NCBI RefSeq assembly: GCF_963921235.1
Contig: NC_086097.1
Location: 46,254,001-46,318,000, forward strand
Direction of reading: 5' to 3'
From: Mobula hypostoma
Lineage: Eukaryota
DNA length: 64,000 nt
The notes under the pieces are model-generated. The model did not search any database. It was not told where the DNA came from and was given only the letters and a program-made list of their open reading frames with translations. This document shows, piece after piece, positions 1-64,000 of the stretch; the first letter of the stretch is position 1; every line of letters begins with the position of its first letter. The position numbers and the translations under genes are program-made.

Positions 1-731
1 GACCAAGGAATTGATTGTGGACTTCAGGTAAGGGCAAGTTGAGAGAACACACACCAGTCCTCATTGAGGGATCTGAATTGGAAAGGGCGAGCAGTTTCAA
101 GTTCCTGAATACCTATCCTGGGCCAATATATTGATGCAATTACAAAAAAAGGCACAACAGCGGCTATATTTCATTAGGAGTTTCAGCAGACTTGATCATG
201 TCACCAAAAATTCGTAAATTTCTACAGATGTACCGTAGAGTGCATTCTAAATGGCTGCATCACCGTCTGGTATGGAGGAGGGGAGACTGTACAAGATCAA
301 AAAAGGCTGCAGGATGTTGTAAACTTAGCCAGCTCTATCATTGGCAATGGCCTCCCCAGCATCCAGGACACCTTCAAAAGGTGATGTCTCAAAAAGACAG
401 CTTCCATCATTAAGGGCCCCCAACACACAGGACATGCCCTCTTCTCTTTGCTGCCATCAAGGAGGAGGCATAGGAGCCTGAAGACATACATTCAAAATTT
501 CAGCCACTGCTTCTTCCCTCCACCATCAGATTTCTGAATGGACAATAAACCCATGAACATTACTTCAGTTATTTTCCCCTCTCTCTTAGCACTACTTGTT
601 TTAATTTATTTTAAAATATATATCTCATGTTGCAATTTATAATTTTTATTATGCATTGCAATGTGCCGCTGCCACAAAACAACAAATTTCATGACATACT
701 ATATACCAGTGATAATAAACCTGATTCTGAT
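1..731 (+). mobile_element. Rex1/Babar-like LINE 3' fragment
   Basis: Degenerate 'KELIVDFR...QQRLYFIR...FYRCTVE' coding remnant; 3' end aataaacctgattctga. Confidence 0.75.
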
Positions 732-1039
732 CTCTCCTTTCAACCAGCTTCTGATTCCACCCCACCCCGATTTTATTCTCTTCAAATCCAATTACCCATT
801 TTCATTCCCCTTCCCAGTTCCACCCACCTATTACTCATACACTTATTCCATCAAATCTCCTATCCTATCTGACTATATCTGCCCTTCACCCTCCTTTAAT
901 AATTCACATTACCACCTTCAGATTTCAGAATTTTCAGCTGTGTCCCCACTTACCACCACCCCTCCTTTCCCCAGCTGTTCCATCTGTTTTAGTTTCCCTT
1001 GTCTGCTTCTACCTCTTGCCCACTTGCCTTCAATGAAAT

Positions 1040-1500
1040 GAACACAATACTCAGAGTGTGATCTAACTAGAGTTTTGTAGAGCTGCAAAATAGGTCGCGG
1101 CTCTTGAACTCAATCCCGACTAATATAGGCTAGCACACTATACATCTTCTGCACCACCATATCAACTTGTGGGGCAACTTTGAGGGATCTGTGTACATGG
1201 ACTCCAAGATCACTCTGTTCCTCCACACTGGTAAGAATCCTGCCATTAACCTGGCACTCCATCTTCAAGTTCAACCTTCCAAGGTGCATCACTTCACACT
1301 TTACCAGATTGAACTTCGTCAGTCATTTCTCCACACAGCTCTACACCCTGTCTATATCCCAATGGAGCAAATGATAACCTTCTCCACTAACCACAACACC
1401 ACCATTCTTCATGTCATCTGCAAACTTACTAGCCCACCCTTCCACTTCCTCATCCAAGTCATTTATATAAATCACAGAGTAAGGGTCCTAGAACCCCAGT
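1040..1500 (-). mobile_element. CR1 LINE RT fragment
   Basis: ORF 1110..1292 'EEQSDLGVHVHRSLKV' and reverse-complement FADD motif. Confidence 0.8.
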
Positions 1501-1544
1501 CACTGAGTCATCTTCAAATGTAATATGTAATGAAATGTACATTA

Positions 1545-1640
<96 letters not shown>

Positions 1641-2735
1641 CTATAATGTTAAAAAGGCCATCATTTTAAAACTGTTTACAAATCAATCTTAATAAAAGTC
1701 CAATTGCATCTTTACTTTTTCATTATCTTATTCTGAAAAAAATACTAGGCAACTCCTGCACATTGCTCCAAAAACATTAAAACATTTCCAATTAATTTAC
1801 AGAGCAGTACAGTACTTGTCCTACTTGGCCCTTTCACAGAATACAGTTGTCCCCATCCCCTGGTTCTTTCTCTATTTCCAGATCATTCTTCCCCATTTCA
1901 AGTACTTATCCAATTCTTTTTCAAAAGCTATTAATAAACCCAAATCCAAAGTAATTGGGCAGCTATTCCAAATCTTAAACATTCAGTAGCATCAAAGCTT
2001 CCACTGTCACTGATTTATTTGTTAATCATCTCATATCTAACCCTTTGCTTATAAATGTTTTAGCTAGTGAGAAAGAAAACTATGCTTTCTGCCTCTTCAT
2101 AATATAGACTATAATTATTCACATTAAATCCCAACTCATTATTTTGTGTCCAACCTGAGAGCCTCAGCCAAAGCTTGGAGTTTATAGCTTTGCCAAGAGT
2201 TTGTGCTTAATTAATTGCCTTTATATTATGCAGCACAAGTCTGTGTAGAGCATACATTTGTTCAGGATGCTGCATTGACATTTTGTCAACTATCAGGTGG
2301 GATTTATTTTTCAGTTTTTAATCAGCTACGTACTGCTATCCAAAATTATTTAGTAAAACAGAAATTCGAAGTTCATATCCAAGGCTTACGCTTCGTCATT
2401 TGTGATGAATCCCAGGCCCAAAACTCACAGGAATTGCAGGCTATAGAACTTCCCATGTTGTCAAACAGTTTTATTATTGTACAGGGGCTGGATCACTATT
2501 CCAGTACTTCCAAATTTCATGATCAGTTCATTACGAAAGCCAGACCTAAGACTTGCTGAACAACAACCAAAATTCCACCCTCACATTGTTTAATATTATG
2601 CAATTACAAATCAATTTGCATTATATTATCAGTTTTAAACAGTACTGTATAAACGATTACATAAATACAGGCTCACAGAATGAACGGACAAAGCTGTAAA
2701 TATTTAATCTCTCGCCAGTTAAAAGTGTTAAATTA

Positions 2736-2953
2736 AACACAAAATACTCTGCAGATGCTGGGGTCAAAGCAACACTCACAACACGCTGGAGGAACTCAGC
2801 AGGTCAGGCAACATTTGTCCCACCCTCCCCCCACCTTCTTTATAGGGCCTCTGCCCCTTCCCTCTTCAGTCCTGACGAAGGGTTCCGGCCCGAAACGTTG
2901 ACTGATCCTTTCCACGGATGCTGTCCGACCTGCTGAGTTCATTCAGCGTGTTG
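2736..2953. mobile_element. Short fold-back Penelope-like element terminus with hammerhead motif
   Basis: Arms caacacgctggaggaactcagcaggtc / gacctgctgagttcattcagcgtgttg; degenerate TSD aaaagtgttaaatta (2721-2735) / aaaagtattaactta (2954-2968). Confidence 0.75.
2866..2905 (+). ncRNA. Minimal type I hammerhead ribozyme motif
   Basis: tcagtc-CTGACGA-a ggg ttccgg ccc-GAAA-cgtt-gactga: 6-bp stem I, intact core, palindromic AACGTT stem III. Confidence 0.75.
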
Positions 2954-3097
2954 AAAAGTATTAACTTATTCGGTGCTTGTACACCAGTAATCCTGATATT
3001 ATCCCTATTAAGTACTCCAATAAACGTATTATTAAATGTGGTCAGTGACTTACTATAAGCAATATCAAAGATTATCTACTGATAATCTACTAAAATT

Positions 3098-3320
3098 GGC
3101 CGGCTGGTGGCGTAGTGGCATCAGCGCCGGACTTTGGAGCGAAGGCTCCCGAGTTTGAACCCAGCTGGCTCCCCAGGCACACTTTCCATCCATGCTGGGT
3201 TGAGCGTTGAGCTAGCAACTCGACCGCGTAAAAAAGAAATTGCCTGCTACCGAAACATAAACAGCAAAAAGTTGATGGCCTATGCTCTCTCGTGAGTTTA
3301 AAAGGCAATTTCCTTTTTCC
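3098..3320 (+). mobile_element. tRNA-derived SINE
   Basis: A box TGGCGTAGTGG, B-box-like GTTTGAACC; head and body shared with 60186-60402. Confidence 0.75.
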
Positions 3321-3411
3321 TTAATCTGCTAAAATTGCTAAGTGGTTCACAATTTTTCATCTTTACTAATTGTAAAAGGTGCTTTAATACAGTCACCTGG
3401 TTATGCTCATA

Positions 3412-4690
3412 AATACAAGAAATCCTACAGGTGCTGGAAATCCAGAACAACATACACAAAATGCTGGAAGAATTCAGGTCAAGCAATATTGATAGAAATG
3501 AATAAACAGTTAACCTTCCAGGCCAAGAACCTTCTTCAAGACTGGCAAAGGAAGGGAGAAGGCACCAGAAATTGGGTTTCCCCTTTTCCACCATTAATGC
3601 TGCCATCAACTGCATCTTCTCTATTTCCCATACATCTGTTCTCACCCCATCTTCCCACTGTGTTAACAGGGACAGAGTTCCTCTTGTCCTCACCTACCAC
3701 CCCATGAGCCTTCGCATCCAACAATCGTTCTCTACAACTTCTGGCATTTTCAACAGGCTCCTACCACCAAAGACATCTTTACTCCCAACCACCCCCAACT
3801 CTCCACACTCCACAAAGATCACTCCCCTCTATGATTTTCTTGCCATTCGTCCCTCCGCACTGATCTCTCTCCTGGCACATTTCCCTGCAAGTGACAGAAA
3901 TGCTACATCTGCTCATTCACCTCCTCCCTTACCTCCATTCAGGTCCTCAATCAGTCCTTCCAGGACTGACAACAATACATAATCTGCTAGATTATGTATT
4001 GCATTGAACTACTGCTGCTAAATTAACAAATTTCACGTCACATGCTGGTGATAATAAACCTGATTCTGATTGCTTCTTCTCCAGCCCCTCCCCTTTCCCA
4101 CCCACCTGGTTTCACCCATCACTTTGTAGCTTATCCTCCTTTTTCTGCCCCCCCCCCCACATTTTGGGCCGAGTTTATTCTTCAGGACTGGAGGAAAAAA
4201 AAGTTAAGAAGTCAGAGCAAGAAGGTGGGGGGAGGGGAGGAGAAAATACAAGGTAGTAGGTGATAGGTAAAACCAGAAGAGGGGGTGGATGAAGTAAAGA
4301 GATGGGAAGTTGATTGGTGAAAGAGATAAAGGGCTGGAGAAGGGGGAAATTGATAGGAAAGGATAGAAGTCCATGGAAGAAAGCAAAGGGGGGGGGGAGC
4401 ACCAGAGGAAGGTGATGAGCAGCTGAGAGTGGGAAATGTGAATGGGGAATGGTTTGGGGGGGGAGGGGGGTCATTAACGGAAGTTCGAGAAATTGATGTT
4501 CATGCTATCAGGTTGGAGGTTACCTACCTAGATGGAATACAAAGTATTGTTCCTCCAACCTGAGTGTGGCCACATCGCGGCAGTAGAAGAGGCAATGGAC
4601 TCACATGTTGGAATGGGAATGGGAAGTAGAATTAAAATAGGTGGCCACTGGGAGCTCCTGCTTTTTCTAGTGGACGAAGCATAAGTGCTC
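3412..4690. mobile_element. Older Penelope-like element fragments in both orientations, interrupted by a Rex-like 3' tail (~3985-4072)
   Basis: ORF 3572..3982 'GFPFSTINAA...DRVPLVLTYHP' is homologous to 51118..51399; decayed hammerhead motifs near 3507-3545 and 4160-4191. Confidence 0.75.
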
Positions 4691-6414
4691 ATTGCTAAAT
4701 CTGGAAAGCTCCATACAATTGCAGAGGAACTGATTCTGCCAACAGTAAGGGAAGTTCTGAGTTTGGTTTTGCATACCGCAAGTCACCAGACCAAATAATT
4801 AAATTGATTCAGCTCAGGGATAACTCTGTTCAAAGATGAATCGAGGAAATGTCTGAGAATGTAGACGACACATTGTGCAATGCACTTAGGACAACAGAAT
4901 TTGCTCTGCAGTTGGATCAGTCAACTTTGCTAGGCAATGAATCTTGGTTATGCCCACTTCATAATAGATGAAAGCATGGTTCAAGAGTTGTTAATTGCAA
5001 GTGGGGGGGCGGGAGTGAGATACAGATACAAAGGGAGTCAATATTTTGGGTTGTTGAGCAATTTTTCAAAGGGACTCTTGTGCAACAGTTGAGACACTAT
5101 CAATGATAGGATGCCACTGTGGATTTGTTATTTTTTTGTAAAAACCTGTACCAAGCATATCTACCATTCACTGTGTAATTCACTGACAACATCTTCTTCA
5201 CAAAAAAGCGAGGTGATCAACTGCTCAAATCATTAAGTACTGTTGTCACAGTGGTAAATAAAATCATGTCTCACGCTTTCAATTCTCAACTATTTCAAGA
5301 GGTTTTTATTGAGAACAATGAACAGTCTGAATGCTTGCTATTGCACAGAAAAGTCAGATGACTCTCAAAACAAAACTGCCTGAGACACTTTCCTGCACTT
5401 TTTGAAACTGTGAGAAAATTCTTTGAAGACTCCAATGCTACATTCAGTAATCAACTCAAGAATATTAAGCATGACATTGCTTACTTGTCAGAATTATTCA
5501 CAAACTTTAATGAAATTAATCTTCTATTACAAGGAAATTACGTGAATCTTATCAAAGTCACATCAGTCATCTCTACATTTCTGTCCAAGTTGACCCTACT
5601 TAACAGCGACATTGGCCGTCGCGACCATGTCCAATTTACAAGCATCTCTGAGTTGGAAAAGAAAGAATGAGTACCAGATGATCATCAAGTATACTGTGCC
5701 CACCAGAATGAGCTGCATAAAGACATGTCAGAGAGATTTCAGTACCTCCTCCTAATCCAAGTTCCAGATTGGATAATAAATCCATTCCTGAACATTTGTA
5801 ATGAAGAATTAACAGGAAGGATGGAGGAAGAACAGATCTTGTTACAAAATGACTGAGCTGAAACTGAGGTTCAAAAAAAAAAATCATATCACGATATTTA
5901 GCTACAGAAAGAAATTTCTGAATGTTATCCTACACTGTGGAAAAAGATAAAGATGTTCTTCATTGTCTATCCAACATTACATTTAGTGGAGTGTGGTTTC
6001 CAACTTCTTTCAAAGGAACGAAACAGGCTGCAAGTAACTGAACATGGGGATTTAAGTGACATTCAGTCTGATGTTGAGAAGCTGATATCACTGCACCAAA
6101 CCCAACCATCTCATTGAAAGGTGAAAAAGCAACTAAGTAATGAATAGTCAGACTACTGATGCACATTCTAAAAATTGCTGATGAAAATTGTTTTTACTTC
6201 AAATAAATGAAGAAATAATTTTATTTATAGCCTTTAAATAGATTTGAATAATCTTCGCAATTTTTTGTCACTGCTTTGGATTTACAGTTCCTATTTTCTT
6301 TCACTGTAAATCAAAATTCTTTATAGTTTTTACTTAATGGCCGAAAAGGGAGACGGGGTGCTGGGGATGTGGTCTGGGACCCAAGGAAGCAGTAACCCAA
6401 AAAAAGTTTGGAAA
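4691..6414 (+). mobile_element. hAT-Charlie-type DNA transposon remnant with decayed transposase
   Basis: Frameshifted motifs 'GKLHTIAEELILP', 'FALQLD', 'IHCVIH', 'DIAYLSELFTNFNEINLLLQG'; its 3' end is interrupted by a Penelope-like element. Confidence 0.8.
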
Positions 6415-7445
6415 TGCAAACAACAGGAATTCTGCAGATGCTGGAAATTCAAGCAATACACATCAAAGTTGCTGGTGAACGCAGCAGGCCAGGCAACATC
6501 TCTAGGAAGAGGTGCAGTCGACGTTTTAGACCGAGACCCTTCGTCAGGACTAACTGAAGGAAGAGTGAGTAAGAGATTTGAAAGTTGGAGGGGGAGGGGG
6601 AGATCCAAAATGATAGGAGAAGACAGGAGGGGGAGGGATGGAGCCAAGAGCTGGACAGGTGATTGGCAAAAGGGGATATGAGAGGATCATGGGACAGGAG
6701 GTCCGGGAAGAAAGACGGGGGGGGGGGGACCCAGAGGATGGGCAAGGGGTATATTCAGAGGGACAGAGGGGGAAAAAGGAGAGTGAGAGAAAGAATGTGT
6801 GTATAAAAATAAGTAACAGATGGGGTACGAGGGGGAGGTGGGGCATTAGCGGAAGTTAGAGAAGTCGATGTTCATGCCATCAGGTTGGAGGCTACCCAGA
6901 TGGGAATGGAATGGGATGTCCCATTCTGACATGTCTATCCACGGCCTCCTCTACTGTAAAGATGAAGCCACACTCAGGTTGGAGGAACAACACCTTATAT
7001 TCCGTCTGGGTAGCCTCCAACCTGATGGCATGAACATTGACTTCTCTACCTTCCGCTAATGCCCCACCTCCCCCTCATACCCCACCTGTTACTTATTTTT
7101 ATACATACATTCTTTCTCTCACTCTCCTTTTACTCCCTCTGAATATACCCCTTGCCCATCCTCTGGGTTCCCCCCCCGCCTTGTCTTTCTTCCCGGACCT
7201 CCTGTCCCATGATCCTCTCGTATCCCTTTTGCCAATCACCTGTCCAGCTCTTGGCTCCATCCCTCCCCCTCCTGTCTTCTACTATCATTTTGGATCTCCC
7301 CCTCCCCCTCTCACTTTCAAATCTCTTACTAACTCTTCCTTCAGTTAGTCCTGATGAAGGGTCTCGGCCTGAAACGTCGACAGCACCTCTTCCTAGAGAT
7401 GCTGCCTGGCCTGCTGCGTTCACCAGCAACTTTAATGTGTGTTGC
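6415..7445. mobile_element. Young Penelope-like element, inverted (fold-back) structure
   Basis: Left arm (-) 6415-~6918 and right arm (+) ~6919-7445; endonuclease C-terminus 'EEQHLIFRLGSLQPDGMN'; TSD aaaagtttggaaa at 6402-6414 and 7446-7458. Confidence 0.9.
7347..7381 (+). ncRNA. Minimal hammerhead ribozyme motif
   Basis: agtc-CTGATGA-agg gtctcgg cct-GAAA-cGTC-gac. Confidence 0.75.
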
Positions 7446-7461
7446 AAAAGTTTGGAAACCG

Positions 7462-10180
7462 CCATTCTACACTATCCACAACACTACCAACCTTCATGTC
7501 ATCTGCAAACTTACTAACCCACCCTTCCACTTCTTCATATAGAAAAATCACAAAGAGCTAAGGTCCTAGAACAGATCCCTCTATAACACCACTAGTTATC
7601 AACTTCTAGACAGAGTTCCATCCTCTGCCTTCTGTGGGCAAGCCCATTCTAAATCAATGCAGCCAAGTTTCTCTGGATCCCATGCCTTTTCAAATGTTCA
7701 AGTATCCTGTCTTTAAGAATCCTCTTTAATAGTTTGCCCACCTCTGATGTAAGACCCACTGGTCTATAATTCCAAGGGTTATCCTTATTACCTTTCTTGA
7801 GCAAAGGAATAACACTTGCTGCCCTCTAATCTTTGGTACTACTCCTGTGGCCAGTGAGGATGCAAAGATCATCACCAAAGGTGCAGCAATCTCTTCCCTC
7901 ACTCCTCGTAGTAACTTCAGGTATATCCCATCCAGCCTATCTATCATAATGTTTTTCAAAAGTTCCGATAACTTCAACATGGTCCAGCACATTAGCCTAT
8001 GATGACATAGATTACAGAGGAGAAAGTGTTTGCTACCTTAAGGCAAATCAGGGCGGATAAATCCCCAGGGCCTGACAAGGAACTCTCTCTGACCCTATGG
8101 AAGGCAAGTGCAGAAATTGCCGGGGCCCTAGCAGAGGTATTTAAATCATCCTTAGTGACAGGGATGTACCAGAGGATTAGAGGATATCCAATATTGCTCC
8201 ACTGTTTAAAAATGGCTCTAAACATAAACAAGGAAATTATAGGCCAGTAAGTCTGACATCAGTTGTGGTTAAGTTATTGGAAGGTATTCTAAGGGACCAG
8301 CTATACAAGTATTTGGGTAGATATGAATTGATCAGGGACAATCAGTGTTGTGTGTGATAGGTCCTGTCTAGCCAATCTAGTTTTTTGAGCAAGTTATCAG
8401 GAAAGTGGATGAAGATAAGGCAGTGCACGGACTCTAAGTGAGGCATTTGACAAGGTGCCGCATCGGAGACTGGTCAAGAAAGTTCAATCACTCGGCATTC
8501 AGGATGAGGTAGTAAATTCGATGAGACATTGACTCTGTGGGAGAAGCCAGAAAGTGGTAGTAAAGGGTTACCCCTCCGACTGGAGGCCTGTGACTAGTGA
8601 TCTGCCACAGGGATTGGTGCTGGGTCCCTTGTTGTTTGTCATCTATACCAATGATCAGGATGATGATGCGGTTAACTGGATCAGCAAATTTGCGGATGAC
8701 ACCAAGATTGGGGGTGCAGTGGTCAGTGAGGAAGGCTTTCATGGCTTGCAGAGGGATCTGCATCAGCTGGAAGAATGGGCTTAAAAATGGCAGACGGAAG
8801 TTAATGCAGACAAGGGTGAGGCTTTGAACTTTGGTAGGACCAATCAGGTCCTACACAATGAAAGATGGGGCACTGAGGAGTGTGGTAGAACAAAGGGATC
8901 TGGAAATACAGGTCTATAATTACTTGAAAGTGGCTTCACTGGTAGATCGGGTTGTAAAATAAACTTTTGGCACACTGGCCTTCATAAATCAACATATTAA
9001 GTACAGAACATGGGATGTTATGTTGAAGTTGTATAAGACACTGGTGAAGCCTAATTTTGAGTATTGTGTGCAGTTTTGGTCACCTACCTGCAGGAAATAT
9101 ATAAACAAGGTTGAAAGGGTAAAGAAAAAACTTACAAGGTCTGGAGGATCTGAGATATAAGGAAAGACTGAATAGGTTAGGACAGTATTTTTCAGAATGT
9201 AGAAAATTGAGAGGAGATTTGATAGAGGTATACAAAATTATGAGTGTTATAAATAGGGTAAACGCAAGCAGGTTTTTTCCACTGAGGTTGGGTGCGACTA
9301 CAACCAGAGGTCATGGGTTATAGGTGAAAGGTGAGGTTTAAGGGGAGTATGAGGGAAAACCTCCTCACTCAGAGGGTCGTGAGAGTGTAGAATGAGCTGC
9401 CAGCACAAGTAGGGCATGTGAGCTCGATTTCAAGGTTTAAGAGAAGTTTGGATAGGTACATGGATAGTACGAATATGGAGGGCCAAGGTCCTGGTGCAGG
9501 TCAATGAGAGTAGGCAGGTTAAATAGTTTGACATGGGCTAGATGGACCAAAGGACCCATTTCTGTGCTGTACTTCTATATGACCTCTCCTTCATCAAGGT
9601 TCCTCTTATTGGTAAATACTGAAGCAAGGTAATCATTATGGACCCTACCTTTTCCAACTCCAGACACATTTCCTCTTTTATTCTGATTGGTCCTACCCTC
9701 ACTCTAGTCATCTTCCTGTTCTACATGTACATGTAAAAGACCTTGGGGTTTTTCTTAATCCTGCTCACCAAAGCCTTCTCATGCTCCCTTATAGCTCTCC
9801 TAATTCCCTTCATAAATTTGCTCCTGGCCTCCTTACAACTCTCAAGAGTCATGTCTAACGTTTGCTCCTTAAACCTTAGATGTGCTTCCTCCTTCTTGTT
9901 GACTAAGTATTCCACTTCCCTTGTCAACCATAGTTCCTTCACCCTGCCATCATTTCCCAGCCTGAATAGGACAAACCCATCTAGAACCCCATGCAAGTGC
10001 TCCATAAACAACCTCTACATTTCCTTTGTACATTTCCCCGAGAACATCTGTTCTCAATTTACACTCCCATCTCCTGTCTAATAGCATTTTAATTAGTCTT
10101 CCCCAAATTCAGTACTTTCCTATACCATCTGCTCCTATCTTGTCTAAAGCTATGGTAAAGTTCAAAGACTTCTGGTCAGA
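7462..10180. mobile_element. CR1 (-) in two pieces (7462-~7990, ~9586-10180) interrupted by a CR1 (+) at ~8000-9585
   Basis: Minus ORFs 9721..10011 and 7726..7992 are consecutive ORF2 segments; the plus copy has 'PQGLVLGP', 'KFADDTK' and a 3' ttctatatg tail. Confidence 0.85.
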
Positions 10181-10635
10181 CTCCGAAATATCCACCCCGC
10201 CTCACCCAAGAACTCTGTCACATGCACAGGGTCACAAAGAATTCATGTATTTTTTTCAAAATTAAAAGCATTCAACCAAAGAACATTTATAACTTTTTTG
10301 ACTAACTTTTTAACAAACCTGTACCATAATGTCAATGGATGTAAAATATACAGAAAAAATATCAAAATTCACTCTTAGTTTGTACTACTGACAAAGCAAG
10401 AGGGTAGCTGTTGATGTTTTCAAGGATGGTGCTTCCTTTCTGTATTATAGGAGCCTTGCCACTGATGAGGTCCAATTAGTGGAGTCCAAGGCTGTCTGCT
10501 TTGAGTCCAGCTAAGTAAGAGTGCTGGGAAGCAATAGGTAGAGTTTCAGAAAAGAGTACTGAGCATTCATGATCTGTTCCAATCGGTCTTAAGCTGTTTT
10601 ATTGCTGGGAAAAAAATCCTACCACCTAACAGTAA

Positions 10636-11060
10636 ACATAGAACGTAGGATAATAAAGCACAATACAGGCCCTTCAGCCCACAGTGTTGTGCTGAGCTTT
10701 CAACTTACTTTATGATCAACTAGCGCTTCCCTTCTATATGGTTCTCCATTTTTCTATCATTCATGTGCCTATCAAAGAGTTTCTTAATTTTTTTCTAATT
10801 TTTCTCCCTCTTCCACTACCCCTGGCAGGGCATTCCATGCACACACCACTGTGTTTAAAAAAAACACTACCTCTGACACCCCCTCTATATTTCCCTCCAG
10901 TCACCTTAAAATTGTGCCCCCTCATACCAGCCATTTCTGCCCTGGGAAAAAGTCTCTGGCTATCCACTCAAATATGCCTCTTGGCATCTAGTACACCTCT
11001 ATCAAATCATTTCTCATCCTCCTTCACTCCAAAGAGAAAAGCTCCAGCTCGCTCAATCAA
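10636..11060 (-). mobile_element. CR1 3' end fragment
   Basis: ORF 10761..10967 'QRLFPRAEMAGMRGHNFKV'; reverse-complement tail catagaac. Confidence 0.8.
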
Positions 11061-11454
11061 TAGTTTTATTACCTTCCAGATCAATTAGAATAAACTGGAC
11101 TGAAGCCTAGAAATTTGTTAGTTTTTATCTGGGCACAAGTCAAGTCTTTCGCAATGCAAAGGAATGTAGTAAATATTTATAATTAATTTCCTTCTTCAAT
11201 AAAATCTCTAACCACGTCATCAAGTAACTGGAATAAACTGTACATTGTACCAAAAGTATGCAGCAGAGAACACTGCTATTGGCCAACATTTTCTTCTGTT
11301 CCTTATATACCACTGTGCGACTTCATGCCTTTATCATTCTGTCAAGCAATTTCAGTTTTTCAATATTTGTTTTGATTTATACAGTTTATCTTATTCTGCA
11401 CATTAGTTGTCAATCTTCATTTGTTTTTTGTATTATTCTGTTGTATTTCATGAC

Positions 11455-11680
11455 AAAACATAAAAACGCTGGCCTGCTGCATCAATGGAGCAGAATAAAC
11501 AGTCAATGCTTTGGTCCAAGACCCTTCATCTTTCGTAAACAAAAGAGATTCTGCAAATGTTGAAAATCTTGAGCAACACCCAGAACATGTTACAGAAACT
11601 TAGCAAGTCAGGCAGCATCTATGGAGGGGATTAAACAGTCAATGTTTCAGGCTGAGACCCTTCATCAGGACTGGTGAAAG
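11455..11680 (-). mobile_element. Two tandem older Penelope-like terminal fragments; hammerhead motif at 11636-11673
   Basis: Reverse complement cagtc-CTGATGA-agggtctcagcct-GAAA-catt-gactg. Confidence 0.7.
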
Positions 11681-12509
11681 GCTGGAAATGGATATCTGCG
11701 ATTCTGAAAGTCCAGAGCCAAGGAATGGAAGTTGGAGGTGTTTGTGAGTGGGTGGGAAGATGGAAAAAGGGCTTGCTTTGCTGTTGTTGATCTGCTGACA
11801 TTATGGGCATGCTACGTTGGTGCTGAAATGTGTGGTGACACTTGCGGGCTCTCCAGTACATTCTTCAGTTGCGTTGGTTGTTAACACAAACAACACATTT
11901 CACTGTATGTTTTGGTGCGCATGTGATAAATAAATGGATCTAAATCTGTCATTTCACTGAACTTTTCAAAGATTGTTAGCAACCCAACAGTCACCTCCAC
12001 TATATTTCCCCCATTTTCACAGCTATTATCATTTTCTCACAATCTTTTTATTCCTTTTCAGCTTCTACCCAATATTCTGTAACGTTGAACCCACCACACA
12101 GAAACAACGGCTGGTGATACCCATTTTGTCAGGTTGCTACAGTAAAATTCTGCAGCAAACTAGATCATTTGTGAAAATATAATTGCAAGCAAGTTACAGC
12201 TTTGGATTACAGCTCAAAACAGTACATTATTGTAGTATTATAGCATTGCTCTAAAGAATTTATAAAAATATACAAAACCTCTTAAATATCAAACAAACTA
12301 ACAAGGACAGATGTCATCAGATTTTAATGTCAAATATCAACATAGCCTCATGTTAATCAGTTACATGAGGTAACTGCCCAGCAAAACGAGTATTGACTTA
12401 GGGTGGTTGACAAAGTGTTAGGTGTTCGGATAGTGGGTGGGGGTGTGGAGAGTAGATGCCCAAGTATGTTTGTATTCTATAGTTGATATACATCCATCTG
12501 TAAGGTAAG

Positions 12510-12935
12510 TACAGTCATATGGTTGTGGGCTCATCATTCATTTTAGACACTTTGATACATAATCCATGATCATTATTGAGGGAATACTGTTAAAGATCAA
12601 ATCATTTAAGTGACTTCAAAACTAAGGTTCAATCTATCTGCTTAAGTAGGTGTAAAATATTCAATATTCACATTGCCCAAGAGAAATGAAAAGCATGGGT
12701 TGCTTCTGTTCAGTTTAGGAAGTTTCCATAGCACCACTTTTTAAAAAATGCAAAAGAGTTCTGAGTGGTCTTCCCTTGACATTCAATTGACATTCAACTC
12801 ATTACATCCTGTGAGACACTGTTGTGCACAAATTAGCTGTCATGTCTGGTTATGATACAACAATGACAAAATTCCAAAAAATTCATTGTTTTAGATCATG
12901 AGGTTGTGAAAAATGTTGCAAAAATGCTTGTTTCC
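12510..12935 (+). mobile_element. Ancient Deu-domain-like SINE remnant
   Basis: 3' part 'gtgcacaaattagctg...caacaatgac...aattcattg...gaggttgtgaaa' resembles the AmnSINE/SacSINE 3' domain (recalled, not aligned). Confidence 0.55.
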
Positions 12936-14448
12936 TTTTGATTTTCTATTCGCTGCAACTAAAGCAAATTGAAGGAAACTGACACATTTCCAGCAAACTG
13001 AAGAAGGGTCTTTATAAATAAGGGGCGTGTATTCTACAATATGTAAAAACACTACCAACTGCACACAGGTCAAAATACAAAGCATTACAAGTTACTTGAA
13101 GAACTTAAAACTTCCCTGAAACAAAACAGAAATGCTGGAATAACTCAGCCAGTCAGTGGGAAACCAGTCTTCATTTCTGACAAGCAACACTTCCTCAGAA
13201 AGCTTTCACTAGAAAAATTATTTTGTTTTGCCCAGAATGGTACACATATTATCCTGAGTCGTGTTTTACTTCAATTAATATTGTAGAATACATTTTCAGT
13301 GAGATCATCATGTAGTTTGAACATATGGGAGAACAGAAAAGAGTATGGTAGATTCTAGAACTTGCATGACATGTATACCACCTTGGTTTAATGCTTTGCA
13401 TTAAAGCTCAAGTATCAACTATTGTGTGCTAAACACAAGATGTTTACATGATAAACACAAAAATATGGATATCTTATACAAAGCTTCTGCTTTGTTATTC
13501 AGGAATCTGAGATTAGGAATCACAAAGAGGGTGAATTGCAAAATACTGCAGATAAAATATTCTGCTTCTGAGTAAAACAATACATGACAGTGAGAAGCAA
13601 GGGCAAACACTTCATGGCAATTTCCGCAGAGGAAGCACATGGATCTTAAAAATCACTTAATCAATCTGACTCAATCAGTAGTCAACCTAGGCAACTCTTT
13701 CAAATCTCTTTTGGTGAACAGGAGCAGGAAGGAAAAACCTAAGTACTCTTAGACATTCAATTCCCTCTTTTGTTATAGCAGCTGGACATACATAGGAAAC
13801 AAGTCTGAAAGTAAAGAACTCTGTGTCCAGAGGAAGCATCCAGGGGTGTTGTCTATGTAGAAATTGTTAACTCATAGAATTACTGGACAAACTTAATTGT
13901 TTATTAAGATTATTGTTGTACACATTAATGATCAATTTCTTTCATCAAAGCCAAATATGCATTGCTGATGCAATGATTACTAATCATCATGTAATGTTAA
14001 TTTGGTTCCTGTACATGATCATGCTTTGTAAGCTATAGAAATCATAGTTAAAACTTAGATTAATATGACTACGAATTCTTTTTGTATATCATGATTTTTT
14101 TACTCATTGTCAGGATGTGGGTGTTTCTACTAAAACCAGGATTTACTGTCTATCCCAAAATACCCTCCAGAAGATAGTGATCAGCCATCTTTCTCGACTG
14201 TGACAGTCCCTTAATGAAGGCATTCCCATGCAATGTTTAACTCAGTACCAAAAGGCTGTGAAACTGATAAAGACACGGCTGCAGAAGCACTGGACAAGGG
14301 ACTGAATGGCAAATGTTAACTGGGGCATGAAATATATTTGCAGATGACAACCCTAAGTTGGCTTGGTGTCAACAGGAAAGATGCTGGGGGAGGGGGGTTG
14401 GGTAGATTGATGTTATGGATGTAGTTCAAGCTAGAAATGCATTCCCTA

Positions 14449-14770
14449 GATACATAATCCATGATCATTATTGAGGTAATACTGTTAAAAATCAAATCAT
14501 TCAAGTAACTTCAAAACTAAGGTTCAATCTATCTGCTTAAATAGGTGTAAAATATTCAATATTCACATTGCCCAAGAGAAATGAAAAGCATGGGCTGCTT
14601 CTGTTCAGTTTAGGAAGTTCCCATACCACCACTTTAAAAAAAAAATGCAAAAGAGTTCTGAATGGTCTTCCCTTGACATTCAACTCATCACATCCTGTGA
14701 GACATTGTCGTGCACAAATTAGCTGTCATGTCTGGTTATGATACAACAATGACAAAATTCCAAAAAATTC
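14449..14770 (+). repeat. Direct duplicate of 12554-12884
   Basis: Colinear near-identity over ~320 bp with scattered substitutions and small indels. Confidence 0.95.
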
Positions 14771-17710
14771 CAGAAAAAGGTAAAGTTGTTTGCTCCATTA
14801 CGGATAAACAGAGAGTAAGAGGTGGAGAGTTTCTTAAATGCATCTATTTTAATGCTAGGAGCATTGTAAGAAAGGTGGATGAGCTTAGAGCAGGACTGAT
14901 ACCTGGAAATATGATGTTGTAGCTATTAGTGAAACATGGTTGCAAGAGGGGTGTGATTGGCAACTAAATATTCCAGGATTTCGTTGCTTCAGGTGTGATA
15001 GAACAGGAGGGGCAAGAGGGGGAGGTGTTGCATTGCTTGTCAGAGAAAATATAACTGTGGTGCTCTGGCAGGATAGATTAGTGGACTCGTCTAGGGAGGC
15101 TATTTGGGTGGAATTGAGGAATAGGAAAGGTGTAGTGATGCTTATAAGAGTGTATTATAGTTCACCTAATGGGGACCGAGAACTGGAGGAGCAAATTTGT
15201 AAGGAGATAGCAGATATTTGTAGTAAGCACAAGGTTGGGATTGTGGGAGATTTTAATCTTCCACACAGAGACTGGGAAGCCCATTCTGTAAAAGGGTTGG
15301 ATGGTTTGGAGTTTGTCAAATGTCTGCAAGATAGTTTTTTGCAGCAATACATAGAGGTACCAACTAGGGAAGGGGCAGTGTTGCATCTCCTGTTAGGGAA
15401 TGAGGTAGGGCAGGTGATGGAGGTATGTGTTGGGGAGCACTTCGGGTCCAGCGATCACAATACCATTAGTTTCAATATAATTATGGAGAAGGATAGGACT
15501 GGACCCAGGGTTGAGATATTTGATTGGAGAAAGGCTAACTTTGAGGAGATGCGAAAGGATTTAGAAGGAACGGATTGGGACAATTTGTTTTATGGGAAGG
15601 ATGAAATAAGAGAAATGGAGGTCATTTAAAGGTGAAATTCTGAGGGTACAGGATCTTTATGTTCCTGTTAGGTTGAAAGGAAAGGTTAAAAGTTTGAGAG
15701 AGCCTTGGTTTTCAAGGGATATAGGAAACTTGGTTCGGAAAAAGAGAGGGATCTACAATAAATATAGGCAGCTTGGAGTTAAATGAGGTGCTCAAGGAAT
15801 ATAAAGAATGTAAAAAGAATCTTAAGAAAGAAATTAGAAAAGCTAAAAGATATGAGGCTGCTTTGGCAAGTAAGATGAAAATAGATCCTAAGGGTTTCTA
15901 CAGTTATAATAATAACAAGAGAATACTGAAGGATAAAATTGGTCCCTTAGAGAATCAGAGTGGATGGCTATGTGCGGAGCCAAAAAAGATGGGGGAGATT
16001 TTGAACAATTTCTTTTCTTCGGTATTCACTAAGGAAAAGGATATTGAATTGTGTAAGGTAAAGGAAACAAGAAGGGTAGTTATGGAAAGTATGACGATTA
16101 AAGAAGAGGAAGTACTGGCACTTTTAAGGAATATAAAAGTGTGTAAGTCTCCGGGTCCGGACAAGATATTCCCTAGGACCTTGAGGGAAGTTAGTGTGGT
16201 AATAGCAGGGGCTCTAACAGAAATATTTCAAATGTTACTAGAAACGGGGATGGTGCCGGAGATTGGCCTATTGCTCATGTTGTTCCATTGTTTAAAAAGG
16301 GTTCTAAGAGTAAACCTAGCAATTATCAGCCTGTGAGTCTGACGTCAGTGGTGGGTAAATTGATGGAAAATATTCTTAGAGACGGTATATATAATTATCT
16401 GGATAGACAGGGTCTGATTAGGAACAGTCAACATGGATTTGTGCATGGAAGGTCATGTTTGACAAATCTTACTGAATTTTTTGAAGTGGTTACTAGGAAA
16501 GTTGACGAGGGTAAAGCGGTGGATGTTGTCTATATGGACTTCAGTAAGGCCTTTGACAAGGTTCCACATGGAAGGTTAGTTAGGAAGGTTCAATCATTAG
16601 GTATTAATATCAAAGTAGTAAAATGGATTCAGCAGTGGCTGGATGGGAGACGTCAGAGAGTTGTGGTGGATAACTGTGTGTCAGATTGGAGGACTGTGTG
16701 TAGCGGTGTGCCTCAGGGATCTGTACTGGCTCCAATGTTGTTTGTCATATATATTAATGATCTGGATAATGGAGTGGTAAATTGGATTAGTACGTATGCA
16801 GATGAAACTAAGAAAGGTAGCGTTGTGGATAATGAAGTAGGTTTTCAAAGCTTGCAGAGAGATTTAGGCCAGTTAGAAGAGTGGGCTGAAAGATGGCAGA
16901 TGGAGTTTAATGCTGAAATATGTGAGGAGTTACATTTTGGTAGAACTAATCAAAATAGGACATACATGGTAACTGGTAGGGCATTGAAGAATGCAGTAGA
17001 ACAGAGGGATCCAGGAATAATGGTGCATAGTTCCCTGAAGGTGGAATCTCATGTGGATAGAGTGGTGAAGAAAGCTTTTGGTATGCTGGCCTTTATAAAT
17101 CAGAGCATTGAGTATAGGAGTTGGGATGTAATGTTGAAATTGTATGAGGCATTGGTAAGGCCAAATTTGGAGTATTGTGTACAGTTCTGGTCACCGAATT
17201 ATAGGAAAGATGTCAATAAAATTGAGAGAGTACAGAGGAGATTTACTAAAATGTTGCCTGGGTTTCATCTCCTAAGTTACAGAGGTTGAACAAGTTAGGT
17301 CTTTATTCTTTGGAGTGTAGAAGGTTGAGGGGGGACTTAATAAAGGTGTTTAAAATTATGAGGGGGATAGATAGAGTTGACGTGGATAGGCTTTTTCCAT
17401 TGAGAATGGGGGAGATTCAAACAAGAGGACATGAGTTGAGAGTTAAAGAGCAAAAGTTTAGGGGTAAAATGAGGGGGAATTTCTTTACTCAGAGAGTGGT
17501 AGCTGTGTGGAACGAGCTTCCAGCAGGAGTGGTTGAGGCAGATTCGATGTTGTCGTTTAAAGTTAAATTGGATAGATATATGGCAGGAAAGGAATGGAGG
17601 GTTATGGGCTGAGTGCAGGTCAGTGGGACTAGGTGAGAGTAAGAGTTCGGCATGGACTAGAAGGGCCGAGATGGCCTGTTTCCATGCTGCAATTGTTCTA
17701 TGATTATATA
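14771..17710 (+). mobile_element. Young CR1 LINE with near-complete, frameshifted ORF2 (APE endonuclease + RT)
   Basis: 'CIYFNARSI', 'VGDFN', 'SSDHN', 'DFSKAFDKVPH', 'GVPQGSVL', 'YADET' in ORFs 14940..15629, 15773..16336, 16288..17289, 17286..17612. Confidence 0.95.
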
Positions 17711-17829
17711 GATGTTGGTTTCAAATGTGCCTATTTGGCAGTGGCATTTTTCCCTCCACCCTCCGCACTTGGAGTAAATGTTTTAAGTACCTTTGTCAAG
17801 TTTGGCTCCGTGACATTTTTCTAGTGATC

Positions 17830-18421
17830 ACAAGACCCTGTTGGATATTGGTAATGTACAATATTGCAAGTCCAGATCACTGGTTCATAGGTGAGACCCA
17901 CAGCAGGGGAGCTTCGTGGCCTCAGTTGTTGCGTGGGCCAAGCCCTTGTGCTGGGGGGGTGGTGGGGAGGGCACCTGTTGCAGTCATCTGGGGAAGGAGA
18001 TGCCACAGGCAATGTGGGAGAGAGCAGAGGTACTGCTGGATTCCGTGCTGGGTTGGTGGGGGTGGGGGTGGGGGTGGCTGGCCATTCCCACTGGTGCTGC
18101 TCTCCAGTGCCTTCTCAGTCGAAGACAAGCTGGATTGTATTCATCTATGGCTACACTAGCACATGACAAGGACTGACTGTGGGCTTGTTCTTGCAGATAC
18201 CTGGCTCCGGGACAACATCTATGCACCATCAATCTACTGGCCTTGACACACAGGGACTTGGGCTATATTGTTTTGTGACCATGTTTTCTGCTATCATAAT
18301 TATATGTGCTATATGTGCTGTGTGCTGTGTCTGACTGTTAGTACTGTGTTTTGCATCTTAGCTCTAGGGAAATGCTGCTTCTTACTTTGTATGGTTGAAT
18401 GACAATTAAAATTGAACTTGC
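17830..18421 (+). mobile_element. Unclassified non-LTR retroposon 3' region; related copy on - at ~38095-38720
   Basis: Shared terminus tatggttgaatgacaattaaa(a)ttgaactt. Confidence 0.55.
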
Positions 18422-18924
18422 ATTTATGTTGGTAATGAAGAAAGCAGGCATGACTTTGCCTGGGGCCTTGGTGTCTGTTTCAAGTTAACCTCAATGCCAT
18501 GTTCAGGCAGTGGCATCTACACACAGCATGAAGAGAGAAAGTAGCCCAGGATCAGGGAGTACTTTCCAAGCTTGGCTTGGTACCCTGATCTGATGGTAAC
18601 ATGTCCTGTGTACATTGCACAAAGGACTTCACATAATCTGAGTATGAAAATTAAATCTGTTGGAAATCATTCCAAGTACTTAGACCCAGATTGGATTTAG
18701 AGAGTCCATGAGCAAGTCAGGTTTATATTGGGATTTTATTTTTACATTCAAGTGGACCTTTACAAACATCTGAACAAGCAGACCACATTAAAGAGATTGC
18801 CTCCTTAGGCAGTACATACACTCAGGATAGAAATCTTGTTCTGGCATGTATAATTACAAAACAAGTCTAATATCTATGAGCAAATTAAAGATCATAGGCA
18901 TAAATACATACATCAGTAAACAAA

Positions 18925-19200
18925 TGACAGCACATCTGCATTCTATCATGCCCTCAGAAGATCCCAAGCAATTTTCCAGTCAGTCAATTAATTCTGAAGA
19001 TTGGCCACTGTTATGTTGGCAAATGCAGCAATCTGTGATATTCAGAAAACCGATAATCAATAAATGGGAGGTGTACAGCTTAGTGCACCTAGGGAACAGT
19101 GTGTTTTCTTCAATAAGTGCTGCTATTATTTAGATCTTGATTTAATATCTCATCTGAAAGACAATATTTTCAACAGGGCAGTTCTGTTCTGAATTATTTT
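18925..19200 (-). mobile_element. Ancient Deu-domain-like SINE remnant
   Basis: 'cccaagc...cagtcaatt...gaag...cactgttatgt...gcagcaat' and 'catctgaaagac' resemble the reverse complement of the 12510 element type. Confidence 0.45.
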
Positions 19201-19709
19201 AAAATTACTCATCAAAAGCTATATGCTGAAGAATGTGAAAAATTAAAAAAAGACTAAGGAGTTAAAAAGGAAGTTAGTGAGACCAACAGTAATAGTGAAC
19301 AAGGTCTGGTGCAGGGATGGATATGATTGCTGACAGCTCCATGCAGTGATAATATTAAATAACATTGACTTAATTTTTACAGGTTTTCCCAAATTAGTAC
19401 AGTTTAAAAATCAACCCACTAGATTCACTTTTGCTGATGTGATAAATGCAAATGCTGGAAATCTGAAACAAAACCAGAAAATGCTGAAAGCATTCAATAG
19501 GTCATGCAGCACTGGAAAGATAAACAAAATATACATTTTGGATGAATGAAATGCAACAATGAGAAACCAATGCTTTAAGCTGCATGAAGAAGTGTGGAAA
19601 AGTATTGTCTGTGATAAAGTGAAGACCATGGTTGACTGGCAACTCAATTACTTAGAGTCAGAGGTTACACAGAGAAGCAAGGAACAAAGGAACATGTCTA
19701 GAAATTTGA

Positions 19710-19905
19710 AGTAGAATTCTGCAAATACCCAGCACACCAGGCAGCATCTGTTACAGGTTGATGACTGTACATAAGAACTTGCCAGTTTTGATGAAGGGTT
19801 GCAGACTCAAAATATAACTGCTTCTCTTTCAACAGATGTTGCCTGACCTGTTGAACATTTCCAGCATTTTTTCATTTTGTTTTACATTTCCAGCATCAAC
19901 AGTTT
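19710..19905. mobile_element. Old fold-back Penelope-like terminus
   Basis: caggcagcatctg / cagatgttgcctg arms, decayed hammerhead ttgatgaaggg...caaaa, tail tttccagcatc. Confidence 0.6.
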
Positions 19906-19917
19906 TATTATACTTTA

Positions 19918-21985
19918 TAGTCGTAAAACAATTGGTACTAGAACGTACAATCATCACAGCGATATTTGATTCTGCGCTTCACACTCCCTGGATTACAAAT
20001 ATGAAATATTAAAAATATTAAAAATAGTTAAAATTAGTAAGTATTAAAAATTGAAATCATAAATAGAAAATAGAAAAATGGGAAGTAAGGTAGTGCAAAA
20101 AAACCAAGAGGCAGGTCCTGATATTTGGAGGGTACGGCCCAGATCCGGGTCAGGATCCGTTCAGTAGTCTTATCACAGTTGGAAAGAAGCTGTTTCCAAA
20201 TCTGGCCATACAAGTCTTCAAGCTCCTGAGTCCTGAGCCTTCTCCCGAAGGGAAGAGGGATGAGAAGTGTGTTGGCTGGGTGGGTCATGCCCTTGATTAT
20301 CCTGGCAGCACTGCTCCGACAGCGTGCGGTGTAAAGTGAGTCCACGGACGGAAGATTAGTTTGTGTGATGTGCTGTGCCCTGTTCACGATCTTCTGCAGC
20401 TTCTTCCGGTCTTGGACAGGACAACTTCCATACCAGGTTGTGATGCACCCTAGAAGAATGCTTTCTATGGTGCATCTATAAAAATTAGTGAGGGTTTTAG
20501 GGGACAGGCCAAATTTCTTTAGTTTTCTCAGGAAGTAAAGGCGCTGGTGGGCCTTCCTGGCAGTGAACTCTGCTTGGTTGGACCAAGTCAGGTCATTTGT
20601 GATATTGACCCCGAGGAGCTTAAAGCTTTTGACCTGTTCCACTTGCACACCACCGATGTAAATTGGGTCGTACAGTCCACTACTCCTTCTGAAGTCAACA
20701 ACCAATTCCTTCGTCTTGCTGACCTTCAGGGATAGGTTATTGTCTTCGCACCATGCCACCAGGTTCTTAATTTCCTCTCTGTACTCAAACTCATCATTAC
20801 CTGAGATACGGCCTACAATTGTTGTGTCATCAGCAAACCTATATATTGAGTTTGATGGAAATTTGGCTACACAATCATGGGTGTACAGTGAGTACAGCAG
20901 GGGGCTGAGTACACAGCCTTGTGGGGCACCGGTGCTCAGAGTGATTGTAGAGGAGAGCTTGTCCCCTATTTTTACAGCCTGGGTCCTGTCTGTGAGGAAA
21001 TTGAAGATCCAGCTGCAGATCTGAGTGCTAAGGCCCAGGTTCCAGAGCTTAGGAATCAGTTTATTTGGAATGATGGTATTAAAGGCAGAGCTGTAGTCAA
21101 TGAAAAGGAGCCTTACGTATGCGTCTTTATTCTCCAGGTGTTCTAAGGAGGAATATAGGGCCAGGGAGATGGCATCTGTTGTTGACCTGTTGCTCCGGTA
21201 GGCGAATTGCAAAGCGTTGAGGTTGACCGGTAGGCTGTGGTTGATGTGTGTCGTAACCAATCTCTCGAAGCACTTCATAGCAATTGATGTCAGAGCCACA
21301 GGTCGATAGTCATTCAGGCATGCCACCTTGCTCTTCTTCGGCACTGGGATTATCTTTGCCTTCTTAAAACATGAGGGGATCTTCGACTGAAGCAAGGAGC
21401 AGTTGAAGATGTCAGCAAACACTCCAGCTAGCTCGCTTGCACAGGCCCAGAGAACCCATCCTGGGACGCCATCTGGGCCCGTCGCCTTCCTTGGATTTAT
21501 CTTCAGGAAGGCCCTTCTAACGTCCTCCTTGGTGACAGTGAATCTTGATGCCACCAGGTCTGGTTCATCCGGAGGGAGCGTGACTATCCTCTTTTGTTCG
21601 AATCTTGCGTAGAATACGTTAAGTTCGTCAGGAAGAGAAGCACCACTGTTATTAATATTCCTGGCCTTTTCTTTGCGCCCAGTGATCTCATTTAGACCTT
21701 GCCATAGTCTACTGGCATCCCTTTGGTTAGCCTGGGCTTCCAACTTGGCTCGATATTGCCTCTTGGCACCCTTAATGGCTTTCTGGAGTTCACGCCTGGA
21801 TTCCGTGTAGCGACTGGTATCCCCGGACCTAAAAGCCGCAGCTCTAGCCTTTAAAAGGGACTTGGTCTCATAACTCATCCAAGGTTTCCGGTTAGGGAAT
21901 ACCCGGATCGTCTCGTGAGACACACAGTCCTCCGTGCATTTCCAAATAAAGTCCGTGACAGCTGAGGCATACTCATCAAGGTTAA
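19918..21985 (-). mobile_element. Rex1/Babar-clade LINE, 5'-truncated, with a 629-aa open RT frame
   Basis: ORF 20034..21923: 'NDYRPVALTS', 'FIDYSSAFNT', 'GAPQGCVLSPLLYSLYTHDC', 'FADDTT'. Confidence 0.9.
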
Positions 21986-22565
21986 TTTTCAGAATAGACT
22001 AGTTATATGAAGCTGTTGAATTGAGTCCAAACAGTTACAATGTGCCCAGACAGAAGGGGAGTTGTTGTTCCTTAAATAAGGCATCTTTGGAGCGGTGTGG
22101 ATGGAGAAAGTCAGAAGAGGTCAAAGTGGGAGTCTGAGGGAGAATAAAAATGACAGAAAACTAGTACTTCAGGGTCACCTTAATGGTCTGAATAGAGGAA
22201 TACTTCAAAGAAGTCCATGGACGAACATGGAGGAGACACATTGTGAACACTGAACAGAACACTAAATTGAATTGCTATGAATTGCTGCTTCATTTGGAAT
22301 GAGTGTTGAGTCTCTGGGTAGTGGTAAGGAAGTGGTAATGATGCATTACTTACAGTTGCAAATTGTCATGAGAAGGGGATTGGTTGGTGGAGATGGAAGA
22401 CTGAACTATAAAGTCACAGAGGGATCATGCCCTTACTAATACTGATAGAGGAGGGGAGACATAGTAATCTCATCAGTGGAAATCTCATTGAAAGGCGTAG
22501 AAAGTATTGTTTTTAAAATATTCATTTAATGCAACAATAACAATGTAGAACCAGTTTAATCTGCC

Positions 22566-23293
22566 TAGTGGTAGACCTGAGGAGAGCTAAGGTACCAGTG
22601 ACCCCTGTTTCTATCCAGGGGGTCAGTGTGGACATGGTGGAGGATTACAAATACCTGGGGATACGAATTGACAATAAACTGGACTGGTCTAAGAACACTG
22701 AGGCTGTCTACAAGAAGGGTCAGAGCCGTCTCTATTTCCTGAGGAGACTGAGGTCCTTTAACATCTGCCGGATGATGCTGAGGATGTTCTATGAGTCTGT
22801 GGTGGCCAGTGCTATCATGTTTGCTGTTGTGTGCTGGGGCAGCAGGCTGAGGGTAGCAGACACCAACAGAATCAACAAACTCATTCGTAAGGCCAGCGAT
22901 GTTGTAGGGATGGAACTGGACTCTCTCACGATGGTGTCTGAAAAGAGGATGCTGTCTAAGTTGCATGCCATCTTGGTCAATGTCTCCCATCCACTACATA
23001 AAGTACTGGGTGGCCACAGGAGTACATTCAGCCAGAGGCTCATTTCTCCGAGATGCAGCACAGAGTGTCATAGGAAGTCATTCCTGCCTGTGGCCATCAA
23101 ACTTTACAACTCCTCCATTGGAGGGTCAGACACCCTGAGCCGATAGGCTGGTTCTGGACTTATTTCATAATTTACTGGCATAATTTACATATTATTATTT
23201 AACTATTGATGGTTCTATTACTATTTATTATTTATGGTGCAACCGTAACGAAAACCAATTTCCCCCGTGATCAATAAAGTATGACTATGACTA
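22566..23293 (+). mobile_element. Young Rex1-like LINE 3' fragment; same family at 47061-47366 and ~62055-62933
   Basis: ORF 22568..23146 is nearly identical to 62211..62789; tail aataaagtatgactatgacta. Confidence 0.85.
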
Positions 23294-23412
23294 TTTTCAG
23301 TCAGTACTGAACATAAAAGACTTTGCAAATTTCATTCCATTTATAGTCATGCAATCATAAAGACACACAGCAAAGAAACAGGTTCTTGATGATAATCAAT
23401 ATCTATTTATAC

Positions 23413-23493
23413 CAGGGGTTCCCAACCATCTTTATGCCACTGGACCCCTACCATTAACTGAGGGGTCTATGGACCCCAAGTTGGGATCCCCTG
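23413..23493. mobile_element. 81-bp hAT MITE inside an old CR1 (-) 3' fragment
   Basis: TIRs caggggttcccaac / gttgggatcccctg; perfect 8-bp TSD atttatac at 23405-23412 and 23494-23501. Confidence 0.9.
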
Positions 23494-24790
23494 ATTTATA
23501 CCAACTCTTAACCAATACTTTGTTTAGAACATTTCTAGGTGATTCAACTGTTAATTCACGTTTCTTAAATGTTGCAAGAATATCTGCTTCCATCACCTTC
23601 TCAGGCAGTGCATTCCGGTTTGCAACTATCCTCAGGTTAAAAAAAAATCTTCCTCAAATCTCCTCTAAACATCTTAATTTTTGACTTTAATCTACACCCT
23701 CTAATCTTAAAACACCTCTGTCCTGCTTGAAAGTTCTTTTTAAACTATCTACCTTATCTATGTCTCTCATAATTTTGTCCATTTCTATTAAGTTTGCCCC
23801 AAAACCTGCTCTGCTCCAAGTAAAACCAAGACCTGTCCAATCTTCCCTTCCATCTCAGACAGGATGCTAGTGAATTTCTGCATCCTTTCCAGTGCAACCT
23901 TCTTCTATTGCAAGTAATATCTCACTAAAAGGGGTCCTATAAAGGTTTCACATAGCTAGCAGATGCACAGTTAGCTAGCCAGATTCAACTTAGCAGCTGA
24001 TAGACTATCTAACCCATTAAATGAAAACTAAAAAGCAGCAGCAGACAGTACTAGCACTATAGCAGTTTCTACTGAAAGGCCAAATCCAGTTATTCAGCCT
24101 GAAACTTGCATTAACTCTGATACACAACACCCGCCCTCCCCCCACTTTTCTGATCATTCCCTATCTTGGCTCATGTGTTCTCAAATCCGTTGTGACACTT
24201 TATTCAAGTCATTAAGATATTTACATAATTTAAACTCACTAATATACCATGGTCCAGAACCAAAAAAAAACACACTAAAAGTTTACATAAGCAAAAACTA
24301 TGCAGACAACATTTCTCACAAGCTTGCTTGGATGTAAAAATCACAGAAGGTATTTCAGGAAACCACACTCTGTCACCATTTCCTTTCACTGAAAATACTG
24401 TTCTCCTGACAATATCCTGCATGCAGTCATACTATGGTGTGTGTAAAACCACAGCTATTTCAACGCAAATGCTAAGGTCTGTGTAACCACTGGAAAACTT
24501 GCAAGAATGAAGCAAATACCAATGCTTAAATTTTGTTGGTGCAAGGAATTAGAAACAGTAAATTGGCAGGAGATTTATTTAGACTCTGAACTATATTTAT
24601 GTGGCTTGTCCAGTAAAGTTTTTAGTCAAACCCTAGGAGGTCCCTTAAGGTTGTTATAGCTGGGCAGAAGGATCTTAAAACCAGTCACTTCAGGCAGATG
24701 GGCCTGTCAGCCATGGTTGGCAGCTCATCTAGGAGAATGGAAACTCTTGCTAATCCCACTTAGAGCAAGGTTTTGGGAGTAAACCCTAAG

Positions 24791-26527
24791 GCTTTGTGCG
24801 GAACCAAAGGAAATGGGGGAGATCTTAAATGGGTTTTTTGCATCTGTATTTACTAAGGAAGCTGGCATGAAATTATGGAATTGAGGGAATCAAGTAGTGA
24901 GACCATGGCAACTGTACAGATTGAAAAGGAGGAGGTGCTTGCTGTCTTGAGGAAAATTAAAGTGGATAAATCCCCGGGACCTGACGGTGTTCCCTCAGAC
25001 CTTGAAGGAGACTAGTGTTGAAATTGCGAGGGGCCCTGGCAGAAATATTTAAAATGTCACTGTCTACGGGTAAAGTGCCGGAGGATTGGAGAGTGGCTCA
25101 TGTTGTTCCGTTGTTTAAAAAAGGATCGAAAAGTAATCTGGGAAATTATAGGCCGGAGAGTTTAACGTCAGTAGTAGGTAAATTATTGGAGGGAGTACTA
25201 AGAGACAGAATCTACAAGCATTTGAATAGACAGGGGCTTATTAGGGAGAGTCAACATGGCTTTATGCGTGGTAGGTCATGTTTGACCAATCTGTTGGAGT
25301 TTTACGAGGAGGTTACCAGGAAAGTGGATGAAGGGAAGGCAGTGGATATTGTCTACATGGACTTCAGTAAGGCCTTTGACAAGGTCCCGCATGGGAGGTT
25401 AGTTAGGAAAATTCAGTCGCTAGGTATACATGGAGAGGTGGTAAATTGGATTGGACATTGGCTCGATGGAAGAAGCCAGAGAGTGGTGGTAGAAAATTGC
25501 TTCTCTGAGTGGAGGCCTGTGACTAGTGGTGTGCCACAGGGATCAGTGCTGGGTCCATTGTTATTTGTCATCTATATCAGTGATCTGGATGATAATGTGG
25601 TAAATTGGATCAGCAAGTTTGCTGCTGATACAAAGATTGGAGGTGTAGTAGACAGTGAGGAAGGTTTTCAGAGCCTGCAGAGAGACTTGGACCAGCTGGA
25701 AAAATGGGCTGAAAAATGGCAGATGGAGTTTAATACTGACAAGTGTGAGGTATTGCGCGTTGGAAGGACAAACCAACGTAGAACATACAGGGTTAATGGT
25801 AAGGCACTGAGGAGTGCAGTGGAACAGAGGGATCTGGGAATACAGATACAAAATTCCCTAAAAATGTCGTCACAGGTAGATAGGGTCGTAAAGAGAGTTT
25901 TTGGTACATTGGCCTTTATTAATCAAAGTATTGAGTATAAGAGCTGGAATGTTATGATGAGGTTGTATAAGGCATTGGTGAGGCCGAATCTGGAGTATTG
26001 TGTTCAGTTTTGGTCACCAAATTACAGGAAGGATATAAATAAGGTTGAAAGAGTGCAGAGAAGGTTTACAAGGATGTTGAGAAACTCAGTTACAGAGAAA
26101 GGTTGAATAGGTTAGGACTTTATTCCCTGGAGCGTAGAAGAATGAGGGGAGATTTGATAGAGGTATATAAAATTATGATGGGTATAGATAGAGTGAATGC
26201 AAGCAGGCTTTTTCCACTGAGGCAAGGGGAGAAAAAAAACCAGAGAACATGGGTTAAGGGTGAGGGGGGAAAAGTTTAAAGGGAACATTAGGGGGGGCTT
26301 CTTCACACAGAGAGTGGTGGGAGTATGGAATGAGCTGCCAGACGAGGTGGTAAATGCGGGTTCTTTTTTAACATTTAAGAATAAATTGGACAGATACATA
26401 GATGGGAGGTGTATGGAGGGATATGGTCCGTGTGCAGGTCAGTGGGACTAGGCAGAAAATGGTTTGGCACAGCCAAGGGCCAAAGGGCCTGTTTCTGCGC
26501 TGTAGTTTCTATGGTTCTATGGTTCTA
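24791..26527 (+). mobile_element. Young 5'-truncated CR1 LINE
   Basis: RT ORF 25015..26106; tail ttctatggttctatggttcta; splits an unclassified repeat (~24660-24790 / 26528-26700). Confidence 0.95.
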
Positions 26528-29269
26528 GAGTTGGAGTCCCCAAGGCAGCCCTACATCGAGTTCAATGCTGACTGGCAACTCCTGGAGAGGGGGAGCCTGC
26601 TGCATGGGCAACAGCTTACTCTACATACTGTACAGCCCTGACTTGTGTATCATATAGACTGCTAGGATGTAACATCCATGATCAACCTTGACCAACAAAG
26701 TGCTTCCAAATCCCTAAGATGTTAATAGTGGGGTATTCAACACGTGGATACACTGAATCCCAAGGGTAGTTGTTCAGTTCTTGCCTTTTGAAAATGGTCA
26801 TTGTCTGATAATTTTTGAAGCAATTTATCCTGTTCATCAGCCCATACCCAAAAGTCAACTAAGTTCTGCTGCATAAAGTCACAGATGGTTCATTTTCTGT
26901 GGAGTGGCAAGTAGATTTCACCATTGTGCCATGAGCAAACATTTCCGCTTCTAACATTATGATGAAAGGTTACTTTCTAGTTTTTAATGAAGGACCTGAA
27001 GGTGTTTGGGTCTAAAATGCTGCTCCAAAGTTCAAAGTACATCTATTATCAAAAGTATGTATATTATATATAATCCTGATATTTGTCTCCTTACAGATCG
27101 CCACAAAACAAATAAACATAATATAACTCATTAAAAAAGACCTACAAACACCCAACGCACAAAAACAACATGCAAACACTAAAAGCAAACATTCAGAACT
27201 GAAATTCACAAAAGTGAGTCCACAGCCATGAGGCCAGTCATCACTGCAGCCAATCCAAGAGCCCATTAGCTGCATGTTACATCCTCTGAACACTGGCCTG
27301 TCCCTTGCCTCCAGCCCCGACACCATGACCTTTTCAATCTGGCCTAGCACTTAAATCAGCCAAACAGCGGGTCGTTCTTCATTCTCAGACCTAGGCCCTG
27401 TTATTTCAATACAAGGAACTCCAACTGTTATACTCAAGGACTAGGATGAAATGGATTTAAAATAACTGCAAGCATTTTCCTTGGGCAAGGTATAGTTTCA
27501 GCCAATGGAATGCTTTGCTCTTGATTCTCACTGGCTTCAGTTTTACCGGAGCCACTTGACATGACATATCATGAATAAAGTTGCCTAAAGGGTAATCACC
27601 ATCACCTCTCCTTTGAAATTCAGCACTGAAAGGCTGTAATGAGTACTGAATCGAATGGGTATTGGCAAAACTCAAACTGAGCAGGAGTGAGCATACTCTT
27701 GGAACACAAGAATTACTTGACAGCGATATTGATAACACCATCCATTATTCTGCCAATGAAAGCAGACAAATTGGACAGCTGACAGTGGTTGACTTGGAGG
27801 AGAATGTAGTTAGTGTTTTCACAGACCATCACTTCATGTCCTTGCCGGCCTACGAGTTCAAGAGTACTGTCAAATTAGCCTTATATATTAGTAGATTATG
27901 GCATAAGCTTCAGTAGTGGAGAGTGTGAAGGATAAACACCAAACAAGTACTTCCCTTTCTTCTGGATAGTACCAAGTTTCTTGAATGTCATTGGAACAGC
28001 AATAGATAGGAAGATAGATAGATAGATAGATGTACTTTATTAATCCCGAGGGAAAATTGGTTTCGTTACAGCCACACCAACCAAGAATAGAGTGTAAATA
28101 TAGCAATGGACACATTCCTCCTTGCCTTGTGAATATGGAGAAGTTTTGAAGTTTCTAAATACAAATCCTACCGCCAGAATCCACCACTTCAGGATATATT
28201 AACAGACTATTTAGCAAACAAAATATAATTAAAAAATCAACAGGATTTCACACAAAAAATGTTCCACAAATCCTATGCAATCAACATGGTTACACAAAGG
28301 CAAAATTTATTGCAGTTGATCTTTTTCCCGGGATGCAACCAGAACAGCAGTTAGATTGAGGTAAGTGGTTGGAATACATATTGATTTTTAAAATACATTT
28401 AATTAAACTAACTCCCATCCCCCAAAGTTTGTAATGTTAAATAAGATCATGTGGTATTAAGGAAGAAAATACATTATCATGGACTGAAGTTTGGTTCAAG
28501 AACAAAACACAAACTTGCGATAAAGGGATTATTTTACATTGGCAGGCTATTATTGGCAAGCTGCCAGAGAGATCAGTATCAAGTTCTTAGCTGCTTAAAA
28601 GTTGTTATTAATGGTTTTAAAGAAAAGATCAAGTATAACACCCAAGTTTATTGATGGTATAAAACTGGGTTGGAAACTGAGCTACAAGGCGGGCATAGCA
28701 TTTGCAAAAGAATGAAGACAGGTTAAGCGAGTGGACAAAACAGTTATAGATGGAGTACGATATGCAGTTACGCAGTGATGGAAAGGAAAAAAAAAACATG
28801 CTTCGTAATGAAACTTGGTGAGCCAATTCAAAAAGTCCAGAAAATAAACTTGGAGTTACAAGCAGCAGTCACAAAGGCAAATGGTATGTTGGCCTTAATT
28901 CCAAATGGGCTGGAATATCTAAGTAACAAAGTCTTAGCTAACCCTGTGTGTACTTCTTTCCTCCATATCTAAAGGACGTCCTTGATTTAGAGTTCATTCT
29001 TGTTGCATTCTGATATATTATGTAAGCAAGGCCTAAACTGACTGCAGTTTTAAATAAACAAGAGACAGAATGAACACACTTCTGGAAGGATTAGGAGGTT
29101 AAGAGACTAGAACTAAACATGGAGGTGAAGGTAGGAGAGAAGTCAAGAGAGGCCTAGCTGCAGAGTAGTCAACCACTCTCTCTTACTGAAGGTGGTTATT
29201 GTTGAGTAATGGTACCTTCTGAATACCACCTTCCAATTATTAGTCTTGCTGCACAAAGGCATGGGCTGC

Positions 29270-29800
29270 TTCATTTTCTGAACACTTGAAAACAGAACTG
29301 AACATCGTACAATCAGCAACATACATCATTGCAACCAAACAATTAGAAAGAAGGTGGTTGACGCAGGTGAGGGCCTATTAATCTATGTTAATACTCAAGA
29401 CCATATTTTAACTTTGGTGAATTGGTGCAAGTTCTTAAGCCGATAACTCTTCCTCTGTCTTATCAACATTGAGGAAGAGGTTATTTGCCAGGTACTAGCT
29501 CTTCCATCTCTTTTCTGTAGGCCACCTCATCATTATTGGTGATGATCCTTACCGATGTTGTGTCATTGGTGAAATTAACAATGTTATCAGTTGGGTGTCT
29601 GGCAATGCAGTCATATGTGAGCAAAGTGTACAGAAATACACTCAGCACATAGCCCTGGGTGACACCTGTGTTGAGGATGATGGGGAGTGAGGAGTGGTTG
29701 CGTATCTTGACTATCTGATGCCTGTTGCTTAGGAAGCCCAACACCCAGTTGCATAGTAGTGTATGTAGACCAAGTAGCAGTAGGAGTTTGCTCACCGTCT
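29270..29800 (-). mobile_element. Old Rex1-like RT fragment
   Basis: ORF 29481..29831 'NTGVTQGYVLS...YTLLTYDC...FTNDTT'. Confidence 0.75.
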
Positions 29801-30149
29801 CCTTTCTAAATGAAAAGAGCAGTGGATTCATCGAATATAATGTTAAACTATTGTGGAACTCACTTTCACAAATTTCTGATAGGTTTTACCATTATGTGTT
29901 ACCAGATCCACATATCAACTGAAGTACAGGACTTAGAAATTCAATGCAAAATGGCAATTTTTTTAAGATGATACCAAACCAATAAACTGAGTTGCTTTGA
30001 AATTATCAAGATGAGTGACAGAAATACATTGATTTGTGGCAGTTTGGTGTTTAAACAATGAACAATCAGTGATCCGAAGTGTGAGAGAGCATAGCGCACT
30101 CAGGTTCACCGATTGAATACATTTGTGGCAGTTTGTCTTTTGAACAATG

Positions 30150-33100
30150 GCCAATCAACGACCAGGATGGAAGTGCAAGAACAAATAAAAATAAAGAAGA
30201 GTGGTCATTGCTGGAGTGGACAATGTTAAAGTGGTTATTCACAGCTTTAGCTCTTCAAGGGTTCAGTAAGGAGTAAGGAGAAGCTTGAGTTGGAGGAAGC
30301 AAAAAAGCTGTAGGTAGGTTCCTCCTCCCTCCTCCAGTTTATTTATTGTTTCCTTCTTTATAATTGCATGGCTAGAACAGCAATGATAACAGGCAGGACA
30401 GTTGAATGCTCCTCTTGCAGGATCTGGGAAGGCAGGGAGGCCTCAAGTGTCCCTGATGACTTCACCTGCAAGTGCATCCAGCTTCTAACAGTTTGTTAAG
30501 GATTTGTAGCTGGAACTGGATGAACTCCGGAACAATTGGGAGGCTGAGAGGGTGACAGATAGGACATATAGCGAGGTAGTTACATCCAAGGTGCAAGATA
30601 CAAGAGAATGAGTGACAGTCAGGAAAGGGGAAAAAACGGTTAAGCAGCAAGTGCAAAATACCCCTGTGGCCATTCCGATCCTCAACAACTATAACACTTT
30701 AGATACTGTTCCAGGGGATGACCTAGCAAAGGAAAGTTACAGCAGTCAGGTCTGTGGCACGGAATCTGTCTCTATGACTCAGAAGGGAAGGGGAGGTCGG
30801 GGTGAAGGAGAGAGCTGTGATGATAGGGCATCCATTAGCTCAGGCAACAGGAAGGAGGTTCTGTAGACAATGGTAAGTTGCCCCTGGGTGTTAGGGTCCG
30901 GGATCTTAGATCGAGTCCTCAGCATTCTTAAGTGGAAGTGTGAGCAGCCAGAGCTCATGGTCCATGTAGGTACCAATGGCATACGTAGAAACTTGATGAG
31001 GTTTTGCAAAGTGAGTTCCGGGAGTTAGGTGTCAAGTTAAAGAACAGGACCTCCAGGGTTGAGATCTTAGGGTAGCTATCCAGGCCATGTGCTAGTGAGG
31101 CCAGAAGAAGGAAGATCTAACACGTGGTGTAGGAGAGAGGGCATCACACTTTTGGATTGTTGGGCTTTTTTCCAAGGAAGGTGAGACCTGTACAGAAGAG
31201 ACAGTTTGCACCTGAACTGGAGGGTAACTAATATCCTAGCAGAAAACTTGCCAGTGGTGCATGGGGGTGGAGGGTGGGAGGAAAGAAGGTTTAAACTAGA
31301 ATTGCAGGGGGATGAGAACCAAAGTGCCAAAACAGATAGAGGAGAGATTGTGGAGGCAGATGTCATTAAGACCTCAAAGTTAGGAAGCAAAAGGTTGTGC
31401 ATGGTGCAACTTTTAATGTAAGAAATATTGTAGGAAAGGCAGATGAGCTCAAGGCACGGATCGACACATGGAATTATGGTATTGTAACCATTGGTGAGAT
31501 GTAGTTGAGGAGGGGTAGGACTGGCAGCTCAATATTCCAGGGTTTCGTTGTTTTAGATGTGACAAAGCGGGACGGATTATAGGAGGAGGAGTGGCATTAC
31601 TGGCCAGGGAAAATGTCACTGCAGTGCTCTGTCAGGACAGTCTGAAGAACTCGTCTGGAAAGGCATTATGGGTGGAACTGAGAAATAAAAAATGTACGAC
31701 CATGTTAATGGAGCTATTACAGACCACCCAGCAGTCCGGGGAATTTAGAGGAACAAATTCGTAAAGAGATTGCAGACTAGTACAAGAAACATAAGGTTGT
31801 TATAGTAGGTGATTTTAAACTTTCCACACATTGACTGGGACTCCCATACTGTAAAAGTACTAGATGTTATAAAGTTTGTCAAATGTGTTCAGGGAAGTTT
31901 CCTTAATCAGTATATAGAAGTCCCAAAGAGAGAGTGTGCAATACTTGATCTCCTATTAGGGAGTAAGACAGAAATTTGTGTAGGGAACACTTTGTATCTA
32001 GTGATCATAACCCATTAGTTTCAAAGTAAATATGGGAAAAGATAGGTCTGGTCTGTAGGCTGAGATTCTAAATTGGAGTAAAGCCAATTTTGATGGTATC
32101 AGAAAGGATCTGGCAAGTGTGGATTGGGACAAGCTGTTCTCTGGGTGTATACTTGGTGTAATGGAGGCCTTCAAAAGTGAAATTTTGAGAGTACAAAGTT
32201 TAAATGTGCCTGCCAGATTATAAGGTAAAGATAACAGGCTTGGCTTTCAAGAGATATTGAAGCCCTAGTTAAGGGGAAAAAAAGGAGGTGCATAGCAAGT
32301 GTAGACAGGTAGGAACAAATGAGGTACTTATGGAGTATAAGAAATGCCAGAGAACACCCAAGAAAGAAATCAGGAAGGCTAAAAGAAGGCATATGGTTGC
32401 CCTAGCAGACAAGTTGAAAGAGAATCCTAAGGATTTCATGTGACAAAGTTGGTCCTCTGAAATATCTGAATGGTAATTTATGCATGGAACCAAGAGATAG
32501 GGGAGGTCTTAAATGCTTTCATCTGTATTTACTCAGGAGATGGACACAGTCTATAAAATTGAGGCAAAGCAGCGACGAATTCATGGATCCTATAAAGATT
32601 ACAGAAGAGGAAGTGTTTGCTATCTTGAGGCAAATTAGTGTGGATAAATCCCCAGGGTCTGACAAAGTGTTTCCTCGGACCCTGTGGGAGACAGATGTAG
32701 AAACTCCAGGGGCCCTAGCAAAGATACTTAAATCATCCTTAGCGATGTGAAGTAAATGAGGATTGGAGGAAAGCTAATATTGTACCGCTGGTTAAGAAAG
32801 GCTCTAAAAATAAACCAAGAAATTACAGGCTGGTGAGCCTGACCTCAGTAGTGGGAAAGTTCTTGGAAGGTTTTCTAAGAGACTGGATATGTGGGTATTT
32901 GGATAGACATGGACTGATTAGGGATAGTCAGTATGGCTTTGTATGTGGTAAGTCATGTCCAATCAATCTTAGAGTTTTCTAAGGGAGTTACCAGAAGAAT
33001 TGATGAAGCAAAGCAATGATGTTGTCTATGTGGACTTCAGCAAGGAATCTGACAAGGTCCTCCATAGGAGGTTGGTCAAATTCAAAATGAGATGGTAAAT

Positions 33101-34105
33101 TTGATTAGAAATTGCTTTGCAGGACAAGCCAGAGAGTGACAGTAGATAGTTGCCTCTCTGACTGGAGGCTTGTAACTAGTGGTGTGCCACAGGGATCAGT
33201 GCTGGGACTGTTGTTGCGCATCTTCTATATCAGTGATCTGGATGATAATTTGGTTAACTGCATCAGAAAATTTGTGGATTGCCCCAAGATTGTGAGTGCA
33301 CTAGACAATGTGGTAGATTATCAGAGCTTGCAGCAGGATCTAGACCAGTTGGAAAAATGGCAGATAGAATTTAATACAGACAAATGTGAGGTGTTGCACT
33401 TCAGTAGGGCCAGCCAGGGTAGGTCTTACACAGTGCATGGTAGGGCACAGAGGCATGCGGTAGAACAAAAAGACCTTGGAATACAGGTCCATAATTCGTT
33501 GAAAGTGGTATGACAGGTAGATAGGGTTGTAAAGAAAGCTTTTGCACATTGGCCTTCATAAATCAAAGTTTTGAGTACAGGAGATGGGATGTTATGTTGA
33601 AATTCTACAAGGCGTTGGTGAGACCTAATTTCAAGTATTGTGTGCAATTTTGTTTACCTACCTGCAGGAAGGACGTAAATAAAGTTCAAAGAGTACATAG
33701 AAAATTTACAAGGATATTGCCAGGACTGGAGAACCTGAGTTACAAGGAAAGATTGAATAAGTTAGGATTTTATTCCTTGGAATGTAGAAGATTGAGGGGG
33801 ATTTGATATACTTATACAAATTATGATGGATATAGACAGGGTGAATGCAAGCAGGCTTTTTCCACTGATGTTGGATGGGACTACAACAGGAGGTATGTCT
33901 GGGTTAAAAGTGAAAGGTGAAAAGCTTAAGGTGAGCATGAGGAGAAACTTCTTCAACAAGACTGTCATTAGAGTGTGGAATAAGCTGCCGGCTCAAATGG
34001 TACATGCCAGTTTGATTTCAAAATTTAAAAGTAGTTTAAACGGTTTAGCGTGGACTAAATGGGCCAAAGAGCCTGTTTCTTTGCTGTACTTTTCTATGAC
34101 TCTAA
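30150..34105 (+). mobile_element. Near full-length decayed CR1: ORF1 (zinc finger + SGNH esterase) and ORF2
   Basis: ORF1 remnants 'ECSSCRIWE...FTCKC', 'VHVGTN', 'DSLHLNWR'; ORF2 EN/RT remnants 'DWDSHTVK', 'GVPQGSVLG'; 3' tail tttctatgactcta. Confidence 0.9.
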
Positions 34106-36256
34106 ATAATACCAGATGCAGAAAAACACTGCATAAAGGAAAAACTGGGATGAAGTAGATATTGCTGATTAAACAGAAGCTAAAGTTGAACCTTACTACA
34201 CAATGTTTTGTAATGCACAACAGCAATCAATGAAGGCAACAGAAAATTCTACATCCAACTTTGATTGCCATTTAACAAAAAATTATTGCAGGGAAGAATC
34301 ATGAGACTGATTCCTGAAGTAAGATCTGAGGGGGCCCTTTAAAGATAAGAAAGAGGCAAGTGAAGAAGACAGACTTAAGCATCTAAAATTAAGAGAATGG
34401 AAAATTTAAATAACTTATGCAAATCTGCAACAATAAATTTAGAACATTGGGAAATCCTTCTCAACAATGGAGTTTGGAACAATTTTCTAGATGGAGATGG
34501 GAGGCAAATTTTAATTATTAAAGGAAGAATTAGATGACATAGTAACTGGTCTTTAGGATCTTCCTCAATTGATAAATTTTGTTGAATGATCTTTCTCATC
34601 TATAACAATGTTACCTGGAACAAAAAACAATGATTTGGGAAATCAAGACTGAAAAATTCAAATTAGAAACATTTTTGTAGAATGTCACAAATTTATCATT
34701 TGATGGAGTATTTTAAAACAGCTTAAACTAATTACCCTCCTCTCTAGATACAACTGACAATATTATTTGCCTGCTTAAGTTAGTAGATTGTTTAATTTAC
34801 TCTTTACCACAGCTTTGCTGCATTTCCCATTGGCTAGAAATCAGATTCCAATGCCAACAGCATGTCCCTATCTAACAATTCGGTGGGGGCGGGGGGGGGT
34901 GTGGACTGGCTTCCTTCCCTGCTAATCAGCAAATTCCAAGAGGGCTATTAAAAGTGGACCTATCACAATTGCCTGCAAACCCTGACCCAGTGCAATGCAG
35001 ATGCTCTAGCAACATCTTGTATTCTCATCCTGCTGTGGCAAAATCTCGCTGCCACATCCAATCGTGCATATAATTAGTCTCAGCAGACCGAGTTTTATTT
35101 AGAAACTACTTTTGTGTTCTCTGCTGTAGTTTATTGATTTCTCATCTTACTTTGCCCCTTCCTCCATCCACATGATCCATTTTCAACCTCGTTTGTTCCA
35201 CTTTTTCCTAGTATTTTACTTCTTTTTCTCGTCTCCACTTACCAAATTTACTCCTTTCTCCAGTTTCCTATCCTTGAAGCCTTCTTTATAGACTATTTTG
35301 AATTTCCATCAACTTTATTTCAGCCCCAGTCCAATGCTATTCTGCACAAGATATTCAAGGGTACCACAGTCATACATAATCAATGAACTGCACGAGTGTG
35401 CAATGCCAGAATAAAAAATGCAAAGGCAATCAAACACTGCCTATTTCATGTACCATCACAGAAGATGTATTATAAATAAAGATCACTAGCTCTGAGTAGG
35501 ACTAAAGGAGTCAGAAAGAGGAAATGAAGGAAAAACTGGAGCTGTGCCTCACTTTATTCCAAGATGGCAACACTTCATATTGTGAAGGTATAAATTAAAA
35601 GCTAATCAATTTTCTATCCTTTTCCTAATCCTAACTTTAGGTTTTAAATCAACAAGGTTTTCTGAAACTTTGCATGTCTGAAAGACAATAGATTTTTAAA
35701 ATTAAAATAATTATCTTACCTTGTGTAAATCTATTTGCGGTGCTCCTAATTAACCATTTATATTAAAGTGAGCATTAATTTTACAATATTTCAGTTGTGG
35801 TTGAACTACCATTTTATAAAGGTACATTATCACTCCCTTTTTCTTGGTTCTATCAGAAAATGCAAGATTTAGTTTATTATTTTTTAAACCCTTTTCAACA
35901 AATTAGACATCATTTTCCTTCTCTCCAATCTTGTAGTTTAGAATTGTGTTGTCCAGTTTACCTTCCCTTTCCTCATTCCTCCCACCAAAAATAAAAATAT
36001 AATTCTCGGAATTAAATGTTATCTGCTCTATCTGCCCAGGTTATCCACTGAAATTCATGCCCTTGGAATTTATTACTGTCCTCCTCTCTATTCTGTTTTT
36101 GGCCATCTGCCAATTTGGAAATTGTTCTCCCAAGTCCTAATTATTAACATACATTCACCAGTGCTTCTAGTACTGATTCCTGGGGAGCTCCCACAAATTC
36201 AAATTTAAAAAACTCTTTCACTACTACTGCATTTCTTGTTATTTAACCACTTTACA

Positions 36257-36985
36257 TCAGGGTGCTCTTTGCTGACTGCAGTTCAATACCATCATCTCCT
36301 CAAAACTAATCAATAAGTTCCAAGACCATTGCCTCAATACCTCCATGTGCAATTGCATCTTCAATTTCCTCACTTGCAGACCCCAGTCAGTTTTGATTGG
36401 CAACAACATCTCCACAATCTCCACAGGCACTTGAGCCAAAGGGGATAAACTTCACTCGCCCTATCATTGAAATGTTCCCACAACCAATGGACTCACTTTC
36501 AAGGACCCTTTGTCTTATGTTCTTGATATTTATTGCTTATTTATTTATTATTTCTTTCTTTCTGTATTTGCAGTTTGTCTTTCGTACTCTCACTAAACGC
36601 CCAAGTTGGGCAATCTTTCATTGATTCTGTTATGATTTACTCAGTATGCCCCTCCACAATCTGCAGCAACACGCTGAAGTCCTGTGGAGGCTTGTGTGTT
36701 TCTAGGACTTCTGCTGGCGATGCCAATTCAAGGCCATCCATGTTGGAACGGCTGTGGACAAGATGCCAGATGAAGATTGATCTAACTGCAGCTCCCGAAT
36801 GGACAGACATTCATCTGCCCTTCCCCGGCCACACTTCATCATTTGAAGCTTTAGAAGCGTGAAGGGAAAAACATCTGCCATACGAAACAACAACAACACT
36901 GAGTATGCCCACAGGAAAATGAATTTCAGGGTTGTATATGGTGACATTTATTTACTTTGATAATAAATTTACTTTGAACTTTATA
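36257..36985 (+). mobile_element. Internally deleted Rex1-like element
   Basis: Homologous to 56690-57945; tail gataataaatttactttgaacttt. Confidence 0.7.
36652..36897 (+). mobile_element. Nested retroposon 3' fragment, possibly RTE-like
   Basis: (caa)n tail; 13-bp TSD actcagtatgccc (36639-36651) / actgagtatgccc (36898-36910). Confidence 0.65.
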
Positions 36986-39769
36986 CTTTTACTCTATGAC
37001 CTTCAGCCCGATGACAAACCTATTACATTGCACCTTATAGCCTTTTATAAGTACAAATATACCAAACCAAATATACCAATATTCCCTTCATCAACCTTCT
37101 CTGATCTTTCATCAAAAAAAATAACTCCCATGTTGCTTCCTCTAATCAATTCATGCTCATACCTGAGACTACAAATCTGTGCCTAATTATTATTTCTGGA
37201 AATTTCCCCATCACTATGGTTAAACTGACTGCTCTGTAGTTCCCCAGTTCAGCCCATACATTTTTTTAAAAACTCTGCAGTCAGGCATAATCACTGAATT
37301 CAAAGATGTTGGAAAGATTACGACCAGAAGCACTGAATTTCTTCAACAAGCATGGAAGCATCACATTTATATCACTAAGTACATCTACCCTTTCTAATAT
37401 CTCCAATTTATCAATTTCAACCCACCCAAAAATCTCAATTATATCGTTTGCCAAGACAGCACTAATTTTCACCAAGTAAGCATTTAGTACATCAGCCATG
37501 CCCTTTTTGTACTCTGATCTCCTCTTATAACCCTTTTCCTGTTTACATGCCTGTAAAATATTTTCAGATTCCTTGTTTTATGCTTGTTTTCGGACTTTTT
37601 TCTTTTTTAAAAAAACTTTCCCCATTGGACTTAATATTCAGCCAGATTTTCAGTTGTGTTAATAACATGGTACGTCATGTTCGTTTGTTGCTTTACCCTC
37701 TCTTTTTGATCATGCATGGTAAATATCAATCAGTTCTCATATCCTTCTCCCTTGTGGGAACATAACTCGACTGTGGCTGACATTCTTTAAAGGGTTCCTA
37801 TTGTTTAAATATATTTTTAGCCTGTCAAGCTTTGTATTCGACATACCTCGGCTGGACCTGTTTCTATCCTACTGAAATTGGTTCTATTCCAGTTAACTAT
37901 TAATGGTAACAAACTTGATGGCTAATGACCACTACAGCAGCCATTTCTAGTCCCCAGCAATGGCCCCACTTGCCATGCTGGCTGGCGTACTGGCTTAGTC
38001 CCATATTTCAATGGCAAATGAGCTGAGGTATGTGATGCTGCCACTCAACGACAGCCTTCACATACAGTCTCTCTGCAATGAGCCATAGGCCAAAAATTAA
38101 GTTCAAATTTAATTGTTATTCAACCATAAAGGTGTATACAGCCGAATGAAACTGTATTCCTCTGGGGACAAGGTGAAAACACAGTATATTCAGTTGCACA
38201 TTGCAACAGCAAATACAGTCACAACAAATAATATTAGCACAAGTGCCTAAGTGGCATGGTGTGAATATTGATGGCGCACAGGATGATGGCCCGGAGACAC
38301 ATTTCTGCAAGAACAAATAAGCAGCAGTTCCCCATTTTACACTGGTTCAGCAGACAAAGGCAAGTCATCCTGTCTTGTATTGCATCAGTCGCAGTCAATT
38401 CAGCTCATCTTCCAGGAAGCGAACAACAGACAGCAGCACCGACAGGAAGGGCCAGACCCCAACCCAGCACAGATTCCAGTGCACCCAGCGCGCTTGTTAT
38501 CTCCCAAATCATGTACCCCTGAGTGGCTGGAACAGGCGATGCATGGCATGAGGGCCTGGTCTGCAGAACAATTGAGGTCACACAATTCCCCCCGCCAGTC
38601 TTACCAATAAACCGGACTTGCAGTATTTTATATTACCAAAGTCCGAAAGGGTTTTGTGATCACAAGTAAAACATTTACGACCAGGGAAGCCACTGCGACC
38701 AAGCCCAACACCATCTTACCAAGACAGGGGTTCATACTGAGTTCAGGTTCAGCATCATGTAGTTCTTGTAAATGACTTCACTTAAAAGCTACCTATACCC
38801 GAGTGTTGGGGCCACAGGGCCAAGGATTCTACAGCATTCTGAAGGTGGTAATGAGCACAGAGACCAAAGTGATTTTTTTTCTTCAAGTTGATCTTTGAAT
38901 AATTAAAATCACCTATTATTATGAATCAATGTCCCTATCTTTTTTGTGGGCTGCCTTGGGTATACAGGACAATTCCTAAGCTGTTAGTAGGAGGCAATAA
39001 AAAAAAAGCCACAAAAACTATAGTTTTGGAGATACAGGAATTGAGAACCACTGGTGAGATATTTCAGAATGGTTCTAGTGATAAGGATTTTAGTATTGTG
39101 GGATGAGAGAATATGAGGTTTTCTTTAGTGTAGAAATTGCTAAAAGGATCTGGTTGAGGTTTTCAAAATCATGAATATAAGAAAAACTGTTTACAGTAGA
39201 GAAGGTCTAGTTAACAGAGGCCACAGATTCAACATGTATAAGCAAAAGGACTAAAAGAAAAAAAATTAAAATACAAGTTAATCTCAATTTGCACTGCCAA
39301 TAAAGTGTTTGGAAGCACCTTAAATGGTAGAATTCAAAAAGCTGAAAAGGAAAAGAGCTACAGTACCTCGTGTGGGTAAATAGCAAGGGATTAAATGGCA
39401 GTACTATGCAGCACAATTGGATGATTCTACATTACTTACAGGCTCATCTTTTTTACTCTACTGCTGTATTATATTCCACATAATAATATCTCTTATTTAT
39501 ATGAAGCCACATTTTTTTTGCACCATTTAATAGTCTGGAATAATTATATTTCCATCAAATACAGTAAATTTCTTTTAATCTCATCTGGTAACTACTGTAC
39601 CTCTAAGAGAATTGCATATACAAATATGACCTTTTTGATATTCTTAAAGATTCTATAAATACACTCATGTTAATGTTATTTTTATTGCATTTTTAATTTT
39701 ATCTCTTAACTGCTACTGTGATCACTAATCTCTTAATTGTCATTGTGATTTTAAAACAGCTGACACATG

Positions 39770-39975
39770 ATGAGGTGGCACTGTGCTGTTTCCTCACAGC
39801 TGCAAAAACCTTAATTCAGTCCTGCCCTCAAGTTTCCTCTGTGCGATGTTTGCACATTTCCCTTGTGGCTATGTAGGATCCACCTCAAATCCCCTATTCC
39901 CACAACCACCCACGTGTTCCAGTTCCCTCCCTCATGCTAAAGATATGCTGGTTAGTAGGTTAATTGGTTGTTAAA
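39770..39975 (+). mobile_element. Old V-SINE/HE1-like SINE
   Basis: 'gtttgcacatttccc...aaagatatgctggttagtaggttaattgg'. Confidence 0.6.
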
Positions 39976-41318
39976 CATAAATAATACTTAATATTGTATA
40001 TACAGATTTATTGTTGGTTCACAGCCCATGACGATTATCAAATAGTCATCATACTTCTCATTATAATGCACAGTAGTAGAGGTCACTAATAATCTGTCCT
40101 TTGCTACAACAATGCCTATTAAGGAAGAATCTAACAAATTATGAAATACACTCCTCTTGATTCTCAGAAAGGGCTGTTAGTTCTCCACCCCATTTCAGGA
40201 AACACAATCTACATGAAATGATTCTGAACTCAAGCCAGTCCTACTAAGAAATGGTTTTCATCCAATTCCAGCACAAAAAAAACGGAGAGAAAACCGCTAT
40301 AAATATCTTCCCCAATATAGTACTATTATTTTATTACAATTTTAAATGCTGTAATCTCAATCAAGTTATCCAGTGTTTTAAATTAGAAATCTAGTTCCTG
40401 TACAATCTAATTTAATCAAAGTGGCAATTATGGAAGCCAAAGTGTTTGTTATTTTGCAAAGTAAGTAGAGCTGAACGTTATGATCACTTATAGACAAAGA
40501 AGGGATGTTGTGGGGAGGATGATTGAACAACCTACTTGAAACCTCATATTTTAAAGTTTTAGTTATTAAAAAAAAAAGCACACACATGGTTACTGACAAT
40601 AAGTTAGGTACTTCATCACAGACTGCATCTGCAAACTCCCAGCTGATTTTTAAAATTCTTACCTGTTTTTAAATTGTTCCATGGCATCACCCCTTATTAG
40701 ATCTGTAATTTTTTCCAGCTTTAAGCATCTGAAATATCTTCACTTCTGCAATTCTGAGTTTGAATCATTCCTGAACTTAAGACTGTCAGGCCTTCAGCTG
40801 TCTGGGCTCCAAGCTCTGGAACTCTCTCCCTAAACCTTTCTTTCTCAGTACAGTGCAACCTTGCTATCTTGTTTTATTAAGCTTCCTGAATTTATCATGA
40901 GTGCTACTATTTCCCACAAGACCATAATTATTTTCATTTATAATATTGTCCTTAAAATTGTTCCTGACAAGCACGTTATATCAAGGTTTCACTGTACTTT
41001 TCTTTCATCCTTTAAGGCAGTCCCTAAACCTTACTGATCTTATCAAGCTTCTTACATCTGCTTTAAGTCATCCATATTTGACTCAATTAAATATTACTTG
41101 TTAGCATTGCCATAAGATAGTTTGCTGTGTTCAAAGCACTTCCTCAGGGCAAATAGTGGTAACTTTTGATAATGTGGTAATTACATTGGTTTAACACTAA
41201 AAAGATACAATGTACATGAAAACAAGATTAAATCTCCAAAATTATACAGAGAATCAGTTAGTAATTATAAGACAGAATTAATGACTATAAAAATGATCAA
41301 CAATCCACGTTTTGACTA

Positions 41319-42106
41319 TGAAACCCCTTTGTCTCTGGAAATGTGGCTCATTAGCTCCTCGCTAGCAGCCACTGGACTCAGCGGTGAGAAACCCAACTTC
41401 CTCAGGCTCCGTAGGTCTATGGTGTATATGACTTTGGTCCCACCAAACCCGTGAGGTTGGGATGTCTCACCCACTCAAACTCCAGTTTGTGTGAATACTG
41501 TGTGATTACTACTCCCCTGCAATTGCCTGTCGGCAAGAAATAACAGATCATACACTACATACAATTCTAAATAAAGTATATTTATGAATGCTAACTTAAC
41601 CAAAGAGTTATTAAAGAAAGAAAAAAACAAAAAGGGCCCATTATAATTAAACAAATGTACACATAAATTGGAGCTCACGCACTAGACCCTTGGTCTACAT
41701 GAAAGCACACACCACCTTCTGAACATTGCTCGAAATCCATCTCAAACAAACGGGCTCTCCCATGGGAGTATTGGTCCTTCCTCCTTGAAGCCATTCATCT
41801 GCAGAAAGCACCTTGTGCAACAGGCACGGCATCCTCAGCCATCTTCCCCTCTGTCTTCTCCAGCTCTGGCCAAAAAGACCTCAACCCACACCAGTGCCTC
41901 TCACAAAAGCTGCTCCCCCAGCATTCTCTGGAACCTTCTCCCAATTCCACCATCCTGATTGGCTGACACCACATTCCTAAGCTGAACAAAGCCCCGTATC
42001 TCAGTTCAAACCCAAACAGGCCAAAAGCAAAACAGACTGCTCTTACAGAACTGCTAAAATTAAATACCTACAGCATAACAGTAAAAATCTTAACCAGGGC
42101 ATTACA
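41319..42106. mobile_element. Solo LTR (788 bp)
   Basis: TG...CA ends (tgaaacccc ... gggcattaca); 4-bp TSD acta at 41315-41318 and 42107-42110; non-coding. Confidence 0.75.
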
Positions 42107-42239
42107 ACTAATTTTTGTGAAGAACATCAAATTACGTATTTGCAAATGATTTATTAATGATTTAGAAGACAAACTTCCAAAAGTAGTAGAACAGCAAGAA
42201 AAAATGATTACTGTTAGATGCAATTTGTTGAATGCTCAC

Positions 42240-42331
42240 CTCACCAAATGCCCCTCTGCCAATGACTTTCAGCATTTCAAAGTCATCTCGATGTAGCCGC
42301 AGTTCCTTTACAGTAGAAGTAAATGGTTTTG
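42240..42331 (-). CDS. CDC42BPB: Coding exon (92 bp, equivalent to exon 2) of an MRCK/DMPK-family Ser/Thr kinase, probably CDC42BPB
   Basis: Minus strand reads ttgatctctccag|CAAAACCATTT...TTTGGTGAG|gtgagc, with canonical AG/GT. It encodes (A)[30 protein letters not shown], including the kinase Gly-rich loop. Family call is strong; the paralog is less certain. Confidence 0.9.
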
Positions 42332-42469
42332 CTGGAGAGATCAAAAATGGAAGAATTAAATGGGTTGCCAATATCAAATATCAGTTTCATAAATCCAGGT
42401 ACAACACTGGAATGTAAATAATATAATACATTAAGTAAAAGGCCAAAAAGATGACAGAATGAGCACTGT

Positions 42470-42745
42470 TTTTCAATTTATTGAAATACAGTGTGGATCC
42501 TGCCCTTCCAGCCCTTTGAGCCATGCCACCCAGCAAATCCCAATTTAACTCTAGCCTAATCACAGGACAATTTACAATGACCAATTAGTCTTTCGATTAT
42601 GGATGAAAGCCAGAGCACCTGGAAGAAACCCATGCAGTCACTGGGAGAATGTACAAACTCCTTACAGGCAATGGTGGAAAATGAACCCATGTTGCCTGTA
42701 CTATAAGGCGTAGTGCTTACCACTACACTACCATGCCATCCCATT
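42470..42745 (-). mobile_element. V-SINE/HE1-like tRNA-derived SINE
   Basis: Reverse complement begins tggcatggtagtgtagtggt (A box); contains gagtttgtacattctccc and aattggtcattgtaaattgtcc. Confidence 0.75.
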
Positions 42746-43639
42746 GTATTAATAGGGAGATTTTTTTAAATGGTGAGAAATTTGTGAATTTGAGTTTAAA
42801 GATGGAAACTATGCCTTAGTCATGAAACTCAGAAGATAACATACAAATAGTAGATGACTCTTAATTGCAAGACAGCTTGAGCATCAAGGTACATAAATTA
42901 ATCTGCAATATGCAGAGACTTGGTGAGACTATACTATACTTAGAATACAGAGCATCCACACATTGGTCTTCAAGGCAGTATAAATATGCTAAACTGATCT
43001 GGGAGAGAGCTGGTTACCATATCAGTAGATACTGTATGAATTTAGAAATTTAAGTAACTGATCATAAAATTCTAGATTCTGAAAGACTGATGAAGTAGAT
43101 TATGAGAGGCTTTTTTTTTAAAACCAAGTGGACATAATCTTAGGATAAAGTCTCAACCAAGATGAGGACAAATTTGTTTACTTAAAAAGTTGTTAAGACC
43201 CAGGAATTCTCTATTCCAAAAAAGCTCTGAATGCACACTGAATATAATCAGGACTATGACTTGTGGAGTTTTGAAGACAGGATCAAGGGATATGGAGATT
43301 AGGTGGTAAATAGACAAGGTGCAGGAACTGTCATGAGCTTAATGAATGTCTAAGCAAGATCAAAGATTTATAGGCTTACTCCTATAATTAAACCAACGTT
43401 CAAAATCCTGTTTTGCCACACCCAGTCCCTTCAAATAATCCACACACTTTAGGTTATTAAAACAGTTATTGCACATATGAAATGATTTTTTTATATATAT
43501 AGGTTTACATAGACTTAAGATGTAATATTAATATTTTGTGCCATTTGTATCTAATGCTAAAAAAAAACTACATATAAAATAATACACTCCCAATTTTCCA
43601 CAAGGCATCAACCTAGTGAAATAAAAACCAAGTAATGGT

Positions 43640-44480
43640 CAAATAGATTTATTCTAGCTGGAGGTCTGTGATTAGAGGTGCTCTGCAAAGATCTGCATTT
43701 GTATCTCTGCTGTTTGTGATGTATATAAATGATCTGGATGAAAATGTACATGGGTGGGTTAGTAAGTTTGCAGATGATACAAAGATTGGTGGTGTTGTGG
43801 ATAAGCATAGAAGACTGGCAAAGAATACAGCAGGATATACATCAGTTGTAGATATGGGAGGTGAAATGGCAGATCGAGTTTAACCCAGCCAAATGTGAAG
43901 TGTTGCACCTTGGTCAGTCAAATGTAAAGAGACAAAGCACAGTTAAGGGCATGACCCCTAACAGTGTTTAGGGTCCAAGTTCATAGGTCCCTGGATTAAA
44001 AGGCATGTACTATAATGAGAGGTTGCATAAAAATTGTTTTTCTCTGGAGTAGCACAAGGCTGAGGGGAGATCCAATAGAGATTTAGAAGATTAAGAGAGG
44101 CATAGATAGAATGGACAGCATCTTTTCCACAGGGTTGAAATGTCTAATGCCAGAAGGCATGCACTTAAGATGAGAGGGGGTAATTTTAAAGGAGATGTTA
44201 AAGGCAAGTTTTTTTTTTATTTACGTGGAGAGTGGTGGGTCACTGAAATGTGCTGCCTGGTAGTAGAAGCAGATACATTAGGGGACTGTTAAAAGGCATG
44301 TAGATAGGCACATAAATATGACGAAAATAGAGGGATATGGACATTGTGTAGGGATATGGACATCATGTAAGCATAAGGGATTAATTTAATTGGCCATTTT
44401 ATTACTAATTTATTTAGATGGCACAACATTATGGGCCGAAGGGCCTGTTACTGTGCTGAACTGTTCTACGTTCTATTGCT
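43640..44480 (+). mobile_element. CR1 3' fragment
   Basis: 'YINDLDENVHGWVSKFADDTK'; tail ctgttctacgttcta. Confidence 0.85.
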
Positions 44481-44589
44481 TTAACTCCAATTAATCAGTT
44501 AAGTAGTAACAGTGCTTAAAAATTCAACTTATGAAACTTAAAAATAGTTAATGTACAAGCTGCATACAGAAAAATACAAAGAAATGCAT

Positions 44590-44751
44590 ACAACAGGAAT
44601 TCTGCAGATGCTGGAAATTGAAGCAACACACATCAAAGTTGCTGGTGAACGCAGCAGGCCAGGCAGCATCTCTAGGAAGAGGTACAGTCGACGTTTCAGG
44701 CCGAGATGCTGCCTGGCCTGCTGCGTTCACCAGCAACTTTGATGTGTGTTG
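44590..44751. mobile_element. Hairpin-only Penelope-like insertion (162 bp)
   Basis: Perfect 50-bp inverted arms 44623-44672 / 44703-44752; TSD caaagaaatgcat at 44577-44589 and 44752-44764. Confidence 0.9.
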
Positions 44752-45254
44752 CAAAGAAATGCATGTTCAGAAACAAAAAAAAGACACCTTTCCCAAGCAA
44801 AATTCAGTAGTTCGAGGTATTAGGGTTTCCTCATAGCAGAAAGACATCTAGGTCTTCCATGTATGTAAAGTCAAGTAGAGAAGCCCCTAACTTACTCACA
44901 GGTATGAAACAGAATCAATCAATTCACTTAGCTTCTCCAATCTATTCAGAGACCACTTGTGGAGTTCCATTCTGTCGAGATTTCCAATATTTACTCTGGG
45001 AACTGGCTCTCAAAGACCCCAGCGACAAGGCAGTGAAGGTGAAATGCAGGCAACTACCCTTTGCAAAATTATGTAATTTTTATGTTATTTTAAAAGTATT
45101 TATAAGTGTTGGCTGATGACCCTAGAGCTGCCATAAGGGCACTGCTGGAGGTACGGCAGGCAGTAATGCCAAGCAGGAAATATCTTCCTGTGAATCTCGT
45201 TGGCTGGTCTGATTCTTAGGGAAAGTTATTTTCTTTTTAATTTTTTAATCTATT

Positions 45255-46055
45255 TCAAAGTTGAAAGTACATTTATTATCAAAATACACATATGTCATCA
45301 TACACTACCCTGAAATTCATTTTTGTGGGCATTCACAGTAACTACAAAGAACAAAGGCAGACAAACAACCAATGTGCAAATACAAAAAGAGAAAAAAAAA
45401 ACAAATAATAATAATAATAATGATAAATAAATATGTAATAAACATCAACAACAAGTGTTGTAGAGTCCTTGAAAGTGAGTCCATAGATTATGGAACCAGT
45501 TCAGTGTTGAGTTTGAGTGAAGTTATCTCCTCTGGTTCAGGAGCCTAAAGGGTGAGGGGAAATTACTGTTTCTGAACCTGGTGATGTGGGGTCTGAAGAT
45601 CCTGTAGCTCCTGTTCCTGATGGCAGCAACAAGAAGAGAGCATGGCCTAGATGGTGGGGGTCCTTGAAAATGGATGCTGCTTTCCTGTGACAGCACTCCT
45701 TCTAGATGTGCTCAGTGGTGGAGAGGACTTTATTTGTGATGGACTAGGCTATATCCACTACTTTTTGTAGCTTTTCCATTCAAGGGCATTGTTGTTTCCA
45801 TACAAGGCTGTGATGCGACCAGAGTATTTTCTCCACTGTGCGCCTATAGAAGTTTGTCAAAGTCTTAGATGACATGCCAAATCTTCGCAAACTTCCAAGA
45901 AAGTAGAGATGCTGCCATGCCTTCTTTGTAATAGCAGTTACGTGCTGGACCCTGGACAGATCCTCTGAAATTATAATGCCAAGGAATACAAAGTTGCTTA
46001 CCTTCTCCACTTCTGATCCCCTGATGAGGCGCATGGTGTTCTTCACCATAGTTCA
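45255..46055 (-). mobile_element. Rex1-like LINE 3' fragment
   Basis: ORF 45780..46049 'KKAWQHLYFLGSLRRFGMSSKTLTNFYR'. Confidence 0.8.
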
Positions 46056-47749
46056 CTTTCATAAGTGCCTTCAAATGTCAAGGATATACAGAAACATTTC
46101 AAAGACCTTATAACCTTGACGGTCAAAGCTAGGGCAAGATTCTTCTGGCTGCTGAAATTTACAACCACATTTCAGGATGATGTTTGTTAAATACACCTCT
46201 GTGGGCCTTGCTGTCACTGAGTCCATGGTCCTTTGGGCCAACAAGTATTCTGTATCAAGACCAGATGACAGTGGGAATTAGTGGGAAGGTTTTCATCCCT
46301 AATTGCTTTAAGGTGATGAGGCAGCCTTCTGGTGTAGATGCTCCCACAATGTTAAAAAATAAAGCATTCTAGGACATACAGAGATCCTGTGACAATGAAA
46401 AAGCAGCAATACATTTCCAAGTCAGGATGGTATATTATTGGGAGACTTGCAGATGGTAATGCCTCTGTACATCGTGCCTTTGTCCTTTAACAGTAGGGGT
46501 AACAGTCTCTAAGTAATTACAGTGCATGTTATAGTGGGACAGACTGCAATCACCGTGCAATGATGATGGAAGAAATGAATTTTAACCATGGTCCATGCCA
46601 ACAAAATCTGGCCATGAGTGCTCCAAATACTTCAGTATGCAACTACAATAACAAGCACATACTTGTCTCATTTAATGTTGTCCAAACTGGAATTATTCTT
46701 TTATATCTTTTCTGTGGCTTGTTTTGTGTGGTGTACATAATCAAGAAATTGTGTTTAAAAAAAGATCATCAATGTTTTACAACGCAGGAGGTGATTTAAC
46801 CAAATTTAAGCTAATCCTCCAATCCTCTAGCATCACTCCTGTACCCACAAGGAGATTGAGAAGCTAAAATCTGGTCCTTTCTTTCTTTACTTCTTTTAAC
46901 AACCTAGGATACATTTCATGGGAGATGGCAATTTGTCCATTTTTAAAGATTAAGTTTCTCTTAGAAATTGGATGCAACTTTTTGCTTTGTGAGAATTTAT
47001 TTTCCCTGAATCCCCCAAATCTTCCTGTTGAATTCTTTCAATTTCTCCAAATGAGTTTATATAATGTCTCCCATCCATTACATAATGTACTGGTGGGGCA
47101 CAGGAGTACAGAGACTCATTCCACCAAGATGCAACACAGAGCGTCAAAGGAAGTCATTCCTGCCTGTGGCCATCAAACTTTACAACTCGTCCCTTGGAGG
47201 GTCAGACACCCTGAGTCAATAGGCTGGTGGTCCTGGACTTATTTCCTGGCATAATTTACATATTACTATTTAACTATTTATGGTTTTAATACTATTTAAT
47301 TATTTATGGTGCAACTGTAACGCAAACCAATTTCCCCCGGGATCAATAAAGTACGACTATGACTATAAGCAACTATTGCTAATGCATTTTTATTAAATTG
47401 CTTCTCGCTCTAGTATATTTGGCCTTACCCCAATTTAGAACCTGATTTATTATATTTGTCTTTATCCTTAACTATGCTCAGTCTAACTGCATTTATGATC
47501 ACTGTCACAAAAAATGGTTTCCAATTCATACTCTTCAAAATGCTCATCTTTATTTCCCAAACTGCATAAGATTAGTTGTGCATTGAATAGTTCAAGTAAT
47601 CCAATGACCAACAGTTCAAAGAGCTCTTTTAAAAAGTGTTGCCAGATTCTTTGAATTACCATCTCTGTCCCAGCTTCTTATCCATCTTTCCACCTAGAGA
47701 TGAGCTTGTATAGAGATTCTCAGATACAGGTGATGCTGCAAAGTATCAT

Positions 47750-49790
47750 AATGATAGAGTACTGCATTGTCATGACTAATTTGATTGAATTTTTTGAAGA
47801 TATAACAAAATTCATTGATAAGGCGGCGATGTAATCTACACAGACTTCAATAAGGCACGTGACAAAGTCCTACATGGGAGACTCATCCTAAAAATTAGAA
47901 CCCATGGCAAATTGGCTTGGCGAGTACTGATGATGAAGAGTTACATTTGTGATTAGAATCCTGTGACCACTTCTGTTCAACAGATCAGTGCTGCAGACTT
48001 TATTGTTTGTCATACACATTAATGATTCGGATACGAATGTAGGAGGTATGATTACTAGACTGGTGGTGTAGTTGAAAGCGAGGAAGAAAGCCTTAGATTA
48101 CATGAAAACATTAATCAGCTGGTGAAACAGGTCGAGCAATGGCAGATGGAATTTAAACCAGTCAAGTACAAGTTGATTCACTTTAGGAAGATGAATAAGG
48201 GGACAGCAAAAATAATGATGGGTGGGCTATAAGATGTAATGAGGAAGAGAGGAACTTTAGATGGATCCCTGAAGGTGACAGAACAGGTAGACAAAATGGT
48301 GATGGCAACTGGGATCTTTCTTTATCAAGACCACAGAATATAATGACAGAAGTTTATTTGATTAGGTCACAGCTAGAATACTCTGTAGTTCTGGTCAACA
48401 CACTTTAGAAAGGACAGAATTGTACTGGAGAGGATGTAGAGGAGATTCGCCAGAAGGTTGACAGGTATGGGGTTTTTCTACTTATGAGGAGAAAATGGAT
48501 AGGCTAGCTTTGTTTCTCTTGGAACAGCGGAGGCCAAAGAATGACCTAACTGTTATGCACAAACCTGAATGGCATAGATAGTAGATAAAAGGAGGCTTGA
48601 AGACATAGGTTAATGGTAAGGAAGAAAGAGATCTAGAAGGGATCTTAGGAAGAATTTATTTATTCCAGAGGGTGCTGTAACTGGAATGAACTGCCTGATT
48701 AAGTGGTAGAAGCAAGAATTCTTATAAAACTTAAGCCACTTTGAGATGAGCACTTGAATTGCTACAGCAAAGAACAAAGCCAAGTGCTGGTACATAGGAT
48801 TAGTTTTGATGGCTAATTAATGGTCAATATGGCCATGGCGGGTCAAAGGATCTTTTTCTCTGCAGTACGACACAATGAAAGGGAGGAAATATATACAGCT
48901 TCCTAACATAGGAAAGCGGGAAATGTTTATTCTTTGAGAGTCAAGAGGAAACAGCTAACTTTATAAAAATGCACTGGCATTCATGAGCTTGCAAGAAGCA
49001 TTCCTGAGTCTGTTGGCCAACAAGTAGGCTAGATTTAGCCTTAATTACTTGCTGCCAGGAGCTAAATTTCCCAAAGTCTGGAAACTCCAGTCACTAAGGT
49101 TCAAGTGACTCACAATGTGTAAAGCATGGAAACAGACCCTTCAGCCCACCACATCTGTGCTAATCCCACTTACCTGATTTCGTCCTTACCTATGCTGGGA
49201 GAAAGACTGTCACTATCTACCCTTTTGAGCCCTTTAAAATAAAAAAAAATCTCAAGTCACTTGTCAAGAGTCTTCATTCCAGGGAATAAGAGTGCCAGTC
49301 TATTCAAGCCCTTCAGAACCAGCAACATTCCTGTGAATCTTTTCCACACCCTCTCTAGCTTAATCACCCATATCCTAAACCATGGCAACCAGAATGGCAG
49401 ACAATTATCCAAGTGCCGTCTACCAATGATTTGAACAACTGTTTGGATGCCTTCCCAACTCCAACACTCAATGCCTTGACTGATGAAGACAAGCATGCCA
49501 TTTATCTTCCTCACCACCCTATCCAATTCTGTCACACTTTCAGGGAAATACGTACTTGTACCTTGCTGTCTTGCTGTTCAGAAACACTCAAGATGTGCCA
49601 TTCACTGTGTATGTTCTGGCCTGGTTTAAATTGCCAAAATGCATCACTTTGAACCTGCACCAGTTAAAGACTTTCCTGTTGTAAACTTTAGGCAATCTTC
49701 TTCGCTGTCCACAATACCACCAATTTTCATGTCATTTTCAAATGTAATGTTACCAGCATTCTCATCCAAGTCATTAACATTTTATAATTT
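47750..49790. mobile_element. Old CR1 fragments: + ~47750-48880 and - ~49120-49790
   Basis: 'CHD/LIEFFEDIT', 'WQMEF', 'KLERVWKRFTGML' remnants. Confidence 0.75.
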
Positions 49791-50157
49791 AATAATATAT
49801 TAGGAAGGCATTCAAGATTTAATGTCATTTCCAGTACACAAATGTAAAGGAGAACAAAATAATTGCTATTCCAGATCCGATACAGCAAAAAAAAACTCAG
49901 TAACAATTTAAAAAACAATAAATATCAATACAGTATGTAAGACAGCTTATATACGTAGATTGACTGTATGTCCATAAAGTGACACTAGGCGCAGGAGTGT
50001 CTGTGCATAAGGTGACTGACAGAAAAAGATAAAGTAGTGGTGGTTGGTGCTGTAGAGGCAAACAACAGGAATTCTGCAGATGCTGGAAATTCAAGCAACA
50101 CACATAAAAGTTGCTGGTGAACGCAGCAGGCCAGGCAGCATCTCTAGGAAGAGGTAC

Positions 50158-50193
50158 AGTCAATATTTCGGGTCGAGACCCTTCATCAGGACT
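50158..50193 (-). ncRNA. Minimal hammerhead ribozyme motif
   Basis: Reverse complement agtc-CTGATGA-agggtctcgaccc-GAAA-tatt-gact. Confidence 0.6.
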
Positions 50194-52152
50194 AACTGAA
50201 GGAAGAGTTAGTAAGAGATTTGAAAGTGGGAGGGGGAGGGGGAGATCCAAAATGATAGGAGAAGACAGGAGGGGGAGGGATGGAGCCAAGAGCTGGACAG
50301 GTGATTGGCAAAAGGGATACGAGAGGATCATGGGACAGGAGGTCCGGGAAGAAAGACAAGGGGGGGGACCCAGAGGATGGGCAAGGGGTATAGTCAGAGG
50401 GACAGAGGGAGAAAAAGGAGAGTGAGAGAAAGAATGTGTGTATAAAAATAAGTAACAGATGGGGTACGAGGGGGAGGTGGGGCATTAGCGGAAGTCAGAG
50501 AAGTCGATGCTCATGCCATCAGGTTGGAGGCTACCCAGACGGAATATAAGGTGTTGTTCCTCCAACCTGAGTGTGGCTTCATCTTTACAGTAGAGGAGGC
50601 CGTGGATAGACATGTCAGAATGGGAATGGGATGGGGAATTAAAATGTGTGGACACTGGGAGATCCTGCTTTCTCTGGCGGACAGAGCGTAGGTGTTCAGC
50701 AAAGCGGTCTCCCAGTCTGCGTCGGGTCTCGCCAATATATGAAAGCCACATCGGGAGCACCGGACGCAGTATATCACCCCAGCCGATGCACAGGTGAAGT
50801 GTTGCCTCACCTGGAAGGACTGTTTGGGGCCCTGAATGGTGGTAAGGGAGGAAGTGTAAGGGCATATGTAGCACTTGTTCCACTTACACGGATAAGTGCC
50901 ATAAATGCTTATCCACTGATGTTTCCCCTTTCTAGATCTTTCTGTCTCTGTCTCTGGAGACAGCTTATCCAGTGATGTCTACTATAAGCCTACTGACTCT
51001 CACAGCTATCTGGACTATTCCTCTTCTCACCCTGTCTCTTGCAAAAACGCCATCCCCTTCTCGTAATTCCTCCGTCTCTGCCGCATCTGCTCTCAGGATG
51101 AGGCTTTTCATTCTAGGATGAGGGAGATGTCTTCCTTTTTTAAAGAAAGGGGCTTCCCTTCCTCCACTATCAACTCTGCTCTTAAACGCATCTCCCCCAT
51201 TTCACGTACATCTGCTCTCACTCCATCCTCCCACCACCCCACTAGGAATAGGGTTCCCCTGGTCCTCACCTACCACCCCACCAGCCTCCGGGTCCAACAT
51301 ATTATTCTCCGTAACTTCCGCCACCTCCAACGGGATCCCACCACTAAGCACATCTTTCCCTCCCCCCCACCCCTGCATTCCGCAGGGATCGCTCCCTAGT
51401 CCATTCGTCCCCCCCATCCCTCCCCACTGATCTCCCTCCTGGCACTTATCCGTGTAAGCGGAACAGGTGCTACACATGCCCTTACACTTCCTCCCTTACC
51501 ACCATTCAGGGCCCCAAACAGTCCTTCCAGGTGAGGCAACACTTCACCTGTGAGTCGGCTGGGGTGATATACTGCGTCCGGTGCTCCCGATGTGGCCTTT
51601 TATATATTGGCGAGACCCGACACAGACTGGGAGACCGCTTTGCTGAACACCTACGCTCTGTCTGCCAGAGAAAGCAGGATCTCCCAGTGGCCACACATTT
51701 TAATTTCCCATCCCATTTCCATTCTGACATGTCTATCCACGGCCTCCTCTACTGTAAAGATGAAGCCACACTCAAGTTGGAGGAACAACACCTTATATTC
51801 CGTCTGGGTAGCCTCCAACCTGATGGCATGAACCTTGACTTCTCTAACTTCCACTAATGCCCCACCTCCCCCTCGTACCCCATCTGTTACTTATTTTTAT
51901 ACACACATTCTTTCTCTCACTCTCTTTTTTCTCCCTCTGTCCCTCTGACTATACCCCTTGCCCATCCTCTGGGTCCCCCCCCCGCCTTGTCTTTCTTCCC
52001 GGACCTCCTGTCCCATGATCCTCTTGTATCCCTTTTGCCAATCACCTGTCCAGCTCTTGGCTCCATCCCTCCCCCTCCTGTCTTCTCCTATCATTTTGGA
52101 TCTCCCCCTCCCCCTCCAACTTTCAAATCTCTTACTAGCTCTTCCTTCAGTT

Positions 52153-52188
52153 AGTCCTGACGAAGGGTTTCGGCCTGAAACATCGACT
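52153..52188 (+). ncRNA. Minimal hammerhead ribozyme motif
   Basis: agtc-CTGACGA-agggtttcggcct-GAAA-catc-gact. Confidence 0.65.
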
Positions 52189-53572
52189 GTACCTCTTCCT
52201 AGAGATGCTGCCTGGCCTGCTGCGTTCACCAGCAACTTTTATGTGTGGTGCTGTAGAGGGGTGGGTTAGTGGATGAAAGTATTGATCAGCCTTACTGCAA
52301 GTGGAAAGTAATTGTTTTTGAGTCTAGTGGTCCCAGGGTGGATATTACCCTGATGGGAGTGGGACAAACAAGTCATGAGCAGGGTAGGTAGAATCCTTTA
52401 TGATGTTACTGACCATTTTCTAGCACCCTTCTGTATACATGTCCTTGATGGCAGGTAAACTGGTGTCAGTGATGCACTGAGCAGTTTTAACTACTTCCTG
52501 TCTGGTGCAATGCAGTTTCTGTACATGCAGTGATGCAGCTTGTTAGGATGCTCTCTACTGTGAATCTGCAGATGGACATGAGTATAGATGTGCATAGTCT
52601 AGATCTACCCCAGAAAGTAAAGGCATTGGTGAGCTTTTTTGATTGTTTAGGATGTATTCTGGAACCACAAGAGGTTGTGCGAAATGTGCACTCCCAGAAG
52701 TTTGAAGGTGCTCGCCATTTACACTGCTGTGCCAATGATGTAGAGGGGGTGAGAGTGGTGCGAGTTCTCCTAAAGTTGATAATCATCTCTTTTATCTTGT
52801 TGATATTAAGGAAGAGGTCATTTGTCGGTGGGCACCAGGCCTCAAGCTGTTCCACCTCTTCTCTGTAGCCGTCTTGTCATTGTTGGTGATGAGCCCCACC
52901 ACAGTTGTGTCATTGGCAAAATTGACAGTGTGCTTACTTAGGTGTTTGAGTGTGCAGTTATGTGTGAGCAAGGTATACAGTAACAGACTCAGCACCAGCT
53001 CTGGGGGACATGCGTGTTGAGGATGATGGGAAGGGAGAAGCAGCTGTCCATCCTGAAAGTCTGAAGTCGATTCATTTAGAAGCCCAACACTGAAATGCAC
53101 AAAGCTGTATTAGACTGAGGAGTAGGAGCTTGTTCACCAAGGTCTGTGGGGCAATAGTGCTGCATGCTGAAATGAAATCCAGAAACAGCATTCTGACACA
53201 AGTTTGTATTCAAGGTGTGTCACAACCAGGCACATGAGAGATGCTATGGCATCTGTTGTTGAGCGGTTCTGTTCGTCAACATATTGGTGAGTGCCCAATG
53301 TGGCAAGAATGGAGTTTTGGTTACGTATCATTACCAGCCATTCAAAACACTGCATGATGATTGGCATCAGTGCCACCGGGTGGTAGTCAGTTCGTTTTTG
53401 AGGTGTAGAGTTCTTTGCTACAGACATGAAGGTGATTGATTTGAAGTATGTTGTTGAGTGAAGTGTTGAAGATGTCTGTGAAGACATCACCATGCTGGTG
53501 TGCACACTCCCCGAGTACTGAGCCTGGGATGTTGTTGGGCCCAGGTTGACACTGCACAGTCCTTCTCACATA

Positions 53573-55069
53573 CAGGTGTCCCCCGCTTTTCGAACGTTTG
53601 CTTTACAAAACCTCACTATTATGAAAGACCTACATTAGTACCCTGTTTTCGCTAACAGAAGGTGTTTTCACTGTTACGAAAAAATCAGCACGCGCCCCGA
53701 GCAGCTGCTCTCCCCCGGATTCGGAACAGCATTCTCGCCAGCATTGCTTTAACATAAGCCTGTGAGCAGCCATTTGCAAGATGAGTTCTAAGGTATCGGA
53801 AAAGCCTAAAAGAGCTCATAAGGGTGTTACACTTAGCGTAAAACTAGACATAATTAAGCGTTTTGATCGTGGTGAACAAAGTAAGGACTAAGTGAGTTTG
53901 GCTTGTGGAAGCTGACGAAGATGATGTTGAAGAGGTTTTGGCATCCCATGACCAAGAACTGACAGATGAAGAGCTGATGCAATTGGAAGAGGAAAGGATA
54001 ACAATCGAAACCGAATGAGTAATGATAAAGTACAACTTTAATTTTGAAAGGGTATGTAGCCTTAGGGCATATTTGCAGGATGGTTTGGGTGCTTACAAAG
54101 AACTGTACGATAGAAAAATGCGCGGGGCTCAGCAGTCAAGCAAGCCTTCCACATCAGCCACAGCAGACGACCAACCTTGACCTTCGACATCAAGGCGGGC
54201 AGTCATAGAAGATGAGCTGCCTGCCCTAATGGAAACAGACAACGACGAGATGACACCCCACTGTCCCACCACCCCAAACCCCAGGCCGCGGACAGATACC
54301 GATTCGCGGAGAATGCAGCCGTAGCCGGGAGACACACAGCACATCTTTAAGAAAAAAGCCAGAATAAACTTGCTAATTAATTAGGTACTGCCCGGCACGT
54401 AATTGTCGGCCAGCACCTAATTAGTTAGCTTGTTTATTTCAACTTTTTTCTTAAAGATGTGCTGGGTGCGTCCCGGCTACCACTGGACCCCTGCATGCTT
54501 CGCGGATCGGTATCGGGTCGCTGCCCAGAGGGCGGGGGCCACTGCACCACCCAAACTCCGACAACTCAACCTAACACACCATCATCAGTGTGCTCTGCAC
54601 TGCCCCAATTCCGGTAAGTGATACTACACTGTACATACATTATTTCTACTTTATATAGGCTGTGTATTTTTACGTGTTATTTGGTATGGTTTGGCAGCTT
54701 CATAGCTTAAAGGTTACTGGAGAGCGCTTGCGTGAGATTTTCTGCCGACAGTGCTTGCACATGTTTCTGCCAAGAGTGCTTGCATGAGATTTTCGCTACG
54801 GAGAACAGTTCAGGCAATAATTGTGGAAAAGTATTTCTACCTTATATAGGCTGTGTATTTATCATACCATTCCTGCTTTTACTATATGTTACTGTTACTT
54901 TAGGTTTTATGTGTTATTTGGCATGATTTGGTAGGTTATTTTTGGGTTTGCGAACACTCACAAAATTTTCCCATGTAAATAAATGGTAATTGCTTCTTCA
55001 CTTTATGACATTCTGGCTTACGAACCGTTTCATAGGAACGCTCTACCTTTGGATGGCGGGGGAAACCTG
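53573..55069 (+). mobile_element. Internally deleted Tigger/pogo DNA transposon
   Basis: TA TSDs; TIRs caggtgtcccccgc / gcgggggaaacctg; 53781-53891 encodes MSSKVSEKPKRAHKGVTLSVKLDIIKRFDRGE (CENP-B/psq HTH start), followed by acidic C-terminal 'DVEEVLASHDQELTDEELMQLEEE'. Confidence 0.9.
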
Positions 55070-56689
55070 TATACTGCTATTGCACACAGAGGCTGCTCAC
55101 TTGGGAGAGGGGTAGCTTTTGTGACTGGTATTGTCTTGCATGCCTCGAAGCATGCATACAAGATTTTTTTTTAAATAAGAGTGTCAGGGAAGGAGGCATC
55201 AGCGTAAAGTTGACGCCGTTTTTCCTTACCCTTAATGCCCCGCCATATTTGCCAGAGATCATTATCAGGCAAGTATTCCTGATTGGTTTTTTTTGAGTGA
55301 AGGGGGTCTTAGCCCTCTTGACGCCCAAGGTGAGGTTTCTCCTGGCTACTCTGTCACCAGACTTGAAGGCAGCATCCTGGGCTTTTAGTAAGGAGCACAC
55401 CCCAGCATTCAGCCAGTTTCTGACTGGGCTGTGAGATGACTCATTGTGGTACCAATGTCATCCACACACTTACAGATGTAGCCGGTGACAGATGAGGCAT
55501 ACTCCTTAAGGTCCCTGCCTTCTCCTATGTGACACCCTTCTTGAACATCTGCTAGCTAGTTTATTCAAATTATCCTGAAGCATAGAGATTGCCTCATTAG
55601 GCCATATAGTGATGGTCCTCTTGACTGTTTTCTCCATTTTCAGCAGCAATCAATATGCCAGGATTAACATTATGGAGATGTGGTCAGAGAGACCAAGATG
55701 AAGGTATGGGATGGCTTTGTAAGTACTGTGCCTGTTCGTATAAATGCAGTTCAGACTCCTTGCTCCTCTTGTGGCCATGGTGTCACGTTGGTGGAATTTG
55801 GATAAAATATCCTGTAGGTTAACATGATTGAAGTATCCTGCAATGATGAAGAAACCGTCTGGATGCTTGTTTTGTTGAGAACTGATGATACTGTAAAGCT
55901 CTCCCAGTGTGTCCTTGCCATTAACACTCATGGGGTATGTGGACAGCAGTGACGAACACAACAGGAAACTCCCTGAGCAGGTAATATGGCCGCATTTAAT
56001 TGCAAGAATTGCCCCAGAACAGTGACCGCTAACTGGAGATGAGTTTGTGCACCAACCTTGGTTAATGTACAAAGAGTTTCCACCTGCTTTGGATTTCCCC
56101 GATAGGGAGTTTTTAATTTGTGTGGAACAGAGTCATCCCATGTTGTTGGACATGTTGTTGTTTAGTCATGTTTCGGTGAAAACCAGAACGCAGCAGTTTC
56201 TTCTCCGTTTCTGTGCACTCATTCTCAATCTCAATGAGTCCATTTATTTTCTAGTGAGCAGATGTTGGCCAGGAGAAGTGGTGATTCCGCCAGTCACTCC
56301 GGGTTAGCTCTCAATGTAGCTAGTGCCCCAGCTCTCTTGTCACGTTTCTACTTCCTCTCACACAGCCCGTGTCCGCCGCTTCCTCGGCAGAGCCGCCCAG
56401 ACCAGGTTGCTGTCGCGGGGTCTGCCATCCTTAGAATCCTTGTCTGTTAAGCACTGCTATTAACTCTGCGGCCGGTGGCTTAAAAGTAATTTTGTCTAAG
56501 AGTTCAGCAGCGCTGTATTCACAGACCTTTGGTAGACTGAAATCCCTGACTGGAAACTGAAATATTAAGCATTCATAAATACATTATTTATTCCATAAAA
56601 ATATTAATTTCCATAAATACATCATGCATATAATCTTTTTCAATCATGAGTGGTCTGTTCATTATTTACTTGGATTATTTTTTAAGCCA

Positions 56690-57945
56690 CAGCATAATCA
56701 TGGAGCGTCTAAACAGCCGAGATGCACATCAGGATGCTCTTTATTGACTACAGCTCGGCATTTAATACCATTATCCCCTGAAAGCTAATCAATAAGCTTC
56801 AAGACCTTGGTCTCAATATCTTCTTGTGCAACTGAATACTCAATTTCCTCACTTGTCCAGTCAGCTCAGATTGGCAACGACATCCTCTCCACAATCTCCA
56901 TCAGCACGGGTGCACCACAAGGCTGTGTGCTTAGCCACCTGCACTACTCCCTTTATACTGTGTGACTAACACAGATCTAATGCCATATTCAAGTTTGCCA
57001 ACAACACCACTGTTGTAGGCCGAAACAAAGGTGACAATGAATCAGCATATAAGGAGGGAAATAGACAAAGCAACCTCCTACTCAATGTCAGCAAGACAAG
57101 GAGCTGATTATTGACTTCAGGAGGAGGAAACCAGGAATCCATGAGCCAGTCCTTATCAGGAGGGATCAGAGGTAGGGAGAGTTAGCAACTTTAAATTCCT
57201 CGGTGTTACCATTTCAGAGGATCCGTCTTAGGCCCAGCAGACAAGTGCAATCATGAAGAAAGCACTGCAGCACCTCTACTTCCTTAGAAATATGCGAAGA
57301 TTCAGCATGATGTCAAAAAATCTAACCAACTACTATAGATGTGTAGTGGACAGTATATTCACTGGCTGCATCACAGTCTGGTATGGAAACTCCAACACAT
57401 CAGAAGAGAAAATCCTACAAGCAGTGGATGAGCGCCGTTTCATCACAGGAAGAGCCCTCCCGACCAGTGAGCACATCGACATGGAACGTTGCGCAGGAAA
57501 GCAGCATCCATCATCAGGGGCCCCCACCACCCCAGGTTCTTTTCTCACTGCTGCCATCAGGATGAAGGTACAGGAGCCTCATGATTCATACCACCAGGTT
57601 CTGAAACAGATATTACCCTTCAACTATCAGGCTCTTAAACCAAAGGGGATAACTTCACTCACTCCATCATTGAAATGTTCCCACAAGCTATGGACTCACT
57701 TTCAAGGACTCTTCATCTCATGTTTCCAATATTTTTTGTTTATTGTTTATTAATATTCCTTTCTTTTTGTAGTTGCATAGTTTGTCATCTTTTGCATGCT
57801 GGTTGAATGGCCAGATGGTGCAGTCTTTCATTGGTTCTATTCTGGTTATTATTCTATTATGGATTTACTGTCCACTATAAAATTAATCTCAGGGTTGTAC
57901 ATGGTGACATACATGTGCTTTGATAATATATTTACTTTGAACTTT
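56690..57945 (+). mobile_element. Rex1-like LINE RT + 3' end
   Basis: 'FIDYSSAFN', 'GAPQGCVLS', ORF 57253..57753; tail ataatatatttactttgaacttt. Confidence 0.85.
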
Positions 57946-57978
57946 AATCTCTTCCCATTGCTTTATATGCTACTCACA

Positions 57979-58509
57979 CACTCAGTCACCACTTTATTAG
58001 ATAGGCCTGTACACCTGCTCATTAATGCAAATATCTAATCAGCCAAGCATATGGCAGCATCTCAATGCATAAAAACATGCAGACATGGTCAAGAGTGGGG
58101 AAGAAATGTGATCCAAGTGTCTTTATCCATGAAATGATTGTTGGAGTCAGACCAGGTGGTTTGAGTATCTCAGAAACTGCTGATCTTCAGGAATTTTCAC
58201 ACACAACTATCTCTGGAGTTTACAGAGAATGGTATGTGAAACAAAATACATCTAGAGGGTGGCAGTTTTGTGGGCAAAAACACCTTGTTAATGAGAGAGA
58301 TCAGGAGTATGGCCAGGTGGGTTTAGGCTGACGGGAAGGTGTCCGTACTTCAAATAACCACGTTACAACAGTGATGTGCAAAAGGGCATCTCTGAATGCA
58401 CATGTCGAACCTTGAAGTCGATGGGCTACAGCAGTAGAAGTCCACGAACATACACTTAGAGGCCACTTTATCTGGTATAGAAGATACCTAATAAGTGAGA
58501 CACTGAGTG
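57979..58509 (+). mobile_element. Non-autonomous Tc1/mariner element
   Basis: TIRs cactcagt..cactttattag / ctaataagtg..actgagtg followed by TA; paired-like HTH remnant 'MIVGVRPGGLSISETADL..FSHTTISGVYREW'. Confidence 0.85.
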
Positions 58510-59611
58510 TATTTCTAAACCAATGAGAACTAAATAAAATGCATCTCATTGCTTCCTTAATCACTTTATATTGCTTTTTAAAGAATTGGTATACCTCCAC
58601 TAAAGACAAACATATAACCTGAACCAATAGGGTACTGTTAAAGTTCCTTATCTCTCACTATGGGTAACCAGTCTAATATCATTCATTTGCATCTCACAGC
58701 AACATCACTTCAGTTTGGATGAATAAAATACAGTTTGAATACCAGCTTCTGTGGAACAGGGGACATGGTTCTTTTATTTACTTTGGTGTACAGGAGGTTA
58801 CGCTGTTCTAGTGCTTGCAACATTCTTTGTTTAGTTTGGCCTTTGAAAGGGGTAATGATAGCACTGTTAAACATTAGCTGAAATTTCCCTCTAAACTCAG
58901 ATGTATAATGTACCATCAGTTAACATTACTATTAGCTGTCTATACATACACTCACCTAGTGGAGATGGTCACAAAACTGCATATTGTGTGCTCAAAAGTA
59001 TGAATGTGATTCACTTAAAAATTTGAAAAATCATGGATATTGCCTTTTACTTCAGAAATTCTGATGTAAAATCAAAAGACGAATTATAAAAACTGGGACT
59101 CACCTTGGACTAAAATGCTTCTCTAATGTATTTCAGATGGATTGCCATCAAAGGCAGTTAATTCTCCAAGGGTTCTAATTTTTTTAAAATATATGTCAGT
59201 TAAGTAGGAAATTACTGTGTATTATTCTTTTTTTATATCCTTTTAAAATCCCCCTAATTTAATCTGAGGAAATAAAAAGCAGAATTTTAGAAAAATTAGT
59301 TGAAATTTAAACACTGGGAATGATGATGCAGTAGTCAGAAGTAAACTAGTTATTGTTTAATAATATATTGTATTAAATTAATTTGATATGCTGGGATGGC
59401 TTGATCACTTTCAAAAGTCAATAGTTTAATTTCCCTGCAAATCATTTATTACTTCCACGGAATGGAAGCAAATGGGCTTGACATGCCAAATAACTTTTCT
59501 CATATCTATCGCACTTGCATTTTGCCAAACTTTTCCAGTTTGCTGTCGCTGTATCAACTGATATTACTATTTTTAGTATTTGTAAACACTTATGAGGTGT
59601 TGCTTATAGAA

Positions 59612-61196
59612 AGTACATTGGATTCTGGTTACTTAAGCCATCAGTTAATCAGAGCAGCTGTTTATTTGGGACAGCTCTTAAAGAACAAAATCTAATCGAG
59701 AAAATTGCCAGAATACCCACCATTTATTTGGGTATGCCGCTTAATTGAGTGGGCTACAGTAGCTGAACAGGTTTTAACTCATGTCAGTCACAGCCACTTG
59801 TGTGGCTGTTAGATACAATAGCATCAGTTACTTGTGTTTGTGTGCAAAAAGTGCAATATTTGTCTCTGATATTTAGCGAGATACAAGCAGTAAGACAATT
59901 CAGAAGTTTCACCAATTGCGGTTTAAAGTATTCAAGCTTGGATTTGCCAGAAATGGCCAAGAGTGAAAATGAAATGATTTCACTATTTCAATAAGTTAGG
60001 AACCATCTGAAGGTATCGACAATCATCTTGAATGTTACAATAAAAATGAAGATTGAGGATGCAATTGTGAGCTTTGTATGAAGGCAGTCCATTATCTGCA
60101 CTAGGTATCTGCACTGATTTGGTTCATTGTGTACAGTGGACAAATTCATAGGTCAGTAATTATTAGGAACTAATACACAGCTTTAGTCGTCTGGTGGAGT
60201 AGTGGCATCAGTGCAGGACTTTGGAGCGAAGGCTCCCAAGTTCGAATCCAGCCGGCCCCCTTGCACGCTTTCCATCCGTGCTGGGTTGAGTGTCGAGCTA
60301 GCAACTCAGCCTTGTAAAAATAAGAAAGCCTGCTAAAAACAAAATGCCATCACGACGGCGTCCCGATGACTCCACTCGAAGTTAAGGGCTTTCTTCTTCT
60401 TCAATACACAGCTTTATAGTACTGTTCCTCAAGGCTATTATAGCCAGGGGTGGAAATGAAGACAAGCTCCCGCTATCTATTAAATGCTCCCAATGATGTG
60501 CACCTCAAATAGCCTTTGACAACCACGTCCAGCTCCTGGCTTTCACAAGTGGCCTAGCTACTAAACCTGGCTGAACCATTTCTACTGACACGAGAAGGCA
60601 CAAAGGTGGGCTACTGGTGCCTTAAAACCAGTCACTTTGGCAGATGGGGTTCATCAGCCATGGTTGGCAGCTCATCTAAGATAAGGAAAAGTCTGATCAC
60701 AAACCTCCGCTGCCTTGAAGCTAGAACCCATTCATGGGGAAGGCTTCGGAAATAAACACTGAGGGAAAAATCTGGAGCTGGAGTCCCTAAGGCAGTTCTA
60801 CATCAAGTTCAACACTGACTGGCAACTACTACAACACTGTTGGTACCAAACTGTATTGGTCTCTGCTGTTCCTTTGAGTTCAACAGATGTGTGAAGGAGA
60901 GCTTGCTACATGGGCAACAGCTTGCTCTCCATATCGTACCACCCAAGCTTGCGCATCTAGAACGCAACATCCATGATCGTCCCTGACCGACGGAGGCCTT
61001 ACTGCTATTGATAGAGTTCTAATTTGTTCTGCATTTCATTTAAGTAAATAATCTGTCTGTTATTTGTGTATGTATAATTAAAATACACACACACCTTTTT
61101 AACCATTTCCATGAAACGTCAACTAATTGGGGCAGCCACATAATTGGGCCAAAATGTACTGGTCCCAATGTGTCCCAATTAATTGGAATCCACTAT
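59612..61196. mobile_element. Tigger-like non-autonomous transposon hosting a SINE and an unclassified repeat (~60425-61000)
   Basis: Degenerate TIRs tacattggattctggtta / aattggaatccactata. Confidence 0.6.
60186..60402 (+). mobile_element. tRNA-derived SINE with (ttc)n tail
   Basis: A box TGGAGTAGTGG, B box GTTCGAATCC; 14-bp TSD aatacacagcttta at 60172-60185 and 60403-60416. Confidence 0.9.
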
Positions 61197-62054
61197 ATAT
61201 CAAAACAAGTTAAAGATTGAAATAAAACATAGTAAAACATTCTAATCCAGGTTTCAAACTAGATTTAAAATCTTCATTTTTTTCTACCCATATTTCATGA
61301 CAAACCAGAAAGGCTGGTCATCTGAAACAGTTGATTACAATGTTATGTTCCGAGAACTGTTGATGAACCCCAAGCAACTCATTTTCATAATAGATGCCCA
61401 ACCCCCTCTACAGCTCCATCCAAAGGCCGCTTACTTCATTCTTGAACAGAATCCCAGCAGTTTTCATCCATCAGCCCCCTCCTTCATCTGGCAGAACTCT
61501 TTCTCATACCCCATAACAACTTCTTCAGCTTCGCTCCATCCAAATCAAAGGTATAGCTTGATCCAACATATGTAGCTTCTTCGGATAAAAGATGGAACAG
61601 TTCTTGCTTCTGTCCTACTCAGGACCCCACCCTCACCTGATTTTTCTGATTGTTGGTAGCTGTTGGTCATAGATGGCAGAGAATAGTGGTGGATGGGGAC
61701 CCGAATTTTGCAACAAGTGATGTACCACAGAGATCAGTATTTGTGAAACAAATATATAAATGACATAGATGAGAGTGTCGGCCACATGATCACCAAGTTT
61801 GCAAACAGTATGAAAACTGGTGGATTCACATGCAGTGACAGGAATTGTGCAAGGATACAGTGAGACGAGATCAATTAGAACATTTGGTAGAGCAGTTGGA
61901 AATGGAATTTAATCCAGAATACTGTGGGATAATGCACTTTGGATGTCAAATTCTGGTAAAACAGTAAATCAGCAGGGTTCTTGGGAGCATTGATGTATAA
62001 AGAATCCTTGAATTAAGTCCATAGCTACCTAAGAATGACAATACCCATTATAAG

Positions 62055-62933
62055 CTCAAGATACATCTTCAGAAGTTTTCAGATGACTCTGCCATAGTTG
62101 GATGCATCAGCAAGGGAGATGAGGCTGAGTACAGGGCTACGGTAGGAAACTTTGTCACATGGCGTGAGCAGAACTATCTGCAGCTTAATGAGAAAAAAAC
62201 TAAGGAGCTGGTGGTAGACCTGAGGAGAGCTAAGGTACCGGTGACCCCTGTTTCCATCCAGGGGGTCAGTGTGGACATGGTGGAGGATTACAAATACCTG
62301 GGGATACGAATTGACAATAAACTGGACTGGTCAAAGAACACTGAGGCTGTCTACAAGAAGGGTCAGAACCGTCTCTATTTCCTGAGGAGACTGAGGTCTT
62401 TTAGCATCTGCCAGACGATGCTGAGGATGTTCTACGAGTCTGTGGTGGCCAGTGCTATCATGTTTGCTGTTGTGTGCTGGGGCAGCAGGCTGAGGGTAGC
62501 AGACACCAACAGAATCAACAAACTCATTCGTAAGGCCAGTGATGTTGTGGGGATGGAACTCGACTCTCTCACGGTGGTGTCCGAAAAGAGGATGCTGTCT
62601 AAGTTGCATGCCATGTTGGTCAATGTCTCCCATCCACTACATAATGTACAGGGTGGGCACAGGAGTACATTCAGCCAGAGACTCATTCCACCGAGATGCA
62701 GCACAGAGCGTCATAGGAAGTCATTCCTGCCTGTGGCCATCAAACTTTACAACTTCTTCCTTGGAGGGTCAGACACCCTGAGCCAATAGGCTAGTCCTGG
62801 ACTTATTTCATAACTTACCAGCATAATTTACATATTACTATTTAACTATTGATGGTTCTATTACTATTATTTATGGTGCAACTGTAACGAAAATCAATTT
62901 CCCCCAGGATCAATAAAGTATGACTATGACTAT
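62055..62933 (+). mobile_element. Young Rex1-like LINE 3' fragment
   Basis: 'KFSDDSAIVG', ORF 62211..62789, tail tatgactatgacta. Confidence 0.85.
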
Positions 62934-62982
62934 ACCTTGACTAACCTCTTCCCACTGTTGTTGGTAACGGCTCTATTTCATT

Positions 62983-64000
62983 CAACACACATCAAAGTTG
63001 CTGGTGAACGCAGCAGGCCAGGCAGCATCTGTAGGAAGAGGTGCAGTCGACGTTTCAGGCCGAGACCCTTCGTCAGGACTAACTGAAGGAAGAGTGAGTA
63101 AGGGATTTGAAAGTTGGAGGGGAGGGGAAGATCCAAAATGATAGGAAAAGACAGGAGGGGGAGGGATAGAGCCAAGAGCTGGACAGGTGATAGGCAAAAG
63201 GGGATACGAGAGGATCATGGGACAGGAGGTCCGGGAAGAAAGACAAGGGGGGGGGACCCAGAGGATGGGCAAGAGCTATATTCAGAGGGACAGAGGGAGA
63301 AAAAGGAGAGTGAGAGAAAGAATGTGTGCATAAAAATGAGTAACAGATGGGGTACGAGGGGGAGGTGGGGCCTTAGCGGAAGTTAGAGAAGTCGATGTTC
63401 ATGCCATCAGGTTGGAGGCTACCCAGATGGAATATAAGGTGTTGTTCCTCCAACCTGAGTGTGGCTTCATCTTCACAGTAGAGGAGGCAGTGGATGGACA
63501 TGTCAGAATGGGAATGGGATGTGGAATTAAAATGTGTGGCCACTGGGAGATCCTGCTTTCTCTGGCGGACAGAGCGTAGATGTTCAGCAAAGCAGTCTGC
63601 CAGTCTGCGTCGGGTCTCGCCAATATATAAAAGGCCACATCGGGAGCACCGGACGCAGTATATCACCCCAGTCGACTCACAGGTGAAGTGTCGCCTCACC
63701 TGGAAGGATTGTTTGGGGCCCTGAATGGTGGTAAGGGAGGAAGTGTAAGGGCATGTGTAGCACTTGTTCCGCTTACACGGATAAGTGCCAGGAGGGAGAT
63801 CAGTGGGGAGGGATGGGGGGGACCAATGGACAAGGGAGTTGTGTAGGGAGCGATCCCTGCGGAATGCAGGGGGGGGGGGGAGGGAAAGATGTGCTTAGTG
63901 GTGGGATCCCGTTGGAGGTGGCGGAAGTTACGGAGAATAATATGTTGGACCCGGAGGCTGGTGGGGTGGTAGGTGAGGACCAGTGGAACCCTATTCCTAG
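62983..64000 (-). mobile_element. Penelope-like element of the same family, running off the window end
   Basis: GIY-YIG ORF 63373..63699; terminal repeat matches the 6415 and 50059 copies. Confidence 0.92.
63045..63080 (-). ncRNA. Consensus-perfect minimal hammerhead ribozyme motif
   Basis: Reverse complement agtc-CTGACGA-agg gtctcgg cct-GAAA-cGTC-gact. Confidence 0.8.

Follow-up and report, generated by a model that had tools for sequence, protein, structure and literature searches.

A minimal hammerhead motif in a frameshifted copy of an abundant Penelope-like family in Mobula hypostoma

Introduction

What does a hammerhead motif do at the end of a Penelope-like element? Although widely conserved in these elements, the motif is not needed for insertion in vitro, and one successful clade lacks it. 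With its very many copies of several ages, a ray genome is well suited to this question. We analysed a window of 64,000 nucleotides of Mobula hypostoma (NC_086097.1, positions 46,254,001 to 46,318,000), in which an earlier sequence-only reading had proposed a family of minimal hammerheads, one of them at 63045-63080(-). To which class does this motif belong, what carries it, and is the copy likely to act?

Metazoan Penelope-like elements, among them Xena, Poseidon and Neptune of fishes, carry minimal hammerheads (min-HHRs) in their pseudo-LTRs (Cervera and De la Peña 2014, PMC4209133), so that the ribozyme class was, as had been stated, already known.

Results

The motif at 63045-63080(-) has the features of the published minimal class

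Read along its strand, the motif consists of helix I (AGUC), CUGACGA, an extra A, helix II (GGGU, loop CUCG, GCCU), GAAA, CGUC and helix I' (GACU). Its first helix II pair is G·U, and the predicted cut falls between 63049 and 63048, 66 nt before the element end.

63045..63080, minus strand: minimal type I hammerhead motif (min-HHR); helix I 4 bp, helix II 4 bp, unpaired A, palindrome ACGU, C17

The sequence fits the min-HHR descriptor of Penelope-like elements, which asks for CUGANGA, an optional extra base, helix II of 3-7 bp, GAAANNUH and helix I of 3-7 bp. Scanning the 64-kb window with a descriptor near the published RNAmotif pattern, though not identical to it, gave six matches, whereas 200 dinucleotide shuffles averaged 0.005 matches and never gave more than 1; when the 15.2-16.2 pair was made obligatory, four matches were left and none arose across all 200 shuffles. 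Since the six matches are related repeats, the shuffle test contains few independent events, and what it demonstrates is a family. These six were precisely the copies that had been listed as intact. The same listing gave GAAA-CGUC for all of them, which is correct for the copies at 63045 and 7347 (two of six); the others read CGUU (2866) and UAUU (50158), with palindromes kept, or CAUC (52153) and CAUU (11636), with palindromes broken. The palindromic stem III attributed to all six is therefore retained in four and lost in two.

Across a set of seven copies, the 15.1-16.1 palindrome is present in five, as ACGU at 63045-63080(-), and the unpaired base between positions 9 and 10.1 is A in all seven, as it is in all six old copies. 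The nearest motif on the same strand within the window lies 12.9 kb off and has a different palindrome.

The published register places an unpaired base after A9 and makes G10.1 the first base of helix II (PMC4209133). The copies described here share with that class CUGANGA with the unpaired base, G10.1, GAAA, a short helix I, a U-rich 5' flank, a helix III reduced to the palindrome, the position in the terminal repeat and the occurrence mostly as solo or opposite-strand copies (PMC4209133). An Acropora Neptune example (Fig. S3 of the PMC4209133 supplement) starts with CUGACGAA-GGG and carries CGUC, like 63045-63080(-). They differ in their short helix II of 4 bp, in which G·U is mostly the first pair, whereas the published first pair is G10.1-C11.1 (PMC4209133); G·U at 10.1-11.1 is also found in Schistosoma, Clonorchis, cichlid, coelacanth and Xenopus examples (PMC4209133 supplement). 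On its sequence and position features, 63045-63080(-) thus belongs to the min-HHR class of Penelope terminal repeats.

Could the likeness to a hammerhead have arisen by chance and then been multiplied by repeat amplification? The small number of independent events is compatible with this, as is the Rfam search of the window, which at E up to 5 gave eight weak matches, none of them to a hammerhead. However, the position and the unusual features equal those of published Penelope motifs, and the motif is retained across subfamilies whose upstream flanks are unrelated. We regard chance as already largely refuted and scarcely credible.

The motif follows the endonuclease frame of a broken element

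Three features make up the remainder of the element in the window:

63373..64000, minus strand: 3' part of the element frame, with RT-thumb end, CX4CxxC linker, GIY-YIG endonuclease, CxxC and two His; continues past the window edge
63081..63372, minus strand: pyrimidine-rich 3' untranslated region from stop codon to motif; subfamily-specific
62983..63044, minus strand: conserved segment 3' of the motif, reaching the tail-less element end at 62983, where loose ends of contigs fall

The motif starts 293 nt after the stop codon of the endonuclease frame. In the frame at 63373-63894(-) a CX4CxxC finger precedes VIY-CxxC-YIG and two histidines; its Pfam GIY-YIG score is 17.2 bits, under the 22.6 cut-off, and the GIY-YIG and CCHH motifs are visible in the alignment. 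Judged by its sequence this copy is broken: tblastn shows a frame shift at a poly-C run near 63870-63894, and an Arg common to all eight other aligned sequences is Cys in the copy at 63373-64000(-).

The window contains the RT end alone of this copy (tblastn to residues 210-525 of homolog P0010), and core RT motifs are found upstream of the endonuclease in homologs P0004, P0008 and P0010. The CX4CxxC finger lies between RT and endonuclease in the window frame and in its relatives. A protein search yielded 13 matches from 305 candidates; most of the named ones are from Hypanus sabinus, at 74-95% identity, and one each comes from Mobula hypostoma and Rhinoraja longicauda, which by itself points to a ray as the likely host. 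A PDB search gave no matches. Identity of the endonuclease frame to two ENA-derived relatives was 46% and 45%, and the 531-aa relative has an RT domain upstream. These features mark an endonuclease-bearing Penelope-like element (PMC8557442), of Neptune or Nematis type by its linker.

Four of the ray and skate gene models (P0003, P0004, P0009 and P0013), annotated as mucin-2, a kinase-domain protein, a chitinase-domain protein and a neuromedin-U receptor, include pieces of the element frame, and may be annotation artefacts or exonised copies.

Sister insertions of several ages share one layout

Related insertions and remnants are spread through the window:

50058..52252, both strands: sister insertion within a 14-bp target duplication; motif 50158-50193 on the tail arm, 50058-50901(-), and motif 52153-52188 on the other arm, 50923-52252(+)
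6411..7448, both strands: sister insertion; tail arm 6411-6922(-) with motif 6516-6551 (GAAA>AAAA); 13-bp target duplication
6919-7448, plus strand: second arm of the 6411..7448 insertion, with motif 7347-7382
44581..44755, both strands: very small sister insertion within a 13-bp target duplication; only the 3' half of the motif on the tail arm, inverted arm of 50 nt
2748..2962, both strands: from an older subfamily; first pair G-C and CGUU in motif 2866-2905(+), plus a short inverted arm at 2771-2818(-)
11450..11742, minus strand: older subfamily; motif 11636-11673 with broken palindrome, tail, then a decayed second copy near 11500
19700..19915, both strands: old decayed motif 19785(+); short inverted arm 19714-19752(-)
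3415..4705, both strands: old remnants; RT-thumb and linker fragment at 3536-4008(+), with a decayed motif close to 3510(-)
4159-4705, minus strand: old endonuclease and 3' region, with half a motif near 4165 at its end

In all three young two-armed insertions the arms point outward, just one of them bears a tail (about 40 nt), and a 13-14 bp target duplication encloses the whole; the five young element ends are 94-97% identical. Older, diverged ends lie near 2866, 3510, 4165, 11500, 11636, 13200, 19500 and 19785. The GAAA>AAAA change in the 6516(-) copy and the decayed copies near 3510, 4165, 11500 and 19785 had all been noted before and were recovered, together with further pieces at 44624-44706(-), 44703-44751(+), 2771-2818(-), 13130-13200(-), 19714-19752(-) and 19474-19520(-). 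By hand-drawn intervals, DNA derived from the family amounts to about 6.4 kb, or 10% of the window.

This layout of inverted partner, tail at one end and target duplication is known for the class (PMC8557442, PMC11167929). With Neptune and Nematis the family shares, in addition to truncation, inverted partner, tail and duplication, the C-terminal GIY-YIG with CCHH and a CX2-5CxxC linker; it differs in that none of its three duplicated target sites is a (TA)n microsatellite and that the window has no full-length copy (PMC8557442). Neither a tandem nor a full-length source copy was seen within the 64-kb window, and in the only direct pair of motifs (11636 and 11500) the second unit is decayed. 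In an inverted insertion the two motifs occupy opposite strands, so a single transcript carries just one.

Type I hammerheads derived from Penelope terminal repeats are also a feature of the non-LTR retrozymes, which have been found in the one cartilaginous fish sampled (bioRxiv 10.64898/2026.07.22.740005). Those are tandem and non-coding, whereas the copies described here are dispersed, truncated ends of a coding element (bioRxiv 10.64898/2026.07.22.740005); with the second unit of the sole direct pair decayed, identity with a retrozyme array was ruled out.

The fold-back of the two inverted Penelope arms at 44626-44751 produced an Rfam mir-2 match (E 0.015, below the gathering score), which is an artefact, and such inverted-arm fold-backs could be mis-annotated as microRNAs elsewhere. 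Separately, the segment 62983-63027(-), taken with the tails at 6411-6453, 44581-44623 and 50058-50095, contains UGCUG twice and CAGCA twice (once in the tail). Alternative UGCUG/CAGCA helices could mark the two element ends, a suggestion without covariation support. A two-helix structure 3' of the motif was considered and rejected: paired cells, at 90%, equalled shuffles, and RNAalifold chose another fold with no two-sided change.

Core positions outlast the upstream flank

Compared with the young majority, six old copies agreed at 62/72 core positions and at 27/101 positions of the upstream 25 nt, with 12/24 in loop II and 1/6 at N7, so the core is better kept than that flank. The catalytic positions scored 32/36 (CUGA.GA) and 20/24 (GAAA). 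Because the profile used to find the old copies contains the motif, core conservation is overstated. The segment 3' of the motif is conserved as well (100/180 matched, a figure lowered by an alignment shift), so that conservation is not peculiar to the ribozyme.

Stem II had been said to differ between subfamilies (agg/cct against ggg/ccc) while staying paired; this turned out to be a slip of register, since all seven copies compared have AGGG as their 5' arm and position 11.1 alone varies. No helix II pair (0/4) changes on both sides among nine copies, and whole-structure covariation in the same nine was not above shuffles (167/500, 159/500). What survives of the claim is the variation at 11.1, where U is likely a lineage variant (see below). 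The AGG/CCU register was rejected, being less stable (-4.6 vs -6.0 kcal/mol) and at odds with the published consensus.

The family is very abundant and mostly carries U at 11.1

In the public run X1, 120,140 contigs matched to 521 bases, with summed depth (which does not equal copy number) peaking over the motif and the segment that follows it. Loose contig ends, among those listed, pile up at 62983, 63044, 63080, 63202 and 63378-63379; 410 contigs end at 63044 and 438 at 63080, the two motif edges, as expected if other subfamilies share the motif without its flanks. The Penelope-like family of this copy is thus very abundant, and the proposals of a fixed place for the hammerhead in its terminal repeat and of a high-copy, multi-age family are both upheld, with the linker being of the type common to Neptune and Nematis. 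For comparison, 4,000-9,000 min-HHRs per genome have been counted in coelacanth and frog (PMC4209133), and six descriptor matches in 64 kb suggest a higher density here.

Among the listed variants within the motif, two are CpG transitions, which reach 12% and 11% in X1, and the other is C11.1. The last accounts for 29% in X1 and 21% in X9, a contig set presumed to be of RNA origin, leaving U11.1 with about 71% and 79% of summed contig depth; among nine copies the first helix II pair is G·U in seven and G-C in two. An origin of U11.1 by CpG decay only is weakened, because neighbouring CpG sites change at 11-12% and yet U is the majority (the reference carries U, a possible bias). As U11.1 is far commoner than such decay alone would give, it is likely, from these sequence frequencies, a lineage change.

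At 62926-62985, several X1 contigs join the short-repeat tail of the neighbouring LINE (which ends near 62933) to the Penelope end with differing spacings. These joints may mean that two abundant repeats happen to lie side by side, or that there is a target preference.

Folding predictions disfavour the active structure

Nearest-neighbour predictions for the monomer paired the core GACG with CGUC, at -10.0 kcal/mol against -6.0 for the active fold. A double hammerhead held by ACGU/ACGU was predicted at -9.5 kcal/mol, an energy that rose to about 0 when the palindrome was broken; the best dimer was a plain duplex at -28.3 kcal/mol, with the catalytic dimer 19 kcal/mol higher. Once 30 nt of flank were added, the probability of helices I and II was 0.0 in four young U11.1 copies, 63045-63080(-) included, and that of helix II was 0.15-0.40 in the other three. 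The active hammerhead fold of 63045-63080(-) is therefore predicted to be disfavoured by a model that ignores the non-canonical core, which makes folding weak evidence either way. In the U11.1 context, an upstream UUCAG within 63057-63092(-) is able to pair with the CUGAA running from the end of helix II into GAAA, which gives a predicted core-trapping hairpin.

None of the four short arms starts at the cut site: three begin about 16-21 nt past it and one in loop II, so the window bears no trace of in vivo cleavage. The raw-read runs X21 and X22 yielded 2 and 0 reads.

Penelope elements are known to contain introns. The arms at 44703(+), 2818(-) and 19752(-), which open about 16-21 nt past the predicted cut, do so at the AGAUG that heads the conserved downstream segment (63025-63044(-)). 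In several subfamilies a pyrimidine-rich tract ending in AG precedes AGAUG and resembles a 3' splice site, an observation from three cases only; the starts of the two old arms (2818(-) and 19752(-)) are merely where similarity ends.

Discussion

We favour the reading, at a probability of about 0.8, that 63045-63080(-) is a min-HHR in the terminal repeat of a frameshifted Penelope copy, that the motif is likely selected in tandem sources that would cut as dimers, probably protein-aided, and that the lone copy is likely inert. On this model the motif is likely kept by selection in tandem source copies of the family. By analogy with known systems, the two motifs of a source transcript would be joined by pairing of their ACGU palindromes and would then cut, probably with the assistance of the element's protein, and cleavage would trim or circularise the element RNA. 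The dispersed truncated copies, with one motif per strand, would be passengers that decay mainly at CpG sites.

The analogies come from other elements. A single Schistosoma min-HHR showed no cleavage as a monomer, and its dimers cleaved slowly (PMC4209133). Among Xenopus dimer elements, one of nine cleaved. In PAc, the Poseidon element of the green anole, cleavage was seen only with the element's protein and was dispensable for insertion in vitro (PMC11167929). The family shares with PAc the hammerhead in the terminal repeat and the tail between two element ends; it differs in belonging to another clade, PAc having no linker finger (PMC11167929). The PAc reading frame starts inside the hammerhead motif (PMC11167929). 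Here, a reading frame from an AUG 3' of the motif was judged doubtful, owing to a 1-nt gap there between young and old copies.

An alternative is that the motif is retained chiefly because the element protein uses it as a binding or folding signal, as part of a terminal RNA domain of 100-140 nt that sets the start of reverse transcription, with cleavage vestigial in the young lineage. Anole mutants with a dead ribozyme still insert in vitro, and no anole RNA-seq reads are reported to end at the cut site (PMC11167929); Naiads, too, are reported to proliferate without the motif (PMC8557442). In the window, the conserved downstream segment and tail, the prevalence of U11.1, the disfavoured predicted fold and the four short arms all point the same way. 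However, it is the catalytic positions that are kept, whereas N7 and loop II vary; several published examples have G·U at 10.1-11.1, including Schistosoma Sm1, of a family that cleaved weakly as a dimer; and no consistent fold or covariation was found for the downstream segment. We consider this reading unlikely.

A further proposal, which we hold to be unlikely and somewhat speculative, is that the youngest, amplified ray lineage spread with a weakened ribozyme (G·U first pair, core-trapping flank), its burst having followed the loss or protein-gating of self-cleavage. If so, comparison of the C11.1 and U11.1 lineages would be a natural test of the hammerhead as a help or a burden.

Might 63045-63080(-) itself cleave host or read-through transcripts, alone or in trans with other intact copies? 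All its core positions and its palindrome are intact, and the family is very abundant in X1, by a contig count whose depth is not copy number. However, the inactivity of the Schistosoma monomer, its slow dimers and the predicted pairing of the core with CGUC speak against this, and we consider it very improbable. Returning to the favoured reading of a motif selected in tandem sources, the lone copy is, on structural predictions of this kind, likely inert.

The motif, its place and the proposed dimer mechanism are already published, and 63045-63080(-) adds family membership only; the family is ordinary in kind and notable for its abundance only. No names of cartilaginous fish were seen in the PMC4209133 supplement, and a search of literature listings for a hammerhead-bearing Penelope family in cartilaginous fish found no description, although subscription papers, Repbase or Dfam may hold one.

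Beyond the ray, the min-HHR motif pattern had no matches in metagenome contigs, and the element protein profile matched 0/49 candidates in viral contigs and 4/117 in metagenome contigs. Metagenome contig L003 encodes a full-length Penelope-like frame of 840 aa (L003:913-3432), and about 440 nt after its stop, at L003:3872-3900, lies a hammerhead-like core in which CGGC follows GAAA; with CGGC in place of NNUH it was not counted as a match.

Finally, the window holds other LINE remnants at 20034-21998(-), 22565-23294, 47063-47367, 62208-62933, 14889-17709, 24790-26520 and 31411-34037. They include a 654-aa RT frame (PF00078, E 5.6e-32) and endonuclease-RT fragments, and their repeated 3' ends are 86-94% identical.
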